Positions 1 to 64,000 of a stretch of DNA of 64,000 bases are shown here, in pieces. How positions within the stretch are numbered: position 1 is the stretch's first letter; every line of letters begins with the position of its first letter. The notes beneath the pieces were generated by a model. That model saw only the letters and a program-made list of their open reading frames with translations. It was not told the DNA's origin and made no database searches. The stretch comes from Deltaproteobacteria bacterium. GTDB lineage: Bacteria; Myxococcota; Kuafuiibacteriia; Kuafuiibacteriales; Kuafuiibacteriaceae. Position numbers and translations under genes: made by a program. The stretch spans positions 64,001-128,000 of the forward strand of contig JAVJQW010000057.1 of the NCBI GenBank assembly GCA_040218735.1, given 5' to 3'.

Positions 1-831
1 GACCGCGACCGGCGCGCGGCCCCCGACTCGGGTGATCTCGCGCTCCTGCAAGACCCGCAACAAACGCGACTGCGCGTCGAGCGGCATGTCACCGATCTCG
101 TCGAGGAAGAGCGTGCCCCCGTTCGCGGACTCGATGAGCCCCTTCTTCTGCGCGTGGGCGCCGGTGAACGCGCCGCGCTCGAAGCCGAACAGCTCGGACT
201 CGATCAACGTCGGTGCGATCGCCGAGCAGTCGATCGAGACGAACGGCTCGTCGAGCCGCGGCGAGCTGTCGTGCAGCGCCCGCGCGACGAGCTCCTTGCC
301 AGTGCCCGACTCACCCTGAATGAGCACGGTGGCGTCGAGCGAAGCGACCCGCCGCAGCAACCGGACAACGTCCGCCAGCCCACCCGACGCGCCGATCAGC
401 GGACGCGATGCGTCCGACTCCTCGACGACCCCCGCCGACAGCGCGACGTCCTCCATTCGACGGCCCGCCGCGATCGCCCCCGCGACCGCGCCGCGCAGAC
501 GCTCGTTGTCGAACGGCTTCACCAGGAAGTCGGACGCCCCCGCGCGCATCGCCTGGACCGCACGATCGACGGTGCCGAACGCGGTGATCACGATCGCCGG
601 GGTCTCGTTGCCTTCGTCGCGCAAGCCATCGAGGAACGTGAGGCCATCGCCGTCGGGGAGCTTCACGTCGAGCAGCATCAAACTCGGCGCGCGACGCGCG
701 AGGAAGGCGCGCGCTGCGTCGAGGTTCTCGGCGACGTGGACTTCGAGGCCGTCGTCGCCGAGGACGTCGCGCACCAGCTCGCGCACGTTGGGTTCGTCCT
801 CCACGATCAGGACTTCGTCGCGTTCCGTCAC
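1..831 (-). CDS. Sigma-54-dependent response regulator (NtrC family); 3' end runs off the window
   Basis: Not in the ORF track; read manually. GTG at 831 overlaps the kinase stop (GTGA). Receiver domain [11 protein letters not shown]...[11 protein letters not shown], Walker [16 protein letters not shown] motif, FLDEI. Confidence 0.92.
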
Positions 832-2441
832 GGCCTCTCCTCCTCGGGCACGAGGTCCAGCACGATGCGGGCCACCGCGCCGCGGCGGTCCTCGCGCGAC
901 GTGAGCGTCAACGTCCCGCCCGCCGCCTCGATCGCCGACCGGGCGATCGCGAGGCCCAGCCCGGTGCCGGCGGCCTTCGTGGTGAAGAACGCGCCGAAGA
1001 CGAGATCGGCGGTCTCCTCGGGGACGCCGGGACCTTCGTCGATGACCTCGACAATCGCATGCACGCCGTTCCGCGTCGTCACGACGTCGACGCGCTGCCC
1101 GTCGGTGTCGACCATCGCCTCCGCGGCGTTCTTCATCAGGTTGAGGAGCGCGCCGCGGACCTCGTCCGCGTCACCCACGACGCGATCGATCCGCGTATCG
1201 AGCTTGCAGACGAGGCGTCCGAGGCCGGGCTCGCCCTCCGCGACGGCGGCGGCCTCGGTCACCACGTCGTTGAGCACCAGCGTCGCGTCGCTCGAGACCC
1301 CCTCCTTGTCACCGCGCGCGATCGCGAGGAGCTCCTGGATGCGCTGGTCGATGCGCTCGGTCTCGGTCTGGATGATCGACAGCCCCTTCTCGAACTGCGC
1401 GCGCTCACCTTCGTCGACCGCTTCGATGCGCCCGCGGAGCATCTGGGCGTACCCGCGGATCGGCGCCAGCGGGTTCTTGATCTCGTGCGCGACCGAGGCG
1501 GCGAGCTCACCGGCGATCGCGAGTTTCTCCACCCGTTCGAGGCGACGCCGCATCGCACGCACCTCGCCGTGTGACGCGGCGAGCGCACGCTCCATACGGC
1601 GTCGCGCCGGGAAGAAGAAGAACTCGACGCGACGCGCGACCTGATCGCCGAACACCGTGAACGTCGCCGCGGCGCCGAGCGCGACCGCGACGGTGACGGA
1701 GACGATGACCGCGTCGAGCTCGTAGCCGAGCTGCGCGTACGCGATCGACGCCGCCGCCGCGATCAGGACCGCGAGGCCGACGTAGGTGACGGCCCGCGCG
1801 AACAACACGTGCACGGAGACCCGGCCGAGCAACACGTAGACCAACGCGAGCACCTCGGCGAGGAGCACCACGAACAGCATCGTGTCGACGATCGTCCGGT
1901 CGGAGAGGACCGCGACGAGGAAGAAGCCGACGAACGCGAGCCCCGTTCCGACGACGGCCGCGATCGACCAGCGGACGATCCGTGGGTCGCCCGTTCGCCA
2001 TGACAGTACGTTCGCCGCGAACAACAGGACGACGAGAGCCAACGCCACCACGCGACCCCCGAGGCGAATCGAGGAGATCTCGTATTCGGTCGAGAACACC
2101 GCGTAGACGACGGCCGTCCCCGCAACGCCCGCGACGACAGCGATCGCGACCGCTATCCCGCGACGCTTCGCGTCGAGGTCGACGAGCGCGTCCCCGGCGA
2201 AGCCCCCGATCGCGAAGATGCCGCCGACGGTCCCCACGACCTGCATCGTCGCGAGCGCGTCGGGGTTGAACACCGACACGAACCACGCGACGGCCCACAC
2301 GCCGACGCCGCCCGGTCCCAGGAAGAAGAGGCGCCGCCTTCCTTCCTGTAGGCCGACGGTGAGCGCGTAACCCGCGACGAGCAGGTTCAGCGCCGCGACG
2401 ACGAGCGGAATGACCGCCGACGCGATGAGCTCCCAGGACAC
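828..2441 (-). CDS. Membrane sensor histidine kinase
   Basis: Multiple N-terminal TM helices; H-box AHEIKNPL, N-box NLMKNA, DEGPG, FFTTK, GTGLGL; coupled to the response regulator. Confidence 0.93.
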
Positions 2442-2503
2442 CGGCGAACGGGATCGTACACGAATCGTTGGCAGGAAAGCAGGATTGGACTAATCAGGCC
2501 GCC

Positions 2504-3490
2504 ATGTCGCTTCCCCTCCTCGCGCTGCGGAGCGCGATCGGTGGTGTCCTCATGGGCCTCGCCAACCTCGTGCCCGGCATCAGCGGCGGCACGATGCTCC
2601 TCGCCGCGGGTGTCTATCCGCGCTTCATCCAGGCGATCGCGGACGTGTCGACGCTGAAGTTCAAGAAGGAGTCGATCGTCGTGCTCGCCGTCGTCGTGAT
2701 GGCGGCCGGGATCTCGATCGTCGCCCTCGCCGGCCCGGTGAAGACACTCGTCGTCGAGCACCGGTGGGTCATGTACAGCATCTTCATCGGCCTTACGCTC
2801 GGCGGCGTCCCGGTGGTGTGGGCGATGGCCAAACCCGCCACGCCCCAGCTGTGGATGGGCGCCGTCGGTGGGTTCATCGCGATGGCGCTGATCGCCGTCG
2901 CGCAGTCCTCGGGCGACGCGGGCGGCGGCAGCAACGACGGTCCGATGCTCATGTTCCTCGCGGGCGTCGCCGGGGCGAGCGCGATGATCCTCCCGGGGAT
3001 CAGCGGCGGCTATCTCCTCCTCGTGCTCGGCGTGTACGTCCCGATCCTCGGCGGCATCGACGCACTGAAGAACGCGCTCAAGGCCGGCTCGATCGACGCC
3101 GCCATGGATCCGGCGCTGTCGATCGTGCTCCCCGTCGGGGTCGGCGTGGTCATCGGCGTGCTCGTGGTGAGCAACGTGCTGAAGGTGCTCCTCGCCAAGT
3201 TCGAAAAACCCACGCTCGGCGCGCTCCTCGGGTTCCTCGTCGGCGCGGTCGTCGGCCTGTGGCCGTTCCAGCAGGGCGTCGCGCCGAAGATCGGCGACAC
3301 CTTCAAAGGTCGCGTCGTGACCGAGGAGATCCTCGCAAAGCTGACGCCGGACAAGTACCCGACCGAGACCTTCGATCCGACGGGCGGTCAGATCGGCGGC
3401 GCCATCGCGCTGATCGTCGCGGGCTTCGCGGTCACCGCGCTCATCGCTCGGTTCGGCAAGGAGAAGAAGGCGGCCACCGCCTCAGAGTGA
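2504..3490 (+). CDS. DUF368 family membrane protein (putative undecaprenyl-phosphate translocase)
   Basis: Duplicated motif MGLANLVPGISGGT / AMILPGISGG typical of DUF368; polytopic membrane protein; start placed at ATG 2504. Confidence 0.88.
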   Translation: MSLPLLALRSAIGGVLMGLANLVPGISGGTMLLAAGVYPRFIQAIADVSTLKFKKESIVVLAVVVMAAGISIVALAGPVKTLVVEHRWVMYSIFIGLTLGGVPVVWAMAKPATPQLWMGAVGGFIAMALIAVAQSSGDAGGGSNDGPMLMFLAGVAGASAMILPGISGGYLLLVLGVYVPILGGIDALKNALKAGSIDAAMDPALSIVLPVGVGVVIGVLVVSNVLKVLLAKFEKPTLGALLGFLVGAVVGLWPFQQGVAPKIGDTFKGRVVTEEILAKLTPDKYPTETFDPTGGQIGGAIALIVAGFAVTALIARFGKEKKAATASE

Positions 3491-4960
3491 GTCCGTTCCG
3501 CGCAAGACCTCGTGATAGAACATCACGGTCTTCGCGTAGTCCTCGACCCGCACCCGTTCGTTCGTCCCGTGCACGCGCGCGAGGTCTTCCGCTTCCATTC
3601 GATTGAATAGAAAGCGGTAGACGTTCTTCGACAGCCCCGTGAAGTACCGCGAGTCCGTCGCGCCCACCACGAGGTACGGCGCGACCACGAGCCCTTCGGT
3701 CTGCGCGACCGACAGCACGCTCCGCTCGATCAGCGCGAACGCCGGCCCGTCGATGTCGGAGGTCGGCGAAGGATCGTTGCCGAACGACTCCCCCTCGCTC
3801 AGCAGCTCCACCTGCACACGCTCGTCCGCGACCTTCTCGATCACCGCCGCCTTCACGGTCTGCACCGTCTCGCCGGGGTAGATGCGGAAGTTCACGATCG
3901 CGCGCGCCTCGGTGGGCAACACGTTCGCCTTCACGCCGCCTTCGATCATCGTGACGGCGGTGGTGGTTCGAATCGAAGCCGACATCGGTGGCTTGCTCGA
4001 CAACACCGAAGTGATCACCGGCGCGAACAACCACAGGTTCGCGAACGGGATGCGATTCAGGAACGGCATCTTCGGCGCGACGTACCTGAAGAAGCGCCCC
4101 GAGTACTTCAGCGTCGGCTCGAACGGTTGGTCTTCGAGGCGCTTCACCGCGGAGGAGAGGACGCCGATCGCGGTGTGCTCGGGCGGCATCGACGAGTGAC
4201 CACCCTTCCCCTTCACGGTGAGCGACAGCGACACGTAACCCTTCTCCGCGATGCCGACCATCGCGATGGGTTCCTTCACGCCGGGCACGACGCCGGAGAC
4301 GATCGCGCCGCCTTCGTCGAGCACCATGTCGAGCTTTACGCCGTCGGCTTCGAGCTTCTTCGCGATGACCTGCGCGCCCGCCTTGCCGCCGACCTCTTCG
4401 TCGTGCCCGAACGCGAAGTAGATCGTTCGCCGCGGCGCGAAGCCGGCGTCGACGAGGAGCTCGGCGGCTTCGAGGAGACCGACCACGCCCGACTTCACGT
4501 CGAGCGTGCCGCGGCCCCAGATGTACCCGTCTGCGATCGCGCCGGAGAACGCGGGGTGCACCCAGTCGTCCATGGTGCCGGGCGCGACGGGGACCACGTC
4601 GAGGTGGGCCATGAAGAGCACGGCCGGCAGCTCGGGCTCCGAGCCGCGCCACGTGTAGAGGAGGCTGAGGTCGTTGACGACCTCGCGACCGAGGACACGA
4701 TGCGCGTCGGGAAAGCTCCGCTCGAGGTAGGCGTGCAGACCGAGGAAGGCGTCTTCGTCGATGCGTGCGGGATCTTGGTGGCTGATCGTCGGGATGCGAA
4801 TCGCTCCCGCGAGGCGCGCGGCGGCCGAAGACGTGTCGACGGTCACGGTCGGCGCGGGCGGGATGGGTTGAGGGATGGGGTCGAAGGTCGCCGTTCGGCC
4901 GAGGAGCACCACGACCAGCCCGAGGAGGAGAACGCCGATGACCCGCAACGCGCGTTTCAT
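3482..4960 (-). CDS. M20 family metallopeptidase (carboxypeptidase S / PM20D1-like)
   Basis: Motifs AHLDVVP, WGRGTLDVK, HDEEVGG, GGHSS, GATDSR, HGTNER; N-terminal membrane anchor. Confidence 0.9.
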   Translation of the reverse strand: MKRALRVIGVLLLGLVVVLLGRTATFDPIPQPIPPAPTVTVDTSSAAARLAGAIRIPTISHQDPARIDEDAFLGLHAYLERSFPDAHRVLGREVVNDLSLLYTWRGSEPELPAVLFMAHLDVVPVAPGTMDDWVHPAFSGAIADGYIWGRGTLDVKSGVVGLLEAAELLVDAGFAPRRTIYFAFGHDEEVGGKAGAQVIAKKLEADGVKLDMVLDEGGAIVSGVVPGVKEPIAMVGIAEKGYVSLSLTVKGKGGHSSMPPEHTAIGVLSSAVKRLEDQPFEPTLKYSGRFFRYVAPKMPFLNRIPFANLWLFAPVITSVLSSKPPMSASIRTTTAVTMIEGGVKANVLPTEARAIVNFRIYPGETVQTVKAAVIEKVADERVQVELLSEGESFGNDPSPTSDIDGPAFALIERSVLSVAQTEGLVVAPYLVVGATDSRYFTGLSKNVYRFLFNRMEAEDLARVHGTNERVRVEDYAKTVMFYHEVLRGTDSL

Positions 4961-5114
4961 GGGTGTCGAATCCCCCCCCCGAGACTGCGAGTCAATCGCA
5001 CGGGGGTGGCGAGACCTACGACATGGGGTTTCGGGAGAACGTACCGAGTCGACACGAGACGGCTTGAATCCGTCATGCGGGCTCCGATAGCGTCGATTTC
5101 AGGAACGACGTTCC

Positions 5115-6791
5115 ATGCGCCGCCCGATCGCATCGTTCATCGCCGTCGCTCTTCTCGCTCTGGGATGCCAGGGGAAGATCGGCGAGCTGCCGTACTTGGA
5201 AGGCAAGGCCGAGCGCGAGCGCCCGCCGACGCCGCCCAAGTGCGACGACCCGGGCATCAAACCGAGCGACGTGCCCATTCGCCGCATCACGGACGTCCAG
5301 TACAACAACACCATCGCCGCGCTCTTCAACGGGCGTATCCAACCGAGTACGAAATTTCCGCGCACGACCAAGGTCGCCGGTTACTCGACCGCGCCCGAAG
5401 CCAACGTCGTCACGGCGCTCGGCGCCGAGGAGATCATGCGCGCCGCCGAAGACGTCGCGGCGCAGGCGATCGTGTTCCTCCCGGAGTTCTTGCCCTGCGC
5501 TCCCGACGCCAACGAAGCGTGCGCCCAGCAGTTCGTCACCGACTTCGGCCGACGTGTGTTCCGGCGACCGCTGCGCAGCGAGGAACAGACGCTGCTGATG
5601 GGGCTCTATCGTGACGTCGCGGCGGACACCGAGTTCCGCGTGAGCATCGCGGTCGTACTCTCCGCGATGCTGCAGATGCCCGCGTTCCTCTACCTCGTCG
5701 AGGAGGGCCGCCCGAACGTCGAGGTCGAGCCCGGCATCATTCCACTCAGTGGATTCGAGGTCGCCAACCGCCTCGCCTTCCTCTTCACCGCCAGGCCGCC
5801 GGACGGCACGTTGCTCGCGGCGGCGGAGGCCGGGGAGCTCGACACCGTCCAAGGCGTGGAAGCCCACGCGCGGCGGCTGTTGTCGGACCCGGCGGCCATC
5901 GAGGTCATCAGCGGTTTCTCGCGGGAGTGGATGCAGGTCGACGAGTTCCAGGTGAGCGACAAGGACGCGACGCTGTTCACGGAGTACGACGCCACGTTGG
6001 CGGCGTCGATGTCCGACGAGGTCGATCGCTACGTCGCCCACGTGATGCGTGACCTCGGGGGCTCGCTCTCGGCGCTCCTCACCGCGCAGACGACGATGGT
6101 CGACCAACCGCTCGCGCGCCTGTACGGGCTCGGCGATCAGGTCAGCTCCGGACCGGGCGACTGGCGCGTCGTCTCGCTCGATCGCGCGCAGCGCTCCGGG
6201 CTGCTCTCGCGCGCGTCGGTCGTCGCGCGACACGCGCACGCCGCGAACACCTCCCCCGTGAAACGCGGCAACCTCGTGCGCACGCGTTTCCTCTGCAACG
6301 AGCTCCCAGCGCCGCCGCCCGGAGCACAGACCAACGTCCCCGAGTTCCCGCCGAACCCGACCGAGCGGGACAAGTCGGCGGTGATGGTCGCCTCCGAGGA
6401 CTGCGGCGGCTGCCACCTCCTGCTGAACCCGATCGGAATCGGCTTCGAGAACTTCGACGCCCTCGGGCGCTGGCGCGACCAGCTCGACGACGGCCGGGCG
6501 ATCGACGCGAGCGGCGTCGTCGAGGGTTCGCCGATCGGCGCGTTCGACGGCGTCGCGGACCTCAGCCAGGCGCTCTCCGAGAGCCCCGCGGTGCACGCCT
6601 GCTACGCGGAGCAGTGGTTCCAGTACGCGTTCGGTCGGGCGAAGGAGCTTCAGGACCGATGTACGGTCGCGTCGGTCGAAGAGCGCTTCGTCGAGACGGG
6701 ACTCAGCATCCCCGAGCTGCTCGTGCAGCTCACGAAGACGGACGCCTTCAGGTACCGACGCACCGTCGAGATGCAAAACCGCGTTCCTTGA
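5115..6791 (+). CDS. DUF1592/DUF1588/DUF1595/DUF1585 (PSCyt-type) lipoprotein with CxxCH
   Basis: Lipobox LALGC; RRIT..QYNNTI, FGRRVFRRPL, FLYLVE, TSPVKRG, CGGCH..NPIGIGFENFDALGRWR. Confidence 0.88.
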   Translation: MRRPIASFIAVALLALGCQGKIGELPYLEGKAERERPPTPPKCDDPGIKPSDVPIRRITDVQYNNTIAALFNGRIQPSTKFPRTTKVAGYSTAPEANVVTALGAEEIMRAAEDVAAQAIVFLPEFLPCAPDANEACAQQFVTDFGRRVFRRPLRSEEQTLLMGLYRDVAADTEFRVSIAVVLSAMLQMPAFLYLVEEGRPNVEVEPGIIPLSGFEVANRLAFLFTARPPDGTLLAAAEAGELDTVQGVEAHARRLLSDPAAIEVISGFSREWMQVDEFQVSDKDATLFTEYDATLAASMSDEVDRYVAHVMRDLGGSLSALLTAQTTMVDQPLARLYGLGDQVSSGPGDWRVVSLDRAQRSGLLSRASVVARHAHAANTSPVKRGNLVRTRFLCNELPAPPPGAQTNVPEFPPNPTERDKSAVMVASEDCGGCHLLLNPIGIGFENFDALGRWRDQLDDGRAIDASGVVEGSPIGAFDGVADLSQALSESPAVHACYAEQWFQYAFGRAKELQDRCTVASVEERFVETGLSIPELLVQLTKTDAFRYRRTVEMQNRVP

Positions 6792-6811
6792 GTCATCCTC
6801 GGGGCGTGCGA

Positions 6812-8215
6812 ATGCTCCGCTCCCTGCTCGGCCTCTCCTGCGCACTGGCCGCCTGCTCCGGTTCCACGAACGACGACGGCTCGGATGACGACGTCATCCT
6901 CGGTCGCGACGGCGGTAGCTCGGTCGTCACACCCCGCGACGCGGGCGCCGACCGGGACGCCTCGACCAACCCCCCGCTGACCTCGATGCGCGTGCTCCTC
7001 GGGACGCGCGACATGCTCGGGCGCGCGGCGCCGCTCGACGTCGGGCGTCGCTTCGTCGGCGACCGCGAAGCCGCCACACCGTTCACGATCCGTAACGAGA
7101 GCCCGAACATGTTGACGCTCAACGCGTCGACCCCGGTGAGCCTCGCCGGCGACAGCGGTGAGTTCCTGGTGACGAACCCGGCCTCCACCACGCTCGGTCC
7201 GGGCGAGGCCACGACCTTCACCGTGGAGTTCGCACCGACGCGCCCCGGCCCCGCTCAGGTCGACGTCCGCGTGCATCACGCCGACGGCGCGATCGGCGCG
7301 AGCGCATTTACGATGCGCGGCTACGGCCACGCCACCGGCGGACAGCCGCTCTACCTCGGCGGCGGCGGCGCGTACTACCGGCTGCGGACGCCGTCCGGAG
7401 AGCCCAACACGTGGGAGCAGCAGACGGACCGCCTCGACACTTCGCTCTGCGACGGGCTCGGCCCCGACCACCCGCGTGATCTCATTCGTGGGTTCGGCTA
7501 CGGCGACGGCACGTTCGTCGTCGCGGGCGGCTCGTGCGACGGGATGCTCGGCATGACCCGCGACGGCGTGAACTGGACGACGCAGATCCTCGGGATGCCG
7601 TACGCCGGCTTCTACCAGGACGTCGCGTGGCAGGAGGGGCTCTTCGTCGCCGTCGGAGGGCTCGGCGGCCGTGCGTACTCGAACGATCGCGCGGCGAGCT
7701 GGGTCGTCACCGGTGACTACAGCAAGTGCCAGCTCCGACGCGTCGCCGCGGGCAACGGTCGCTTCGTCGCGGTGGGCAACCTCTTCGATCGCGGCTGCAT
7801 CACGACCACCACCGACGGCGAGACGTGGACCCCGATCACCGACGAGCCCGACCTGCTCGACAGCGTCGCCTTCGGCAACGGCGTGTTCGTGGCGATCGGC
7901 CCGACGCGCTGCCAATGGTCGGAGGACGGCCTGACGTGGAACACGTGCACGGGCCAGGTGCAGTCGACGCGGAAGGTGTTCTTCGCGAACGGCGAGTTCC
8001 TGGTGTTCGGTCCGGAGGGGGTGTCGCGCTCCGTCGACGGCAACGCGTGGACGACCGCGCCGGGACCTTGGCTCGAGGGCGTCGCGTACGGACAGGGGCG
8101 GTACGTCGGCGTCGCCGTCCAGATGCGGGGCTACGGAACGACGGTCGAAGGGATGACGCTCGAGAACGTCCCCTCCGACGTCGCCGAGTGGCACTTCGGC
8201 TACGTGTACCCCTAG
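6812..8215 (+). CDS. Lipoprotein with Ig-like (choice-of-anchor D/ASPM-like) domain and C-terminal beta-propeller repeats
   Basis: Lipobox LAAC; FTIRN...FTVEFAPT; repeated VAxGNGxFVAVG and SxDGxTW (BNR-like) units. Confidence 0.75.
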   Translation: MLRSLLGLSCALAACSGSTNDDGSDDDVILGRDGGSSVVTPRDAGADRDASTNPPLTSMRVLLGTRDMLGRAAPLDVGRRFVGDREAATPFTIRNESPNMLTLNASTPVSLAGDSGEFLVTNPASTTLGPGEATTFTVEFAPTRPGPAQVDVRVHHADGAIGASAFTMRGYGHATGGQPLYLGGGGAYYRLRTPSGEPNTWEQQTDRLDTSLCDGLGPDHPRDLIRGFGYGDGTFVVAGGSCDGMLGMTRDGVNWTTQILGMPYAGFYQDVAWQEGLFVAVGGLGGRAYSNDRAASWVVTGDYSKCQLRRVAAGNGRFVAVGNLFDRGCITTTTDGETWTPITDEPDLLDSVAFGNGVFVAIGPTRCQWSEDGLTWNTCTGQVQSTRKVFFANGEFLVFGPEGVSRSVDGNAWTTAPGPWLEGVAYGQGRYVGVAVQMRGYGTTVEGMTLENVPSDVAEWHFGYVYP

Positions 8216-8227
8216 TGTACCGGCACA

Positions 8228-9250
8228 CTAGCGACGAGGAATGAGGCGCGCCTCGGGTTCGAGCGCGACGCCGAACACCTCACGCACGCGCGACTGAATC
8301 CGAGCCGCGAGCGCGCGCAGCGCGGCGGTCGTGCCGTCGCCCAGGTTCACCAACGCGAGCGTGTGTTTCGTGGAGACACCGACGCCGTCGCCGCGGGTGC
8401 CTCGCTCGATGCCCGCGTTCTCGATGAGCCACGCGGCGGAGAGCTTCGTCTGGCCTTCGCCGGCGGGGTAACGCGGGACGTTCGGGTGGAGCTTCGCGAT
8501 GTCTTCCGCGACGGCGACGTCGACGATGGGGTTCGTGAAGAACGACCCCACGCTGCGGCGGTTCTCGTCGTCCGGATCGATCACCATCGACTTCTTGCGG
8601 CGGAGCGCAAGCACGGCGTCCTTCACCGCGACGAGGGTCCGGGGTGTGTCGCCGAGTGAACGATCGAGCTCGGCGTAGCGGACGGTGGGTGCACCGCCGG
8701 GACGCAGCTGGAACGTGACGTCGAGGACTACGTAGCGGTTGGCCATTCGTTTGAATAGACTGTCGCGGTAGCCGAACCCACAGCCTTCGGCGTCGAAGAC
8801 GACGACGCCGTCCGCCTCGCGGTCGTACACACGCACCGCGGTGACGACCTCGCTGACCTCCTGTCCGTAGGCGCCGACGTTCTGAATCGGTGTAGCGCCC
8901 GCCGAGCCCGGGATGCCGGCGAGGCACTCGACCCCGGCGAGGTCGCGCGCGACGGCGCGTTCGACGAACGGCCACCACGGCATGCCGGCGCCGACGGACA
9001 CGGTGCCGTCGGCCTCGAAGCGCTCGGCGTCGAGCGCGACGCGGAGGACGAGGCCGTCGAAGCCGTCGTCGTCGAACACGACGTTCGAGCCGCCGCCCAG
9101 GACACACACCGGGATACGACGCCGGTCCGCTTCACGCAGTGCGTCGATCAGCGCGGCTTCGTCGCGGGCTTCGTAGTACCAGCGGGCGGGGCCGCCCAGC
9201 TCGATCGTGGTGAGGGGCGCGAGCGGCTGCGACCGAGCCCAAGACGCCAT
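8228..9250 (-). CDS. murB: UDP-N-acetylmuramate dehydrogenase
   Basis: LGGGSN, GIPGSAGATPIQNVGAYG, FGYRDSLFK, GSFFTNP, KLSAAWLIE, HTLALVN, LEPE. Confidence 0.96.
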   Translation of the reverse strand: MASWARSQPLAPLTTIELGGPARWYYEARDEAALIDALREADRRRIPVCVLGGGSNVVFDDDGFDGLVLRVALDAERFEADGTVSVGAGMPWWPFVERAVARDLAGVECLAGIPGSAGATPIQNVGAYGQEVSEVVTAVRVYDREADGVVVFDAEGCGFGYRDSLFKRMANRYVVLDVTFQLRPGGAPTVRYAELDRSLGDTPRTLVAVKDAVLALRRKKSMVIDPDDENRRSVGSFFTNPIVDVAVAEDIAKLHPNVPRYPAGEGQTKLSAAWLIENAGIERGTRGDGVGVSTKHTLALVNLGDGTTAALRALAARIQSRVREVFGVALEPEARLIPRR

Positions 9251-9321
9251 GGCGCACGCTACCACGCTTGCGCCGATCACGGGCTTGACCGCGTCCGGCC
9301 GAGGTGGAACCTGTTTTCATC

Positions 9322-9942
9322 ATGCAGCGCTTGGTTCTCTGTCTCTCCTTGCTCTCGGCGATGGCCTGCTCTTCCGGCGACGACGACACCGACATCGTCA
9401 TGATTCGCGACGGCGGCGTGCGCGACGGCGGCGTGCGCGACGGCGGCCGAGACGGCGGCACGCAGGCCGTCGAGGTGCGGAGCTTCACCGCGACCTTCGA
9501 GACGCAGGGGTGTCAGGTGCCGTGCGTCATCGCGACGTACAACCTGAACCTGCAGCTCGGGAACACGTCGGAGTTCTTCAAGGTCTCGAAGATCACCGAG
9601 TTCCGCGTGCAGATCGGGACGTTCGACATCAACATGAGCAACCGCGACTGCACGGGCGCGTGGTGGCAGGTCCCGACGCGCGGCATGACGACCATTCAGC
9701 AGATCCCCGTCGAGCTGTTCGACGTCGCGGAGGACGACATGGCGCGCAACGACAACGCGGCGCTGCGCTTCGACTGCAACGGCAACGAGGACGTCGTCAT
9801 CAACCTGCAGTACATGCCGGACCAGCGCCCCCAACGCAGCGAGATGGTCTCGATGGTCATGCGCGGCGAGCTCGAGGACGGCACGCCGTGGGAGGTCGCC
9901 GCGGACGCCACCGCCACCTGCTCCGACGTCCCCTGCCTGTAG
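9322..9942 (+). CDS. Hypothetical lipoprotein with RDGG-repeat linker
   Basis: Signal peptide with lipobox AMAC followed by SSGDDD and (V)RDGG x4; host-like codon usage. Confidence 0.75.
   Translation: MQRLVLCLSLLSAMACSSGDDDTDIVMIRDGGVRDGGVRDGGRDGGTQAVEVRSFTATFETQGCQVPCVIATYNLNLQLGNTSEFFKVSKITEFRVQIGTFDINMSNRDCTGAWWQVPTRGMTTIQQIPVELFDVAEDDMARNDNAALRFDCNGNEDVVINLQYMPDQRPQRSEMVSMVMRGELEDGTPWEVAADATATCSDVPCL
9406..9459 (+). repeat. Intragenic tandem repeat (CGCGACGGCGGCGTG units) encoding RDGG(V)
   Basis: cgcgacggcggcgtg cgcgacggcggcgtg cgcgacggcggc cgagacggcggc read directly. Confidence 0.8.
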
Positions 9943-10061
9943 TACAAACCCTCCATCGAGCCCCTGGGCTCTGGTCCGGACCCGCGCGTTTCTCCCGACA
10001 TCGGCGCGCATGTGTGCAGATGTCGCAACAATCTTACAGTTAAAGCGATAACCGGAGTGGC

Positions 10062-13000
10062 ATGCCTGTCACGACTGGTTCTCGCAACGCAGCGCGTCCT
10101 TCGGCCCCCTCGGTCGCACCTCGTCGGCCCCAGGGGGGCCCGAGCGGGCGAACGATCGAGCTGGTGAAGCTCGACAAGCTCGAGCGCACCGACAGCGCCG
10201 AGCTGGGTAAGACCACCGCGACCAAGCTCCTCGGCACCATCACCGAGCTCAAGGACGTCACCGGCACTGGGCAGGAGAGCGCGGCGAAGGGTGACCCGCG
10301 GGTGACGCTGCGGCGCCGCCTGGTGGCGACGCTGCTCGCCGACCGGTCCGGCTTCGTGAAGCGCGACGAGCTCGAGGCCCTCGGCGACAACGTGAAGGCC
10401 GACATCAAGTGGCTGCTCGACGCCGAGCGCCGCGAGTACACGGCCGACGGGACGAACCAGTTCAGCTGGGCGCAGTCGGTGATGTCCAGCGGCTCGACGA
10501 TCGAGAGCTACTTCAAGAAGCGCGTGAAGTCGCAGCGCGAGCACGCCGAGCGGATCGAGGCGGGCACCGACAAGTTCTTCAAGGCGGACGAAGGTAGCGT
10601 CGTCGGTCTGTCGTTCATCGAGGGCGACGACCTGCGCGCGGGCTCGATCGTCGACGCCCTCCTCCAGTTCCGCGCGAACACCAAGAGCACCAGCAGCAAC
10701 AACCGCGCGGACAAGGTCGGCCCTTCGCTGCTCGCCGAGCAGCGCATCCTCCTCGCGAACAGCGACATCTCGGATCTGTCCGACCCCACGGAGCGCCGGG
10801 AGCTCGGGCTGCTGCGCGCGATGATCGCGTCGCACCCGAACAACTCGATGAACGCGATCTTCGAGGCGCGGAACGCGGTCGCCGCGATCTTCCTCGACGG
10901 CGAGGACGCGGGCGCCGTCTATTCGGACCGCCGCAACGGCAACGCCGACTTCGCGACGAGCTGGATCATCCGCGAGAAGCCGCCGGGCGCCGACGTGTCG
11001 CCCTACTCCGCGATTCACCACAACTTCTCGACGAGCACGCCCAAGGTCATCGCGTCGATGGTCGACAACTGGCTGCTCCCGATCGGCGAGGAGTCGGTGC
11101 GCAGCACGGCGTTCCTGACCGCCGCCGACGTCCTCGAAGCCGCCCAAGAGGGCGACCGCGAAGGCGCCGTGAAGATCCTCGAAGGCCTCGAAGGCGACGT
11201 CGCCGCGACGCTCGCCGACCTGAAGAAGGTCGTCGACTCGGCGCCGGCCGGCGAGCTCGAGCAGAAGGTCGTCGACTACCTGCAGTCGGTGTCGACGAAG
11301 GACTACGGCGCGAACAAGGCCGGCAACATCCATATGGCGGCGGAGCTGTACCGCCACGTCTGCGACGACCGCCCCTCGCGTGAAGGCCTCTCGGAGAAGT
11401 TGTTCCGCGCCGGCGACGCCTGGCCGGAGGTCGCCGAGGTCCTGTTCGCGATCGACAAGGAAGACGACAACATGATCCTGCGCGAGCTGGGTGAGGCGCG
11501 CATCGCGCTCCGCAACGGCATCGCGACGGTGCGTTCGGGGTTCGAGCGGCAAGAGCTCATCCTCCTCGACGCAGACCTCGACCGCATGGTCCTCGAGGAG
11601 CTGGGCTCCGCGGTCACGCGCGTCGGTCGCCACGAGACGGACGAGCAGAAGACGGAGGCGCTCTGGGCGCTGTCCGCCGCGCTGCGGAGCGCCGTGGCGA
11701 GTGGCCTCGACGTGATGCACGGCGAAGACTCGACGATGGCCGATCGCAAGGGCCTCGACGAGCTGCGGCTCGAAGTGAAGAACGTCCTCAAGGAGGGCAA
11801 GATCGACGAGGGTGACTACCGCCGCTTGATGGCGGAGGTCCGGCTCGCGATCACCGGCACCATCCAGGACATCCGTTCGTACTTCGACGAGCGGGCCGCG
11901 GAGGTCGCGACGGGCGGCGTCGAGCTCGACCCCGAGTTCCACGACCAGTTCATCAAGCAGAGCGCCCTGCACTACGCGACGGCGATCGCAGACGTGGGCA
12001 TGACGGTCGGCCTGAAGGAGGAGATCTCCGCGGACCGCATCGCGAACGTCGAGGGGATGCGCATCCTCAACAGCATCGGTCGCGTCGTGTTCTCGAACGT
12101 CGTCGCGGCGGAGAACACGAAGGAGCTCGCCGAGCTCAAGCCGGAGAAGGACGCGCTCTCCGTCGTCTACGCGCTCAACGAGAAGAAGATGGTCGCGGTC
12201 GGCGGGCTGATCGTCGACACCGAGCACGCCCCCGGCGGCAACAGCCACCTCAACATGTACGCGATGAACAACGGCATCGCGGTGCTCGCGCTCCCCGAGC
12301 TGCGCACCAAGTACGCCGAGTTCTTCGAGACCGCGTCGAAGCCCGAGTCGGAGGGTGGCGGCGGCATCTACATGTCCGAGGACAACGGCGAGTTCCAGAT
12401 GCTCACCGTCGCGCGCGCCAAGGCCGAGGGCCTGCTGAAGGCCGACGAGGTCGACGAGCTGCGCCCCGGTCTGAACCGTCGCATCGAGTATCTGAAGTCG
12501 AACGCAACCGGCGACGCGTTCGAGGTCGTCGCCAAACACGCCGCGATCATCTCGCCGGAGCGCCGCACTCGGGACGTGCAGCTGTACATCCCGATGGACG
12601 AGGTGAAGGGCCTCGGCAAGCGGTGCCTCTCGTTCGACGAGATCGCGACGCTCGGCACACACGCGCGGCACCTCGTCGGTGAGAAGACCGCAGTGCTCGC
12701 GCTGATGCGCGCGAACCCGAAGCTGCGGAAGTTCATTCCGCCGGGGTCAGGCGTGACGACCGGCCGCATCCGCGAGCTGCTCAAGGAGGCGAAGGCGCCG
12801 ACGGCCGACAACGCCGACCGCACGCTGAACGACCTGTGGAAGCAGCCGTGGCTCGACGACCCCAAGGTGGGCACCGTCGACGACACGAACATCTACGAGT
12901 CGGCGTTCTACACGGACAAGGACTACCGCGCCGACATGCGGAACGAGCTGCAGCACACCACGAAGGAAGCGCTGACGAACCTGCTCATCGCGACCGACGG

Positions 13001-13655
13001 CAACGGCGACAAGAAGCTCACCGACGCCGGTCAGAAGCTCTACGACGAGCTGTTCGGCAACCCGGAGCTGGCGGACAAGCCGCTGTGGATCACGCGCTCG
13101 AGCTTCACGGGCGAGGACCGCCCCGGCAAGAGCGGCGCGGGTCAGTACGAGTCGCCGGTGCTGCTGGGCGACGCCATCTCACGCGTCGAAGGCCTCATCA
13201 CCGTCATCGAGAGCACGTGGATGCCGGAGCCGATCGAGAACAACGTCGCGGACGAGATCGACCTCCGCTACATCATGCCGTCCATCGGCGTGCAGGAGTG
13301 CCTCGATCCTCAGTACTCGGGCGTGATGATCTCGCGCGACATCCAGCACGGCACCCGCAACAAGGTGACGTACCAGCTGGTGAAGGGCTTCGGCGGCGGC
13401 GTCGAAGGCGGCAAGACCGAAGAGGGTGTCATCAACGCCCACGGTCACCACGTCAGCGTCGAGTACCCCGGTGAGCCGGACGGCCTCGTGGACGCGGCGG
13501 CGCTCAAGGAGCTGCGCGAGATCATCCTCGAGATCGAGAAGATGTTCCACGAGACGATCGAGCCCGGGAAGGGCTACGCCGTGGACTGCGAAGTGTGCCG
13601 AGTGGACGACGAGTGGAAGGTCGTCCAGGCGCGCGTGATCTTGATGGACAAGTAG
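10062..13655 (+). CDS. Dikinase-family protein with glucan-water-dikinase-like domain order (large N-terminal domain, phospho-His domain, C-terminal PPDK_N nucleotide-binding domain)
   Basis: GGNSHLNMYAMNNGI (phospho-His motif); VGEK, RSSFTGEDRPGKSGAGQYES, VQECLDPQYSGVMIS, DCE...VVQAR. Confidence 0.82.
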   Translation: MPVTTGSRNAARPSAPSVAPRRPQGGPSGRTIELVKLDKLERTDSAELGKTTATKLLGTITELKDVTGTGQESAAKGDPRVTLRRRLVATLLADRSGFVKRDELEALGDNVKADIKWLLDAERREYTADGTNQFSWAQSVMSSGSTIESYFKKRVKSQREHAERIEAGTDKFFKADEGSVVGLSFIEGDDLRAGSIVDALLQFRANTKSTSSNNRADKVGPSLLAEQRILLANSDISDLSDPTERRELGLLRAMIASHPNNSMNAIFEARNAVAAIFLDGEDAGAVYSDRRNGNADFATSWIIREKPPGADVSPYSAIHHNFSTSTPKVIASMVDNWLLPIGEESVRSTAFLTAADVLEAAQEGDREGAVKILEGLEGDVAATLADLKKVVDSAPAGELEQKVVDYLQSVSTKDYGANKAGNIHMAAELYRHVCDDRPSREGLSEKLFRAGDAWPEVAEVLFAIDKEDDNMILRELGEARIALRNGIATVRSGFERQELILLDADLDRMVLEELGSAVTRVGRHETDEQKTEALWALSAALRSAVASGLDVMHGEDSTMADRKGLDELRLEVKNVLKEGKIDEGDYRRLMAEVRLAITGTIQDIRSYFDERAAEVATGGVELDPEFHDQFIKQSALHYATAIADVGMTVGLKEEISADRIANVEGMRILNSIGRVVFSNVVAAENTKELAELKPEKDALSVVYALNEKKMVAVGGLIVDTEHAPGGNSHLNMYAMNNGIAVLALPELRTKYAEFFETASKPESEGGGGIYMSEDNGEFQMLTVARAKAEGLLKADEVDELRPGLNRRIEYLKSNATGDAFEVVAKHAAIISPERRTRDVQLYIPMDEVKGLGKRCLSFDEIATLGTHARHLVGEKTAVLALMRANPKLRKFIPPGSGVTTGRIRELLKEAKAPTADNADRTLNDLWKQPWLDDPKVGTVDDTNIYESAFYTDKDYRADMRNELQHTTKEALTNLLIATDGNGDKKLTDAGQKLYDELFGNPELADKPLWITRSSFTGEDRPGKSGAGQYESPVLLGDAISRVEGLITVIESTWMPEPIENNVADEIDLRYIMPSIGVQECLDPQYSGVMISRDIQHGTRNKVTYQLVKGFGGGVEGGKTEEGVINAHGHHVSVEYPGEPDGLVDAAALKELREIILEIEKMFHETIEPGKGYAVDCEVCRVDDEWKVVQARVILMDK

Positions 13656-13668
13656 GGAGGGAGCTTCG

Positions 13669-13992
13669 ATGCCTTACACCACCACCGCCGAGCAGTTCCT
13701 CGACGAGAAACTCCCCGCCGCGCTGTGCGACGGCAGCCCGCTGCGTGGCCAACCGTACCTCGTGAAGTTCGTCATCGAGGGCGTGGGTACCTGGTTCGCG
13801 GACTTCGCGACCGGATCCGTGGCGCGCGAGGGCGGCCTCGTCGACGTCATCGTCCGCGCACGCCCGCGTGACTTCATGGCGGTCATCGAGGGGCGCATGA
13901 GCCCGCAAGATGGCTTGCTCACCGGCCGCCTGCACCTCGCCGGTGCGGTCTCGAAGATCTCTGCCCTGATGAAGGTGCTGCGTCATGCCTGA
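13669..13992 (+). CDS. SCP2 sterol/lipid-binding domain protein
   Basis: FVIEGVGTW...DF..VIEGRMSPQ..LLTGRLHLAG; strong RBS GGAGG upstream. Confidence 0.8.
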   Translation: MPYTTTAEQFLDEKLPAALCDGSPLRGQPYLVKFVIEGVGTWFADFATGSVAREGGLVDVIVRARPRDFMAVIEGRMSPQDGLLTGRLHLAGAVSKISALMKVLRHA

Positions 13993-14206
13993 GGAGACGA
14001 GCACCGGCCTCTGGGCCATCCACTCCACCAAGGACCACAAGCCGCTCATGCGCGGCTGGGCGAACAGCAAAGGCGAAGCCGAGGCGATCCTCACGCAGCT
14101 GAAGGCGTCCGACCCGGAGCCCGAGGACGAGTACTGGATCCTCGAGATGTCCGAGGTCGAGGCGGACAACTTCCGCCTCACCGAGCTGCTCCACGACTTC
14201 GTCTGA
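13985..14206 (+). CDS. Small acidic hypothetical protein
   Basis: 73 aa ORF overlapping the SCP2 stop; typical codon usage. Confidence 0.7.
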   Translation: MPEETSTGLWAIHSTKDHKPLMRGWANSKGEAEAILTQLKASDPEPEDEYWILEMSEVEADNFRLTELLHDFV

Positions 14207-14236
14207 TTTCGATCGAACTAGGAAGGAACCCAAGTC

Positions 14237-15847
14237 ATGCCGACCAACATCCAAGACCGCGGACTCAAGCGCGCCCTGCAGCAGGTCATCTCCGACCGCA
14301 CCGCTGGTGCGCCGACGCTCAAGATCAACGAAGAGATGATGAACAACATCATCCTCGAGGTCGCGGACTCGCCGTTTGCCACGCGCGGTCAGGTCGAGAA
14401 GCGCCTCGCCGACGCCGGCACGCCCGCCGAGCGCCTCGCGGTCGTGCAGAAGGGCCTCGATGACGGCGAAGCGAAGGACATCGCGAAGATGCTCGCGCAC
14501 CCGTCCTTCGCCCGGATGCTCGAGCCCGCCGCCGAGAACTTCCTCAAGGCGGTCATTGGCGCCGAGCCGCTGAACCCGAGCCTGTTCGGTACGAACGGCG
14601 CCGCGCCGGTGTCGTCGCCGACGATCACGCCCGAGGCGAAGGCCGCCGTCGCCGAGATGAAGGGCCTGATTCAGTCCCGCCAGCTGCAGAAGTACTACGA
14701 CGCGGCGATCGGCATCGGCGACGCGTCGCTGAAGGACAAGGCGATCAAGCTCTTCGAGGCGCTCCCGACCGTGCACTCCGCGACGACCGCGGACGAGATG
14801 GTCGCGCTTGGGCTGTGGACGACCAAGCCGCGCGGCATCGAGGCGATGCAGACCTCGGCGCGTTACCTCCCGGGCCGTCAGCTCGTCGTCCCGGCGAAGG
14901 TGAACACCGACCTGCGCTCCGGCCGTGACTTCCTCGCGTGGGACGACAACGGCGTCGAGGCCCTCACCTACCGCGCTACGCTGGTGAGCGAGGACGGCGA
15001 CAACTTCATGGTGAAGATCGACGGCAAGGACGACCCGATCGCCGTGCCGAAGGAGACGGTCTACAAGCGCAACCAGCCGCACATCATCGAGGGCAAGAAC
15101 GTCCGCATCGGTTCGAAGCAGGCCAACTACGAGGACAAGTTCCTCAAGGCGAAGGTCTGCGAGGCCGCGCTCCGCATGGACGAGCTCGTCGGTCGCCTCG
15201 ACTTCACGAAGCTCCAGGCGTCGCCGCAGGGCGGCGGCCTGCTGTCCGTGTTCGGCGGGCGCGGCAACTCCGGCGAAGACATCTCGGCGATCCAGCGCAA
15301 GTGCGTCGGCATCATCCACGACGTCATCGACATGAAGTACCGCACGTCCAACGCCCGCAGCGATCCGGGCCGCGCCGACACCAACGACGCGGGTCGCCTC
15401 GCGGTGAAGGGCATCGGTGTCTGCAACGAGCAGGCGGCGGTGATGGGCGCGATGCTCACCCCGTTCCAGGACCTCATCGGGTTCGACTTCGCGATGATGT
15501 CGGGCGGCGTGTACCGCAACACGAACCGCAGCGGCTCGATGCAGGATCAGTACAGCACCTTCCGGCGTCCGGCCCACGGCTGGATCCAGGTCACATACCG
15601 CCCCTCGATGGAGATGCGGATCATCGACCGCACCTGGCAGCAGAAGGACAAGCCCGCCGACCTCGCGTACTCACCGGGCGGCGACCGCTTCCCGAGCGGC
15701 TACCAGGGCGGCATCCCGGTCGCGGCGATCGAGTCGACCGACGTGGTCATGGACGGCTCCGTCACCGTCGACACGTACGACCGTCAGTTCGGTACGGCCG
15801 GCGTCGACGACCGCACGAACCACATGTCGAATCGCGACGACCACTAA
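14237..15847 (+). CDS. Hypothetical protein with C-terminal transglutaminase-like (Cys-His-Asp) domain
   Basis: RBS AGGAAGGA; GIGVCNEQA...AHGWIQV...RIIDRTW motif series. Confidence 0.75.
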   Translation: MPTNIQDRGLKRALQQVISDRTAGAPTLKINEEMMNNIILEVADSPFATRGQVEKRLADAGTPAERLAVVQKGLDDGEAKDIAKMLAHPSFARMLEPAAENFLKAVIGAEPLNPSLFGTNGAAPVSSPTITPEAKAAVAEMKGLIQSRQLQKYYDAAIGIGDASLKDKAIKLFEALPTVHSATTADEMVALGLWTTKPRGIEAMQTSARYLPGRQLVVPAKVNTDLRSGRDFLAWDDNGVEALTYRATLVSEDGDNFMVKIDGKDDPIAVPKETVYKRNQPHIIEGKNVRIGSKQANYEDKFLKAKVCEAALRMDELVGRLDFTKLQASPQGGGLLSVFGGRGNSGEDISAIQRKCVGIIHDVIDMKYRTSNARSDPGRADTNDAGRLAVKGIGVCNEQAAVMGAMLTPFQDLIGFDFAMMSGGVYRNTNRSGSMQDQYSTFRRPAHGWIQVTYRPSMEMRIIDRTWQQKDKPADLAYSPGGDRFPSGYQGGIPVAAIESTDVVMDGSVTVDTYDRQFGTAGVDDRTNHMSNRDDH

Positions 15848-17277
15848 TACTGCGGCGGGGCTGCCGCGTCGGTCGCGAGGCTGGCGCGGAAGCTCTCCCA
15901 CGCGGTGGTCTCGATCAACCGCCACGCCTCCTCGTTCCAACCACCACCGACCTGACGCTGCGCTTCTTCGCGCAGGTCCCGCATCTGGTAGCCGAAGTCG
16001 GTCTCCGCCTCGTCCATCACGCGCTGCATCTCGGTCGGGAGGCGACCGAGCTGGCGGTCGACGTGCGCCCAGACCTCCTCGGTGTCCGAGAGGTGACCGT
16101 CACTCATCATGTCGCCGATCGCGAAGACGTCGTTGATGATCGTCATCGCCTGGTAATGCGGGTCCCGGCGCCCCGCGCGCAGGCCGTAGGGATCGGCCGC
16201 GGCCTCCCGGAACGCCGGGCCGTAGTAGTCGACCATCTTGCCTTCGAGGACCTCCAGGTTCTCGGTCAGCGTGAGGCCCTCGACGAAGTCCGTGCCGCCG
16301 TCGATGTTCGGCACGTCGGCGTCGTGGGTGGTGCGGAGGATGTCGCGCGCGCCGGGGGCCGCGGCTTCGAAGCTCTCCTCCATCTCCGCCGCCTCGGCTT
16401 CGTTGACGAACATCAGGCCCGCACCGACGCCCAACCCGGCGCCGATGCGCTCCACCGGGAACACCGTGTGAAAGTGCGCCGCCGCGCCGTTGCCCTCCGC
16501 CGCGGTGGTGAAGACGACGCGCGCCGACGACGTCGGCGTCTCGTAGCGCCCCGTCGCGATCCCCTCCGGGATCGTGCCGACCTGTTTGCCGAGGTCGGCC
16601 TCCATCGCGACGGTGTAGCCCGCCTCGCGCCCAGGCCCCCCGCGCTTCGACCAGCGGACCGCGAAGCGACCGTCGTTGGACACCGCGGTGACGCCGCGCT
16701 CCGTCGCCTCGCGCACGGTGAAGTCGCGCATCCCGGCGCTTTGGAGGTAACGCGTCGCGCCCTCCACGCCCTCCTCGGCCGCGTCGAGCACGGACCGCGG
16801 CGACACGTTGCCGACGCCGCGTTCGATCGCCTGGGACGAGACGTCCTTGATCGCCTCCTTCGCCGCCGCGCGCGACTTGAAGAAGCTCTTGCGGTTCATC
16901 TTCCCCATCACCTGCCGGATGGAGGCCTGCTCCGCTTCGTCGGCGGCCGACAACGCGCCGCGCTGCCCGAGCGCGCGCAGCTCGTCGTAGCGACGGAGCA
17001 GCGCGCTCGACACCTGGTTCCGATACCCCGCGACGTGGAAAGACTCGCGCACGACGTGTTTGCCGAGGCGGCGGACGCTCCCCCTCGCGAGGCGCTGCAG
17101 CACGCGGAGGATCGGGTTGGCCGCGGAGGTGTCCTCGGCGAACGCGCTACGATCGATCGCGACCCGTTCGAAGCCGGAGCCGCGCTCCAGAGTGCGTGGC
17201 GTGTCGCGCAACCGAGCTGCGGTCGTCGTATCGAAACGCGTGAGGTCGAACTGGGTGCGAGGGGCGGTGATCTCCAT
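15844..17277 (-). CDS. Hypothetical protein with possible nuclease-toxin-like middle domain
   Basis: RBS GGAG before ATG 17277; DLGKQVGT...ARVVF...HTVFP pattern; acidic C-terminal half. Confidence 0.65.
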   Translation of the reverse strand: MEITAPRTQFDLTRFDTTTAARLRDTPRTLERGSGFERVAIDRSAFAEDTSAANPILRVLQRLARGSVRRLGKHVVRESFHVAGYRNQVSSALLRRYDELRALGQRGALSAADEAEQASIRQVMGKMNRKSFFKSRAAAKEAIKDVSSQAIERGVGNVSPRSVLDAAEEGVEGATRYLQSAGMRDFTVREATERGVTAVSNDGRFAVRWSKRGGPGREAGYTVAMEADLGKQVGTIPEGIATGRYETPTSSARVVFTTAAEGNGAAAHFHTVFPVERIGAGLGVGAGLMFVNEAEAAEMEESFEAAAPGARDILRTTHDADVPNIDGGTDFVEGLTLTENLEVLEGKMVDYYGPAFREAAADPYGLRAGRRDPHYQAMTIINDVFAIGDMMSDGHLSDTEEVWAHVDRQLGRLPTEMQRVMDEAETDFGYQMRDLREEAQRQVGGGWNEEAWRLIETTAWESFRASLATDAAAPPQY

Positions 17278-17429
17278 GGCTCCACTCTCGCGATCGATGG
17301 CCGCAGAGTCACTTGCCGCCGATCGCAAGCGAAGCGTGCCCTACACCACGGACGGACGGCCCAGCCCATCGGTGCCCCCCCGAACGGCCGGCCTTTGAGG
17401 CGACCCTCCGGGTCTGGTACCCCGTGCCC

Positions 17430-18386
17430 ATGTCCGAAATCACGTACGAACGCATTCAACCGCTGATCGCCGCCACCGAGCAGCGCGGCAGCTCCATGCA
17501 CGCGACCTTCACGTGCCCGGTCACCGGCGTCTCCGTCGCCTCGACCGCGTCCATCCAACGCGGCAAGGGACTCGTGGACGTCGCCAAGCAGTCCGCGAAG
17601 AAAAACGTCATGTGGAGCATCCGAAGCTCCGTCGCACGCACGGTTCGGAGCGTCCTCGGCTCCGGCATCCTCGGGCGGGTCGGCACCGACATGGCGCGCG
17701 AGGTCATGAAGAACGTCGAACAGGGCGCGAAGGACAGCTTCTCCGACGACGAGAAGAACGCCGCCGTCGTGCAGGCGTTCGAGGCCGTCGCCTCCACGTT
17801 CGTCTGGGATCCCAAACGCGGTCAGTTCGTCGGCGCGTCGGCGACCGAGCAGAGCGGCTTCGACGCCCAGCTCGCCAACGCACCCGTCACCGAGAAGTTC
17901 GATCGCGGCGTGCTCGCGCGCCTCCTCGTGGAGATCGCCGCGGCCGACGGCAAGGTCGACGACGACGAACGCGCGTTCCTCGAAAACTTCGTGACCCCCG
18001 ACGTCGGCACCGTCGACGCGCTCCTCACCCGCGGCGCGCTGTCGGGCGCGGACCTCGGCGAGACCGCGCAGGGCGCGTCACGCGAGACGATGATCATGCT
18101 CGCGTGGGCCGTGGCCTTCGCGGACGAGGAGCTCGAGATGAGCGAGACCCGCCGCATCGTCGACGCCGCCCAGCACCTCGGCGTCGGCGGCGACCGGGTC
18201 GACACCCTCAAACACGAAGCGCAGCTGCACCTGTACGATCAGGCGCTCGGCAACGTGTACGCCTCGGGCAGCCAGGACACACGCGCCAAGGCCGACGCCG
18301 ACGCCTTCGCCGGCCGAATCGGGATGAGCGCGGAAGACATCGAGCGCGCCGACGCACGCTACCGCCGCCGCCACGGCCTCGTCTAA
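17430..18386 (+). CDS. TerB-like domain protein
   Basis: IAAADGKVDDDERAFL and AVAFADEELEMSE (tandem TerB motifs). Confidence 0.8.
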   Translation: MSEITYERIQPLIAATEQRGSSMHATFTCPVTGVSVASTASIQRGKGLVDVAKQSAKKNVMWSIRSSVARTVRSVLGSGILGRVGTDMAREVMKNVEQGAKDSFSDDEKNAAVVQAFEAVASTFVWDPKRGQFVGASATEQSGFDAQLANAPVTEKFDRGVLARLLVEIAAADGKVDDDERAFLENFVTPDVGTVDALLTRGALSGADLGETAQGASRETMIMLAWAVAFADEELEMSETRRIVDAAQHLGVGGDRVDTLKHEAQLHLYDQALGNVYASGSQDTRAKADADAFAGRIGMSAEDIERADARYRRRHGLV

Positions 18387-19237
18387 GCGGAGGTCGACGT
18401 CTTCACGGGCGCCGAGTCGATCGCCGACTCGGCGTCCTCGAGCTCGTCCGACTGCGGGAACTTCTCGCGCATCTGTTTCAGCGCGCTCCGCGCCTTCTCG
18501 AGCTCACCGAGCTTCACCCACGCTTCGACGATCTCCGCGAGCAGCTCGTCGTCGAGCCCTACGTCCTCGAACTCGCGGCGGATGACCTCCAGCCGACCGA
18601 CGTACGCGCGGTCGCGCTCTAGGTTCTTGTAGAAGTCCGCCACGTAGCGCTCGTGCGCCATCAGGCGGCGGCGCACGTCGTCGAGCACCTTCTTCGCCTC
18701 GGTGATGTTCTCGTCGTCCGGGAAGCGCGAGACGTAGTCGCCGAGCGCGCGCGCGGCGTCACGCACCGCGCTCTGGTCCTTCTCGTGCGCGGGCGGGAGC
18801 AGGAAGAAGTTGCTCGGGATCTGCTCGAAGTACGCCATCCCCACCTTGTAGAGCGCGTACGGGACCTTCTCGTGCGTGGGGTGCAGCCGGACGAAGTTCT
18901 GGTAGCTGTCGATCGCCTCGATGTGGCGACCGCGCTGGAACTGGCAGTCGGCGATGCGGAGCTCCGACTTCACCGCGTAACGCGAGTAGGGAAACTTGGT
19001 GCGGATGTACCCGAAGTACCGCTGCGCGCCGAGGTACTCCTCGCGCTGGAACGCGTCCTCGCCCTTGATCCAGTTGCCCTCGGCCGTGCGCTCGTACCGC
19101 ACCGTCGGTGCCGCCTCGCCGCGCCCCGGCGCGTAGGAGGCGTTGTCGACCTCCGGCTCCTCCTCCCCGCCCTGGTTGGACGAGGCACACGCCGCGAGCG
19201 TCAACGCCAACAGGCCCGCCCAGAGTCGTCGGTCCAT
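18383..19237 (-). CDS. bamD: Outer membrane protein assembly factor BamD
   Basis: Lipobox LAAC; TPRs FPYSRYA..ELRIAD, FVRLHPTHEKVPYALY, DQS, LMAHERYVADFY. Confidence 0.92.
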   Translation of the reverse strand: MDRRLWAGLLALTLAACASSNQGGEEEPEVDNASYAPGRGEAAPTVRYERTAEGNWIKGEDAFQREEYLGAQRYFGYIRTKFPYSRYAVKSELRIADCQFQRGRHIEAIDSYQNFVRLHPTHEKVPYALYKVGMAYFEQIPSNFFLLPPAHEKDQSAVRDAARALGDYVSRFPDDENITEAKKVLDDVRRRLMAHERYVADFYKNLERDRAYVGRLEVIRREFEDVGLDDELLAEIVEAWVKLGELEKARSALKQMREKFPQSDELEDAESAIDSAPVKTSTSA

Positions 19238-19406
19238 CGCCGCCCCGCTTAACACACCTGGTCGCGAGCGGGCGACACTTCGCGCCGGGTGGGGACAATC
19301 ACGCCTTTCGGGTGTCGGGCCTCCGTCCGTTCGACGCTTCACAAACACCGTGCGGACCGAAGATCCTAGGCGGACCTTGGCCGTCGACCGCACCGCGCCT
19401 CGCTTC

Positions 19407-21230
19407 ATGTGGCGCCCGCTGATGGGCATGCTCGACGCCGTCGAGGCCCCCGTCGACACCCCGGACGACACGCCGATCCTGCTCCTCGTCAGCCCCGGCA
19501 AGAAGGGCCTCGACGCACACGGCGTCGCCCCCGAACCCCTCACGGACGGCGAGCGACAGGTCCTCACCGAGTGCCCCGAACCGATCCCCCTCTCGGCGCT
19601 CCCGGACCCCCTCCGCGTCAGCCTGTGGGGAACGCTGGGGCCCGGCTTCGAGCCCGCGCTCCTCACGCAGGTCCACCCGGGCGTCATGAACCCGTTCGAC
19701 ATGCGCGCGCTCGCGAACCTCGACGCCGCGTCGCGCAGCACCCTCGAGGCCTACCTCGATCCCGACTTCGTCCGACGCCCCGTCGCCGAAAAAGCCGAGG
19801 TGCTCGAGGCCCTCGGTCCGTTGCTCGCGCCCGGGCACGCCGAGCGCCTCGCCGACGTGCACCTCCCGCTGCCGTTCGTCTCCTCGTCGGGTCGCACCAT
19901 GACCTTCGCCTTCGAACGCGAAGCTGTCCTCCTGCACAACCCGCTGGTCCTCGACTACTACGCACCCGATCCCAGCGGCGCGCTGAACCCCGCGGCGCTC
20001 GAGCCGCGCACCCAGCGGGTCGAGGGCTTCCTGTCCTCCCTGCGTGAGCTCGTCGCGGACGGCGTGGTGCTTCCGCAGTTCGAGCGGCTGTCGGACGAAG
20101 CCAAGCTCGGCGCGCTGCGATGGAAGGACCTCAACGTCGCGGGTCGGCTCGTGTACCTCGACCTCATCGCCGAGAACGTCGACAGCAACGTCGCCCTCTA
20201 CCGGATCGACGACCCGAAGCAGACGCCCAAGAAGGAGACCGCGCCGCCGACGGTCGCGAAGCGACTCCTCTGGGAGGGCCCGCCGCTCGGGGTCTACGAA
20301 GTCACCACCGAGAAGGGCGGATACGACACCCTCGACGTCCTCTTCGCGGACCGCGCGTTCATCCTGCGGATGGTCGAAGCCGGCAACGGACACGTGCACC
20401 GCGTCGTCGATCTCCCGACGCCCGACGACGTGAAGACGCTCGGCCCGAAGCTCGTCACGCACTTCGCCTACGAAGATCTCTTCCTCATGACCTCGGCGTG
20501 GGCGCGCGGGCTCCCGACGCTCCACCACACGAAGCTCAAAGTGCACCGAGCCACGATGCTTCAACGCACGATCGACAAGATGCGGACCGGCAGCATCACC
20601 CACTTCGACCTGTGTGACCTCAAGGCGTACGGCACCGGCATCCGCTCCAGTCAGACCTACGACGGCGACGGGTCCCTGTTCGGAGGAGAGCTGCGAAACC
20701 TCGGCGCGGGCGGTGAGCTCTGGTTGCAGTCGACCGTCCTGCGCAGCGCCAAGATCCTCTCCACGGGTGCCTTCGAGAAGTACGAACCGCTCCCCGCGGC
20801 CTGGAACGCCGGGGACCCGTCTGTGCTCACCGCCGCGCTCGACGCCGCGAAGAAGGACGGCGCGCTGCAGAAGATCGCCGAGGACGTGGACATCGACTTC
20901 GCGACGCTCCTGAACCTGTCGACGAAGGCCGCGAAACGTGGCGAGCTGACGGAGCCCTACCAGCTCGCGTCGCCGCTGTGGGCGTGGGACGCGCTCCCGA
21001 GCGTCACCCCCGAGCAGGCGACGGACATCGCCAAGAAACAGAAGGCATTCACGAAGCGGCTCCTCGAGCTCGCGCGCGGCGTCTCGCGCGCGAAGAAGAA
21101 CAACCGCCCGATCGACCACGGCAAGCTCCGCACGAAGATCGTCGAGGCCGTCATGCAGTTCCACGCCGAGGTCCGCACGGACCAGATCGTCGAAGAGATC
21201 TTCGACGCGGCGTTGAGGCAAGACGCGTGA
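19407..21230 (+). CDS. Hypothetical protein, possible amidoligase/COOH-NH2 ligase-like fold
   Basis: YEVTT...NGHVH...GELR motif series; start uncertain (ATG 19407/19422/19428). Confidence 0.65.
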   Translation: MWRPLMGMLDAVEAPVDTPDDTPILLLVSPGKKGLDAHGVAPEPLTDGERQVLTECPEPIPLSALPDPLRVSLWGTLGPGFEPALLTQVHPGVMNPFDMRALANLDAASRSTLEAYLDPDFVRRPVAEKAEVLEALGPLLAPGHAERLADVHLPLPFVSSSGRTMTFAFEREAVLLHNPLVLDYYAPDPSGALNPAALEPRTQRVEGFLSSLRELVADGVVLPQFERLSDEAKLGALRWKDLNVAGRLVYLDLIAENVDSNVALYRIDDPKQTPKKETAPPTVAKRLLWEGPPLGVYEVTTEKGGYDTLDVLFADRAFILRMVEAGNGHVHRVVDLPTPDDVKTLGPKLVTHFAYEDLFLMTSAWARGLPTLHHTKLKVHRATMLQRTIDKMRTGSITHFDLCDLKAYGTGIRSSQTYDGDGSLFGGELRNLGAGGELWLQSTVLRSAKILSTGAFEKYEPLPAAWNAGDPSVLTAALDAAKKDGALQKIAEDVDIDFATLLNLSTKAAKRGELTEPYQLASPLWAWDALPSVTPEQATDIAKKQKAFTKRLLELARGVSRAKKNNRPIDHGKLRTKIVEAVMQFHAEVRTDQIVEEIFDAALRQDA

Positions 21231-21712
21231 CCGACCGCCTCGAAGCGGTGCGTGACGGCGACCGCGATGCGTTCGTCGCGATGGTCGAAGCGCACGGCGG
21301 CGCCCTCGAAGCGCTGCTCGAAGCGCTCGACGCCCCCGTGACCGACGAGGCCCGCGTACGCGCGTGCGCCGCCGTGTGGCGCGCGGCCGCGTTGGCCGAG
21401 GACGTCCCAGAGCGTGCCTTCGTCGTCTCGACCGCCGGCGCCGCGCTGTTCACGCTCGAACAGGATCCGGCCGCGGTCGGCACACTCGCCGCCCTCCCCA
21501 TCGACGTCGAGCCAATCGTCGAGTGGACCGCGTCCGTCGCCGCGAACACCGCGAACGACTTCCAGCGGCGCGCCCTCGAGAACGCTCGCGCGACGCTCCC
21601 CGCGCACGCGAACAAGCAGCTCGACGCGCTCCACCGCGCGGTAGCCCACGCGGTCGGCGTCGAAGGATCCGCCGCGCTCGGCGACGCAGCGCGCGCCGCC
21701 GTCGCGGACTGA
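21227..21712 (+). CDS. Hypothetical alpha-helical protein
   Basis: GTG overlaps the upstream TGA (GTGA); Ala-rich, about 161 aa. Confidence 0.65.
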   Translation: MTDRLEAVRDGDRDAFVAMVEAHGGALEALLEALDAPVTDEARVRACAAVWRAAALAEDVPERAFVVSTAGAALFTLEQDPAAVGTLAALPIDVEPIVEWTASVAANTANDFQRRALENARATLPAHANKQLDALHRAVAHAVGVEGSAALGDAARAAVAD

Positions 21713-21714
21713 CC

Positions 21715-24700
21715 TCAGCCTTCGGTGATGTCCTTGAACTCGCGCTCGAAGGCGGCGAGGAAGTCGTCCTCTTCACCTTCACCGCCGGACGACGGCTTCG
21801 GCCGACGGCCCGACGTCGCGGGGCGCGGACGGCTCGACGCCTGCTTCACCGTGGGCGGACCGACGTGCGTCGGGTCGTCCTCGTCCTTGTCCACCGGGAC
21901 CGCCGCGCCGACGGCGAGATCCGCGGCGGGGTTCGGCGGGGCGTCGAGGTTCGGCATCGTGCGCTCCGCCGGGTCCAGGTCTTCGCCCTTCGGCGACACG
22001 GCCTCGGTCTTCGCGGTGGTCGCGCCCGGCAGGGGCGGCAGCGCGTTGCCCTTCGCGGCGCGCTTGGGGCGCTGCGAGTTCTCGGCCGGCGGCGGCACCG
22101 GGAGCGACGACGAGTCGGAGATCTGCGCGATCAGCGACTCGAAGTTCGCCTCGGCGTCGCTCTGCCGCGGCCGCTCGGTCTCCAGCTTCTGGATGCGGTC
22201 CGTCAGGCGCTGCGCGGCGAGCTGCGACGTCTTGAGCTGACGCTTCGCCTCGATCGCGGCCTTGCGCAGATCCTCGACCTCCTTGGCGTGCGCTTCGTCC
22301 TTCGTGCGCGCCTTCCCCATGTACTCCTCGTGCAGGTCCTCCAGCTCGCGGACGTACCGGTTCTCGACGTCGTCGCGCTCGTTCTGCGCCTGCTCGATCT
22401 GCGAGCGCAGGCCGTCCGCCTGCTTCGACGCGGAGCGCAGATCCTCGTGGCGCGCTTCGAGGTCCTTGCGGAGCTCGGCGATCGTGCCCTGCGCGTCGGC
22501 GAGCTCGGCGTTCTTCGCCTCTTCGAACGCCGCCTTCTCGGACGCGAGCGCCGAAGCGCGCGCCGTGGCCTCTTCGAGGCGGTCCGACAACCCACGCGCG
22601 TCGTTCTGCATCCGCAGCGACTCGTTCTCGAACCGCGACTTCTCCTCGGCGAGCGTCGCTTCCAAGCTCGCGACCTGGCCCTCGCGCTCCGTGAGCTCCG
22701 CCTCCAGATCCGACCGCGCCTGCTCGGACTGCGCGACCGCCGACTCGTACCGGTTCGTCGTGTCCGCGAGGGTCTGCTCCAGGCCCTGCACCTTCGCCGC
22801 CGCTTCACCCGCGGCGTGCTGCGACTGCGTGCGCAGGTCTTCGAGCTGCCGTTCCAGCGTCTCGATCTCCTGCGACGCCGCCTGCATCCCCTGGCGTTCG
22901 GCTTCGAGTTTGTGCTGCGTGCTGTCGAGCTGACCGTCGAGGTCCGAGATCTGCTCGTTGGCGCGCGCGAGCATGCCCTCGAGCTCCGCCTTGTGCTCGG
23001 CCGCAGCGGCCTCGATCTGTTCGATGCGCGCCCCGAGGTTCGCCTTCTCGGTGGCGTCCATCTGCGCGCGCGCGTTGGCCTGCTCCTCGAACAACGCCTT
23101 GGCGCCCTTGATGGCGTCGCGCTCGTCGCGCGTCTCGTCGAGCGCCGCGCCGAGCTCCTTCATCCGGGTCTTCAGCGCGTCGCGCTCGCCGACCAGCTCC
23201 TGCCGTGCGCCCTGCCACTCGACCCGCGCGCGCTCCAGCTCCGCGCTCGTCCGGTCGACCGCCTCCTCCGCGCGGGCCAGCCGCTGCGACAGCTCCAGCC
23301 GCGCGGCGTCGAGGTCCGTCGCCTGCTGCTGCGAGGTCGCGAGCTGCCGCTCCAGCAGATCGATCCGCCCGCCGCGCGAGTCGACTTCGGCCTCCAGCTC
23401 GTCGCCGCGGTCCTTCGCCGCCTCCAGCTCCGACGAGAGCTGCTGCGCGCGCTGGTTCATCGCGTCGAGGTCCGACGTCAGGCGCTCGCGATCCCGCGTG
23501 AGCCCGTCGCGCTCGCCGATCAGCTTCTCGCGGACGTCCGAAAGCTCGGCGACCTGGTTCCGCAACCCGGTCACTTCGCGCTCGCGCTCCGCGATGATCT
23601 GCGCCGACTCCTCCAGACGCTGCTTGCGCTCGCTCGCCTCGGCCCGCGCCGTCGCGAGATCCGACTGGCGCTCACCCAGCTCCGTGCGTGTCTTCTCGAG
23701 CTCGTCCTCGAGCTCCGCCGACTCGATCTTCAGCGAGTCGACGGTCTCGGTGAGCATCGCGACCCGGCTCTCCAGCCGACCGACCTCCGAGCCACGCGCG
23801 TCGAACTGCTGGTTGAGGTCGCGCAAGGCACCTTGCGCAGCCTCGTGCTCCATCTGCTCGTTCTTGAGCGCTTCCTGCAGCTCGGACAGCCGACCCTCAC
23901 GCAGCGCCAAGGTCTCGCGGACCTGGTTGAGGTCCTTCTCCGTCTGCCGCAGCTGCGTCGTGGTCTCGGTGAGGTTCGACTTCGTCTCGTCGAGGACGTT
24001 CGAGAGCTCCTCACCGCGACGCTCCGCCTGCTGGCGCTCACGCTGCTCACCCTCGAGCCAGCGCTGCGTCTCGTCGAGCTGGTCGCCGCGCGCCGCGAGG
24101 TCCGTGCCGAGCCGAATGATCTGCTCGCGCAGATCGGTCTCCAGCGTCTCCGCCTGGTCCTTGGTCTCCGCGAGCTCACCGGACAGCCGCGCGATCTCCG
24201 TGCGCAGGTTCGACGCCTCGTCCGACGTCTTGCGCTCCAGCGCTTCGTACTGCTCCTGCCGGTCCGCGATCTCCGCTTCCAGGCTCGCCCCGCGATCGTT
24301 GGCGCCCTGCAGCTCGTTGCGGGTGTCGGCGAGGCTCGCCTCCAGCCGCTCGATCGCCGAGTCGCGATCCACGATCGACGCCTCACGCGCCGCGACCGTC
24401 TCGAGCAGCTCCGCCTCACGGTCCGCGAGGGCCTGCTCGATCGACATCCGCGCGCTGTCGAGCCGATCGATCTGATCCGAGAGATCCGACTCCTTCGCCG
24501 CGCGCTCCACGCGCTCGTCGTCGAGCGACTGCTCGAGGCTCGCGATCGCCCCCTCGCGCTCCGCGACCACCGACCGAAGCTCGGCCTCCGTCGCGTCCAA
24601 CGACGCGATGCGATCCGTGGCGACGCTCAGCTCACCGCTCAGCGAGCGCTCCGACTCGGCGCGCTCCGCCCGCTCGCTCTCCAGCTCGTTCTCGGTGTTG

Positions 24701-26142
24701 GTGAGGCGCTCGCGCAGGTCCGACTCGGTCGTCGCCGCTTCGTCGCGCGTGCGCTCCAGCTCCTCGGTGAGTGCCTGCGCCCGCGCCGTCTCGGCTTCGA
24801 GCGACGCGTGCTCCTGCTCGAGGTCGACGCGCAGCCCCTCGATCGAGGCTTCGAACGAAGCCTTGTCGTCGTCGTACCGCGCACGCATCGCGTCGAGGTC
24901 GGCGCGCATGCCGACCACGACTTGGTGGTTCGCGGCGAGCTCGTAGCTCTGGCGGCGCACGGCCTCGTCGAGCGTCTCGCGTGCGTCCGCGAGGTCCTGG
25001 CGCAGCTCGAGGATCATCTCCTCGAGCTGGAAGCGACGTTCCGCCGCCTCCGCGATCTTCTCGGCCTGCCCCTCGACCTGCTTCTGCAGGTCGGCTTCGC
25101 GGCCCTTGCTCTCTTCGAGCTGCGTCTCGAGGTCGCCGATCGACGCGTCCCGCGACGTGATCGTGTCGTCGAGCCCGCGGACCTTCTCTTCGATCTCCTC
25201 GATGCGTTTCTTCGCTTCGTCGAGCGAGCGCTCCGTGCGCGTGAGGTCGCCCTGGGTCTCGGCGAGGTCGCGCTCCTTGCCCGCGACGATCTGAATCAGC
25301 TCGTTCTCGCGCGTGATCTTCTCTTCGAGGAGCTGCTCGAACGACGCGTTGAACTCGGAGGTGCGCCGGTCCAGCTCTTCGCGCCGCGACTCGCTGGTGC
25401 TCGACACCTCTTCGAGCGACATGCGCAGCGACTGCGCCTCCACGTCCTTCTCGACGAGCCGCTCGTTCCACTCGTGGTACTCGCGCTCCTTCGCGCGGTA
25501 CATCTCCATCACCTTCGCCAGCTCGTTCTCGCGCTGGCGGAGCTTCTGGCGGAGCATGTCGAGCTTCGCGTCGGCGGTCGTGCGCCGGCCGATCATCGAT
25601 CCTTCACGACGGATCGGCGGGCTCGACTGCACCTCGTCCTCGCTCGAGACGAGCGAGTCCATGACCTTCTCGATGAACGCGTTGTCCTCTTCGGTGACCG
25701 GCGCCGGCTCCTTGGTCGGCGGCGCCGGGAGCGGCGGCGGACGCTCGCCGTCCGACGTGAACAGCACACCCTTCACCCGCTCGCGCAGCTCTTCGAACGG
25801 GTACGGCGGCGCCTCCGGGAAACGGAGGTAGTCGTCCGCGCCCGACTTGCCGCTCTTGTGGTTGTCGATCGTCTGTTCGTTGGCCTCGGACGTGTAGACG
25901 AAGACCGGCATCGAAGAGAGGCGGCGGTTCGTCTTCACCCGAGAACACAGCGCGAAGCCGGACTCTTCTTCGCCCTCGGCGCGCATGAGGACGATGTCGG
26001 GGCGCTCGATCTTGATCTCGTCGATCGGGTCGCGGTCGCCCTCCGATATCGAGACCTTGAGGCCGTCGGACCGCAGCGCGGCCGCCACCATGAGCGCGAA
26101 TTCGCGGTCTTGGTCGATGATGAACGCGTTCTTCTGCGGCAC
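21715..26142 (-). CDS. aglZ: AglZ-like gliding motility protein (pseudo-receiver domain plus very long coiled coil)
   Basis: N-terminus EFALMVA...PDIVLMRAE...SGFALC resembles my recollection of M. xanthus AglZ (Arg at the phosphoacceptor Asp position); more than 1200 aa of heptad coiled coil. Confidence 0.75.
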   Translation of the reverse strand: MPQKNAFIIDQDREFALMVAAALRSDGLKVSISEGDRDPIDEIKIERPDIVLMRAEGEEESGFALCSRVKTNRRLSSMPVFVYTSEANEQTIDNHKSGKSGADDYLRFPEAPPYPFEELRERVKGVLFTSDGERPPPLPAPPTKEPAPVTEEDNAFIEKVMDSLVSSEDEVQSSPPIRREGSMIGRRTTADAKLDMLRQKLRQRENELAKVMEMYRAKEREYHEWNERLVEKDVEAQSLRMSLEEVSSTSESRREELDRRTSEFNASFEQLLEEKITRENELIQIVAGKERDLAETQGDLTRTERSLDEAKKRIEEIEEKVRGLDDTITSRDASIGDLETQLEESKGREADLQKQVEGQAEKIAEAAERRFQLEEMILELRQDLADARETLDEAVRRQSYELAANHQVVVGMRADLDAMRARYDDDKASFEASIEGLRVDLEQEHASLEAETARAQALTEELERTRDEAATTESDLRERLTNTENELESERAERAESERSLSGELSVATDRIASLDATEAELRSVVAEREGAIASLEQSLDDERVERAAKESDLSDQIDRLDSARMSIEQALADREAELLETVAAREASIVDRDSAIERLEASLADTRNELQGANDRGASLEAEIADRQEQYEALERKTSDEASNLRTEIARLSGELAETKDQAETLETDLREQIIRLGTDLAARGDQLDETQRWLEGEQRERQQAERRGEELSNVLDETKSNLTETTTQLRQTEKDLNQVRETLALREGRLSELQEALKNEQMEHEAAQGALRDLNQQFDARGSEVGRLESRVAMLTETVDSLKIESAELEDELEKTRTELGERQSDLATARAEASERKQRLEESAQIIAEREREVTGLRNQVAELSDVREKLIGERDGLTRDRERLTSDLDAMNQRAQQLSSELEAAKDRGDELEAEVDSRGGRIDLLERQLATSQQQATDLDAARLELSQRLARAEEAVDRTSAELERARVEWQGARQELVGERDALKTRMKELGAALDETRDERDAIKGAKALFEEQANARAQMDATEKANLGARIEQIEAAAAEHKAELEGMLARANEQISDLDGQLDSTQHKLEAERQGMQAASQEIETLERQLEDLRTQSQHAAGEAAAKVQGLEQTLADTTNRYESAVAQSEQARSDLEAELTEREGQVASLEATLAEEKSRFENESLRMQNDARGLSDRLEEATARASALASEKAAFEEAKNAELADAQGTIAELRKDLEARHEDLRSASKQADGLRSQIEQAQNERDDVENRYVRELEDLHEEYMGKARTKDEAHAKEVEDLRKAAIEAKRQLKTSQLAAQRLTDRIQKLETERPRQSDAEANFESLIAQISDSSSLPVPPPAENSQRPKRAAKGNALPPLPGATTAKTEAVSPKGEDLDPAERTMPNLDAPPNPAADLAVGAAVPVDKDEDDPTHVGPPTVKQASSRPRPATSGRRPKPSSGGEGEEDDFLAAFEREFKDITEG

Positions 26143-26296
26143 GGGACCTAGGACGCTAGCGGGCTGCCTCACCACGATCAATGGAGGCCCCGAACAAACC
26201 GCCCAACGCCCGACGGGGACGTCCTGAGGCCCCGATCGCGCATGACGGCGCCCGCGTCGTCTGGCCCAACCCGGGGCGAAGGTAGTATACGGCGCC

Positions 26297-29200
26297 ATGC
26301 GGAGCGCGTGCGGAGCCCTCCTCGCCCTCGTGGTCGCTGCGGGCTGCGCCGAAGACCGCGCGCCGCGCATCGTGTCGACGGCCCTGGTCCGACCCACGGC
26401 CGACGCCTTCGGGCCCTACCACGTCGTCGCGAAGATCGTGGACGAGCGCCGCGGCGTCGACGCGCGCATCTACTACGTCGCGACGTCGACCTCCTCCACC
26501 GTCTCGGCCGACGCCGAGTCGATCGCGATGACGCGCACCGACGAAGCGACGTACGAGGCCGACTTCCCGGGGCTCCCGTTCGGCACCGTCGTCAGCTACG
26601 TCGTCGCCGCCGAGGACGACCGCGGGCAGCAGGCGGTCGCGCCGTCCTTCGAGACCCCGCACGTCTTCACGGTCGGCAACGTCCCGTCCGAGCCCGAGCT
26701 CCTGACGCTGTGGCCGAACGAAGGCCCGGCGACCGGCGGCACGGAGGTCATCCTCATCGGACACGACTTCCGCGCGGGGCTCGTCGCCTTCTTCGGCGCC
26801 AACCCCGCGCTCACGCTCGAGGTCCTGTCGCGAACCCAGGCCCGGGTCGAGAACCCGCCCGGCGCGCCCGGCGTGGTGGACGTGACGGTCGTGAACGCCG
26901 ACGGTGGCCGCGTCACGCTCGAGGACGCGTTCACGTATTTCCCGACGCCCGAGATCTTCGAAGTGCGGCCGCCCTCCGGCCCCGTGCGCGGCGGGACGTT
27001 CGTCGAGATCTTCGGCGCGCGGTTCCAGCCGGGCTCGGACTTCCTGTTCGGCGGCGAGCCCGCGACGGGCGTGACGATCGTCGACGAGGGCTTCGCGACC
27101 GCGGTGACTCCGCCCCACGCGGCGGGCTTCGTCACGGTGCGCGTCGAGCACCCCACGCGCGGCTTCGGCGAAAGGGAGGACGCGTACGAGTACATCCCGC
27201 CGCCGGAGGTGCTGAGCATCGAGCCGGAGCGCGGACCGGATCTCGGCGGCACCCCCGTCACGGTGCGCGGGCGTTTCTTCCGGCCCGGAGCGCGCCTCGA
27301 CTTCGACGGCCTCGAAGCGCTCGACGTGGTGTTCGTCTCCTCCACGGAGCTGAGCGCGCGAACGCCGCCGCACCCGGTCGGGTTCTCCGACGTCCGGGTC
27401 ACGAACACCGACCTGCAGTCCGGCACGCTGCCGAACGGCTTCTTCTTCTTCGGGCCGCCCGAGATCGACGCGGTCGTCCCGCCCTACGCCTCCGTGGACG
27501 GCGGTGCGGTCGTCCGGCTGCGCGGTGCGAACTTCGAGGTCGCGACGGTCGTCGCGTTCACGCTCGCCAACGGGCAGACGATCGCCGTGGTGTGCTCGCT
27601 CGTCTCGGACAGCGAGCTGTCGTGCATGCTCCCCGCCGTCGCCGTCGCGGGGCCCGCGGACGTCACCGTCACCAACTCCGACGGACGCTCCGACCGCCTC
27701 GACGACGGCATCACGTTCTTCGAGCTCCTCTCCGTCACCCCGGATCGCGGCCCTTCCCCGGGCGGGACGAACGTCGTGGTCCGCGGGCGGTTCCTCCCGA
27801 TGAACACCGACATCTTCTTCGGCGACACCCGCGCGACGTGTGTCTGGCAGACGCCGCAGCAGATGCGCTGCGTGACGCCGCCGGGTCCGCAGAACCAGTT
27901 CGTCGACGTGCAGGCGCTCCCGCCGGACGAGGGGCAGACGCCGGCCGTGCTCGAGGACGGCTACTTCTACGTGGCGCCGCCCGAGATCCTCGGCGTGATG
28001 CCCCCCGACGGACCGCTGCGCGGCGGCACGTTCATCACGATCTCCGGCCGCTTCTTCCAGATGGGCGCCACGGTGACGATCCGCGGCGTCCCCTGCACCG
28101 GCGTGACGGTAGTGAGCGCCACGACGATCACTTGCACGGTCCCCGCCGGCGCCGAGGGCGTCGCCGAAGTGCGGGTCGACAACCCCGACGGCCAGTTCGA
28201 CGCGGATCCGACCGGCTACGAGTACATCCCGATCGAAGCGACGCCCGAGTGGGGCCTCGTGGACGGCAACACGAACGTCATCCTCACCGGTCGCGAGTTC
28301 GCGCCGGGCGCCACCGTCACGATGGGTGGCACGGCGATGCTCGACGTCACCTTCATCAGCTCCAGCGAGATACGCGTCCGCACGCCGTCGTTCCCGACCG
28401 CGGGCGGCAAACAGATCGTCGTCGACAACCCCGCCGACCCACCGGAGGTCGGGCCCGACGACTTCTCGGTTCGGACCTATCAGCTCGCGGCGCCCAACGG
28501 CGCCAACGGCACCGGCGAGACGAGCGACCTCATCGCGGGTGACCTCGACAACGACGGCGACACCGACCTCGTGTACATCAACGGCGCGGTCGGGGTGCCG
28601 GCGCGCTCGCAGATCGTCGAGAACCTCGGCGGCGGCGTGAGCTTCTCGGCGAGCCCGATCGGCATGAACGACGTCGCCAACGAGGGCAACGCGTGTGACG
28701 TCAACGGCGACGGGCTCCTCGACTTCACCTACGGCATCAGCGGAGGAAGCGTCCGGGTCTTCATCAACAACGGCGGGCTGAGCTTCTCGTCGCCGATCCT
28801 CCCGACGAACCCGACCGACTCCTTCGAGGCGACCCTGCACGACGTCAGCGGCGACGGCCGGTGTGACTTCATCAACCTCGCCATCTCCACGGAGAACACC
28901 CTCCTCATCAACAACGGCGCCGGCTCCTGGACCGCGGTCGCCAACGCGATCCCGCACGAGATGGGCTTCGTGCACGACCACAAACTCGACGTCGGCGACC
29001 TCGACGGGGACGGCGACATCGACATCGTCGTCGTGGTCGACAACGTGAACTTCGGCTCCCCGCCGACGCAGCGCCACCGCATCTACCTCAACGACGGCAC
29101 GAACCACTTCACCGAAGACCTCGCGAACCAGCCGCTGCTGTTGAGCGTCCTCGGCGACGTCTACGACGTCCGCATCGAGGACATCGACGGCGACGGCGAC

Positions 29201-29566
29201 AACGACATCGTCACCCCGAACTTCAACAACACGCCGGTCGTGCTCCTCAACAACGGCCTCGGCGCCTTCACGCGCGTCACCAACCGCATCCCCAACGTCT
29301 CCCGCCCCGACTCCGCGATGTTCATGGAGGACATCGAGGGCGACGGTGACTTCGACGTGTTCTTCGTGAGCCTCGACAACGGCACGAACCACGCCCTGTT
29401 CCTCAACGACGGCAGCGGCTTCTTCGTCCGCGCGGTCCGCGGCGAACCGCAGAACACCGGCGCGGCCTACCGCGCGACGATGGGGGACATGGACGGCGAC
29501 GGGACGAACGACATCATCCAGGGCACGGTCAACGGCCCCAACCGCATGTGGTTCGCGCGCGAATGA
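26297..29566 (+). CDS. Lipoprotein with about 7 IPT/TIG repeats and C-terminal FG-GAP/VCBS repeats
   Basis: Lipobox AAGC; repeated PxxGPxxGGTxVxIxGxxF; GDLDNDGDTDL, GDLDGDGDID, DIDGDGDND repeats. Confidence 0.9.
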   Translation: MRSACGALLALVVAAGCAEDRAPRIVSTALVRPTADAFGPYHVVAKIVDERRGVDARIYYVATSTSSTVSADAESIAMTRTDEATYEADFPGLPFGTVVSYVVAAEDDRGQQAVAPSFETPHVFTVGNVPSEPELLTLWPNEGPATGGTEVILIGHDFRAGLVAFFGANPALTLEVLSRTQARVENPPGAPGVVDVTVVNADGGRVTLEDAFTYFPTPEIFEVRPPSGPVRGGTFVEIFGARFQPGSDFLFGGEPATGVTIVDEGFATAVTPPHAAGFVTVRVEHPTRGFGEREDAYEYIPPPEVLSIEPERGPDLGGTPVTVRGRFFRPGARLDFDGLEALDVVFVSSTELSARTPPHPVGFSDVRVTNTDLQSGTLPNGFFFFGPPEIDAVVPPYASVDGGAVVRLRGANFEVATVVAFTLANGQTIAVVCSLVSDSELSCMLPAVAVAGPADVTVTNSDGRSDRLDDGITFFELLSVTPDRGPSPGGTNVVVRGRFLPMNTDIFFGDTRATCVWQTPQQMRCVTPPGPQNQFVDVQALPPDEGQTPAVLEDGYFYVAPPEILGVMPPDGPLRGGTFITISGRFFQMGATVTIRGVPCTGVTVVSATTITCTVPAGAEGVAEVRVDNPDGQFDADPTGYEYIPIEATPEWGLVDGNTNVILTGREFAPGATVTMGGTAMLDVTFISSSEIRVRTPSFPTAGGKQIVVDNPADPPEVGPDDFSVRTYQLAAPNGANGTGETSDLIAGDLDNDGDTDLVYINGAVGVPARSQIVENLGGGVSFSASPIGMNDVANEGNACDVNGDGLLDFTYGISGGSVRVFINNGGLSFSSPILPTNPTDSFEATLHDVSGDGRCDFINLAISTENTLLINNGAGSWTAVANAIPHEMGFVHDHKLDVGDLDGDGDIDIVVVVDNVNFGSPPTQRHRIYLNDGTNHFTEDLANQPLLLSVLGDVYDVRIEDIDGDGDNDIVTPNFNNTPVVLLNNGLGAFTRVTNRIPNVSRPDSAMFMEDIEGDGDFDVFFVSLDNGTNHALFLNDGSGFFVRAVRGEPQNTGAAYRATMGDMDGDGTNDIIQGTVNGPNRMWFARE

Positions 29567-30174
29567 CGCCGGGCATCCAGCTGTCGACGGTCATCAGCGA
29601 CGGCGTCTTCGCCGCCGTGACGTTCGCCTGTGCGGTGAAGCTGATCTCGAAACGCAACGTCACGCGCACCTTCGGCGCGGCGTGCATGCTGTTCGTGGGG
29701 ATCGCGGCCGCGTTCGGCGCGGCGCGCTACGGCGGCGCGAACGTCGTCGTCTACCACGAGTCCCTGTCGTGGACGGCGCGCATGATCGCCATCCCGGTGA
29801 TGGGCGCGGTGTCATGCGCGCTCGCGTTCGGCTGGCAGCTCCCGCGCTACGGCTGGTACGGCATTGGCCTGGTCTTCGGCGCCGCGGGCTGGTTGCTCCC
29901 GCACCGCTTCGGCGTCCTCCCCTCCGCCGCGGGCATGGCCCTGTTCCTCCTCGGCGCAGCGCGCGTCTCGCGCGTGGACCGCCGCTCGGCGATCTTCGTC
30001 GTGGTCGGCGTCGTGCTCTACCTCGTCGCGGGGTTGGTGGTCGGGACCCACGGAGCGTACGGCCCCGTGCAGCGCGTGGACGTCTTCCACGTCATGCTGA
30101 CGATCGCGCACCCGCTGTTCACGTCCGCGATGATCGCCGCGGACCGCCGAACCGCCTCTTACAGGCTCGGGTAG
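29563..30174 (+). CDS. Integral membrane protein (DUF6962-like)
   Basis: ATGA overlap with the previous stop; about 7 TM helices; AAFGAARY and DVFH motifs. Confidence 0.7.
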   Translation: MTPGIQLSTVISDGVFAAVTFACAVKLISKRNVTRTFGAACMLFVGIAAAFGAARYGGANVVVYHESLSWTARMIAIPVMGAVSCALAFGWQLPRYGWYGIGLVFGAAGWLLPHRFGVLPSAAGMALFLLGAARVSRVDRRSAIFVVVGVVLYLVAGLVVGTHGAYGPVQRVDVFHVMLTIAHPLFTSAMIAADRRTASYRLG

Positions 30175-30479
30175 GTCTTGCTGCTGACCTCGCCGGTCGA
30201 CGCGTCGTAGACGAGGTCCTCCGGGTACGACAGGCCGACGCCCACCGCCGACAGCGACGCCGGTACCACGCCCTCGATCTGCTGGCTTCGCTTCACGGCG
30301 GCGCGGACCGACGCGAGGTCGACCGTGACCCGTGCCTTGTCCGGCTTTTCGAGGTTGGCGGGGGTATCCGGATCCACGGGCATCGTGCGCGCCGCGGGCG
30401 GGGACTCGGCCTTCTTCTCACACCCCGCCGCGAACGGCGGGGCGAGCAGCAGGGCGGCCGTCAGGAGGCCGCCCCGCAC
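30159..30479 (-). CDS. Small lipoprotein
   Basis: GTG start, lipobox AAGC; directly downstream of infC. Confidence 0.65.
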   Translation of the reverse strand: MRGGLLTAALLLAPPFAAGCEKKAESPPAARTMPVDPDTPANLEKPDKARVTVDLASVRAAVKRSQQIEGVVPASLSAVGVGLSYPEDLVYDASTGEVSSKTYPSL

Positions 30480-30486
30480 CGATCGA

Positions 30487-31233
30487 TCAAGCGTTGGCCG
30501 TCGCCTGTTCCTCACCGGAGTCCGCTCCATCATCCGAGCCGTTGTCCTCGGTGTCCGCGTCCTCGGCAGCGGCCAATGCGGCGTCATCGGGGGCCTCCTC
30601 GGCCTTGCCTTTGCCGTCCTTCGCCTTCTTGGCCTCCTCTTCGGCGGCCTCCTTGGCGAGCTTCTTCTTGATCGCTTCGACCTTGTTCTTGTCCGGCGCG
30701 AGCACCATCGAGCACTGGCGCCCCGACATCTGCGGCGGCGTCTGCACACGGGCGACGTCGGACAGCGATTCGGCCATCTTCTGGAGGCGCTCGAATCCGA
30801 TCTCGGTGTGCGCCATCTCGCGACCGCGGAAGCGCTGCACCACGATCACCGGGTGCCCATCGAGGATGAACTTGCGGGCCTGTCGTTCGCGGAGCTGGAC
30901 GTCGTGGACGTCGATCTTCACGGAGCGACCGAGGCGTACTTCCTTCGGCTCGTTCTGTGGCTTCGCCTTCGACTGACTCTTCTTCTTGGACTGCTGGTAC
31001 TTGTACTTACCGTAGTCCATGATCTTGCAGAGCGGTGGCCTCGCGTCCGCACGGATCTCGACGAGATCCAGTCCGGCCTCCTCGGCCTTGCGTAGCGCTT
31101 CATCGCGTTCGATGACGCCGATCTGCTGATTGTTCTCATCCACGACGCGCAGCGGCGAAACGCGGATTTCGTGGTTCTTGCGAGGCCCGCGATCACGCGG
31201 CACTCTCCCCACGAACCTCTTCTTCCTTCGGAT
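30487..31233 (-). CDS. infC: Translation initiation factor IF-3, probable non-canonical ATC start, acidic C-terminal extension
   Basis: NHEIR...GLDLVEI...PPLCKIMDYGKYKY, KEVRL, FRGREMAH; GGGAG Shine-Dalgarno 7 nt upstream of an in-frame ATC. Confidence 0.93.
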   Translation of the reverse strand: MRRKKRFVGRVPRDRGPRKNHEIRVSPLRVVDENNQQIGVIERDEALRKAEEAGLDLVEIRADARPPLCKIMDYGKYKYQQSKKKSQSKAKPQNEPKEVRLGRSVKIDVHDVQLRERQARKFILDGHPVIVVQRFRGREMAHTEIGFERLQKMAESLSDVARVQTPPQMSGRQCSMVLAPDKNKVEAIKKKLAKEAAEEEAKKAKDGKGKAEEAPDDAALAAAEDADTEDNGSDDGADSGEEQATANA

Positions 31234-31446
31234 GGCTCTTCTCCCTTCCTCACGCCACTTGCGTCCGGACGCGAGGGTCTTCGATGCTAACAGAGCCCCC
31301 CGGGTTTGCCTACACCCGGCGGGGGAACGCGGCGCGCAATCGAGCACGACCGCCCCCCTCGTGTAAAGTGCCAAGGGCATGGGAACGCGCGGACGGTTGC
31401 TTTACGAGGTCGTTGCGCTAGCATGGCCGGCGCTTCGGCAATCCCG

Positions 31447-34002
31447 ATGAGTGTCCAATACGAAGGCGAGCGACCACCCCGCTCTTGGATGGTGCGGATC
31501 TTCCGGTTCGTCGTGTTCTCGAGCCTCGTCGCCGGTGTCGTCGGGCTCGTCGTGGGCCTGATCGCCTACGGCATCTTCGCGCAGGAAATCCCGGACTTCG
31601 AGTCGCTCGACGACTACCGACCCAAGCTCGTCACCCAGATCTACGACCAGTCCGGGCAGACGATCGGCGAGGTGTTCAAGGAACGGCGCGTCGTCGTCCC
31701 GTACGACCACCTGCCCCCACGTCTCGTGCAGGCGTTCCTCGCCTCCGAGGACGATCGCTTCTTCGAGCACTCCGGCATCGACTACTGGGGCATCGTCCGC
31801 GCCGCGTGGGCCAACCTCAAGGCCGGCCGCGTCGTGCAGGGCGGCTCGACGGTCACGCAGCAGGTCGCCAAGTCGCTGATCATCTCCGAGGAGGGGTACA
31901 AGGCCGGCTCCGCGAAGAAGCTGTCCCGCAAGATCAAGGAGGCGATCCTCGCGCGGCGCCTGGAGAAGAAGCTCTCCAAGCAGGACATCCTGACGCTCTA
32001 CCTCAACCAGATCTTCCTCGGGAACCAGGCCTACGGCGTCCAGTCCGCGGCCGAGTACTACTTCCGGAAAGACGTCGCGGACCTGAACGTCGCGGAGATC
32101 GCGCTGCTCGCCGGCCTGCCGCAGGCGCCGTCGCGGTACTCCCCGTTCTTACACCCCAAGCGCGCGAAGTCGCGCCGCGAGTACGTGCTGCGACGCATGC
32201 TCGAGGAGGGCATCATCACCGAGACCGAGCTCCTCGAGGCCAAGGAGACGCCGATCGTCGTCTACTACGCGCCGAACGTGTCGCGCGAGGTGACGCCGTA
32301 CTTCACCGAGCACGTCCGCCGCGAGCTGTTCGAGCGCTTCGACGAAAAGCAGGTCCTCACGGGCGGGCTGCAGGTCTACACGACGGTCGACGCCGAGCGG
32401 TACCGCGCCGCCGAGGACTCCGTGTACGACAACCTCCGCATGGTCGACAAACGCCAGGGCTACCGCGGCCCGCTGGCGCGCATCCCGACCAAGGAGGGGC
32501 GCGACAAGTTCCTGGAGGCCTACAGCGAGGAGCTGCGACACCTCGACCGCTACGCCAAGCTCGAGGACGGCGAGCTGTACGTCGGGATGATCACGAAGGT
32601 CGACCGCAAGTCGAACAACATCGCGGTGAAGATCGGACCGCACGACGCGATCCTCCCGCTCGCCACGATGCGTTGGGCGCGCAGCGTCGACCCGCAGGTT
32701 TGGTTCGAGCGCGGCCTCAACGACAAGATCCCGAAGAAGCGCCGAGAGGACGGCAAGTGGGTGAAGGCCTTCGAGCGCGGTGACCTCCTCCTCGTCCGCA
32801 CCACGACGATGGAGGTGATCAAGAAGGATCGCTACGCGTACCCGTACCTCAAGTCGATCCCCAAGGACGCCGGACAGCTCGTCGCGCTCGAGCAGGAGCC
32901 GAACCTCGAGACGGCCCTCCTCTCCGTCCACTCCGAGAGCGGCTACGTGATGGCGATGATCGGCGGCTACGCGTTCGACCGCAGCGAGTTCAACCGCGCG
33001 CTGCAGGCGTGCCGGCAGCCGGGATCTTCGTTCAAGCCGGTGGTGTACAGCGCGGCGCTCGCGCTCAAGGGCTGGACCGCCTCGACCAAGGTGCTCGACG
33101 CCCCCGTCGCGTTCGACGACCCCGAGGCGAAGCGCCGCTGGAAGCCGAGCAACTTCGACGTGAAGTTCATGGGCGAGGTCACGCTGCGGACCGCGCTGCA
33201 GAACTCGATGAACATCCCGGCCATCCGTGTCCTGGACGCGGTCGGCCTCGACGAAGCGATCACCTACGCGAAGCGCCTCGGCATCAAGAGCGAGCTGCGG
33301 CCCGAGCTGGGGCTCGCGCTCGGCGCGTCGTGTGTGACGATGGGTGAGCTCGCGAACGTCTACCAGCTGTTCGCCAACTACGGTCGGCGCGTCCCGCGCC
33401 GGTTCATCACCCGCGTGGTCGATCGCGACGGAAAGGTCCTCTTCGACGGCGGTTGGTACGGCGACCCGTGGTCGGGCGTCGCGCTCAAGATCGAGCGCGC
33501 GGTGCGGGAGACGGACGAGCCGCCGGAGCAGGTCATCGAGGAGCAGGTCGGCTTCCTCACCACGAAGCTCATGCGCAATGTGGTCCTCGGCGGCACCGGC
33601 ACCGGCGCGCAGCGCATCGGGGTACCGGTCGCGGGCAAGACCGGGACGACGAACGACAGCTTCGACGCCTGGTTCGTCGGCTTCACCACGGAGATCACCA
33701 CCGCGGCGTGGGTCGGCTACGACGACTACGTCATCCCGATGGGCCGCTACGAACAGGGCGGCCGCGCGGCGCTCCCGGTGTGGGTCGACTACATGAAGGC
33801 GGCGGTGAAGAAGAAGACCGACGAGTTCGAGCCTCCGGAGGACATCGTGTTCGTGCGCATCGACCCGAAGACCGGCATGCGCGCGCGCGCCGACACCGTG
33901 GGCTCGGTGCGTGAGGCGTACCGACGCGGGAGTGAACCCGAAGAGTTCGTCGCGAAGGCCGGTGAAGCGCGGCCCGACGAGTTCTTCATGCTCGACAACT
34001 GA
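31447..34002 (+). CDS. mrcA: Penicillin-binding protein 1A (class A PBP)
   Basis: Transglycosylase EDDRFFEHSG, QGGSTVTQQ, RKIKE, YLNQIFLG; transpeptidase QPGSSFKP, SMN, KTGT. Confidence 0.93.
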   Translation: MSVQYEGERPPRSWMVRIFRFVVFSSLVAGVVGLVVGLIAYGIFAQEIPDFESLDDYRPKLVTQIYDQSGQTIGEVFKERRVVVPYDHLPPRLVQAFLASEDDRFFEHSGIDYWGIVRAAWANLKAGRVVQGGSTVTQQVAKSLIISEEGYKAGSAKKLSRKIKEAILARRLEKKLSKQDILTLYLNQIFLGNQAYGVQSAAEYYFRKDVADLNVAEIALLAGLPQAPSRYSPFLHPKRAKSRREYVLRRMLEEGIITETELLEAKETPIVVYYAPNVSREVTPYFTEHVRRELFERFDEKQVLTGGLQVYTTVDAERYRAAEDSVYDNLRMVDKRQGYRGPLARIPTKEGRDKFLEAYSEELRHLDRYAKLEDGELYVGMITKVDRKSNNIAVKIGPHDAILPLATMRWARSVDPQVWFERGLNDKIPKKRREDGKWVKAFERGDLLLVRTTTMEVIKKDRYAYPYLKSIPKDAGQLVALEQEPNLETALLSVHSESGYVMAMIGGYAFDRSEFNRALQACRQPGSSFKPVVYSAALALKGWTASTKVLDAPVAFDDPEAKRRWKPSNFDVKFMGEVTLRTALQNSMNIPAIRVLDAVGLDEAITYAKRLGIKSELRPELGLALGASCVTMGELANVYQLFANYGRRVPRRFITRVVDRDGKVLFDGGWYGDPWSGVALKIERAVRETDEPPEQVIEEQVGFLTTKLMRNVVLGGTGTGAQRIGVPVAGKTGTTNDSFDAWFVGFTTEITTAAWVGYDDYVIPMGRYEQGGRAALPVWVDYMKAAVKKKTDEFEPPEDIVFVRIDPKTGMRARADTVGSVREAYRRGSEPEEFVAKAGEARPDEFFMLDN

Positions 34003-34799
34003 TGCTCCGCCGGGACACCAGGTTCGAAGCGCGCCGCGCGGCGGAGCGTCCCCCGGGCGGCGGCGGCCGTTCGCGTCGGATCGAGATGATCCAGTACGAG
34101 GAGGACGTCCCGCTGGTCGACCACAAGGGTCGCAGCAAGCCGCTCTACAAGGCGTCGCGCCCGAAGCCCGCGTCCTGGCGCCCCTCGCGCTTCACGCGTC
34201 TGATCCTCGGCTTGTTCCCCGGCGTCCGCGCGATGGCGCTCGCCGACATGAAGAACGGGCTGTTCTACGCCCTCCCCGGCATCGCGGTCGCGGTGACGGC
34301 GGTGCTGCTCTTCAACGCGTGGGCGAAGAGCTACGAGACGTTCCAGGTCCTCGCGATGAAGGAGAAGTGGCTCCTGTACCACGCCGCGGCGTTGCTCGGT
34401 GCGGTGCTGCTGTTCGAGCTCCTCCGCATGCTCGCCGCGCTCGACGAGAACATCCGCGGGCCCAGCGCGCCGCGCGCCCTCGCGGCGTTGTTCGTGCCGA
34501 GCCTCGCGGTCCTCTACGCCGCGCCGAAGGTCGTCAGCTTCTGGCCGCGCCTCGTCGAAGCCGCTGCGCTCGCCAGCGGCGTGCTCCTCCTCGGCGCCCT
34601 CCCCGCCGCGGTGTGGTCGATCGGTATGGCGTTCGCGCGCTCACCGCGCGCCGAGAAGATCTTGCGATGGACGTGCGTGGGCATCGGCGCGGTCGGCTTC
34701 CTCGCGGCTGGCGTCGTGTTCACGACGATGGGCGACACGGTGGCCGCTGCGCTCACGCGACGCGGCTTCGAAGTGCTCCCCGCGCTCCTCCTCGGCTAG
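34002..34799 (+). CDS. Hypothetical membrane protein
   Basis: TGATG overlap with the PBP1A stop; about 5-6 TM helices. Confidence 0.7.
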   Translation: MLRRDTRFEARRAAERPPGGGGRSRRIEMIQYEEDVPLVDHKGRSKPLYKASRPKPASWRPSRFTRLILGLFPGVRAMALADMKNGLFYALPGIAVAVTAVLLFNAWAKSYETFQVLAMKEKWLLYHAAALLGAVLLFELLRMLAALDENIRGPSAPRALAALFVPSLAVLYAAPKVVSFWPRLVEAAALASGVLLLGALPAAVWSIGMAFARSPRAEKILRWTCVGIGAVGFLAAGVVFTTMGDTVAAALTRRGFEVLPALLLG

Positions 34800-34807
34800 T
34801 CACCTGA

Positions 34808-35854
34808 CTAGCGCTTGGCCTTCCGCCCCTGGATCCGCGTGCGCACCTCGCCGTGGACGAGGTCCAGGACGTTGTCGCTCCGCAGGAAGTCGTTCGGGAA
34901 CAACAGCGGCGCCTCGCTGAGCGCGTCGAGCTTCGCGACGTGCTCCGGCGTGAGCTCGACGTCGACGCAGCCGAGGGAGTCGGTGATCTGCTCGACCTTC
35001 CGCGCGCCGACGATCGGGATGTAGCGGTAGCCGCGGCTCCGCACCCACGCGAGCGCGACCTGCGCGGACGTCTTGCCGAGCTCGTCGGCGGTCGCGTCGA
35101 CGGCGCGGGCGATCGTCAGGTTCTTCTCCGAAGTACGGCCGCGCGCTTCGTTCGAGCCCTTCCTCAACGAGTCGACGTCCGTGCCCCGGGTGTATTTGCC
35201 GGTGAGCACGCCGCCGCCGAGGGGGCCCCACGCGACGACGGAGAGATCGAAGTGGTCACTCATCGCGAGGAGCTCTTGCTCCACCGTGCGCTGCAGCAGG
35301 CTGTACTCGATCTGCAGGCCGACGTACTGCGTCCAGCCGCGCAGCTCCGCGAGGACGTTGCTCGCCGAGACGACCCATGCCGGCGTGTCACTCACGCCGA
35401 CGTAGAGGACCTTGCCCGAGCGCACGAGATCGTCGAGCCCGCGCATCGTCTCCTCGAACGGGGTGTACGGATCCCAGGCGTGCACCCACAGCAGATCGAT
35501 GTAGTCGGTGCGCAGCCGCTTCAAGCTCCCCTCGACCGCGCGCACCAGGTTCTTGCGCTGGTTGCCGGCGCTGTTCGGGTCAGCGTGGTCCATCGCGAGG
35601 GTGTACTTCGTCGCGACGACCTGGCCGTCCCGCTTGCCCTCGAGCCACCGGCCCACGATCTCTTCGGTCTCGCCGTTGTGGTACTTGTTCGCGGTGTCGA
35701 GGAAGTTGCCGCCCGCCTCGGCGTAGGCGTCGAGGACGGCGTGGCTGGTCTTCTCGTCCGCGCCGAAGCCCCAGTCTTCGCCGAAGCTCATCGTGCCGAG
35801 GCAGACCTCGCTGACGCGGAGGCCGGATTTTCCAAGGAGTCGATAGTCGAGCAT
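34808..35854 (-). CDS. Aldo/keto reductase
   Basis: GLRVSEVCLGTM, NFLDTANKY, SLKRLRTDYIDL, WGPLGGG, PIVGAR. Confidence 0.95.
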   Translation of the reverse strand: MLDYRLLGKSGLRVSEVCLGTMSFGEDWGFGADEKTSHAVLDAYAEAGGNFLDTANKYHNGETEEIVGRWLEGKRDGQVVATKYTLAMDHADPNSAGNQRKNLVRAVEGSLKRLRTDYIDLLWVHAWDPYTPFEETMRGLDDLVRSGKVLYVGVSDTPAWVVSASNVLAELRGWTQYVGLQIEYSLLQRTVEQELLAMSDHFDLSVVAWGPLGGGVLTGKYTRGTDVDSLRKGSNEARGRTSEKNLTIARAVDATADELGKTSAQVALAWVRSRGYRYIPIVGARKVEQITDSLGCVDVELTPEHVAKLDALSEAPLLFPNDFLRSDNVLDLVHGEVRTRIQGRKAKR

Positions 35855-36050
35855 CGGCCCCTCGAATCACCTCGCGGGGGGCCGTGCAACCCGGACCGCG
35901 CGTGCGTCCGGCCGACCGGACCGCGGTCTCGTTTCCGACGGGACAAACGGCCGCTTCGAGCGGGGTCGGCGCGGATCCGATCCGGGGGCGGCGTCGTAAC
36001 GTGACTGGACGAACCGTCGTAGTCCACCTTACCTTGGAGTACCTTCCCTG

Positions 36051-38063
36051 ATGAGCTCGTCGATCCAGCCCCAGCAGCCCCGTGTCCCCATTCCGGCCGT
36101 CGAGCTGAAGCCGATCGAGCCGCCGTCGAACAGCGTGGTGCAGGCTGCGGTGTCGGCGCCGGGCTTCGGGCCGGTCGTTTTCGCGCACACCGCCGAGGCG
36201 CAGTCGGTGCGGTCGACGCTGTACGGAGTCGGGCAGCAGATCGCCGGTGCGATCCGCGGCGCGAACGATCTGGGCGGGAAGACCTCGTACACCCAAGTGC
36301 TGAGCCGGCTGCGCAGCCTCGAGAAGGCGTTCAGCTCGAACGCGCTCTCCGGGGCCTGGTTGCAAGGCACGTTGACGCACGAGGAGCAGTGGGCGACCGG
36401 CCTCGACTTCGGTCGGTCGCTCCGCGCGCTGTCGCAAGCCATGGCGGGGGCGATGGACAAGCTGACCCCCGCGCAGCAGACGGAGATCGAAGCGCAGTTC
36501 AAGAGCCTTCGCTCCGCGATGGCGGACGGCGTCGGTGCGCTGCCGAGCGTCCGGCTCCCGCCGCCGCTCGCGACGACGAACGCCCAGGGGATGCGGCTCG
36601 AGACCAACGACGTCGAGCTGCTGAAGTTCGCGGCTTCGGTGCCGAAGGAGCTGTCGCCGATCCTGCAGGAGATCCTGCACGCGAACCCGGGTGACCCGAT
36701 GAACGTGCTCGATATCCTCGCGGCGAAGGACGAGCCGCTGGTGGAGCTGAAGCGCCTCGCGCTGATGTTCGGCCCGGGCGACGCCAAGGAGCTGCGCGCG
36801 AACCTGAGCGGCGACCTCGGCTACCGCGGCGCGACGATCGAGTCGGACGCCAAGTCGCTGCTCGACGGCTTCGGCGTGAAGGACACGGAGCCGCTCTTCG
36901 ACATGTACGCGACCGCGCGTGAGGCGTTCAAACGTGGCGCGGCGGGTGCGGAGGGTGTCGACGGCAACTCGATGGATCAGCCGGGCTGGATCCACACCCG
37001 CCTCGAGATGCCGCACAGCATGGAGAGCCTCGGCGTGGTGCAAGACGCCTTGCCGGCGGATCAGCAGAGCGCGGTGAATTGGCCGCGCCTCGCGAAGTCG
37101 GTGTGGTTGGGGACGCTCGGGTCCGACCTGTTCAAGAAGCAGGGGCTGCAGAGCGTGCTGACCCACAACCGCGACGGCGCGGAGCTGATGGTGCCGCTGC
37201 TCGCGGCGCGACACCTCGGTGACCTCGACGAGCCGGAGAACCACGTCGTCGTGAGCCAGGGGAAGCGGTTCGCGCACGACCACCAGATCATGCCGGCGGA
37301 CATGATGGCGATGATCGCGAACCTCGAGTACGGCTTCGGTCGTGAGGACACCGCGTCGCTCCGCGCGAAGATCGCGGACCCGTTCGCGGCGCCGAGCAAG
37401 AACGGCGAGCTGATCTTCGACGACGCGGAGCAAGCTCTGTTGCGCGAGAAGGGCATCTCGGGCTGGGCGGTGCCGTCGGCCGAGGGTGACATCGAGCGCC
37501 TCGTCGGTGGCCTCGCGGTCATCCTCGGCGACGCGATGCAGTACGGCAGCTCCGACGCCGGCTACAAGTACGCGGTGTCGCTGCGCGGGCCGGACACGTT
37601 CCTTCACAACCCGATCATCTCCTCGCGTGCGTTCGAGCAGCTCCACCCCGACCGGATGGGTGAGCTGGAGGCGGGGGCGAGCATCGAGGACCAGCGCGGC
37701 GGGCTCGAGTCCGCGTTCGACGGGAGCCACGCCGACTGCATCGCGACGTTGAAGAAGGGTGAGTCGGTGTTCGGCGCGCACCTCGCGAACGCGGCGGCGC
37801 AGCACCTCGACCAGGCGCGGGAGCGGTTCGCCGCGCGCATCCCCGAGGTGACGAAGTTCGTGGACGAGCGCGTCCGCGCGCAGACCGGGGATCGGCCGGT
37901 GCACTACTGGGACACGTTGGTCCCGCCGGTGCCGAAGGGTGAAAAGCTCGCGCCCGAGGTCGAGGCCGATGTGAAGCTGGTGAAGGAGGCATTCGCGGCG
38001 GCGATCGACGAGCTGTTCCAGGTGCCGCCGAAGCCGTTCGAGCTGGAAGGGAGCGCGAAGTGA
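36051..38063 (+). CDS. Hypothetical protein, possible degenerate HD-superfamily domain
   Basis: PHS...GSDLFK...THNRDGA...HDH...GDAMQ pattern; Pro/Gln-rich N-terminus; no signal peptide. Confidence 0.7.
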   Translation: MSSSIQPQQPRVPIPAVELKPIEPPSNSVVQAAVSAPGFGPVVFAHTAEAQSVRSTLYGVGQQIAGAIRGANDLGGKTSYTQVLSRLRSLEKAFSSNALSGAWLQGTLTHEEQWATGLDFGRSLRALSQAMAGAMDKLTPAQQTEIEAQFKSLRSAMADGVGALPSVRLPPPLATTNAQGMRLETNDVELLKFAASVPKELSPILQEILHANPGDPMNVLDILAAKDEPLVELKRLALMFGPGDAKELRANLSGDLGYRGATIESDAKSLLDGFGVKDTEPLFDMYATAREAFKRGAAGAEGVDGNSMDQPGWIHTRLEMPHSMESLGVVQDALPADQQSAVNWPRLAKSVWLGTLGSDLFKKQGLQSVLTHNRDGAELMVPLLAARHLGDLDEPENHVVVSQGKRFAHDHQIMPADMMAMIANLEYGFGREDTASLRAKIADPFAAPSKNGELIFDDAEQALLREKGISGWAVPSAEGDIERLVGGLAVILGDAMQYGSSDAGYKYAVSLRGPDTFLHNPIISSRAFEQLHPDRMGELEAGASIEDQRGGLESAFDGSHADCIATLKKGESVFGAHLANAAAQHLDQARERFAARIPEVTKFVDERVRAQTGDRPVHYWDTLVPPVPKGEKLAPEVEADVKLVKEAFAAAIDELFQVPPKPFELEGSAK

Positions 38064-38230
38064 TGACGAACCTCGAAGAACTCACGACCGAAGAGCTGAG
38101 GACGAAGCAAGAGGTGTTGTCGTCCGCAGGCACGCAGGCGGCGGCGCACGGCGTCGAGTTGCCCGAGACCGCGCGCGACGAGTACGATCGCATTACGGCG
38201 GAGCTGTTGCGGCGGAGAGCCGCGAGCTGA
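38063..38230 (+). CDS. 55-aa small helical protein (below the ORF-track cutoff)
   Basis: TGATG overlap with the upstream stop, GGGAG RBS; MTNLEELTTEELRTKQEVL...ELLRRRAAS. Confidence 0.65.
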   Translation: MTNLEELTTEELRTKQEVLSSAGTQAAAHGVELPETARDEYDRITAELLRRRAAS

Positions 38231-38288
38231 ACGAATTCCGGAGGCGTTCGCCTTGACCGCGTGAAGTCGGCTTCGCCAACGTGAACGT

Positions 38289-38591
38289 ATGGCCGACGAG
38301 CTGACGACGCAGATCCTCATCGAGATCCGCGACGCGACCCGCGCGACGAACGAGCGCCTGGACCGCGCCGTGGAGCGCCTGGACGGGCGCCTCGACGAGA
38401 CGAACCAGCGTCTGGATCAGACCAACGAGCGCCTGGGTATCCTCGCCAAGCTCACGCAGAGCATCGACGGCCGCCTCGAGAAGATCGAGGCGCGCGAGCC
38501 CGACCGGCTCTTCCTCCCGCGCCGCGTCGACCGCCTCGAAGCCGACCGCGACGATCACGAGGCCCGGCTCGCTGCGCTCGAGCGCGGTTGA
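38289..38591 (+). CDS. Small coiled-coil protein
   Basis: Heptad repeats TNERLDR/AVERLDG/TNQRLDQ/TNERL. Confidence 0.75.
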   Translation: MADELTTQILIEIRDATRATNERLDRAVERLDGRLDETNQRLDQTNERLGILAKLTQSIDGRLEKIEAREPDRLFLPRRVDRLEADRDDHEARLAALERG

Positions 38592-38633
38592 ACGCTTGCC
38601 TCCCGCGATCGGCGGACATAGCCTCCGCCGCCG

Positions 38634-38888
38634 ATGAACACCCGTACCCTCTTCGTCCTCGGCCTGTTCGGCGCCACTTTGGCCTGCGCCTCCCTCGACT
38701 CCGCCGCGAACAGCGGATCCGACATGGCCAAGAAGAACCTCGGTCACACGGACACGGCGACGAAGGCCGCCGTCGTCGACGAGAAGAAGGAAGCCGCCGA
38801 CATGGAGAAGGCCGCCGAGTCCGGGATGGAGAACGCCGAGGAGACGACCGAGGCGGAGACCGAGGCCGGCGCCGACAGCGGCGAATGA
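38634..38888 (+). CDS. Small acidic lipoprotein
   Basis: Signal peptide with lipobox TLAC; Glu/Ala-rich tail. Confidence 0.7.
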   Translation: MNTRTLFVLGLFGATLACASLDSAANSGSDMAKKNLGHTDTATKAAVVDEKKEAADMEKAAESGMENAEETTEAETEAGADSGE

Positions 38889-38998
38889 ATCGGGAGCCCC
38901 CTTACTCCTCCTGAATTCTCGGAGCGTGGGGCGCGGCGCAATTCGCGCCTACCGAGTTTCGGTGACGATCGCGCATCCCTGCGCTACAACCTCCTTCG

Positions 38999-41185
38999 AT
39001 GAAGCCATCGATCCGCGGGTTCCTCGCGTGGGCGATGGCTCGCGCGATCGAGCGACCCGGCCTCGCGTTCGCGGGGCTCGCGGGGATCATCGTCCAGGTC
39101 GCGTGCTCCCTCGCGATGCCGCTGACGATGGAGTACCTGATCGACGACGTCATCCCGACGCAGGACTACGGGGCGCTCGCCGTCGCCGTGGGGATCGTCG
39201 CCGCCGCCACCCTCTCCTACTTCCTCGGCGGCCTCACCGTGGACTACACGACCTCGCGCCTCGCGGCGGCGATCGTTGGTGATGTCCGCCTGACGATGTT
39301 CCGCCGGGTGCAGACCGCGCCGGCGTCGTTCTTCGCGACGCACAGCGAAGGGGAGATCGTCACCCGCTTCGGCACCGACGCGATCACGATCGAGACCACG
39401 ATCATCCGCGCCCTCCCCGTCGCGATTCGCCGGTTCCTGAAGATCATCTGCGCCGGCGTGATCCTCTTCTCGATGGAGTGGCGCGTCGCGCTCCTAGTGT
39501 TCGCCGCGCTCCCGTTCACCATCCTCTTGTCGCGCCCGTTCGGGAAACGCGGCACCGCCGCCGACATCGAGCGCAAGGACGGCGAAGGCGAAGTCACGAA
39601 GCTCGTGCAAGAGAGCTTCGCTTCCCACATGGTCGTGCGCGCGTTCGAGCTCGAGGCGCACCTGGCGGATCGCTTCGGCGCCGCGCTCGAACACGTGCGC
39701 GCGACGAGCGCGCGGAGCAACATGCTCTACGCGACGACCGGGTCCGTCAGCTCCCTCGGCATCGCGGTCCTCGAGCTCGCGGTGATGGGGACGGGCGCGC
39801 TGGTCGTGGTCGGAGGCGGCATGACCGTCGGGCTCCTCGTCGCGTTCCTCGGACTGTTCCGCAACGTCTCGGCGGCCGCGCGCGGGCTGACCGAGATGAT
39901 GCCCACGCTCCTCAACGGGGCGACGAGCCTCGCGCGCACGTCGGACCTCCTCGCGCTCGTTCCCCCGGGCGTCGACGAGGGCGGAACGAAGCCGCTCGGC
40001 CCGCTCGCGAACGCCATCCGCTTCGAACGCGTGGACTTCGCATACGCGACGAGCAACGCCAGCGGTTCGAGCCCGCTCACCCTCGCCGGCGTCGAGCTGG
40101 AGCTCCCGGCCAAACGGCGCGTCGCTTTCGTGGGGCGCTCCGGGTCCGGCAAGTCGACGACGCTGTCGCTGTTGATGCGGCTGCAGGCGCCGACCGCCGG
40201 CCGCATCACGTACGACGGCGTCGACCTCGACGAAGCGCGCCCCTCCAGCCTCCGCGCGCAGACCGCGGTGGTCCTCCAGGACACCGGGCTGTTCGACGCG
40301 ACCATCCGCGAGAACATCCGGTGCGGTCGGCTCGACGCCGACACCGAGGCGATCGAACGTGCGGCGAAGCGCGCGCGCATCCACGACGTCATCGAGAGCT
40401 TCGAAGACGGCTACGACACGATCGTCGGCGCGCGTGGCGCACGACTCTCCGGCGGACAACGCCAACGTGTCGCCATCGCGCGCGCGCTCGTGCGTGACCC
40501 CTCGCTCCTCCTCCTCGACGAGGCGACCTCCGCGCTCGACCCCGCCGCGGAGGCCGAGGTGAACGACACCATCCGCGACGCGTGCGACGGCCAGACCGTG
40601 GTCGCCGTGACCCACCGTCTCAACTCGGTCGTCGACTACGACCTGATCGTGGTCTTCGACGGCGGGCGCGTCGTCGAGCGCGGCACACACCAGGAGCTCC
40701 TCGAATCCGGCGGCGTCTACGCGGACCTGTGGCAGAAACAGAGCGGCTTCGTCGTCAAACCCGACGGCAGCGACGCGCGCGTCAGCGCAGAGCGCCTGGA
40801 GCTGATCCCCTTCCTCGCGTCGGCGCCGCTGGAGGCGCTCCAGATCCTCGCCGACGATCTCCGCACCGCGCGCTTCGCTGCCGGCGAGGTCGTGTTCGAG
40901 GCCGGCGACCCCGGCGACCGCTTCTTCCTCATCGCGCGCGGACGCCTGGAGGCCTACCTGGGCGAAGGCGACGAAGCGCGCATCCTCAGCGTCATGGAGG
41001 ACGGTGACTTCTTCGGCGAGATCGCGCTCGTCGAAGCCGGCGTGCGCACCGCATCGGTGCGCGCGGTGACCGACAGCCTGTGCCTCACGCTCACGCGCGC
41101 GAAATTCGAGCGCCTCCTCGCCGAGCACCCGGCGCTGTCGCGTGAGGTGCTTCAGACCGCGCAGCGGCGACTCGCCAACGGGTAG
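38999..41185 (+). CDS. ABC exporter (TMD plus NBD) fused to a C-terminal cyclic-nucleotide-binding domain
   Basis: TM domain; Walker A GRSGSGKST, LSGGQRQR, LLLDEATSALD; C-terminal GDPGDRFFLI...FGEIAL...RTASVRA. Confidence 0.92.
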   Translation: MKPSIRGFLAWAMARAIERPGLAFAGLAGIIVQVACSLAMPLTMEYLIDDVIPTQDYGALAVAVGIVAAATLSYFLGGLTVDYTTSRLAAAIVGDVRLTMFRRVQTAPASFFATHSEGEIVTRFGTDAITIETTIIRALPVAIRRFLKIICAGVILFSMEWRVALLVFAALPFTILLSRPFGKRGTAADIERKDGEGEVTKLVQESFASHMVVRAFELEAHLADRFGAALEHVRATSARSNMLYATTGSVSSLGIAVLELAVMGTGALVVVGGGMTVGLLVAFLGLFRNVSAAARGLTEMMPTLLNGATSLARTSDLLALVPPGVDEGGTKPLGPLANAIRFERVDFAYATSNASGSSPLTLAGVELELPAKRRVAFVGRSGSGKSTTLSLLMRLQAPTAGRITYDGVDLDEARPSSLRAQTAVVLQDTGLFDATIRENIRCGRLDADTEAIERAAKRARIHDVIESFEDGYDTIVGARGARLSGGQRQRVAIARALVRDPSLLLLDEATSALDPAAEAEVNDTIRDACDGQTVVAVTHRLNSVVDYDLIVVFDGGRVVERGTHQELLESGGVYADLWQKQSGFVVKPDGSDARVSAERLELIPFLASAPLEALQILADDLRTARFAAGEVVFEAGDPGDRFFLIARGRLEAYLGEGDEARILSVMEDGDFFGEIALVEAGVRTASVRAVTDSLCLTLTRAKFERLLAEHPALSREVLQTAQRRLANG

Positions 41186-41191
41186 GAGGGA

Positions 41192-41677
41192 TCAGCGCCG
41201 GAGCGCGGCGCGGATCTCGGCTTCGCTCGCCTGCAGCGACAGCGAGAGCAGGACGCCGTTGAGGCGCTGAACGTCCTTCGCGAGCTGACGCGCGACCGCG
41301 AGCTGGAACCGTCGCGACGCGGGGACACCGCTCTTCGCGAGGATGTCGAAAGCCGCCTTGCGGAGCGTGGCCGCGCGGACCGGCTCCATCGCGGTGCAGG
41401 TCGCCGTGCGGCGGCCGCCGTCGATGAGCGAGACCAACCCGAACAGCTGCCCGGGCCCGAGCTCGCCGAGGCGATCGACGCTGTCGCCTCGGCGCTGCGT
41501 GACCGCGACGCGGCCGGAGAGGATCAGGTACGCCTCGTGGCCCTTGTCGCCCTCCTCGGAGAAGACGTGGCCGGCGGGGTGGTTCGCGACCTCGAGGAGC
41601 GGCGCGAGCGCCGAGAGCTCCTCGGTCGAGAAGTCGGCGAGCAGCTCGCTCGCGACGAGCAGATCGTAGTCCTTCAC
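41192..41677 (-). CDS. Stand-alone cyclic-nucleotide-binding domain protein
   Basis: GTGA overlap with the upstream stop; EGDKG..AYLILSGRV...GQLFGLVSLIDGGRRTATC; no HTH. Confidence 0.85.
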   Translation of the reverse strand: MKDYDLLVASELLADFSTEELSALAPLLEVANHPAGHVFSEEGDKGHEAYLILSGRVAVTQRRGDSVDRLGELGPGQLFGLVSLIDGGRRTATCTAMEPVRAATLRKAAFDILAKSGVPASRRFQLAVARQLAKDVQRLNGVLLSLSLQASEAEIRAALRR

Positions 41678-42204
41678 GACGACGCGCCTCCCAGGAGCCG
41701 ACCGAACAGGCGGGTGACCCAGCCTTCGGACGGCGCTTCGTCGGCGGGCGCCTCGACGTGCACGGCGCCGTCTTCGCCCACGCCGAGCGTCGGCAGCCGC
41801 GCGGTGCGCAGGCGCGCCGCGAGCCGGGCGGAGAGCCCGGTGAGGAGCGCCGAGGCGGCGACGGGGTTGTCGGTCATCAGCGCTTCGAGGCCCGCGGCGT
41901 CGAGGGTCCACAGCGCGGTGTCGGCTTCGGCGGTGAGCGTCGTCGTCGACGGTCCGGGCTGCAGCAAGTCGACCTCGCCGACCCAGTCGCCCGGCTCGAC
42001 CGGCGGGAGCACGACGGTGCGCCCCTCCCGCTCGAGCGAGACCGTGAGCCGCCCGGACTCCACGAGGCACAGCATCGACGTGTCGGCGTTCGCGGCGACG
42101 ACCACCGCGCCCGCGGCGAAGGTCTGGCGCGTCAGGCTCGCCGCGACGGCGTCACGCTCGGCGCCGCTCGCGTTCGGCAACAGACGGTCGAGCTGCACGC
42201 TCAT
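41674..42204 (-). CDS. Stand-alone cyclic-nucleotide-binding domain protein (degenerate phosphate-binding cassette)
   Basis: LCLVESGRL...PGDWVGEVDLLQPGPSTTTLTA; conserved Arg missing; no HTH. Confidence 0.8.
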   Translation of the reverse strand: MSVQLDRLLPNASGAERDAVAASLTRQTFAAGAVVVAANADTSMLCLVESGRLTVSLEREGRTVVLPPVEPGDWVGEVDLLQPGPSTTTLTAEADTALWTLDAAGLEALMTDNPVAASALLTGLSARLAARLRTARLPTLGVGEDGAVHVEAPADEAPSEGWVTRLFGRLLGGASS

Positions 42205-42238
42205 CGGCGGCGACCCTAGTACAGTTGGTCGGCATCGG

Positions 42239-43003
42239 CTACAGCGCGAAGCGCTGGCCGGGGCGCGCGAAGCCGAGGAAGCCGTCCGCCGCGGCGTCCG
42301 GCAACGCGCCGGGTGGATAGCCGTACAGCCAAGTCTTCGCGCGCACGTTCTTGGGGAGCTCTTCGACGAGCGTCGCGTACGTAGGGTGCGCCCCGGTCGG
42401 AGGCCCGCTCGTCTCGCAGTCGTGGAGCACGACGTCAGCCGTGTCGAACGCATCGTGCCACGCGTAGACGGTGTCGGTGGTGAGGAACACGGAGCGCTCG
42501 GCGCCGGTGATGAACAGCCCGTAGCTCGTGATCGTCCCCGCCGAGCCGATGATGTGCGGCGTCGGCACGAGCGACAGCTCGACGCCGTCCCACGTGAACG
42601 ACCCGCGCTCCGCGAGCGGCGCGAGCTCGAAGTACGTCGACAGCGTGCCCTCGGCGCCCACGGTGTGGCGCATGCCGCCGGACAGCACGTTGTTCCACAT
42701 CGGCTCGATGAGCGGTTCGGCCGCGAAGAGTGTGAGGCGCGGCGCCGAAGGATCGAAGTGCGTCGTGAAGCCGAGCCACTCGAGCCCGCCCGCGTGGTCC
42801 GCGTGAAGGTGGCTGATGTAGACCGCTTCGAGATCACGCGCGTGGACGCCGCGCACGAAGAGCGCGCGCCGGACGTCGCCGCCGCAGTCGACGAGGAGCC
42901 GCCGCCCGCTCGCGCCGGTGAGGAGGAGGTTCGACTGGTAGTTGTCGGGGTCCGTGGTGAACGCGGAGCCGGTACCGAGGAACTCGAGCGTCGGTGAGGT
43001 CAT
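42239..43003 (-). CDS. MBL-fold metallohydrolase, Apyc1-like cyclic nucleotide phosphodiesterase
   Basis: FLGTGSAF, LLVDCG, SHLHADHAGGLE, TPH, SYGL, TTD, HDCET, GAH; ATGA overlap with the cyclase stop. Confidence 0.85.
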   Translation of the reverse strand: MTSPTLEFLGTGSAFTTDPDNYQSNLLLTGASGRRLLVDCGGDVRRALFVRGVHARDLEAVYISHLHADHAGGLEWLGFTTHFDPSAPRLTLFAAEPLIEPMWNNVLSGGMRHTVGAEGTLSTYFELAPLAERGSFTWDGVELSLVPTPHIIGSAGTITSYGLFITGAERSVFLTTDTVYAWHDAFDTADVVLHDCETSGPPTGAHPTYATLVEELPKNVRAKTWLYGYPPGALPDAAADGFLGFARPGQRFAL

Positions 43004-44697
43004 TTGGTCTCCAGCTTCAGTACGGCCGGCGCCGTCGGATCCGTCTTTGCGCGTTCGACGTTCCGGGCGAGGAGACGCGACGGACCGTCATGGTCGGGCA
43101 ACGTCTCCAATACACGCTCTGCCTCCGCATAGTCTCCCGCTCCGAACGCATCGATCGCCGTTTCGTAGAGATCCCGCGTCGGTCCCCACTCCGCGGCCGA
43201 CCGCAGCTCGTACAGCTCGATCGGATCGTCGACCCCCACCACCTGCGTCGCGCCGACGTGACGCGTCGAAAGCTCCGTCACCGACGCGTAGAGCGTCGCC
43301 TGCGACAACAGGATCGCGACCCCCGCGTGTTTCGTCGCGCCCTCGATCCGGCTCGCGAGGTTCACCGTGTGCCCGCGCGGCCCATACTTCTGACGCATCT
43401 TGCTCCCGGCGTTGCCCACGAGCGCGGACCCCGTGTGGAGGCCGACGCCGATCGACAGCGGCGTGCCGATTCGATCGCGCCAGGTCGTGTCGAGCGCCGC
43501 GACGTCGTCGACCATCGCGAGCGCGGCGTGGCAGGCCCGCCCCGCCGGGTCGTCCTGGGGGAGCGGCGCGTTCCACATCGCGGCCATGCCGTCGCCGTAG
43601 TAATCGATCACCACGCCGCCCGCCTCGTGCACGCGCGCGGTGAGCGCGTCCATCACCTCGCCGACGAGCGCGAAGATCTGCGTGGGGTCGAGCCGCTCGG
43701 ACAGACGCGTGAAGCCGCGGAGGTCCGTGAACAGGACGGTGATGGTGCGCTCCGCCGGCTCGAGCATCGTGGGGTCGCGCTCGAGCTCGCGGACCAGCTT
43801 CGGCGAGAAGACCCGCTCGAACTGCACGCGCAGCCGCCCGGCCTCCGCTTCGCGTTCCATGCGCGCGAGCCCCGCGGACACCGCCGCCGCGAGGACCTGG
43901 ACGACCTGCGCTTCGAGCGGCTCGACCGCCGGCAGGTGCACCCCCGGCTTTCGATCGCGCGCACCGAAGACCGCACCGATCGGCTCACCGCCCGCGCCGA
44001 AGATCGGAGACGCGACGAACGCGTCGACCGCGACGAGGCTCGCCGCCGCTTGGTTCGGCCGGTGGTAGACGGTCTGCTGCGTGCGGAGCACTTCGTTCAG
44101 GACGGTCTGGCTGAAGGCTTCACCGGACGCACCGTCGGCGGCGTGCGCGGCGGCGACCTTCCACGCACCGTCGTCCTGGAGCAGGACCAGCCCGCGGTCG
44201 AGGCCGATCAGATCGACGATCGCGCGTGCCGTCTCGGCGTAGAACGCCGCCGACCCCGCCGCCGCGCGCTGCACCGACAGCAACGTCTGGAACCACTCCG
44301 CGAGGCGCTCCACGGTCGGCGCGCGTTCGAGGGTCTTCGGCGACGCCGCGCGCACGATCGTCCGCAGCACCATCGAACCCTCGGACTGTTCCGGCAGCTC
44401 GGTCGCGTAGATCTCGATCTTCGTGCCGCCCGCGAGCACGGTGGCGGGGAGCGCGAACGTCCCGCTCTCGCCGGTCGCGAGCGCGCCCTGCGCTTCGATC
44501 GTCAGGGTTGCGCCGTGATTGGTGAGGCGGACGCCACCTTCCGCTTCTTCGACGGTGAGCTGCACGCGCGAAACACGCGGATCACGCACGACGAAACAAC
44601 GACCCGCACCGACGGGAGCGCGCCCCAGGAGGAGGGGCCCGTCGTCGTGGCGGAACGTCTGGACCTGCTCGACGTTGCTGACGGTCAGCTCCAGCAC
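43000..44697 (-). CDS. FHA-GAF-class III nucleotidyl cyclase
   Basis: FHA-like GR...SRVQ; GAF (FSQTVL, ASPIF); cyclase FTDLRGFT, YYGDG, GLHTG, GHTVNLASRIE. Confidence 0.93.
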   Translation of the reverse strand: MLELTVSNVEQVQTFRHDDGPLLLGRAPVGAGRCFVVRDPRVSRVQLTVEEAEGGVRLTNHGATLTIEAQGALATGESGTFALPATVLAGGTKIEIYATELPEQSEGSMVLRTIVRAASPKTLERAPTVERLAEWFQTLLSVQRAAAGSAAFYAETARAIVDLIGLDRGLVLLQDDGAWKVAAAHAADGASGEAFSQTVLNEVLRTQQTVYHRPNQAAASLVAVDAFVASPIFGAGGEPIGAVFGARDRKPGVHLPAVEPLEAQVVQVLAAAVSAGLARMEREAEAGRLRVQFERVFSPKLVRELERDPTMLEPAERTITVLFTDLRGFTRLSERLDPTQIFALVGEVMDALTARVHEAGGVVIDYYGDGMAAMWNAPLPQDDPAGRACHAALAMVDDVAALDTTWRDRIGTPLSIGVGLHTGSALVGNAGSKMRQKYGPRGHTVNLASRIEGATKHAGVAILLSQATLYASVTELSTRHVGATQVVGVDDPIELYELRSAAEWGPTRDLYETAIDAFGAGDYAEAERVLETLPDHDGPSRLLARNVERAKTDPTAPAVLKLETK

Positions 44698-44826
44698 ACT
44701 TCAGACCTACTGCGGCGGGCCCTCGCGCGCAAAGTGCGCCTGATTCCGTACTTCGGCGGGGCAGGTGCGTTTTTAGGCGCCAAAAAATGGCGGCTTCCCC
44801 CGAACGACGCTACGACGCCCGGCGTC

Positions 44827-45213
44827 ATGAATGGACTCGAGACGAACGGACTGCCGCTCCTCGTCGGCGCGGCCCTGCTTCTCGCCTGGGCAGCCACGGC
44901 GATCTTCGTGACGCGGACGTCCTCGCTGCGAACGAGCGCGCGTTACCTGCACGCGGTGCTGAGCTTCCCCGTCGCGCTGCTGCTCCTCCCGCTGGTCGCG
45001 TGGGGCGCGGCGACGATCGCGCCGCACCTGGAGCCGATGCTCCTCGCGCAGCCCGCGTTGATCGCGTCGATGTCGGTCGGCGGCCGCTCCTTCCTCACGG
45101 AGACCCTCGCCATCGGCCTCGCCGGCGCGCTCCCGGCGCTCCTCTTCTGGCGCTACTGCCGCTTCATCGAACACCGCGAGGCGCGCACGCTCGAACGGCT
45201 CCGCACCGAGTAG
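44827..45213 (+). CDS. Small membrane protein
   Basis: About 3 TM helices; divergent from the cyclase. Confidence 0.65.
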   Translation: MNGLETNGLPLLVGAALLLAWAATAIFVTRTSSLRTSARYLHAVLSFPVALLLLPLVAWGAATIAPHLEPMLLAQPALIASMSVGGRSFLTETLAIGLAGALPALLFWRYCRFIEHREARTLERLRTE

Positions 45214-45338
45214 CGCGTTCGAAAAGTCCGAACGAAACTCCGAAAATCGGACGCCGCATTCGGTTTTCGGACGAACGCCCGCACGCAGGGCGAAAACCTG
45301 CGGATGTCGTTGGCCCGTCGCGTGCTCTTACGCCGGGC

Positions 45339-45770
45339 ATGATGAACCTCGATTCGTTTTCCGCTCGCCCGCCGCGCGATCGTGATGTGTTTGCAAAAGC
45401 ACACCTCGATCGCCTCGCGGGGGAGTTCATCCGCACCACCCTTCAACGCCTGCCGGGGACACGCGAAGGCACCGTCATGTCGCCCGGCCCCAAACCCTAC
45501 CGACGCCTCGACTGCGACGGGCGGGCCCTCGTCTACATTCGGTCGCGGCCGCGCAAGGGCGCGGTGCGCGTCGACGTCTCCGGGCTGTGGGCCGTCCCGC
45601 GCACGCACCCGCTGTGGAGCGCGACGGCGAGCGGGAGCGCCACGCTGTTCCTCGAACGTAAGGAGGACCTCGCCGGCGCGGTCGAGTTCCTCGGGCAAGC
45701 GATACGCATGACCCGAGAGGCGGAGGCGGCACAACGCGCCCGCAAGAGACACGTGCGCGCGGTGGAGTGA
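45339..45770 (+). CDS. Hypothetical protein
   Basis: About 143 aa ORF with a globular alpha/beta pattern (YRRLDCDGRALVYIRSRP). Confidence 0.65.
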   Translation: MMNLDSFSARPPRDRDVFAKAHLDRLAGEFIRTTLQRLPGTREGTVMSPGPKPYRRLDCDGRALVYIRSRPRKGAVRVDVSGLWAVPRTHPLWSATASGSATLFLERKEDLAGAVEFLGQAIRMTREAEAAQRARKRHVRAVE

Positions 45771-45791
45771 CGGTGCGTTCGATTCCGTCCG

Positions 45792-45814
45792 CCGCGCCGG
45801 TTCGCCCGGCGCGG
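45792..45814 (+). terminator. GC-rich hairpin downstream of the 45339-45770 gene
   Basis: ccgcgccgg-ttcgc-ccggcgcgg; no clear U-tract. Confidence 0.3.
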
Positions 45815-45869
45815 TGTGCGGGCGAACGTTCCCTTGACCGGTCACGCACCGGGCGAAAGAACACGCGCC

Positions 45870-46841
45870 GTGGGCGCGGACCTCATCACGGGCGCGAGCG
45901 GCTTCATCGGGCGGCACCTCAAGGGGACCTTGCTCGAAGGGGGCCGCGACGTCGTCGCGATCTGCCGTCCCTCGTCGCCCGAGCCCGAGGCCGGCCGGTC
46001 GGTGCGGGTCGACTACGCCGACGTGGACGCGCTGACGGAGGTGATGAAGACCGAGCGACCGGAGCGGATCTTCCACGTCGCGGGCGCGACGAAGGGCGTC
46101 ACCTACGACGACTTCCGGCGCGCCAACGTGATGCCGACCGAGAACCTCGTCGCGGCGCTCGCGCGCGCCGAGCACACGCCGCGGCGCTTCGTGCTGGTTT
46201 CTTCGCTCGCCGCGTACGGCCCCTCGTCGGAGGAACGCCCGAAGCAAGAGTCGGACGAACCCACGCCGATCGAGCACTACGGCAAGAGCAAGCTCGAAGC
46301 CGAGCAGGTCCTGGCTGCGGCGAACATCCCGTACACGATCCTCCGCCCGGGCGGCGTCTACGGCCCGGGCGACGTCGACTACTTCGAGCTGTTCAAGCAG
46401 GCCGAGAAGGGCTGGTCGGTGTTCTTCGGCAACCGCGACCGCTGGTTCTCGGGGGTGTACGTCGACGACCTCGTGGAGGCGACGCTCGTCGCGGCGGACC
46501 ACGACAAGGCCGTCGACCGCGGCTACTTCATCTGCGACGGCGTCCCGATCACCTGGCAGTCGTTCCAGCGCACGATCTCGGAGGTCAGCGGCAAGAAGGT
46601 CCGCGAGCTCGACCTCCCCGAGGCGCTCGTCTCGATCGCCGCGTGGGGCGGCGAGCTGCTGTCGTCGATCGACAAGAAGCCGCGCCTCTTCAACCGACAG
46701 AAGGCCTTGATGGGCAAACAGATCGCGTGGACCTGCACGCACAAACGCGCGCGCGAGGACTTCGGCTACGTGCCGAAGGTCGACGTCGAAGCGGGCGCAC
46801 GCCTCGCCCTCGATTGGTACCGCGACAACGGATGGGTTTGA
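45870..46841 (+). CDS. NAD-dependent epimerase/dehydratase (extended SDR; candidate ceramide reductase CerR)
   Basis: ITGASGFIG, VSSLAA, YGKSK, RPGGVYGPGD. Confidence 0.85.
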   Translation: MGADLITGASGFIGRHLKGTLLEGGRDVVAICRPSSPEPEAGRSVRVDYADVDALTEVMKTERPERIFHVAGATKGVTYDDFRRANVMPTENLVAALARAEHTPRRFVLVSSLAAYGPSSEERPKQESDEPTPIEHYGKSKLEAEQVLAAANIPYTILRPGGVYGPGDVDYFELFKQAEKGWSVFFGNRDRWFSGVYVDDLVEATLVAADHDKAVDRGYFICDGVPITWQSFQRTISEVSGKKVRELDLPEALVSIAAWGGELLSSIDKKPRLFNRQKALMGKQIAWTCTHKRAREDFGYVPKVDVEAGARLALDWYRDNGWV

Positions 46842-46845
46842 ACGA

Positions 46846-48150
46846 ATGGTGACGACCGTGAAGCAAGAAGACTCCGGCATCGAGAGCCCCGAAGCGCTCC
46901 GCCGCCGACTGGCCGAGCTCGGCGGCGACGCCGAGGACGCCTACCAGTTCGGCGCCCCGCCCGAGGATCTGCCGAGCCTCGAGCCGGCCGTCCCCACGCG
47001 CGTGACCGACGCGCCGGGCGTCCGCATCGAGGAGGTCAACCTGCGCGACAAGAAGGCCCGCGCACGTTTCATCGACATGCCCGAGCCGCTCTACGTGGGC
47101 GACCCGAACTACATCGCGCCGCTGAGGATGCACCTGATGCGCTTCCTCAACCCGTACGCGAACCCGGCGTTCAAGAACCTCGAGGTGCGCGCCATCCTCG
47201 CTTACCAGGACGGCAAGTGTGTCGGTCGCATGACGATGCAGATCGATCGCGCCTACGACGCGTACCACGAGACGAAGGCGGGCTTCTTCGGGTTCTTCGA
47301 GTGCGTGAACGACAAGAAGGTCGCGCACAAGATGTTCGACGACGCGGTCGCGTGGCTGAAGGAACGCGGCGCGCGTGAGTGGTACGGGCCGATGAACCTG
47401 ACCACGAACCACCAGGCGGGGCTCCTCGTGGAGAACTTCGACCGGCCGCCGTTCATCGAAGAGGGTTACAACCCGAGCTTCTACGAGGAGCTGTTCACGT
47501 CGTACGGCTTCGGCAAGGCGAAGGACCTGCTGGTGTGGTGGATCGAGGTCTCCAACGGGATGGAGACCAAGAACCGCAAGCGCGTCAAACGCATCGCGGA
47601 GCGGATCATGAAGCGCGAGGGGGTGGTGTTCCGCAACATCGACCTCGCGGACGCCGACGGTGAGATCGACCGGATGTTCGAGCTCTACCTGAAGGCCTGG
47701 CAGAAGAACTGGGGCTTCGTGCCGCTCAGCAAGGAAGAGTTCACGTGGCTCGCGCAGGACCTCAAGCAGGTCGCGATCCCGGAGCTCGTGTTGTTCGTCG
47801 AGCTCGACGGCAAACCGGTCGGCTTCTGCGCGACGCTGCCGAACGTGAACGAGGTGCTCCCGAAGGACGGCAAGCTGTTCCCGTTCGCGTGGATCAAGCT
47901 CCTCGGCGGACGCATCAAGAAGACGAAGCACGCGCGCCTCTACACGCTGGGGATGTTGCCCGAGTATCGAAAGCGCGGGCTCGAAGCGATGATGTTCTCG
48001 GAGACGCTCGAGCGCGCGCAGCGCATCGGCATCAGCGCCGGGGAGATCGGTTGGACGCTCGACGACAACACGCTGATCAACCGGGCGATCGAATCGATGG
48101 ACGGCTACGTCGACCGCCGGTACCGCATCCTCGGCATCAACCTGGACTGA
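46846..48150 (+). CDS. YghO-like GNAT acyltransferase (candidate bacterial ceramide synthase bCerS)
   Basis: DPNYIAPL, GFFGFFEC, GPMN, GLLVENF, YNP, NWGFVP, PNVNE, LGMLPEYRKRGL, WTLDDN. Confidence 0.82.
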   Translation: MVTTVKQEDSGIESPEALRRRLAELGGDAEDAYQFGAPPEDLPSLEPAVPTRVTDAPGVRIEEVNLRDKKARARFIDMPEPLYVGDPNYIAPLRMHLMRFLNPYANPAFKNLEVRAILAYQDGKCVGRMTMQIDRAYDAYHETKAGFFGFFECVNDKKVAHKMFDDAVAWLKERGAREWYGPMNLTTNHQAGLLVENFDRPPFIEEGYNPSFYEELFTSYGFGKAKDLLVWWIEVSNGMETKNRKRVKRIAERIMKREGVVFRNIDLADADGEIDRMFELYLKAWQKNWGFVPLSKEEFTWLAQDLKQVAIPELVLFVELDGKPVGFCATLPNVNEVLPKDGKLFPFAWIKLLGGRIKKTKHARLYTLGMLPEYRKRGLEAMMFSETLERAQRIGISAGEIGWTLDDNTLINRAIESMDGYVDRRYRILGINLD

Positions 48151-48154
48151 CGGC

Positions 48155-49618
48155 GTGAGCAAGTCCGCCACGCCCTCCGAGGCCGCCTCGATCCTCCTCA
48201 CGACGGCGGACGGGACCGTGCTCGTCGGGCAGCGCGCCCGGTCCATCCCGTTCCTCGGGAGCTACCTGTCGTTCCCGGGCGGCCGCGTCGAGGACGAGGA
48301 CCACGCGCTCGCCGCGCGGCTCTTCCCGGGTGACCCGCTCGCCGTCCGCAAGATCGCCGGGCTGCGGGAGCTGGAGGAAGAGACGGGGCTCACGGTCGAC
48401 GGGCCGCACGCCGTTCGCGCGGAGGGGGACTTCGCAACGCGTCTTGCGAACGTCGACCTGTCGCGCTTCGTCCCCGCGGGGCGCTGGGTCACGCCGGACT
48501 ACTCCCCCGTCCGCTACGACACGCACTTCTTCCAGTACGTCGTCGACGACTTCGACGAACCGACCGTCGGCGTCGAGAGCCCCGAGTTCGAGTGGCTCCG
48601 CTTCGAGCCCGCGGACAAGCTCGTGCGGGAGTGGTACGCGCTGCAACACCTGCTGTCGCCGCCCGCGCTCGTCGCGCTCGAGTGCCTGCAGTACGGCGCC
48701 GCCGAGGCGCCGCGCCGAATCCTGCAGCACCCCGGCGCGCGCGCCGAAGACCACCACGAGTTCGAGGCGCTCCCCGACGTCCGCATCTACGCGTTGCGCA
48801 CGCCGACGCTCCCGCCGGCGGAGACGACCAACGCCGTCGCGATCGGACGCGAGCGGATCCTCGTCGTCGACCCCGCGACGTACGACGACGACGAACGCGA
48901 CAAGCTCCTCGTCCACCTCGAAGCGCTCACGGCGCGCGGCGCGACGATCGAGGCGATCGTCCTGACGCACCACCACTTCGATCACGTCGGCGCCGCCAAG
49001 TGGCTCGCGCCGCGCGTGGGCGCGCCGGTCATCGCGCACGCCATCACGAAGGAGCTCCTCGGCGACAAGATCCGCATCGACGCGACGATCGAGGAGGGCC
49101 ACGTCTTCGACCTCGGCACCGACCGCCGCGGTGAGCCGTTCACGGTCGAGGTCCTGCACACGCCGGGTCACGCACCCGGGCACGTCGTGCTCGTCGACCG
49201 GCGCCCCGGCGCGCGCCTCATGATCGTCGGCGACATGGTCGCGGCGATCGGCACGATCATCGTGGACCCGCCCGAGGGCAACATGGCCGAGTACCTGCGA
49301 CAGCTCGAACGGCTCGCGGCGATGGACGAGTCGATCCTCATCCCGGCGCACGGCCCGCCGATCGTCGAGGGGCGCCGACACCTGAAGCGGTACGTCGCGC
49401 ACCGGCGCATGCGCGAGAGCAAGGTCGTCGCCGCGCTCGAACACCACGGCCGAGGCTCGGCGTCGGAGCTGCTCGACGTCGCGTACGACGACACGCCCAA
49501 ACACCTGTACCCGCTCGCGGCGCGTTCCTGCCTCGCGCACCTCGAGAAGCTCGTCGAGGATGGTCGCGCGATACGCGAGGGGGACCGCTTTCGCCTCGCG
49601 AGCGATTCCGGCGCATAA
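48155..49618 (+). CDS. NUDIX - MBL-fold (LACTB2-like) fusion hydrolase with C-terminal winged helix
   Basis: FPGGRVE...RELEEETG; THHHFDHVG, TPGHAPGH, GDM, PAHG, AHLEKL. Confidence 0.88.
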   Translation: MSKSATPSEAASILLTTADGTVLVGQRARSIPFLGSYLSFPGGRVEDEDHALAARLFPGDPLAVRKIAGLRELEEETGLTVDGPHAVRAEGDFATRLANVDLSRFVPAGRWVTPDYSPVRYDTHFFQYVVDDFDEPTVGVESPEFEWLRFEPADKLVREWYALQHLLSPPALVALECLQYGAAEAPRRILQHPGARAEDHHEFEALPDVRIYALRTPTLPPAETTNAVAIGRERILVVDPATYDDDERDKLLVHLEALTARGATIEAIVLTHHHFDHVGAAKWLAPRVGAPVIAHAITKELLGDKIRIDATIEEGHVFDLGTDRRGEPFTVEVLHTPGHAPGHVVLVDRRPGARLMIVGDMVAAIGTIIVDPPEGNMAEYLRQLERLAAMDESILIPAHGPPIVEGRRHLKRYVAHRRMRESKVVAALEHHGRGSASELLDVAYDDTPKHLYPLAARSCLAHLEKLVEDGRAIREGDRFRLASDSGA

Positions 49619-49684
49619 CCCGCATTTCGCGTCGGTTCGGTGAACGCCACCGGTTTGGGCTGACAGCACGTCCGAGGTCGCGCT

Positions 49685-50935
49685 ATGGACCCGGCGATGG
49701 CGGAAGCCGCCCATCCCCACATCCCGTTCTGGGCGGTGATCCCGTTCGTGCTGATCCTCCTGGGGATCGCCGTTCTGCCCCTCGTCCGCCACCACTGGTG
49801 GGAAGAGAACAAGAACAAGGCGATCTTCGCGGCGATCATCACGGTGCCGACGGTCGGCTACCTGATCACGCTCGACTGGCACATGCTCCTGCACGCCGGT
49901 GAGGAGTACATCTCCTTCATCGCGCTGCTCGGCAGCCTCTACATCGTCTCCGGCGGCATCGTGCTGCGGGGCGAGCTGAAGTCGAGCCCATTCGCCAACT
50001 CCGCGCTGCTCGCGGTGGGGTCGGTGCTCGCGTCGATGATCGGCACGACCGGCGCGTCGATGCTCCTCATCCGCCCGATGCTCCGCGCGAACCGGGTGCG
50101 CGACTACACACGGCACATCCCGATCTTCTTCATCTTCTGCGTGTCGAACGCGGGCGGCCTGCTGACGCCGCTCGGAGACCCGCCGCTGTTCCTCGGCTTC
50201 CTCCGCGGCGTGCCGTTCACGTGGACGTTCCAGCTCCTCCCGGAGTGGGCGTTCGTGAACGCGGTGATCATCGGCATCTTCTTCCTGATCGACTACCGCA
50301 CGGTGCGTGGCTCCGGGACGGCGAAGATCGAACGGCAGCCGGTGAGCCTCGCGGGCGCGCACAACTTCCTGTTCCTCGGGATGGTCGTGGCAAGCGCGGC
50401 GCTGTTGCCGCTGTGGTGGCGCGAAGCCGGCATGGCGATCGCGACGGTGCTCTCGCTGGTGACGACGAAGAAGGACCTGCGCGCAGAGAACGGGTTCACG
50501 TACCACCCGATCGAGGAGGTCGCGATCCTGTTCGCGGGGATCTTCGTGACGATGCAGCCGGCGCTCGGGCTCCTCCAGGAGTACGGCCCGCAGATGGGGC
50601 TCGAGTCGCCGAAGGCGTTCTACGCGGTGACCGGCGTCCTCTCGAGCTTCCTCGACAACGCGCCGACCTACGTCACCTTCTTCACCGTCGCGCAGTCGCT
50701 CCCGCCGGGCGACATGACCGTCGTCGCGGGGGTCCCGGAGCCGTACCTGATCGCCATCTCGCTCGGCGCGGTCTTCATGGGTGCGAACACCTACATCGGG
50801 AACGGCCCCAACTTCATGGTGAAGTCGATCTGCGACGAGTCGGGTTTTCAGACCCCGACGTTCTTCGGCTACATGGCCTGGTCGTTCGGCATCCTCGGCC
50901 CGATCTGGCTCCTCGTCGCCTTCCTGTTCGTCTGA
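49685..50935 (+). CDS. Ion transporter (IT superfamily; putative Na+/H+ antiporter or citrate transporter)
   Basis: IGTTGASMLLIRP, SNAGGLLTPLGDPPLFLGFL, SSFLDNAPTY, GANTYIGNGPNFMVK. Confidence 0.88.
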   Translation: MDPAMAEAAHPHIPFWAVIPFVLILLGIAVLPLVRHHWWEENKNKAIFAAIITVPTVGYLITLDWHMLLHAGEEYISFIALLGSLYIVSGGIVLRGELKSSPFANSALLAVGSVLASMIGTTGASMLLIRPMLRANRVRDYTRHIPIFFIFCVSNAGGLLTPLGDPPLFLGFLRGVPFTWTFQLLPEWAFVNAVIIGIFFLIDYRTVRGSGTAKIERQPVSLAGAHNFLFLGMVVASAALLPLWWREAGMAIATVLSLVTTKKDLRAENGFTYHPIEEVAILFAGIFVTMQPALGLLQEYGPQMGLESPKAFYAVTGVLSSFLDNAPTYVTFFTVAQSLPPGDMTVVAGVPEPYLIAISLGAVFMGANTYIGNGPNFMVKSICDESGFQTPTFFGYMAWSFGILGPIWLLVAFLFV

Positions 50936-50943
50936 GCAGTCTT

Positions 50944-51067
50944 CAGGCTTCAGCCGTCAGCCGGCAGCCGGCAGCCGGCAGCGCGGACCCGTGCCCCTGC
51001 GTCCCGCGGCCCCAACCAGGGACGGCCGCAGGTCGGGCTGCGGGCTGCAAGCTGAAGGCTGCCAGCT
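50944..51067. repeat. Inverted arrays of heptamer repeats (CAGCCGG-like / GGGCTGC-like) in the intergenic region
   Basis: caggctt cagccgt cagccgg cagccgg cagccgg cagc ... gggctgc gggctgc aagctga aggctgc cagct. Confidence 0.75.
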
Positions 51068-51127
51068 AAACCGATTGACGAATCAATCACCAGGAGCGAC
51101 AACGCAATGCGTCACCAAGGAGGCTCC

Positions 51128-52432
51128 ATGGTCCATTCCGTCGAAACCCCCACCTCACTCCCGCGCGTCGCGATCGTCGCCGGACTTCGGACGCCGTTCG
51201 CCAAGATGGGCACGGCCTACGCGAAGCTGTCCGCGCTCGACCTCGGCACCGAAGCGGTGCGCGAGCTCATGACGCGCTCCGCGTTGAAACCCGTCGATCT
51301 CGACCTCGTCGTCTACGGCCAGGTCGTCCCGTCGCTCGTCGGCCCGAACGTCGCGCGCGAGGTCGCGCTGCGGCTCGACCTGCCGAAGAGCGTCGACGCC
51401 TTCTCCGTCACGCGCGCCTGCGCGACGAGCACGCAGGCCACCGCCTCCGCGGTGATGGCGATCCAGACCGGCCAAGCGCAGATCGCGATCGCCGGCGGCG
51501 CCGACTCCGCGAGCGACGTCCCGATCACTGTGAGCAAGGGCCTCGCCGAGGCGCTGATCACCGCGTCGCAGGCGAAGAAACCCGCCGACAAGCTCAAGGC
51601 GTTCTCGAAGCTCGCCCCGAAGGATCTCCTCCCCACGCCGCCCGCGCTGCGCGAGCTGTCGACCGGCCTCACGATGGGTGAGTCCGCGGAGAAGATGGCA
51701 CAGGAGAACGGCATCACCCGCGAGGCGCAGGACGCCTTCGCCCACCGCAGCCACACCCTCGCCGCGAAGGCGTACGCCGAGGGCATCTTCGCCGACGAGG
51801 TCATGACGGTGCGGGCCCCGCCGAAGTACGCCGGCTACGGCGAGGACAACCTCGTCCGCAAGGACTCCACGCTGGAGGGCTACGCGAAGCTGCGCCCCGT
51901 CTTCGACAAGAAGTACGGGACGATCACCGCCGGGAACAGCTCCCCGCTCACCGACGGCGCTTCGGCGCTGCTGCTGATGCGCGAGGATGTCGCGAAGGCG
52001 CTCGGCTACACGCCGCTCGCGTTCGTGAAGTCGTACGCGTTCGCCGCGCTCGACCCGAACGAGCAGCTGCTGATGGGCCCGGCCTACGCGAGCCCGCGCG
52101 CGATGGACGCCGCAGGTGTCACGATGAAGGACCTCGATGTCGTCGACATGCACGAGGCCTTCGCCGCGCAGATGTTGTCGAACCTGCAGGCGTTTGCGTC
52201 GAAGAAGTGGGCCGAGGAGAAGCTCGGTCGCAGCGAAGCGATCGGCGAGATCGACGACGCGAAGCTCAACCTCTACGGCGGCTCGATCTCACTCGGGCAC
52301 CCGTTCGCAGCGACCGGCGTCCGTCAGATCAACACGGTCGCGCGCGAGCTATCGCGCCGCGGCGGCGGGCTTGGGCTCGTCACGCAGTGCGCCGCCGGCG
52401 GCCTCGGCGCCGCGATGATCCTGGAAGGCTGA
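51128..52432 (+). CDS. fadI: Acetyl-CoA C-acyltransferase (thiolase) FadI
   Basis: RBS AAGGAGG; RTPFAK, RACATS, GGADSASDVP, NSSPLTDGA, DMHEAFAAQ, GHPFAATG, CAAGGLG. Confidence 0.92.
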   Translation: MVHSVETPTSLPRVAIVAGLRTPFAKMGTAYAKLSALDLGTEAVRELMTRSALKPVDLDLVVYGQVVPSLVGPNVAREVALRLDLPKSVDAFSVTRACATSTQATASAVMAIQTGQAQIAIAGGADSASDVPITVSKGLAEALITASQAKKPADKLKAFSKLAPKDLLPTPPALRELSTGLTMGESAEKMAQENGITREAQDAFAHRSHTLAAKAYAEGIFADEVMTVRAPPKYAGYGEDNLVRKDSTLEGYAKLRPVFDKKYGTITAGNSSPLTDGASALLLMREDVAKALGYTPLAFVKSYAFAALDPNEQLLMGPAYASPRAMDAAGVTMKDLDVVDMHEAFAAQMLSNLQAFASKKWAEEKLGRSEAIGEIDDAKLNLYGGSISLGHPFAATGVRQINTVARELSRRGGGLGLVTQCAAGGLGAAMILEG

Positions 52433-52443
52433 AGGAGCAAGAC

Positions 52444-54618
52444 ATGAGTCAGCAAAAACGAGCCATCACCCTCGAGACGCGCGACGACGGCGTCGGCGTC
52501 ATCGTCATCGACATCCCCGGCAAGGTGCAGAACACCCTCGGCCGAAGCCTCGAAGAAGAGTTCGTGCGCGTCCGCGCCGAAGTCGAGCGCGCCGGCTGCA
52601 AGGCCGTCGTGATCACGTCCGGCAAGGAGACTTCGTTCATCGCCGGCGCCGACATCGAGATGATCCAGGAGATCAAGACCGAGGCCGACGCCTTCGAGGG
52701 CTCGCGCCGCCTGCAGCGCGCCTTCGACGAATTCGAAGAGGCCAAGATCCCGTACGTCGCGGCCATCCACGGCGCGTGCCTCGGCGGCGGGATGGAGCTC
52801 GCCCTCGCCTGCCGCGGGCGCGTCGCGTCGAACCACGGCAAGACGAAGCTCGGCCTCCCCGAAGTGCAGCTCGGCCTGCTCCCGGGCGCCGGCGGCACGC
52901 AGCGCCTGCCGCGCCTCGTCGGCGTGGAGGCCGCGCTCGACCTCCTCCTCACCGGCAAGCAGCTCGACGCCCGCCGCGCCAAGAAGATCGGGCTCGTGGA
53001 CGAAGTCGTTCCGCGCGCGATCCTCGTCGACGCCGCCGCGAAGCTCGCGCTGAAGCTCGCCGCCGAGCACAAGAGCAAGTCGTTCGCGGACCGCCTCAAC
53101 GACTTCGCCGATCCGAAGGCCCTGCGGGAGCTCGCGCTCGCGAAGAACCCGGTCGGCCTCAACATCGTCTTCTCGCAAGCCGAGAAGACGCTGCGGAAGA
53201 AGGCCGGTGACCACTACCCCGCGCCGTTCGAGATCCTGGAGGTCGTCAAACACGGGCTGGAGAAGGGCCTCGAGAAGGGCCTCGAGCGCGAGGCGAAGGG
53301 CTTCGCGAAGCTCGTGATGACCGACGTGTCGCGCCGCCTGATCGACGTGTTCTTCGCGCAGACCGCGCTCAAGAAGGACAACGGGACACGCGCCGGAAAC
53401 GTGCAGCCGCGCGAGGTGACGAACATCGGCGTCCTCGGCAGCGGGATCATGGGTCACGGCATCGCGTACGTGACGACCGGGCGCGCGAAGATCCCGGTGC
53501 GCATGAAGGACCGCGACGACGCCTCCGTCGCGCGCGGGCTCTCCGCGGTGCACGACATCGTGCAGGGGCGCGCCAAGAAGAAGCGCATGACCAGGCAGGA
53601 GGCGACCGAGCAGCTGATGCGGCTGTCCGGCACGACCGACTACTCCGGGTTCGCGCAGTGCGAGATGGTGATCGAAGCAGTCTTCGAGGACCTCGGCGTG
53701 AAACACGCCGTGCTGAAGGAGATCGAGGCGGTCTGCAAGCCGGACACGATCTTCGCGTCGAACACGTCGTCCATCCCGATCACCCAGATCGCGGAGGGCG
53801 CGCAGCGGCCCGAGAACGTGATCGGGATGCACTACTTCTCGCCGGTCCACAAGATGCCGTTGCTCGAGGTGATTCGCACGAAGCACACGAGCGACGAAGC
53901 GATCGCGACCACCGTCGACATCGGCAAGAAGCAGGGCAAGACGGTCATCGTCGTGAACGACGGCACCGGCTTCTACACGAGCCGCATCCTCGGCCCGTAC
54001 ATGAACGAAGCCGCGTGGCTCCTCTCCGAGGGGGTGCCGGTCGAAGTCATCGACCGCGCTTCGAAAGCGTGGGGCTTCCCGGTCGGTCCGATCACGTTGC
54101 TCGACGAGGTCGGCATCGACACCGCAGCGAAGGTCTCGAAGGTCGCGCTCGCGGCGTTCGGCGACCGCATGGACACCCCCGGCAGCCTCGACAAACTCGT
54201 GGCCGACGGTCGCACCGGGCGTAAGGGCAAGAAGGGCTTCTACGTCTACAGCGACAAGAAGGGTAAGAAGAAGGAGGTCGACGCGAGCGTCTACGGCGTC
54301 ATCGGCGTGAAGCCGAACGAAAAGAAGTCGTACGATGAAAAGGCGCTCGGCGAGCGCATGGGTCTGCAGATGGTCGCGGAGGCGATTCGCTGCTTCGAGG
54401 AGGAGATCCTCCGTCACCCGCGCGACGGCGACATCGGCGCCATCTTCGGCCTCGGCTTCCCGCCCTTCACCGGCGGGCCGTTCCGCTACGCGGACGCCAT
54501 CGGCCCGGCGGAGCTGCTGCGCCGCCTCCGCGCGCTCGAAGAACAACACGGCAAGCGCTTCGCACCGCCCGCGCTGCTCGTGGAGCGCGCGAAGAGCGGG
54601 CGTCGTTTCCACGACTGA
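52444..54618 (+). CDS. fadJ: Fatty acid oxidation complex subunit alpha FadJ
   Basis: FIAGADI, CLGGGMELALAC, GLPEVQLGLLPG, GSGIMG, IEAVFED, ASNTSS, GMHYFSPV. Confidence 0.93.
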   Translation: MSQQKRAITLETRDDGVGVIVIDIPGKVQNTLGRSLEEEFVRVRAEVERAGCKAVVITSGKETSFIAGADIEMIQEIKTEADAFEGSRRLQRAFDEFEEAKIPYVAAIHGACLGGGMELALACRGRVASNHGKTKLGLPEVQLGLLPGAGGTQRLPRLVGVEAALDLLLTGKQLDARRAKKIGLVDEVVPRAILVDAAAKLALKLAAEHKSKSFADRLNDFADPKALRELALAKNPVGLNIVFSQAEKTLRKKAGDHYPAPFEILEVVKHGLEKGLEKGLEREAKGFAKLVMTDVSRRLIDVFFAQTALKKDNGTRAGNVQPREVTNIGVLGSGIMGHGIAYVTTGRAKIPVRMKDRDDASVARGLSAVHDIVQGRAKKKRMTRQEATEQLMRLSGTTDYSGFAQCEMVIEAVFEDLGVKHAVLKEIEAVCKPDTIFASNTSSIPITQIAEGAQRPENVIGMHYFSPVHKMPLLEVIRTKHTSDEAIATTVDIGKKQGKTVIVVNDGTGFYTSRILGPYMNEAAWLLSEGVPVEVIDRASKAWGFPVGPITLLDEVGIDTAAKVSKVALAAFGDRMDTPGSLDKLVADGRTGRKGKKGFYVYSDKKGKKKEVDASVYGVIGVKPNEKKSYDEKALGERMGLQMVAEAIRCFEEEILRHPRDGDIGAIFGLGFPPFTGGPFRYADAIGPAELLRRLRALEEQHGKRFAPPALLVERAKSGRRFHD

Positions 54619-54621
54619 ATC

Positions 54622-54653
54622 GAGGTGCGGCGCCGCACCCGCGGCGCCGCCTC
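54622..54653. terminator. GC-rich palindromic hairpin between convergent genes
   Basis: gag-gt-gcggcgccgc-accc-gcggcgccgc-ctc; the 10-mer is self-complementary; no U-tract. Confidence 0.4.
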
Positions 54654-55296
54654 ACTCCACGCTCGCGTAGAGCTCCACGTCCACACCCGAGCTGTCGATC
54701 GGCGTCAACCAGGGTTGCGGCGGCACGGGCAGGTTCACCGCACAGATCCGAATCGGACGCGCACGAGCGATGTCGCGCAGCGCCGCGAAGGTCTCCGCGA
54801 TTCGGTCGCCGCCGAACGGGCAGTACAGGAAGAAGACCGTCCCGATCTCCATCGAGGGGAGGGTCTCGACGGCGTCGCCGACCACGGTCGGCGCACGTGT
54901 CAGGCGCAGCCGCGCCGAGAGACGCTCCGCAGCGCGCGCGAGGTGCGGCTGGATCTCCAGCCCGACACAGCCCGCGCCGGTGACGAGGTGCACGAGCGCC
55001 GTGACGCGGCCGGCGCCCGAGCCGATGTCGACGAAGACGTCGCCCTCGGTCACGCCCAGCTCCGCGACGACACGAAGCACCGTGGACGTCGCGCACGGGA
55101 GATAACCGACGCACCCGCGCGGTAGGCTCTGGTCCTCCGCGATCCCGTCGAGGCCGAAGACCTCGTCGACCCACGCGTCGCGCACCTCGGTCGGCACCTG
55201 GCGTAGCGCTTCGACGAACACGTCGCGCCGCGCGGGTCCCCGCCCCGCGAGGGCCTGTCGTACCCGCCGCGCGCTCGCGCGGTGCGCCGCGCGCAT
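54652..55296 (-). CDS. Class I SAM-dependent methyltransferase (DOT1-like)
   Basis: YLPC...DVFVDIGSGAGR...GLEI...FFLYCPF. Confidence 0.85.
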   Translation of the reverse strand: MRAAHRASARRVRQALAGRGPARRDVFVEALRQVPTEVRDAWVDEVFGLDGIAEDQSLPRGCVGYLPCATSTVLRVVAELGVTEGDVFVDIGSGAGRVTALVHLVTGAGCVGLEIQPHLARAAERLSARLRLTRAPTVVGDAVETLPSMEIGTVFFLYCPFGGDRIAETFAALRDIARARPIRICAVNLPVPPQPWLTPIDSSGVDVELYASVE

Positions 55297-55298
55297 CG

Positions 55299-56162
55299 TC
55301 AGGCCTCCTCGATGATCACGTCGGCGTCGACGTGCACCACGGCGTTCACGACGTCGCCCTCCTCACGCAGGCGCCGTTCGATGGTCTCGCCGAGGTCGTG
55401 CGCCGCGCCCACCGTGAGCGACGGGTCGACGAAGATCTCCACCCACACGTCCAGATCGTCGCCGAGGTGCCGCGCGCGTAGCGCGCCCACGCGACGTACC
55501 CCCTCGACCGACGCGACGACCTCCCGCAAGGCAGCTTGCCGCTCCTCATCGGGCGCCGCCCCCATCAACAGCTGCGTGCTCTCCCACCCGAGCATGAGCC
55601 CGGAGGCGAAGATCCACAGCCCGACCGGGACCGCGAGGTACGCGTCGAGGTGCGACCACCCCTGGTACTTCGCAGCGAAGAAGCCGACCAACGACAGCCC
55701 ACCGAGGAGCGCGTCGTTGCGCGCGTCGATCGAGAACGCGCGCATCGCCTGCGACCGCTTCGCGCGGCCCGCGAAGACCATCAGCGCCAGCTTCAGCAGC
55801 ACCTTGGCCGCGAGCACCGACGCGAAGCGCCACCCGAACGTGACCTCGTCCGGCGAACGAATCGCGCCGACCGCCGAACCCAACACCTCGACCGCGAGGA
55901 CACCGACCAACACCGCGACCACGAGCGCGGCGACGGGCTGCGCGGTATGGTGTCCGAACGGATGTGAGGCGTCGGCGGGGCGGCGGCTCACCCTCAGCGC
56001 GAACAGGAGCGCGCCGCCCGTGAGCGCATCGGCGAGGCTGTCGACCGTTTGCGCGAGCGCGAGCTCGCTCTGGCCCCCGAGGTACGCCGCGCCGAGGAGG
56101 ATGAAGAGCGCGACGCTCAGCGCGATCGAAACCGCGAGCAGGCGCGCGCCAGCGTCCTTCAC
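55299..56162 (-). CDS. Cation diffusion facilitator (FieF-like)
   Basis: DSLAD, PADASHPFGH, ARND, AHD...VHVD. Confidence 0.92.
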   Translation of the reverse strand: MKDAGARLLAVSIALSVALFILLGAAYLGGQSELALAQTVDSLADALTGGALLFALRVSRRPADASHPFGHHTAQPVAALVVAVLVGVLAVEVLGSAVGAIRSPDEVTFGWRFASVLAAKVLLKLALMVFAGRAKRSQAMRAFSIDARNDALLGGLSLVGFFAAKYQGWSHLDAYLAVPVGLWIFASGLMLGWESTQLLMGAAPDEERQAALREVVASVEGVRRVGALRARHLGDDLDVWVEIFVDPSLTVGAAHDLGETIERRLREEGDVVNAVVHVDADVIIEEA

Positions 56163-56195
56163 GGCATGGCGTTTACCAAAGGCGTGACGTCTGCG

Positions 56196-58787
56196 TCACG
56201 ACGTCGCGCGACGACGGCGGACCCACAACACCAGGCCGAGCCCGAGCAGCCACACCGAAGCGCTCGGGTTGTTCCCGACGACCGCCGCGCAACCGCCCGG
56301 CTCGCCCCCCGGACGCTCGATCGGTGGCTCGACGACCCGAATGGACAGCGCGCGCTGCGCGGTGCGGCCCTCCTGATCCATCACGCGGACCAGGAGCGAC
56401 GCCTCGCCGGAGCTCATCGGCGTTCCGACGATGCGGAACGAACCGTCCGCGTTGGTGTCGCCGAGCAGCCCCTGCGGAAGTGCCCCCTCCACGACGTCCC
56501 AGACGTAGGGCGCCGCGCCGCCTTCCGCGTCGATGAGCGCCGCGTAGGCTTCACCGACGGTGCCGGCCGGGAGCGACGCGGTGACGATCTCCAGCGCGCC
56601 GTCGTCGCGGATGTCGATCGTGACGGCGTCGACGTCGCGACCCGCCACGCCCGTGGCGACCGAGTCGCGGACCCGAACGCCGAAGTAGTAACGCCCGGCG
56701 ACGCGCGGCGTGCCTTCGAGGAGGCCCGACGGGTCGAGGGTGAGGCCCGGCGGGAGCGTTCCGAACTCCGTCGTGAACACGTACGGCGCGACGCCGCCCA
56801 TCGCTTCGAACTGGTGAGCGAAGGACTCGCCGATGCGCCCGTCGGGGACGGCCTGCGTGACGAACGAGAGCTGACCCGATTCGATGACCTGCAACATGAA
56901 GACACGTTCGGCGGTCGACGTGCCGTCCGACGCCGTGACCGTGACCTCGAACGTCCCGACCTCGTACGGCGTCCCGACGACACGGCCGGTTTCGAGCATC
57001 ATGAGCGCGTCGGGCAGCCCTGTCGCGGACCAGGTGAACGTCCCGCCCTCACCGCCGGTCGCTACGAACGCGAGGTCGTACTCACGCCCGACGACGCCGA
57101 CCGGGACGCCGCGCGTGACGATCGTCAGCGGCTCCGCGGGATCCGCGACGCACAGCATGAAGGCCTGCTCGTCGGTACCGACGCCGTCCGCGGCGCGCAC
57201 CGTGAACGACTCGCATCCGACGTCGCTGGGGCGACCGAAGATCTCGCCCGTCGTTTCGACGATCCCGAGCCCGTCGGGGAGCTGCCCCGCCTCGATGGTG
57301 AATGCGAGCGGGCCCTCGGCGCCGAGGGTCTGGATCAGCGCGAGGTAGGGGACGGAGGCGAGCGGCTGCGGGAGGCGCGTCGTGACGATCGCGATTCCGT
57401 TGCCGCGGATGTCGATCGGGTTCGGCGCGGCTGCGGCGTTGTTGCTGCGGGACAGCTCGTCCTGCGTGCGCGCCGGATCCGCGACGACGCCGATCGTGTA
57501 GCGCCCACTCGCGATGCCCGAGGGGATCATCGCGTCGAACGTGACCTGCCGGACCTCGCCGGCGGCCAACGTGACCGGCTGGCGCGTCAGCTCGAGGTCG
57601 CCCGCGGTCACCGCGGGGTTCGAGGACAAAAAGACACCGACGTCGGCGGCCGCGCCCATGTCGGCGCCGACGTTCTCGAGTCGCGCCGTCACACGAATCA
57701 CGTCGCCGGCGGCCGCGGTGGTGGCGTCGACGGCGACGGCCTGCACCGCGACGTCCGGTTCCCCGCGGATGAAGCGCGAGCTGGTGACGACGACGTTGTT
57801 GTCCTCGTCGAACTCTGCGAGCGCGTCACCGGAGTCCGCGAACACGACGAGCGCCGCGGTCCCGACGCCGACGCTCGTGGGAGCGACGACCGGCACCGTG
57901 ACGATGCTCGTGGCGTACGCCGGCACGTCGACCTGCGCGACGCCCGCGGAGACGCCATTGCCGACGGTACCGTTCGGCGAGACGAACACCTCGACGTCGA
58001 TCGGCCCGGTGACGACACCGTGGCGGTTCGTGACCTCCACGTCGACGGTGCGGGCGACACCCAGCGGGATGAACGCGGGGGCGACGACGTCGGTCACCTC
58101 GATCTCGACGCCCGGGTCCTGGACGACGGTGATGCGGGTCCCGGACAGCGCGGTGAAGTCGGCGCCGGTGCAGTTCGTCGTGCAGGTGCGGAACAAGATC
58201 TCGCGTCCGCCCATGTCGTCCTCCATCGCCATCGTCGCGGACGCGGAGCTGACGCCCTGGTTCGGGCCGTAGTCGATCTCGATGCGCCCGGCCGAGCCCT
58301 CGTAGAGGCGAACCTGGAAGCTGACGAGATCGGCGGGGGAGCAGCCGCTGATGTTGAGGCGCTTCCACTCGAACACCGCGACGCGCGCCGGCGCCGTCCC
58401 GAGGATGGAGTAACCAAGCGAGCCGTTGTCGGCGGTGCAGAACTGCGAGGTATCCCAGAAGGGGGCGATCCAACCGTTCGGCGTGCTCGTAGATCCGGGG
58501 GTGGCGTTGACGTTGGAGACGGTCGATCCGGCGCCCATGATCATCGCCCCGTCGGTCCCGAAGCTCACGGAGTTGTACGTCCGGTCGTAGAAGAGGAAGT
58601 CGAACGGGAGGTTCACGTCGCCCGTGCTGGTCAGGGTGTTCGTGAACAGGACCGTCGGGCTCGTCAGCTCCGTATAGGTGATGGGCTGGGAGAAGCGGAC
58701 ATAGGGCGTGCCCGGTACGAGCTGGGCCAACGCCGTGGAGGGCAGCGCGAGCGCGCCGAGGGTCACCAGGGATGCGAATCGGTTCAT
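56196..58787 (-). CDS. Secreted surface protein with CARDB and putative Ig (He_PIG) repeats and a MYXO-CTERM tail
   Basis: Signal peptide; EFDEDNN/ELSRSNN (CARDB); LPDGL/LPPGL..GTP repeats; GGCAAV...WLLGLGLVLWVRRRR. Confidence 0.88.
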   Translation of the reverse strand: MNRFASLVTLGALALPSTALAQLVPGTPYVRFSQPITYTELTSPTVLFTNTLTSTGDVNLPFDFLFYDRTYNSVSFGTDGAMIMGAGSTVSNVNATPGSTSTPNGWIAPFWDTSQFCTADNGSLGYSILGTAPARVAVFEWKRLNISGCSPADLVSFQVRLYEGSAGRIEIDYGPNQGVSSASATMAMEDDMGGREILFRTCTTNCTGADFTALSGTRITVVQDPGVEIEVTDVVAPAFIPLGVARTVDVEVTNRHGVVTGPIDVEVFVSPNGTVGNGVSAGVAQVDVPAYATSIVTVPVVAPTSVGVGTAALVVFADSGDALAEFDEDNNVVVTSSRFIRGEPDVAVQAVAVDATTAAAGDVIRVTARLENVGADMGAAADVGVFLSSNPAVTAGDLELTRQPVTLAAGEVRQVTFDAMIPSGIASGRYTIGVVADPARTQDELSRSNNAAAAPNPIDIRGNGIAIVTTRLPQPLASVPYLALIQTLGAEGPLAFTIEAGQLPDGLGIVETTGEIFGRPSDVGCESFTVRAADGVGTDEQAFMLCVADPAEPLTIVTRGVPVGVVGREYDLAFVATGGEGGTFTWSATGLPDALMMLETGRVVGTPYEVGTFEVTVTASDGTSTAERVFMLQVIESGQLSFVTQAVPDGRIGESFAHQFEAMGGVAPYVFTTEFGTLPPGLTLDPSGLLEGTPRVAGRYYFGVRVRDSVATGVAGRDVDAVTIDIRDDGALEIVTASLPAGTVGEAYAALIDAEGGAAPYVWDVVEGALPQGLLGDTNADGSFRIVGTPMSSGEASLLVRVMDQEGRTAQRALSIRVVEPPIERPGGEPGGCAAVVGNNPSASVWLLGLGLVLWVRRRRATS

Positions 58788-58876
58788 TTCACCCCCAACG
58801 TTCCCGGCGGTCGCGAATTCCTTCACCACCTCCTGAGAACTCGCCCCGCCCGATGGGGCCTGGTATCGTCCACTGT

Positions 58877-59902
58877 ATGGGTGTGTCCGCACTCGTGCTC
58901 GTCGTGGGGCAGCTCGCCGTCGCGCAGCCGGAGCTCGTCGTTCTCCCGCCCTCGACCGAGGGGGCCAAAGCCTCGGACGGCCTCGCCGCGTGGAAGGTCA
59001 TCACCGGTCAGCTCGAGCGCGCCAAGGGGCGGCTGGGGGTGTCCACGAAGGTGCAGAAGACGCAGCACGACTTCCTCGTCGGCCCCGCGCGCGAGCAAGC
59101 GCGCGACTGCGCGATGAAGGTCGGGTGCCTGGCCGACGTCGGGAGCACCCTCGGCGCCGACATCCTGGTCGCGGGTCGGATCGAAAAGACGCAGATCGTC
59201 CTGACCGCGATCGACATCGCGGAGCGCTCGCGCGTCGGGGAGGTCCGGTCGCGCAAGAACCTGGCGAAGCGCGGGCTCAAACGCCGCGCGCGCGACGTCG
59301 CGCAGCGGCTGCGGCGCCTGCTGAAGACCGCGAAGAAGAAGGCGCCGCCCGCGGTCGCCGAGGCCCCGCCGCCGAGCGACACCCCGCCGACCGCCGGTGG
59401 TCCACCGCCCACCGACGCCGCCAGCGACGGTGCGATGGGCGCCAAGCTCGACGACCCGCCGCCGCCCCCCGCCGGCTCCGCGCTCGCGCTGGGCTCGGTG
59501 ACGATCCCCGCGGATCAACTGCGCGGCGTGAGCCAGGTGACGATCGACGGCGAGGTCGTCGCGTTCGCGGGCTCGGGCGCGATGACCTGGACGGGCGCGC
59601 CCGGCGAGCACACCCTCGTCGCGCAGCGGATCGACGGCCAGTCCGTGACGCGGTCCGTGCGCGTGAACCCGAACGACGCCACGCAGGTGACGCTCGACTT
59701 CCCGGCGGTCGCACCGGCGCCCGCCACCTCGGCGACGACGCGCGTGGAGCCGGCGACCCCCGTCACTTCGAAGTGGTGGTTCTGGACGTCGATCGGCGTG
59801 GCGGTGCTCGCCGGTACCGGCACCGCCGTCCTCCTGATCGGTGGTGACAAGGGCGGCCCGGCCCTGCCGCCGGTCAACGGGTCCATCACGGGGTCCTACT
59901 GA
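58877..59902 (+). CDS. Myxobacterial exported protein (PEGA-like domain, Pro-rich linker, C-terminal KWWFW-TM)
   Basis: C...C...G..LGADILVAG N-terminal domain; VTIDG; KWWFWTSIGVAVLAG. Confidence 0.72.
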   Translation: MGVSALVLVVGQLAVAQPELVVLPPSTEGAKASDGLAAWKVITGQLERAKGRLGVSTKVQKTQHDFLVGPAREQARDCAMKVGCLADVGSTLGADILVAGRIEKTQIVLTAIDIAERSRVGEVRSRKNLAKRGLKRRARDVAQRLRRLLKTAKKKAPPAVAEAPPPSDTPPTAGGPPPTDAASDGAMGAKLDDPPPPPAGSALALGSVTIPADQLRGVSQVTIDGEVVAFAGSGAMTWTGAPGEHTLVAQRIDGQSVTRSVRVNPNDATQVTLDFPAVAPAPATSATTRVEPATPVTSKWWFWTSIGVAVLAGTGTAVLLIGGDKGGPALPPVNGSITGSY

Positions 59903-62445
59903 TGCGCCGTTTCAGCCCACTGCTCGCCCTGCTCGCCCTCGCCTGCAGCGATCCCGGCACCGGCGGCCTCACGGCCCGGCTGGTCATCGACTACGACGGC
60001 GTCGGCCTGAAGCGCTCCGCGCTCCGCACCGCGGCGGTGCCGACGTTCATCGACCGTCTGCAGATCCTCGCGCTCGCCAACGGCTCAACCCTCGCGGAGA
60101 CCAACCTCTGGGCGAACGCGGGTGAAGGCCAACTCGAGCTGGTGCACGAAGGCGGCACCTGGCAGCTCGACAAGGTCCGCGCCGGCACGAACCGCACGAT
60201 ACGCGCCCGCGCGTTCCTCGGCCCGAACGGCAACCCGGACATCGATCGCGCGCTGGTCTTCGAAGGTTTCAAGGACGGCATCACCGTCACCGTCGGCCAG
60301 ACCTCGGACGCGGGTGAGGTGCGCCTCCTCCCCGCCGGACCTCGCATCCCGGAGGCGGACGAGACCCCGCCCGACGCCGTCGGCAACCTCTCCGCCCTCC
60401 CCGCGCCGTCGGGGCAGGCGCTGCAGGTGTCGTTCAGCGCGCCGGTGGCGGAGGACGCCGCGGGTTACTTCCTCGCGATCGGCACGTCGACCGCCGCGCG
60501 ATCCCCGCCGACGTTCGAGCGCGGCGAGGCGGTCTCCCTCGGCGACGAGATCGCCCCCGGCCTCGTCGTGACGAACACCTGGGCGATCGACGGCCCCGAG
60601 TTGGTGGTCGTGAACGGGCTCGACGACGGCGTGCAGTACAGCATCGTCGTCTACGCGTACGACGTGGATCGCGCGGGCCTGCCGCTGAACTACTCGCTGC
60701 CGGCGACGGCCGTCGGGACCCCGGCCGACTCCCTCGCGCCGTCCGCTCCGCTGAACCTCCAGGTGATGCCGGGCGGGACCGCCGCGACGATCGGGTTCCT
60801 CGCGCCGGGCGAGGACGACACCGCCGGCACGCCGGCGCGCTACGAGATTCGCACGGCGGCGGACGCGGCCACGGTGATGAACCAGTTCGACAACCTCCCG
60901 GCAATCGCCGCCCCGCCGGTTCAGGCGCCGACCAGCTCGGTGTCCTTCACGCGGACCTACGCCCAGCTGGGTTTCGACGCGAACGAAACGTTCTTCGTCG
61001 GCGTCCGCGCCGTCGACGCGGCCGGCAACGAGGGGCCGATCGCGACGGCGCAGCACAACCTGGACGTCCCGCTCCCGCCGATGATCACCGCGCTGGTGCC
61101 GACCATCGCGATCGCCGGTCTGGAGGTGCAGGTCGACGGGACGAGCTTCGGTACGCAGACCGGAACGGTGACGTTGACCGCGACGGAGACGTCCACGTTT
61201 GTGTTCACGCTGTTCGTTTCGCAGTGGTCGAACAACACGGTCTCGGTGGCGCTCCCGGCGGACGCGCGGAGCGGCATCCTCTCGCTCACGCGACCGGACG
61301 GCGAGAACACCAGCGCGTACCTCACGGTGCTGCAGCGGGTGGACGCACTGATCGACGACCACGAGTTCCCGTTCGAGATGATGGGGACCGGCACGACGAA
61401 CGACCAGTCGATCGCGGCGCTCTACCGCGAGGGCAACGACTTCTCGCCGTACGAGTCCGCGATCGAGCGGCTCTACGACGACACCAACGAGGGGATGGCG
61501 TTCGTCCCGTTCAACCAGCCGTCACGCTCGACGGCGGTCGGCGGGACGTACTCCCCGGGTTACGACCTGTTCATGTTCGTCGCGTCGAACGATCCGCTGT
61601 CCATGTCGACGTCGTTCGTCACCAGCTCGACGGTCGCGCCGAACCCGCAGCGTCAGGTCGCGGGCGTCGCGGCGGGAGACGCGGACGGCGTGTCGGTGGT
61701 GTTCCTGGACGGCGGCGTCGGCGGAAACGCGCCGGCGATGGTTGCGTTCACGCGGCTCGGCACCTTGCGCACCGCGACCGTCGCGGACGCGGTCACGCAG
61801 CCCTTCAACCAGTTCTACGCGTTCACCTCGACGAGCTCCGGGTACGAGAACGTGAAGATGGCGCGGTCCAACACCGGCGAGATCCTCATGGCGCACCGGA
61901 CCGTGACGGGCACCGTGTCGGAGCTGGAGCTGCGCTACAACACGATGGGTCAGCCGGACACGTTTGCGTTGGTGGACGGCGCGCTGAAGCCGCGCGTGGG
62001 CGAAAACTTCGAGGTCATCGCGATGCCGCAGATCCTCGGCGGCCCCGAGGTCTTCGTGATCGCGTACGAGGAGATCACCGAAACGGGCACCGACGTCCGC
62101 CTCCTGCGCTTCGCCGAGTACGGGCAACGCCTCGGTTACGCGCCGTTCGCGCCGATCAACGGCGACCGTCGGCTCGACGATCTCGGGCTCGTGGTGCGCA
62201 ACGGGCAGGTGTGGATCACCGTCGTGGCGACGCGCGTGAACGGGACCGCCGAGCTGTCGTACGTCGAGCTCCCGGCGACGGGCCTCACCACGCCCGACGA
62301 CACGCCGGGGATGTGGCCGGGTGTCGTGCTCGACAGCGCGCCCGACGACAGCCGCGCGCGGCTCGGCTGCAAGCCGTTCGTTCAGCGCGCGTGCCCGATC
62401 GCGTGGCTCGGCGACGACACCCGCGTGTTCTTCATCCGCCGCTGA
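59902..62445 (+). CDS. Large lipoprotein with FN3-like and IPT-like domains
   Basis: Lipobox ALAC; DETPPDAVGNL, APGEDD..GTPARYEIR, VRAVDAAGN, GTSFGTQTGTV; TGATG overlap with the upstream gene. Confidence 0.8.
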   Translation: MRRFSPLLALLALACSDPGTGGLTARLVIDYDGVGLKRSALRTAAVPTFIDRLQILALANGSTLAETNLWANAGEGQLELVHEGGTWQLDKVRAGTNRTIRARAFLGPNGNPDIDRALVFEGFKDGITVTVGQTSDAGEVRLLPAGPRIPEADETPPDAVGNLSALPAPSGQALQVSFSAPVAEDAAGYFLAIGTSTAARSPPTFERGEAVSLGDEIAPGLVVTNTWAIDGPELVVVNGLDDGVQYSIVVYAYDVDRAGLPLNYSLPATAVGTPADSLAPSAPLNLQVMPGGTAATIGFLAPGEDDTAGTPARYEIRTAADAATVMNQFDNLPAIAAPPVQAPTSSVSFTRTYAQLGFDANETFFVGVRAVDAAGNEGPIATAQHNLDVPLPPMITALVPTIAIAGLEVQVDGTSFGTQTGTVTLTATETSTFVFTLFVSQWSNNTVSVALPADARSGILSLTRPDGENTSAYLTVLQRVDALIDDHEFPFEMMGTGTTNDQSIAALYREGNDFSPYESAIERLYDDTNEGMAFVPFNQPSRSTAVGGTYSPGYDLFMFVASNDPLSMSTSFVTSSTVAPNPQRQVAGVAAGDADGVSVVFLDGGVGGNAPAMVAFTRLGTLRTATVADAVTQPFNQFYAFTSTSSGYENVKMARSNTGEILMAHRTVTGTVSELELRYNTMGQPDTFALVDGALKPRVGENFEVIAMPQILGGPEVFVIAYEEITETGTDVRLLRFAEYGQRLGYAPFAPINGDRRLDDLGLVVRNGQVWITVVATRVNGTAELSYVELPATGLTTPDDTPGMWPGVVLDSAPDDSRARLGCKPFVQRACPIAWLGDDTRVFFIRR

Positions 62446-63229
62446 TCCGGCAGACCGTTCCACTCGGTAGAATCAACTCGTTCGCTGCGGCGTCGTGCAA
62501 TGCGCCCCGACGTGACGCCTCACCGACGAAGCGCGCGCGGCGGGCCTTCGATTCGAAGACGATCGTGCCGCGCTTCTTTCCGCTCGTGCGCGTGAGCGTG
62601 AGCGCCTTCGGAAGCACGGAAGCCGACGCCGAATCGACGAGCAGCCTAAGGTCGCCCTGCGCGTGGGCCGCGCGGCGATCGAGATCGGCGAGGATGGCCT
62701 GCTTCATCGACACCCGCTCGAGGCGTTGGACGCGGGCCGGGTCGTAACCCTTCGCGGCGAGCTTCGTGAGCGCCTCCTTCACACGCGGGGTCTCGGTCGA
62801 CGAACGCTGGAGCGTCCCGGGATCGAAGCTGTAACCGACGACGTCGATCGCCACGACGCCCTCCTCCCGACGGAGCGCTTCGAACACCCAAGGTCGCCGC
62901 ACCTTCGTGAGCCGGGCGACGAAGCGCGCGACCTCGTCCTCGCCGCCGGGGAACGTCGCGGTGACGGGCTCGGTCTTCACGACCCCGTTGTGCTCGGGCG
63001 CCTTCGTCCGTGAGAGCTGCGCGAGCTCGAACGGCGCGAGCGCCGCCGCGACCGTGGACGAAAACGCGACGTCGGGCCCCGGGAGGCGCGCCTCGATGTC
63101 GTCGGCGACCTTCTCGAGCTGCGGCAAGCGCTCGAGGACGACGAGGCGTCGGTGCTCGGTGTCGTCGGGCGCGTCGGCCTTGCAGCCGCCGAGCATCACC
63201 AGCGCGAGGATGATCAGGGGAAGGGGCAT
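62432..63229 (-). CDS. Hypothetical lipoprotein
   Basis: MPLPLIILALVMLGGC lipobox. Confidence 0.65.
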   Translation of the reverse strand: MPLPLIILALVMLGGCKADAPDDTEHRRLVVLERLPQLEKVADDIEARLPGPDVAFSSTVAAALAPFELAQLSRTKAPEHNGVVKTEPVTATFPGGEDEVARFVARLTKVRRPWVFEALRREEGVVAIDVVGYSFDPGTLQRSSTETPRVKEALTKLAAKGYDPARVQRLERVSMKQAILADLDRRAAHAQGDLRLLVDSASASVLPKALTLTRTSGKKRGTIVFESKARRARFVGEASRRGALHDAAANELILPSGTVCRISGG

Positions 63230-63648
63230 CGAACCCGCACCCCCTCGGTCGGGCTCGCGTTGCAGGACACGTCTGCGATCTGCGCACCGCACGGGGACTC
63301 GAGGATGACACACGGGCAACTCGTGCAGTTGGCGGGCAGGTCCACGCACGCGCGCGCGAGCGGCGCGGTGCACCCCTCGACGGCTTGGTCGCGGCACGCC
63401 TCCTCCTGCGCGCCGCACGTGCCGCCGTCGCGGGCTTCACACGGCGCGGACGGTGTCTCGCGGCAGTATTCGAGCGGGTGGATGCATGTCGCGTCACCGC
63501 ACGTCACGGCGACGACGCCGCCGTCGCGCCCTCCGTCCCGAACCGCGGCTTCGCCAGCATCACGCGGGGTGGTGTCCTCGTCATCGTCGCCGCCGCCGGA
63601 GCAGGCGACGGAGGACAGGGCGAGCGCGAGAGCGAGGAGCCACTTCAA
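63214..63648 (-). CDS. Cys-rich lipoprotein with RDAG/RDGG linker
   Basis: TTG start; lipobox SVAC; many Cys in the C-terminal domain. Confidence 0.72.
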   Translation of the reverse strand: MKWLLALALALSSVACSGGGDDDEDTTPRDAGEAAVRDGGRDGGVVAVTCGDATCIHPLEYCRETPSAPCEARDGGTCGAQEEACRDQAVEGCTAPLARACVDLPANCTSCPCVILESPCGAQIADVSCNASPTEGVRVRCPFP

Positions 63649-63695
63649 AGCGGGCGCATTTTGCCATGGCTCGTCAGGTTTGGCATGACGGGGTC

Positions 63696-64000
63696 GTGCC
63701 GCTGCTCGAGTCCTCTCACCTCGAAGAGATCCGCGCCGCGCTCGCGGACCGCATCCGCGACGGGCTGAAGGCGGACGGGCGCGAGATCAAGGCGCTCGAT
63801 GCGCAGCTCGCTCCCCCCCGAGTGCGGGACGGGCGCGCGCTCGTCGTCGACATCGGCGGCACGAACATGCGCGCGGCGGTCGTGTCGATCGTCGCCGGTC
63901 GCCCCACGGTCGAACGCGGCCCGTACAACCAACGGCTCGATCTCCGCGAAGGCGGGACGACGCCAGCCCAGTTCTTCGCGGAACAGGCGAAGCTCGCGAA
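63696..64000 (+). CDS. Hexokinase-family sugar kinase, 3' truncated by the window edge
   Basis: Not in the ORF track; manual translation ...IRDGLKADGREIKALDAQL...RALVVDIGGTNMRAAVV; alternative start at ATG 63666. Confidence 0.75.
   Translation, partial: MPLLESSHLEEIRAALADRIRDGLKADGREIKALDAQLAPPRVRDGRALVVDIGGTNMRAAVVSIVAGRPTVERGPYNQRLDLREGGTTPAQFFAEQAKLA

Follow-up and report, generated by a model that had tools for sequence, protein, structure and literature searches.

A putative chromosomal cyclic-mononucleotide signalling cassette combining an FHA-GAF cyclase, an Apyc1-family phosphodiesterase, and three CNB-fold proteins, one of them an ABC exporter

Pycsar is a two-gene operon in which a class III-type cyclase is joined by a protein with a cNMP-binding (CNB) domain, and Apyc1 is its phage-encoded antagonist. 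Chromosomal homologues of Apyc1 have been described in bacteria (Tesson et al. 2024, NAR, PMC11724313; Hobbs et al. 2022, Nature, PMC9117128); in the sections of these papers drawn on here, the homologues have a non-mobile setting and a proposed cNMP-regulating role, and their adjacency to a cyclase is described as occasional and without an evident effector close by. The same sections of PMC11724313 report activity on each of the four cNMPs for other bacterial homologues adjoining cyclases, and that the homologue of Archangium violaceum, the one myxobacterial representative assayed in print, showed weak or absent cNMP cleavage. Synechocystis Cya2 is a cyclase with the substrate pair Glu/Gly, in which the Tyr of the NLTYR motif boosts GTP use, according to the portion of PMC4215837 consulted. 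Among ABC exporters, the only studied CNB domain is that of Nostoc HetC, which bound ppGpp and not cAMP in vitro (PMC10986499).

The locus described here lies within a window of 64,000 nucleotides, the whole stretch of DNA that was analysed. Domain profiles and translation revealed five adjoining genes at 38999-44697, which encode one proposed writer, one proposed eraser, and three putative sensing proteins, one of them a membrane pump (Table 1). The junctions were read directly from the sequence: the cyclase gene is translationally coupled to the MBL gene by a 4-nt ATGA overlap, and the two small CNB genes are coupled by a 4-nt GTGA overlap. The five genes, both overlaps, and the convergent gap were all found where the first-pass annotation had placed them. 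No terminator-like site could be found in the spacer between the ABC gene and cNMP2.

Table 1. Features of the five-gene locus (window coordinates)
Feature	Position	Strand	Details
ABC type-I exporter half-transporter (6-TM + ATPase + C-terminal cNMP-binding domain)	38999..41185	+	728 aa; proposed cassette output
cNMP-binding domain of ABC protein, residues 625-710	40871..41128	+	Pfam cNMP_binding 78 bits
6-nt spacer between convergent stop codons of ABC gene and cNMP2	41186..41191	.	read directly
cNMP2, stand-alone cNMP-binding protein	41192..41677	-	161 aa, GTG start; Pfam cNMP_binding 62 bits
cNMP1, stand-alone CNB-fold protein	41674..42204	-	176 aa; Pfam cNMP_binding 53 bits
Apyc1-family MBL-fold (class II) cyclic-nucleotide phosphodiesterase, proposed eraser	42239..43003	-	254 aa; PF23023
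FHA-GAF-class III nucleotidyl cyclase, proposed writer	43000..44697	-	565 aa; Asp365/Gly439 substrate pair
FHA domain, cyclase residues 1-100	44398..44697	-	predicted fold + motif residues
GAF domain, cyclase residues 153-275	43873..44241	-	Pfam GAF 24 bits vs cut-off 22.4
Cyclase catalytic domain, cyclase residues 317-496	43210..43749	-	Pfam Guanylate_cyc 63 bits; Cya2 alignment

The MBL hydrolase, which had been called Apyc1-like from the sequence, could be assigned as a true member of the Apyc1 family by Pfam and PDB matches. It scored 77.3 bits against Anti-Pycsar_Apyc1 (PF23023; cut-off 50), and its best PDB sequence matches were the Apyc1 structures 7u2s (E 1e-23), 7t28, and 7u2r, which outscored RNase Z/ELAC2 by 60 bits; the YhfI-type structure 6kns reached an E value of only 2e-4. 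NCBIfam gave RNase Z-type and 'cyclic nucleotide-degrading phosphodiesterase' matches that were weak and far under the cut-offs. The metal ligands of the HxHxDH motif (H65, H67, D69, and H70) as well as H150, D177, and H206 were invariant in a 20-sequence alignment. The gene was present as a single copy in the 11.6-Mb genome.

Neighbourhood analysis of 80 loci from other phyla carrying relatives of the MBL gene revealed a class III cyclase within 1 kb in 41 loci (upstream on the same strand in 33 of the 41), a CNB ORF within 1 kb in 20, and either of the two in 51. The density of cyclase ORFs was 0.276 per kb up to 1 kb from the MBL gene and 0.0046 per kb in the remainder of these loci, a 60-fold difference; the corresponding densities of CNB ORFs were 0.154 and 0.010 per kb. 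The combination of an Apyc1-like MBL protein, a class III cyclase, and a cNMP reader thus recurs across phyla, and this recurrent adjacency supports a writer-eraser-reader cassette. The readers varied by lineage and included CRP regulators, CNB-NTE/patatin, CNB-MscS, and double-CNB proteins; in Thalassospira, the MBL genes (L073 and L076) were followed by a different ABC-CNB protein. The cyclases paired with the family carried Glu/Gly in 30 loci, Lys/Thr in nine, and Asp/Gly in one, and a Cya2-type cyclase followed by an MBL gene of the PF23023 family was seen at 30 loci, mostly labelled cyanobacterial.

The closest solved relative of the cyclase was Cya2 (PDB 2w01, E 4e-25). Alignment to Cya2 revealed intact metal-binding Asp residues (325 and 369) and Asn446/Arg450, together with a substrate-specifying pair, Asp365/Gly439, that differs from both Lys/Asp and Glu/Cys-Gly; the enzyme had been correctly described as atypical. 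The signature D,D,D,G,N,R was common to 111 of 121 family members, and by its sequence the enzyme is a member of a large uncharacterised Asp/Gly family. As the cyclase is atypical, a product other than cAMP is possible, which had also been proposed. The Asp/Gly pair is closer to Glu/Gly, the pair of the guanylyl cyclase Cya2, than to the adenylyl pairs Lys/Asp or Lys/Thr. As a guess, there is about an even chance that the product is cGMP or mixed purine; cAMP would be a less likely product, and anything else less likely still.

Although Pfam gave no FHA match on cyclase residues 1-120 even at E ≤ 10, the FHA domain claimed in the first-pass annotation was confirmed by its predicted fold. The AlphaFold2 model of residues 1-125 (mean pLDDT 86.9, 27-row alignment) had only FHA structures as its top Foldseek matches in the PDB (3poa, 3gqs, 3oun, and MDC1), with E values from 2e-5 and target TM scores of 0.7-0.78, and the FHA motif residues Gly25-Arg26, Ser43, and Asn60 were kept across the cyclase family. 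The GAF match was barely above its cut-off; the GAF region was strongly conserved across the family. Among 80 metagenome loci of the Asp/Gly cyclases, many on short contigs, an MBL-like neighbour within 1 kb was found in two and a CNB neighbour in four (two of them weak), and therefore the family would usually work without the cassette. In a second genome of the same genus (L001), a divergent Ser/Thr kinase gene lies beside the cyclase; no kinase gene could be found beside the cyclase in the window.

The ABC protein consisted of ABC_membrane (residues 26-288, 127 bits) and ABC_tran (363-511, 116 bits) domains followed by the CNB domain, and its translation contained Walker A (GRSGSGKST), signature (LSGGQ), Walker B (LLLLDE), and H-loop (THR) motifs. 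Its best NCBIfam likeness was MsbA-related, far under the cut-offs. When residues 560-728 were searched against the database, the identical three-domain architecture recurred in about 100 of the best 120 matches. The CNB domain of the exporter has the only fully canonical phosphate-binding cassette among the three readers (FGEIAL..RTAS). cNMP2 carries GL..RRTAT and a long C-terminal helix, and the cassette of cNMP1 is without the phosphate-binding Arg (GEVDLLQPGPSTTT); in the cNMP1 family of roughly 180-aa proteins, Arg at the canonical column was found in none of 51 small homologues. Three CNB-fold domains are indeed present, but the initial count of three readers must be qualified because cNMP1 is without this Arg. 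Given the missing Arg and the binding of ppGpp by HetC, one or more of these 'readers' may bind another ligand.

Complex prediction for cNMP1 and cNMP2 gave an ipSAE of 0.85 in three of three runs compared to 0.01 for the best of three controls, with at least 78% of contacts in common between runs and partner pLDDT of at least 80. Among solved complexes 58 of 80 attained this mark, as did 2 of 110 mismatched pairs; these counts hold only roughly here because the cNMP1-cNMP2 prediction used its own alignments. A heterodimer is thus predicted; the prediction was run on the hetero pair, and the score may come from likeness to solved CRP-type CNB dimers. Three of three further genomes from the phylum had a cNMP1-like gene with, directly after it, a gene starting with a cNMP2-like CNB domain.

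Comparison of window positions 34001-48000 with L001 by tblastx confined the similarity to 38941-44700, with unrelated flanks. All five proteins were 59-81% identical to their counterparts (ABC protein 79%, cNMP2 81%). A third contig of 11,054 bp probably holds the MBL, cyclase, and ABC-CNB orthologues together, as judged from equal bp sizes across the match lists. From this sequence comparison, the five genes are passed on together as a single block, and the self-contained unit initially proposed was recovered as a synteny block with exact boundaries in L001. The cassette is rare and patchy: a search of 61 related genomes recovered the MBL gene from two, G000 and G001, and from none of 18 other same-family genomes, and among 401 genomes of the phylum two had the full-length Asp/Gly cyclase. 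Such patchiness is also typical of accessory or defence modules. The genome contains seven class III cyclase domains and 51 cNMP-binding domain matches; a rough Poisson estimate for three CNB domains in 6 kb by chance was approximately 3e-6, and three reader domains within 2.4 kb of a cyclase and the sole Apyc1-like gene are far beyond chance expectation. The neighbouring genes encode PBP1, an aldo-keto reductase, an epimerase, a GNAT protein, a thiolase, and a citrate transporter, and no phage, integrase, or defence genes were seen among them.

The locus may best be explained, with a probability of roughly 0.68, as a chromosomal, self-contained cyclic-mononucleotide second-messenger cassette. 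Its role would be regulatory and not phage defence, because a toxic effector is absent, the PycC matches are generic, and the context is housekeeping. A phospho-threonine partner of the FHA domain and/or a GAF ligand would turn the cyclase on, and the co-expressed MBL phosphodiesterase would keep the signal short-lived and local, which could provide this cyclase, one of seven that the genome encodes, with a private channel. A single heterodimeric receptor may be formed by cNMP2 and the Arg-less cNMP1, joined via their C-helices. Nucleotide bound to the CNB domains at the C-termini of the ABC half-transporter dimer would alter the rates of ATPase activity and transport.

A Pycsar-like antiphage system would instead use the cyclase to sense infection, the CNB-ABC protein or the small CNB proteins as a nucleotide-activated membrane effector, and the Apyc1-like enzyme to set a threshold or reset the alarm. 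This is in line with the anti-Pycsar fold of Apyc1, the presence in only 2 of 61 relatives, the flanks that differ between the two same-genus genomes, the CNB-patatin proteins of some MBL loci elsewhere, and matches of the PADLOC models PycC, PycTIR, and 'Effector' to the cyclase and all three CNB domains. However, these matches are at the domain level only, and PycC is matched equally well by non-Pycsar cyclases: five class III cyclases outside recognised Pycsar loci reached 71-112 bits compared to 79 for the cassette cyclase. The MBL protein had no PADLOC match, none of the CNB domains is fused to a TIR, short-TM, or other toxic module, and the ABC protein retains the complete set of ATPase motifs expected of a working exporter. 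Input through FHA and GAF domains is a common trait of cellular signalling, and the surroundings are housekeeping. The Pycsar frame of the first-pass annotation fails on these points, and a defence role is considered very unlikely.

In another reading, only the four minus-strand genes might form the functional unit, with an independent ABC-CNB exporter answering the general cAMP/cGMP pool. The ABC gene lies on the opposite strand and therefore has a separate transcript, exporters with a CNB domain at the C-terminus are common outside the cassette (423 matches at E ≤ 1e-5), the genome has 51 CNB domain matches, and a 71,428-bp contig seems to hold the MBL and cyclase orthologues with no ABC-CNB among the matches listed. 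Yet the L001 synteny block has its boundary exactly where the ABC gene starts, the ABC protein is among its best-conserved members, the 11,054-bp contig appears to include all three larger genes, and another ABC-CNB protein follows the MBL genes in Thalassospira, which makes an independent exporter unlikely. Alternatively, the MBL protein may not erase the cyclase product, being inactive on cNMPs or acting on another phosphodiester, with its adjacency reflecting some other coupling. The Archangium result and the weak NCBIfam matches point this way; the Pfam score over the gathering threshold, the preference for Apyc1 over RNase Z/ELAC2, the invariant metal ligands, the local enrichment of cyclases, and the activity of cyclase-adjoining homologues argue against it, and it is regarded as quite unlikely. 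The second-messenger cassette is thus preferred, and the earlier interpretation is partly supported: the unit, the recurrent pairing, the atypical cyclase, and the FHA domain stood, but not the Pycsar frame.

The statement that the arrangement is not a described system was only partly true, as both the pairing of a cyclase with Apyc1 and a housekeeping role for the bacterial enzyme have been published (Tesson et al., PMC11724313, in the sections drawn on here). The published chromosomal homologues, as those sections present them, share with this locus the PF23023 family, the non-mobile chromosomal setting, the adjoining cyclase, and the proposed role; relative to them, the cassette adds three CNB readers and an ABC output in a conserved block, and its cyclase is of the Asp/Gly FHA-GAF type. 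Pycsar is alike in its class III-type cyclase and cNMP-binding-domain proteins, whereas the cassette has five genes, FHA and GAF sensors, and a housekeeping context, without a CNB-TIR or CNB-short-TM effector. Cya2 shares Gly at the second substrate position and an acidic residue at the first; it has Glu where the cassette cyclase has Asp, Tyr (NLTYR) where the latter has Ser (NLASR), and a long cyanobacterial N-terminus in place of FHA-GAF. DgcB of Bdellovibrio (PDB 6hc1/6hc0, by entry titles) also has an N-terminal FHA domain on a nucleotide cyclase, with a phosphorylated peptide bound; by its name we take it to be a GGDEF diguanylate cyclase, whereas the cassette enzyme is a class III mononucleotide cyclase. 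HetC is an ABC exporter regulated via a CNB domain, as the cassette protein would be; compared to HetC and NHLP-type exporters, the CNB domain of the cassette protein is C-terminal and not N-terminal, and a C39 peptidase domain is absent. NCBIfam TIGR03896, which we take to be the two-CNB protein found beside the ABC exporter in NHLP-type bacteriocin export cassettes, was matched in its first half by cNMP1 (profile 12-122, 23 bits) and in its second half by cNMP2 (165-271, 29.7 bits), far under the cut-off of 161, and the CNB pair of the cassette is split over two genes. Each part of the cassette is of a known kind, and its three less ordinary features are the Asp/Gly cyclase, the Arg-less cNMP1 predicted to dimerise with cNMP2, and the reader domain fused to an ABC exporter.

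The five genes of the cassette, encoding an ABC exporter, the proposed readers cNMP2 and cNMP1, an MBL hydrolase (the proposed eraser) and an FHA-GAF-cyclase (the proposed writer), occupied positions 38999-44697 of the window. Because the window has a G+C content of approximately 70%, genes were called using third-position G+C beside ORF length. The ORFs, the Pfam searches and the predicted fold of the FHA domain bore out the five-gene arrangement of the first-pass annotation. Its junctions were likewise correct: genes overlap at an ATGA and at a GTGA, and 6 nt separate the convergent stop codons. A sequence scan revealed no promoter-like site and five terminator-like sites against 3.2 expected, none of them at the convergent junction of the ABC and cNMP2 genes; such a scan is uninformative because the genome is approximately 70% G+C.

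Positions and domain content of the five cassette genes in the window
Gene	Position	Strand	Product
ABC exporter	38999-41185	+	728 aa; Pfam ABC_membrane, ABC_tran, cNMP_binding
cNMP2	41192-41677	-	161 aa, GTG start; Pfam cNMP_binding
cNMP1	41674-42204	-	176 aa; Pfam cNMP_binding
MBL hydrolase	42239-43003	-	254 aa; Pfam Anti-Pycsar_Apyc1 PF23023
Cyclase	43000-44697	-	565 aa; Pfam GAF + Guanylate_cyc

Among one-genome-per-species contigs, the best relative of the MBL hydrolase (72% identity) was found at locus L001 of a same-genus genome (G001), where all five genes had identical order and orientation. The other proteins shared 79% (ABC), 81% (cNMP2), 66% (cNMP1) and 59% (cyclase) identity with their L001 counterparts. 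A translated comparison of window positions 34001-48000 revealed that the similarity to L001 was confined to 38941-44700, with unrelated flanks on both sides; thus, the block runs from the start of the ABC gene to the start of the cyclase gene. Of all the evidence, these boundaries speak most strongly for counting the convergent ABC gene as part of the unit. Database proteins that were 69% (MBL), 57% (cyclase) and 75% (ABC-CNB, C-terminal part, where CNB is the cNMP-binding domain) identical to those of the window each had a longest contig of 11,054 bp, and this shared length suggests that the cassette exists in a third copy. A 71,428-bp contig seemingly carries the MBL and cyclase genes and had no listed ABC match; therefore, the link of the ABC gene to the rest of the cassette may not hold everywhere. 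Few genomes have the cassette: among 61 related genomes, two carried the MBL gene (the window's own, G000, and G001), and the 18 further genomes from their family gave no match at E ≤ 1e-20. Full-length cyclases with the substrate-specifying pair Asp/Gly were likewise found in only these two among 401 genomes of the phylum, a tally that includes the unpublished genome G195.

The surroundings of the block contained several further genes. Upstream of the cyclase, positions 44800-45213 (+) held no gene recognisable by Pfam, and the plus frame resembled that of a small membrane protein in which several helices are hydrophobic; in L001 this place was taken by a Ser/Thr kinase-FGE-sulfatase gene. 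Upstream of the ABC gene, 36051-38914 (+) held genes for a coiled-coil protein of 100 aa and for a 670-aa protein that matched nothing in Pfam, together with an 84-aa ORF whose signal peptide resembled that of a lipoprotein, and none of the three was conserved beside the cassette in L001 by translated comparison. A second, unrelated MBL protein of 487 aa with NUDIX, Lactamase_B and beta-lactamase-associated winged-helix domains was encoded 3.5 kb from the cassette (48155-49618, +).

The MBL hydrolase matched PF23023 with 77.3 bits (cut-off 50) over residues 6-224. In a PDB sequence search, its closest solved relatives were the Apyc1 entries 7u2s (87.5 bits, E 1e-23), 7t28 (87.3 bits) and 7u2r (81.7 bits), against at most 29 bits for ELAC2/RNase Z (E near 1e-6) and 23.9 bits for the YhfI-like 6kns (E 2e-4). 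The metal ligands H65, H67, D69 and H70 (HxHxDH), H150, D177 and H206 were invariant in a 20-sequence alignment. The traits of Apyc1 given by Hobbs et al. (PMC9117128) include an Apyc1-specific loop and, contributed by the opposing protomer, catalytic Glu and Tyr residues; Glu75 of the window protein, invariant in the same alignment, aligned to a Glu of 7u2s. Judged by its sequence, the protein clearly belongs to the Apyc1 family, and cNMP hydrolysis is predicted. The phage or prophage origin expected of an anti-Pycsar protein was not borne out: the gene is chromosomal and lies in the cyclase operon, and phage-type genes were absent from Pfam scans of the neighbours.

More than 1,300 relatives of the MBL hydrolase, about 45-50% identical, were found at E ≤ 1e-10, the named ones belonging to cyanobacteria, Legionella, Chlamydiae, Burkholderiales and Desulfovibrio. 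From genome contigs, the 80 top-ranking loci were translated in all frames and searched with the window's proteins. In 41 loci, a class III cyclase lay no more than 1 kb from the MBL gene; in 33 of these the cyclase immediately preceded the MBL gene on its strand, which is the arrangement of the window. A cNMP-binding ORF lay within 1 kb in 20 loci, and either partner in 51; neither was nearby in 29, several of which were at contig ends. The density of cyclase ORFs within 1 kb was 60 times that farther out in the same 80 loci, and that of CNB ORFs 15 times. Partner cyclases carried Glu/Gly, the pair that marks the Synechocystis guanylyl cyclase Cya2, in 30 loci, mostly labelled cyanobacteria, Lys/Thr (adenylyl type) in nine from proteobacteria and Chlamydiae, and Asp/Gly in L001; the partner in L037 was in two pieces, with an unreadable first substrate position. 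Readers beside the MBL gene included CRP-type regulators, CNB-NTE/patatin proteins, CNB-MscS channels, double-CNB proteins and a Thalassospira ABC protein with a C-terminal CNB. The overall pattern is a writer-eraser pair with exchangeable readers, and this comparative evidence supports the core of what had been proposed for the window: a dedicated circuit of writer, eraser and readers whose nucleotide is possibly not cAMP.

Cya2-type cyclases of about 750 aa followed by a same-strand MBL gene accounted for 30 of the 80 loci (within L002-L068, e.g., L018:4499-7559 and L019:7578-11593). Since the MBL family adjoined nearly all Cya2-type guanylyl cyclases sampled, it is a candidate dedicated phosphodiesterase for the cGMP of cyanobacterial Cya2. 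A CNB protein often came after such a pair, for example a CNB-MscS protein in L008 and a double-CNB protein in L031. At five loci from Burkholderiales and gammaproteobacteria (L005:6955-13426, L012, L020, L064 and L077), the MBL gene lay beside CRP-type regulators and CNB-NTE_Ploop-patatin proteins. At two Thalassospira loci (L073:4183-8299 and L076:9932-14051), a 1,081-aa ABC protein with a C-terminal CNB began 35 nt after the MBL gene, and no cyclase was found in the surrounding DNA, which covered 10 kb in both directions only in L076. In an exploratory, midpoint-rooted FastTree analysis, the MBL proteins of the window and L001 grouped with those preceding the Thalassospira ABC-CNB proteins; since support was only 0.40, shared ancestry is not claimed.

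The cyclase catalytic domain matched PF00211 with 63 bits, with the metal-binding residues D325 and D369 and the transition-state residues N446 and R450 conserved, and its closest solved relative was Cya2 (2w01, E 4e-25). The substrate-specifying pair was Asp365/Gly439, which rules out a canonical adenylyl (Lys/Asp, Lys/Thr) or guanylyl (Glu/Cys, Gly, Ser) pair. Asp/Gly was common to 111 of 121 sequences (the window protein and its 120 best database relatives) and is a family trait. More than 1,000 family members that share the FHA-GAF-cyclase layout were found at E ≤ 1e-20; the few named sources were Planctomycetota and Pirellulales, and none of the papers listed by a literature search combining FHA, GAF and class III adenylyl cyclase described such an architecture. 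An acidic first residue with Gly at the second position would point towards GTP, as in Cya2. However, Cya2 has Glu at the first position, whereas the window cyclase has the shorter Asp; moreover, the Tyr of Cya2, described in PMC4215837 as favouring GTP, is replaced by Ser.

The FHA domain claimed for the cyclase N-terminus gave no Pfam match at E ≤ 10, with either residues 1-120 or the whole protein as the query. An AlphaFold2 model built from a 27-row alignment of family members (first 125 residues) had eleven strands and a mean pLDDT of 86.9, and the matches listed by Foldseek against the PDB were FHA or FHA-like domains; 82 matches had E ≤ 0.001. The phosphothreonine-binding motif of FHA domains comprises Arg, Ser and Asn. 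In the family alignment, G25, R26 and S43 were invariant and N60 was invariant or nearly so, while the usual His after Ser was Gln in the window protein. The predicted beta-sandwich and the conserved motif residues thus confirmed the FHA domain despite the silence of Pfam. In L001 the cyclase was adjoined by a Ser/Thr kinase gene, which fits an FHA input.

Among 80 metagenome loci that encode cyclases of the Asp/Gly type, an MBL-like gene lay within 1 kb in two and a CNB gene in four, two of them weak, which ruled out a general tie of these cyclases to MBL or CNB genes. Genome G000 also encoded a second FHA-GAF-Asp/Gly cyclase, 62% identical to the first (contig C55:49533-51185; L084, L088), which had no MBL, CNB or ABC partner in 20 kb (10 kb on either side) and grouped in FastTree with L001-type cyclases, away from the window copy. 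Based on the survey and this lone paralogue, members of the family usually function outside such a cassette, into which one of them was recruited. At two metagenome loci (L124:4145-7600 and L135:7923-11308), Asp/Gly cyclases were followed by a CNB-methyltransferase fusion, another type of reader. A cyclase of about 800 aa, for which the match to the family profile was confined to its catalytic half, was present in 192 of the 401 phylum genomes, G195 included; the four examined (L169-L172) all had Lys at the first substrate position. In all four, a CNB protein of about 220 aa was encoded immediately downstream.

The canonical phosphate-binding cassette of CNB domains contains Gly-Glu and Arg-Thr/Ser-Ala. 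The CNB of the ABC protein had the textbook form (GE..RTA); cNMP2 kept the Arg, with Leu for the usual Glu, and cNMP1 lacked the Arg. The cNMP1 family consists of proteins of about 180 aa, and none of the 51 small homologues among the best 150 matches (1.8 billion representatives searched) had Arg in the canonical column. Both readers weakly resembled the two-CNB bacteriocin-transport-associated protein TIGR03896, cNMP1 its first half (23.2 bits, profile 12-122) and cNMP2 its second (29.7 bits, profile 165-271), below the cut-off of 161.

Complex prediction for cNMP1 and cNMP2 scored 0.85 in each of three runs, against 0.01 for the best of three controls. The runs had at least 78% of contacts in common and a partner pLDDT of at least 80, and the predicted interface consisted of the C-terminal helices and the cassettes. 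Of 80 solved complexes, 58 attained this mark, as did two of 110 mismatched pairs; these counts hold only roughly here because own alignments were used. The prediction supports a putative cNMP1-cNMP2 heterodimer, although similarity to solved CRP-type dimers may account for the score. Three other phylum genomes (L181:4457-8970, L182:7185-11648 and L183:3473-7933) carried an Arg-less cNMP1-like gene directly followed by a gene whose product starts with a cNMP2-like CNB fused to an FAD-binding oxidase (FAD_binding_4). Given this gene order, cNMP1-type proteins look like partners of a second CNB domain, and the gene pairs lend independent support to the pairing. In two of the three loci, the next gene encoded an FAD/ALO oxidase with a polyketide-cyclase-like domain. 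None of the three genomes had a full-length Asp/Gly cyclase, which argues against cNMP1 as a receptor specific to the product of the window cyclase; the cNMP1 type is not tied to the Asp/Gly cyclase. Co-occurrence of cyclase and cNMP1 across the phylum was not informative, given full-length Asp/Gly cyclases in two of 401 genomes.

The ABC protein combined a six-helix ABC_membrane domain with an ATPase in which Walker A and B, signature and H-loop were all present, as in a type-I exporter. It resembled MsbA-type half-transporters, and no curated cut-off was reached. The architecture with a C-terminal CNB was found in about 100 of the best 120 matches to its C-terminal part and occurs in hundreds of proteins. 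The only functional study of a CNB on an ABC exporter found in the literature was a distant case, HetC of Nostoc; as stated in that report (PMC10986499), its CNB was needed in vivo, and in vitro the ligand it bound was ppGpp, not cAMP. The CNB is N-terminal in HetC, whereas it is C-terminal in the window protein. With HetC as the only functional study found, control of the ABC pump through the cassette nucleotide is putative.

The first-pass annotation had drawn an analogy to Pycsar. PADLOC returned only domain-level matches to the PycC and PycTIR models, and none for the MBL protein. A control on the PycC model (PDLC00734) led these matches to be dropped as evidence for Pycsar: the window cyclase scored 79 bits, and five other class III cyclases, none of them taken from a recognised Pycsar locus, scored 71-112 bits. 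Furthermore, the readers carried no toxic module, neither TIR nor a short transmembrane segment; cNMP1 and cNMP2 consisted of the CNB alone, and the third CNB was on a complete ABC exporter. The neighbours of the cassette were ordinary metabolic and envelope genes. The analogy was thus not supported, and defence is a highly improbable function for these genes.

Within the reading of the cassette as a signalling circuit, a bolder version may be formulated. The Asp/Gly FHA-GAF cyclases, more than 1,000 and mostly labelled Planctomycetota, would make a nucleotide other than cAMP or cGMP, and the cassette would be a private channel for it, in which no eraser but the broad-specificity Apyc1-type enzyme could remove the product, while the Arg-less cNMP1/cNMP2 heterodimer would serve, together with the ABC CNB, as its dedicated receptors. 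We regard this version as unlikely. Three questions meet in these 5.7 kb of clonable DNA: the function of chromosomal Apyc1 homologues in bacteria, the nucleotide made by the large Asp/Gly cyclase family and the way in which a CNB domain affects an ABC exporter. The cassette also bears on what the Arg-less CNB family binds. The adjacency of MBL and cyclase genes in about half of the 80 loci may be of wider use.

Literature searches found nothing joining Apyc1 with cNMP-binding (supplements being outside their scope), nothing linking Cya2 with metallo-beta-lactamase, and nothing relevant beyond Hobbs et al. on cGMP, phosphodiesterase, MBL fold, cyclase and operon. For chromosomal Apyc1 homologues, the literature proposes regulation of cNMP signalling and names no circuit. 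The claim that the arrangement is not a described system held only in part, since some of it is in print. Hobbs et al. 2022 (PMC9117128) report the discovery of Apyc1, note many bacterial homologues and suggest that these might regulate Pycsar or other cNMP signalling. Tesson et al. 2024 (PMC11724313) place more than 80% of Apyc1 homologues in non-mobile chromosome and report weak or no cleavage by the Archangium violaceum homologue. Every part of the cassette comes from a known family.
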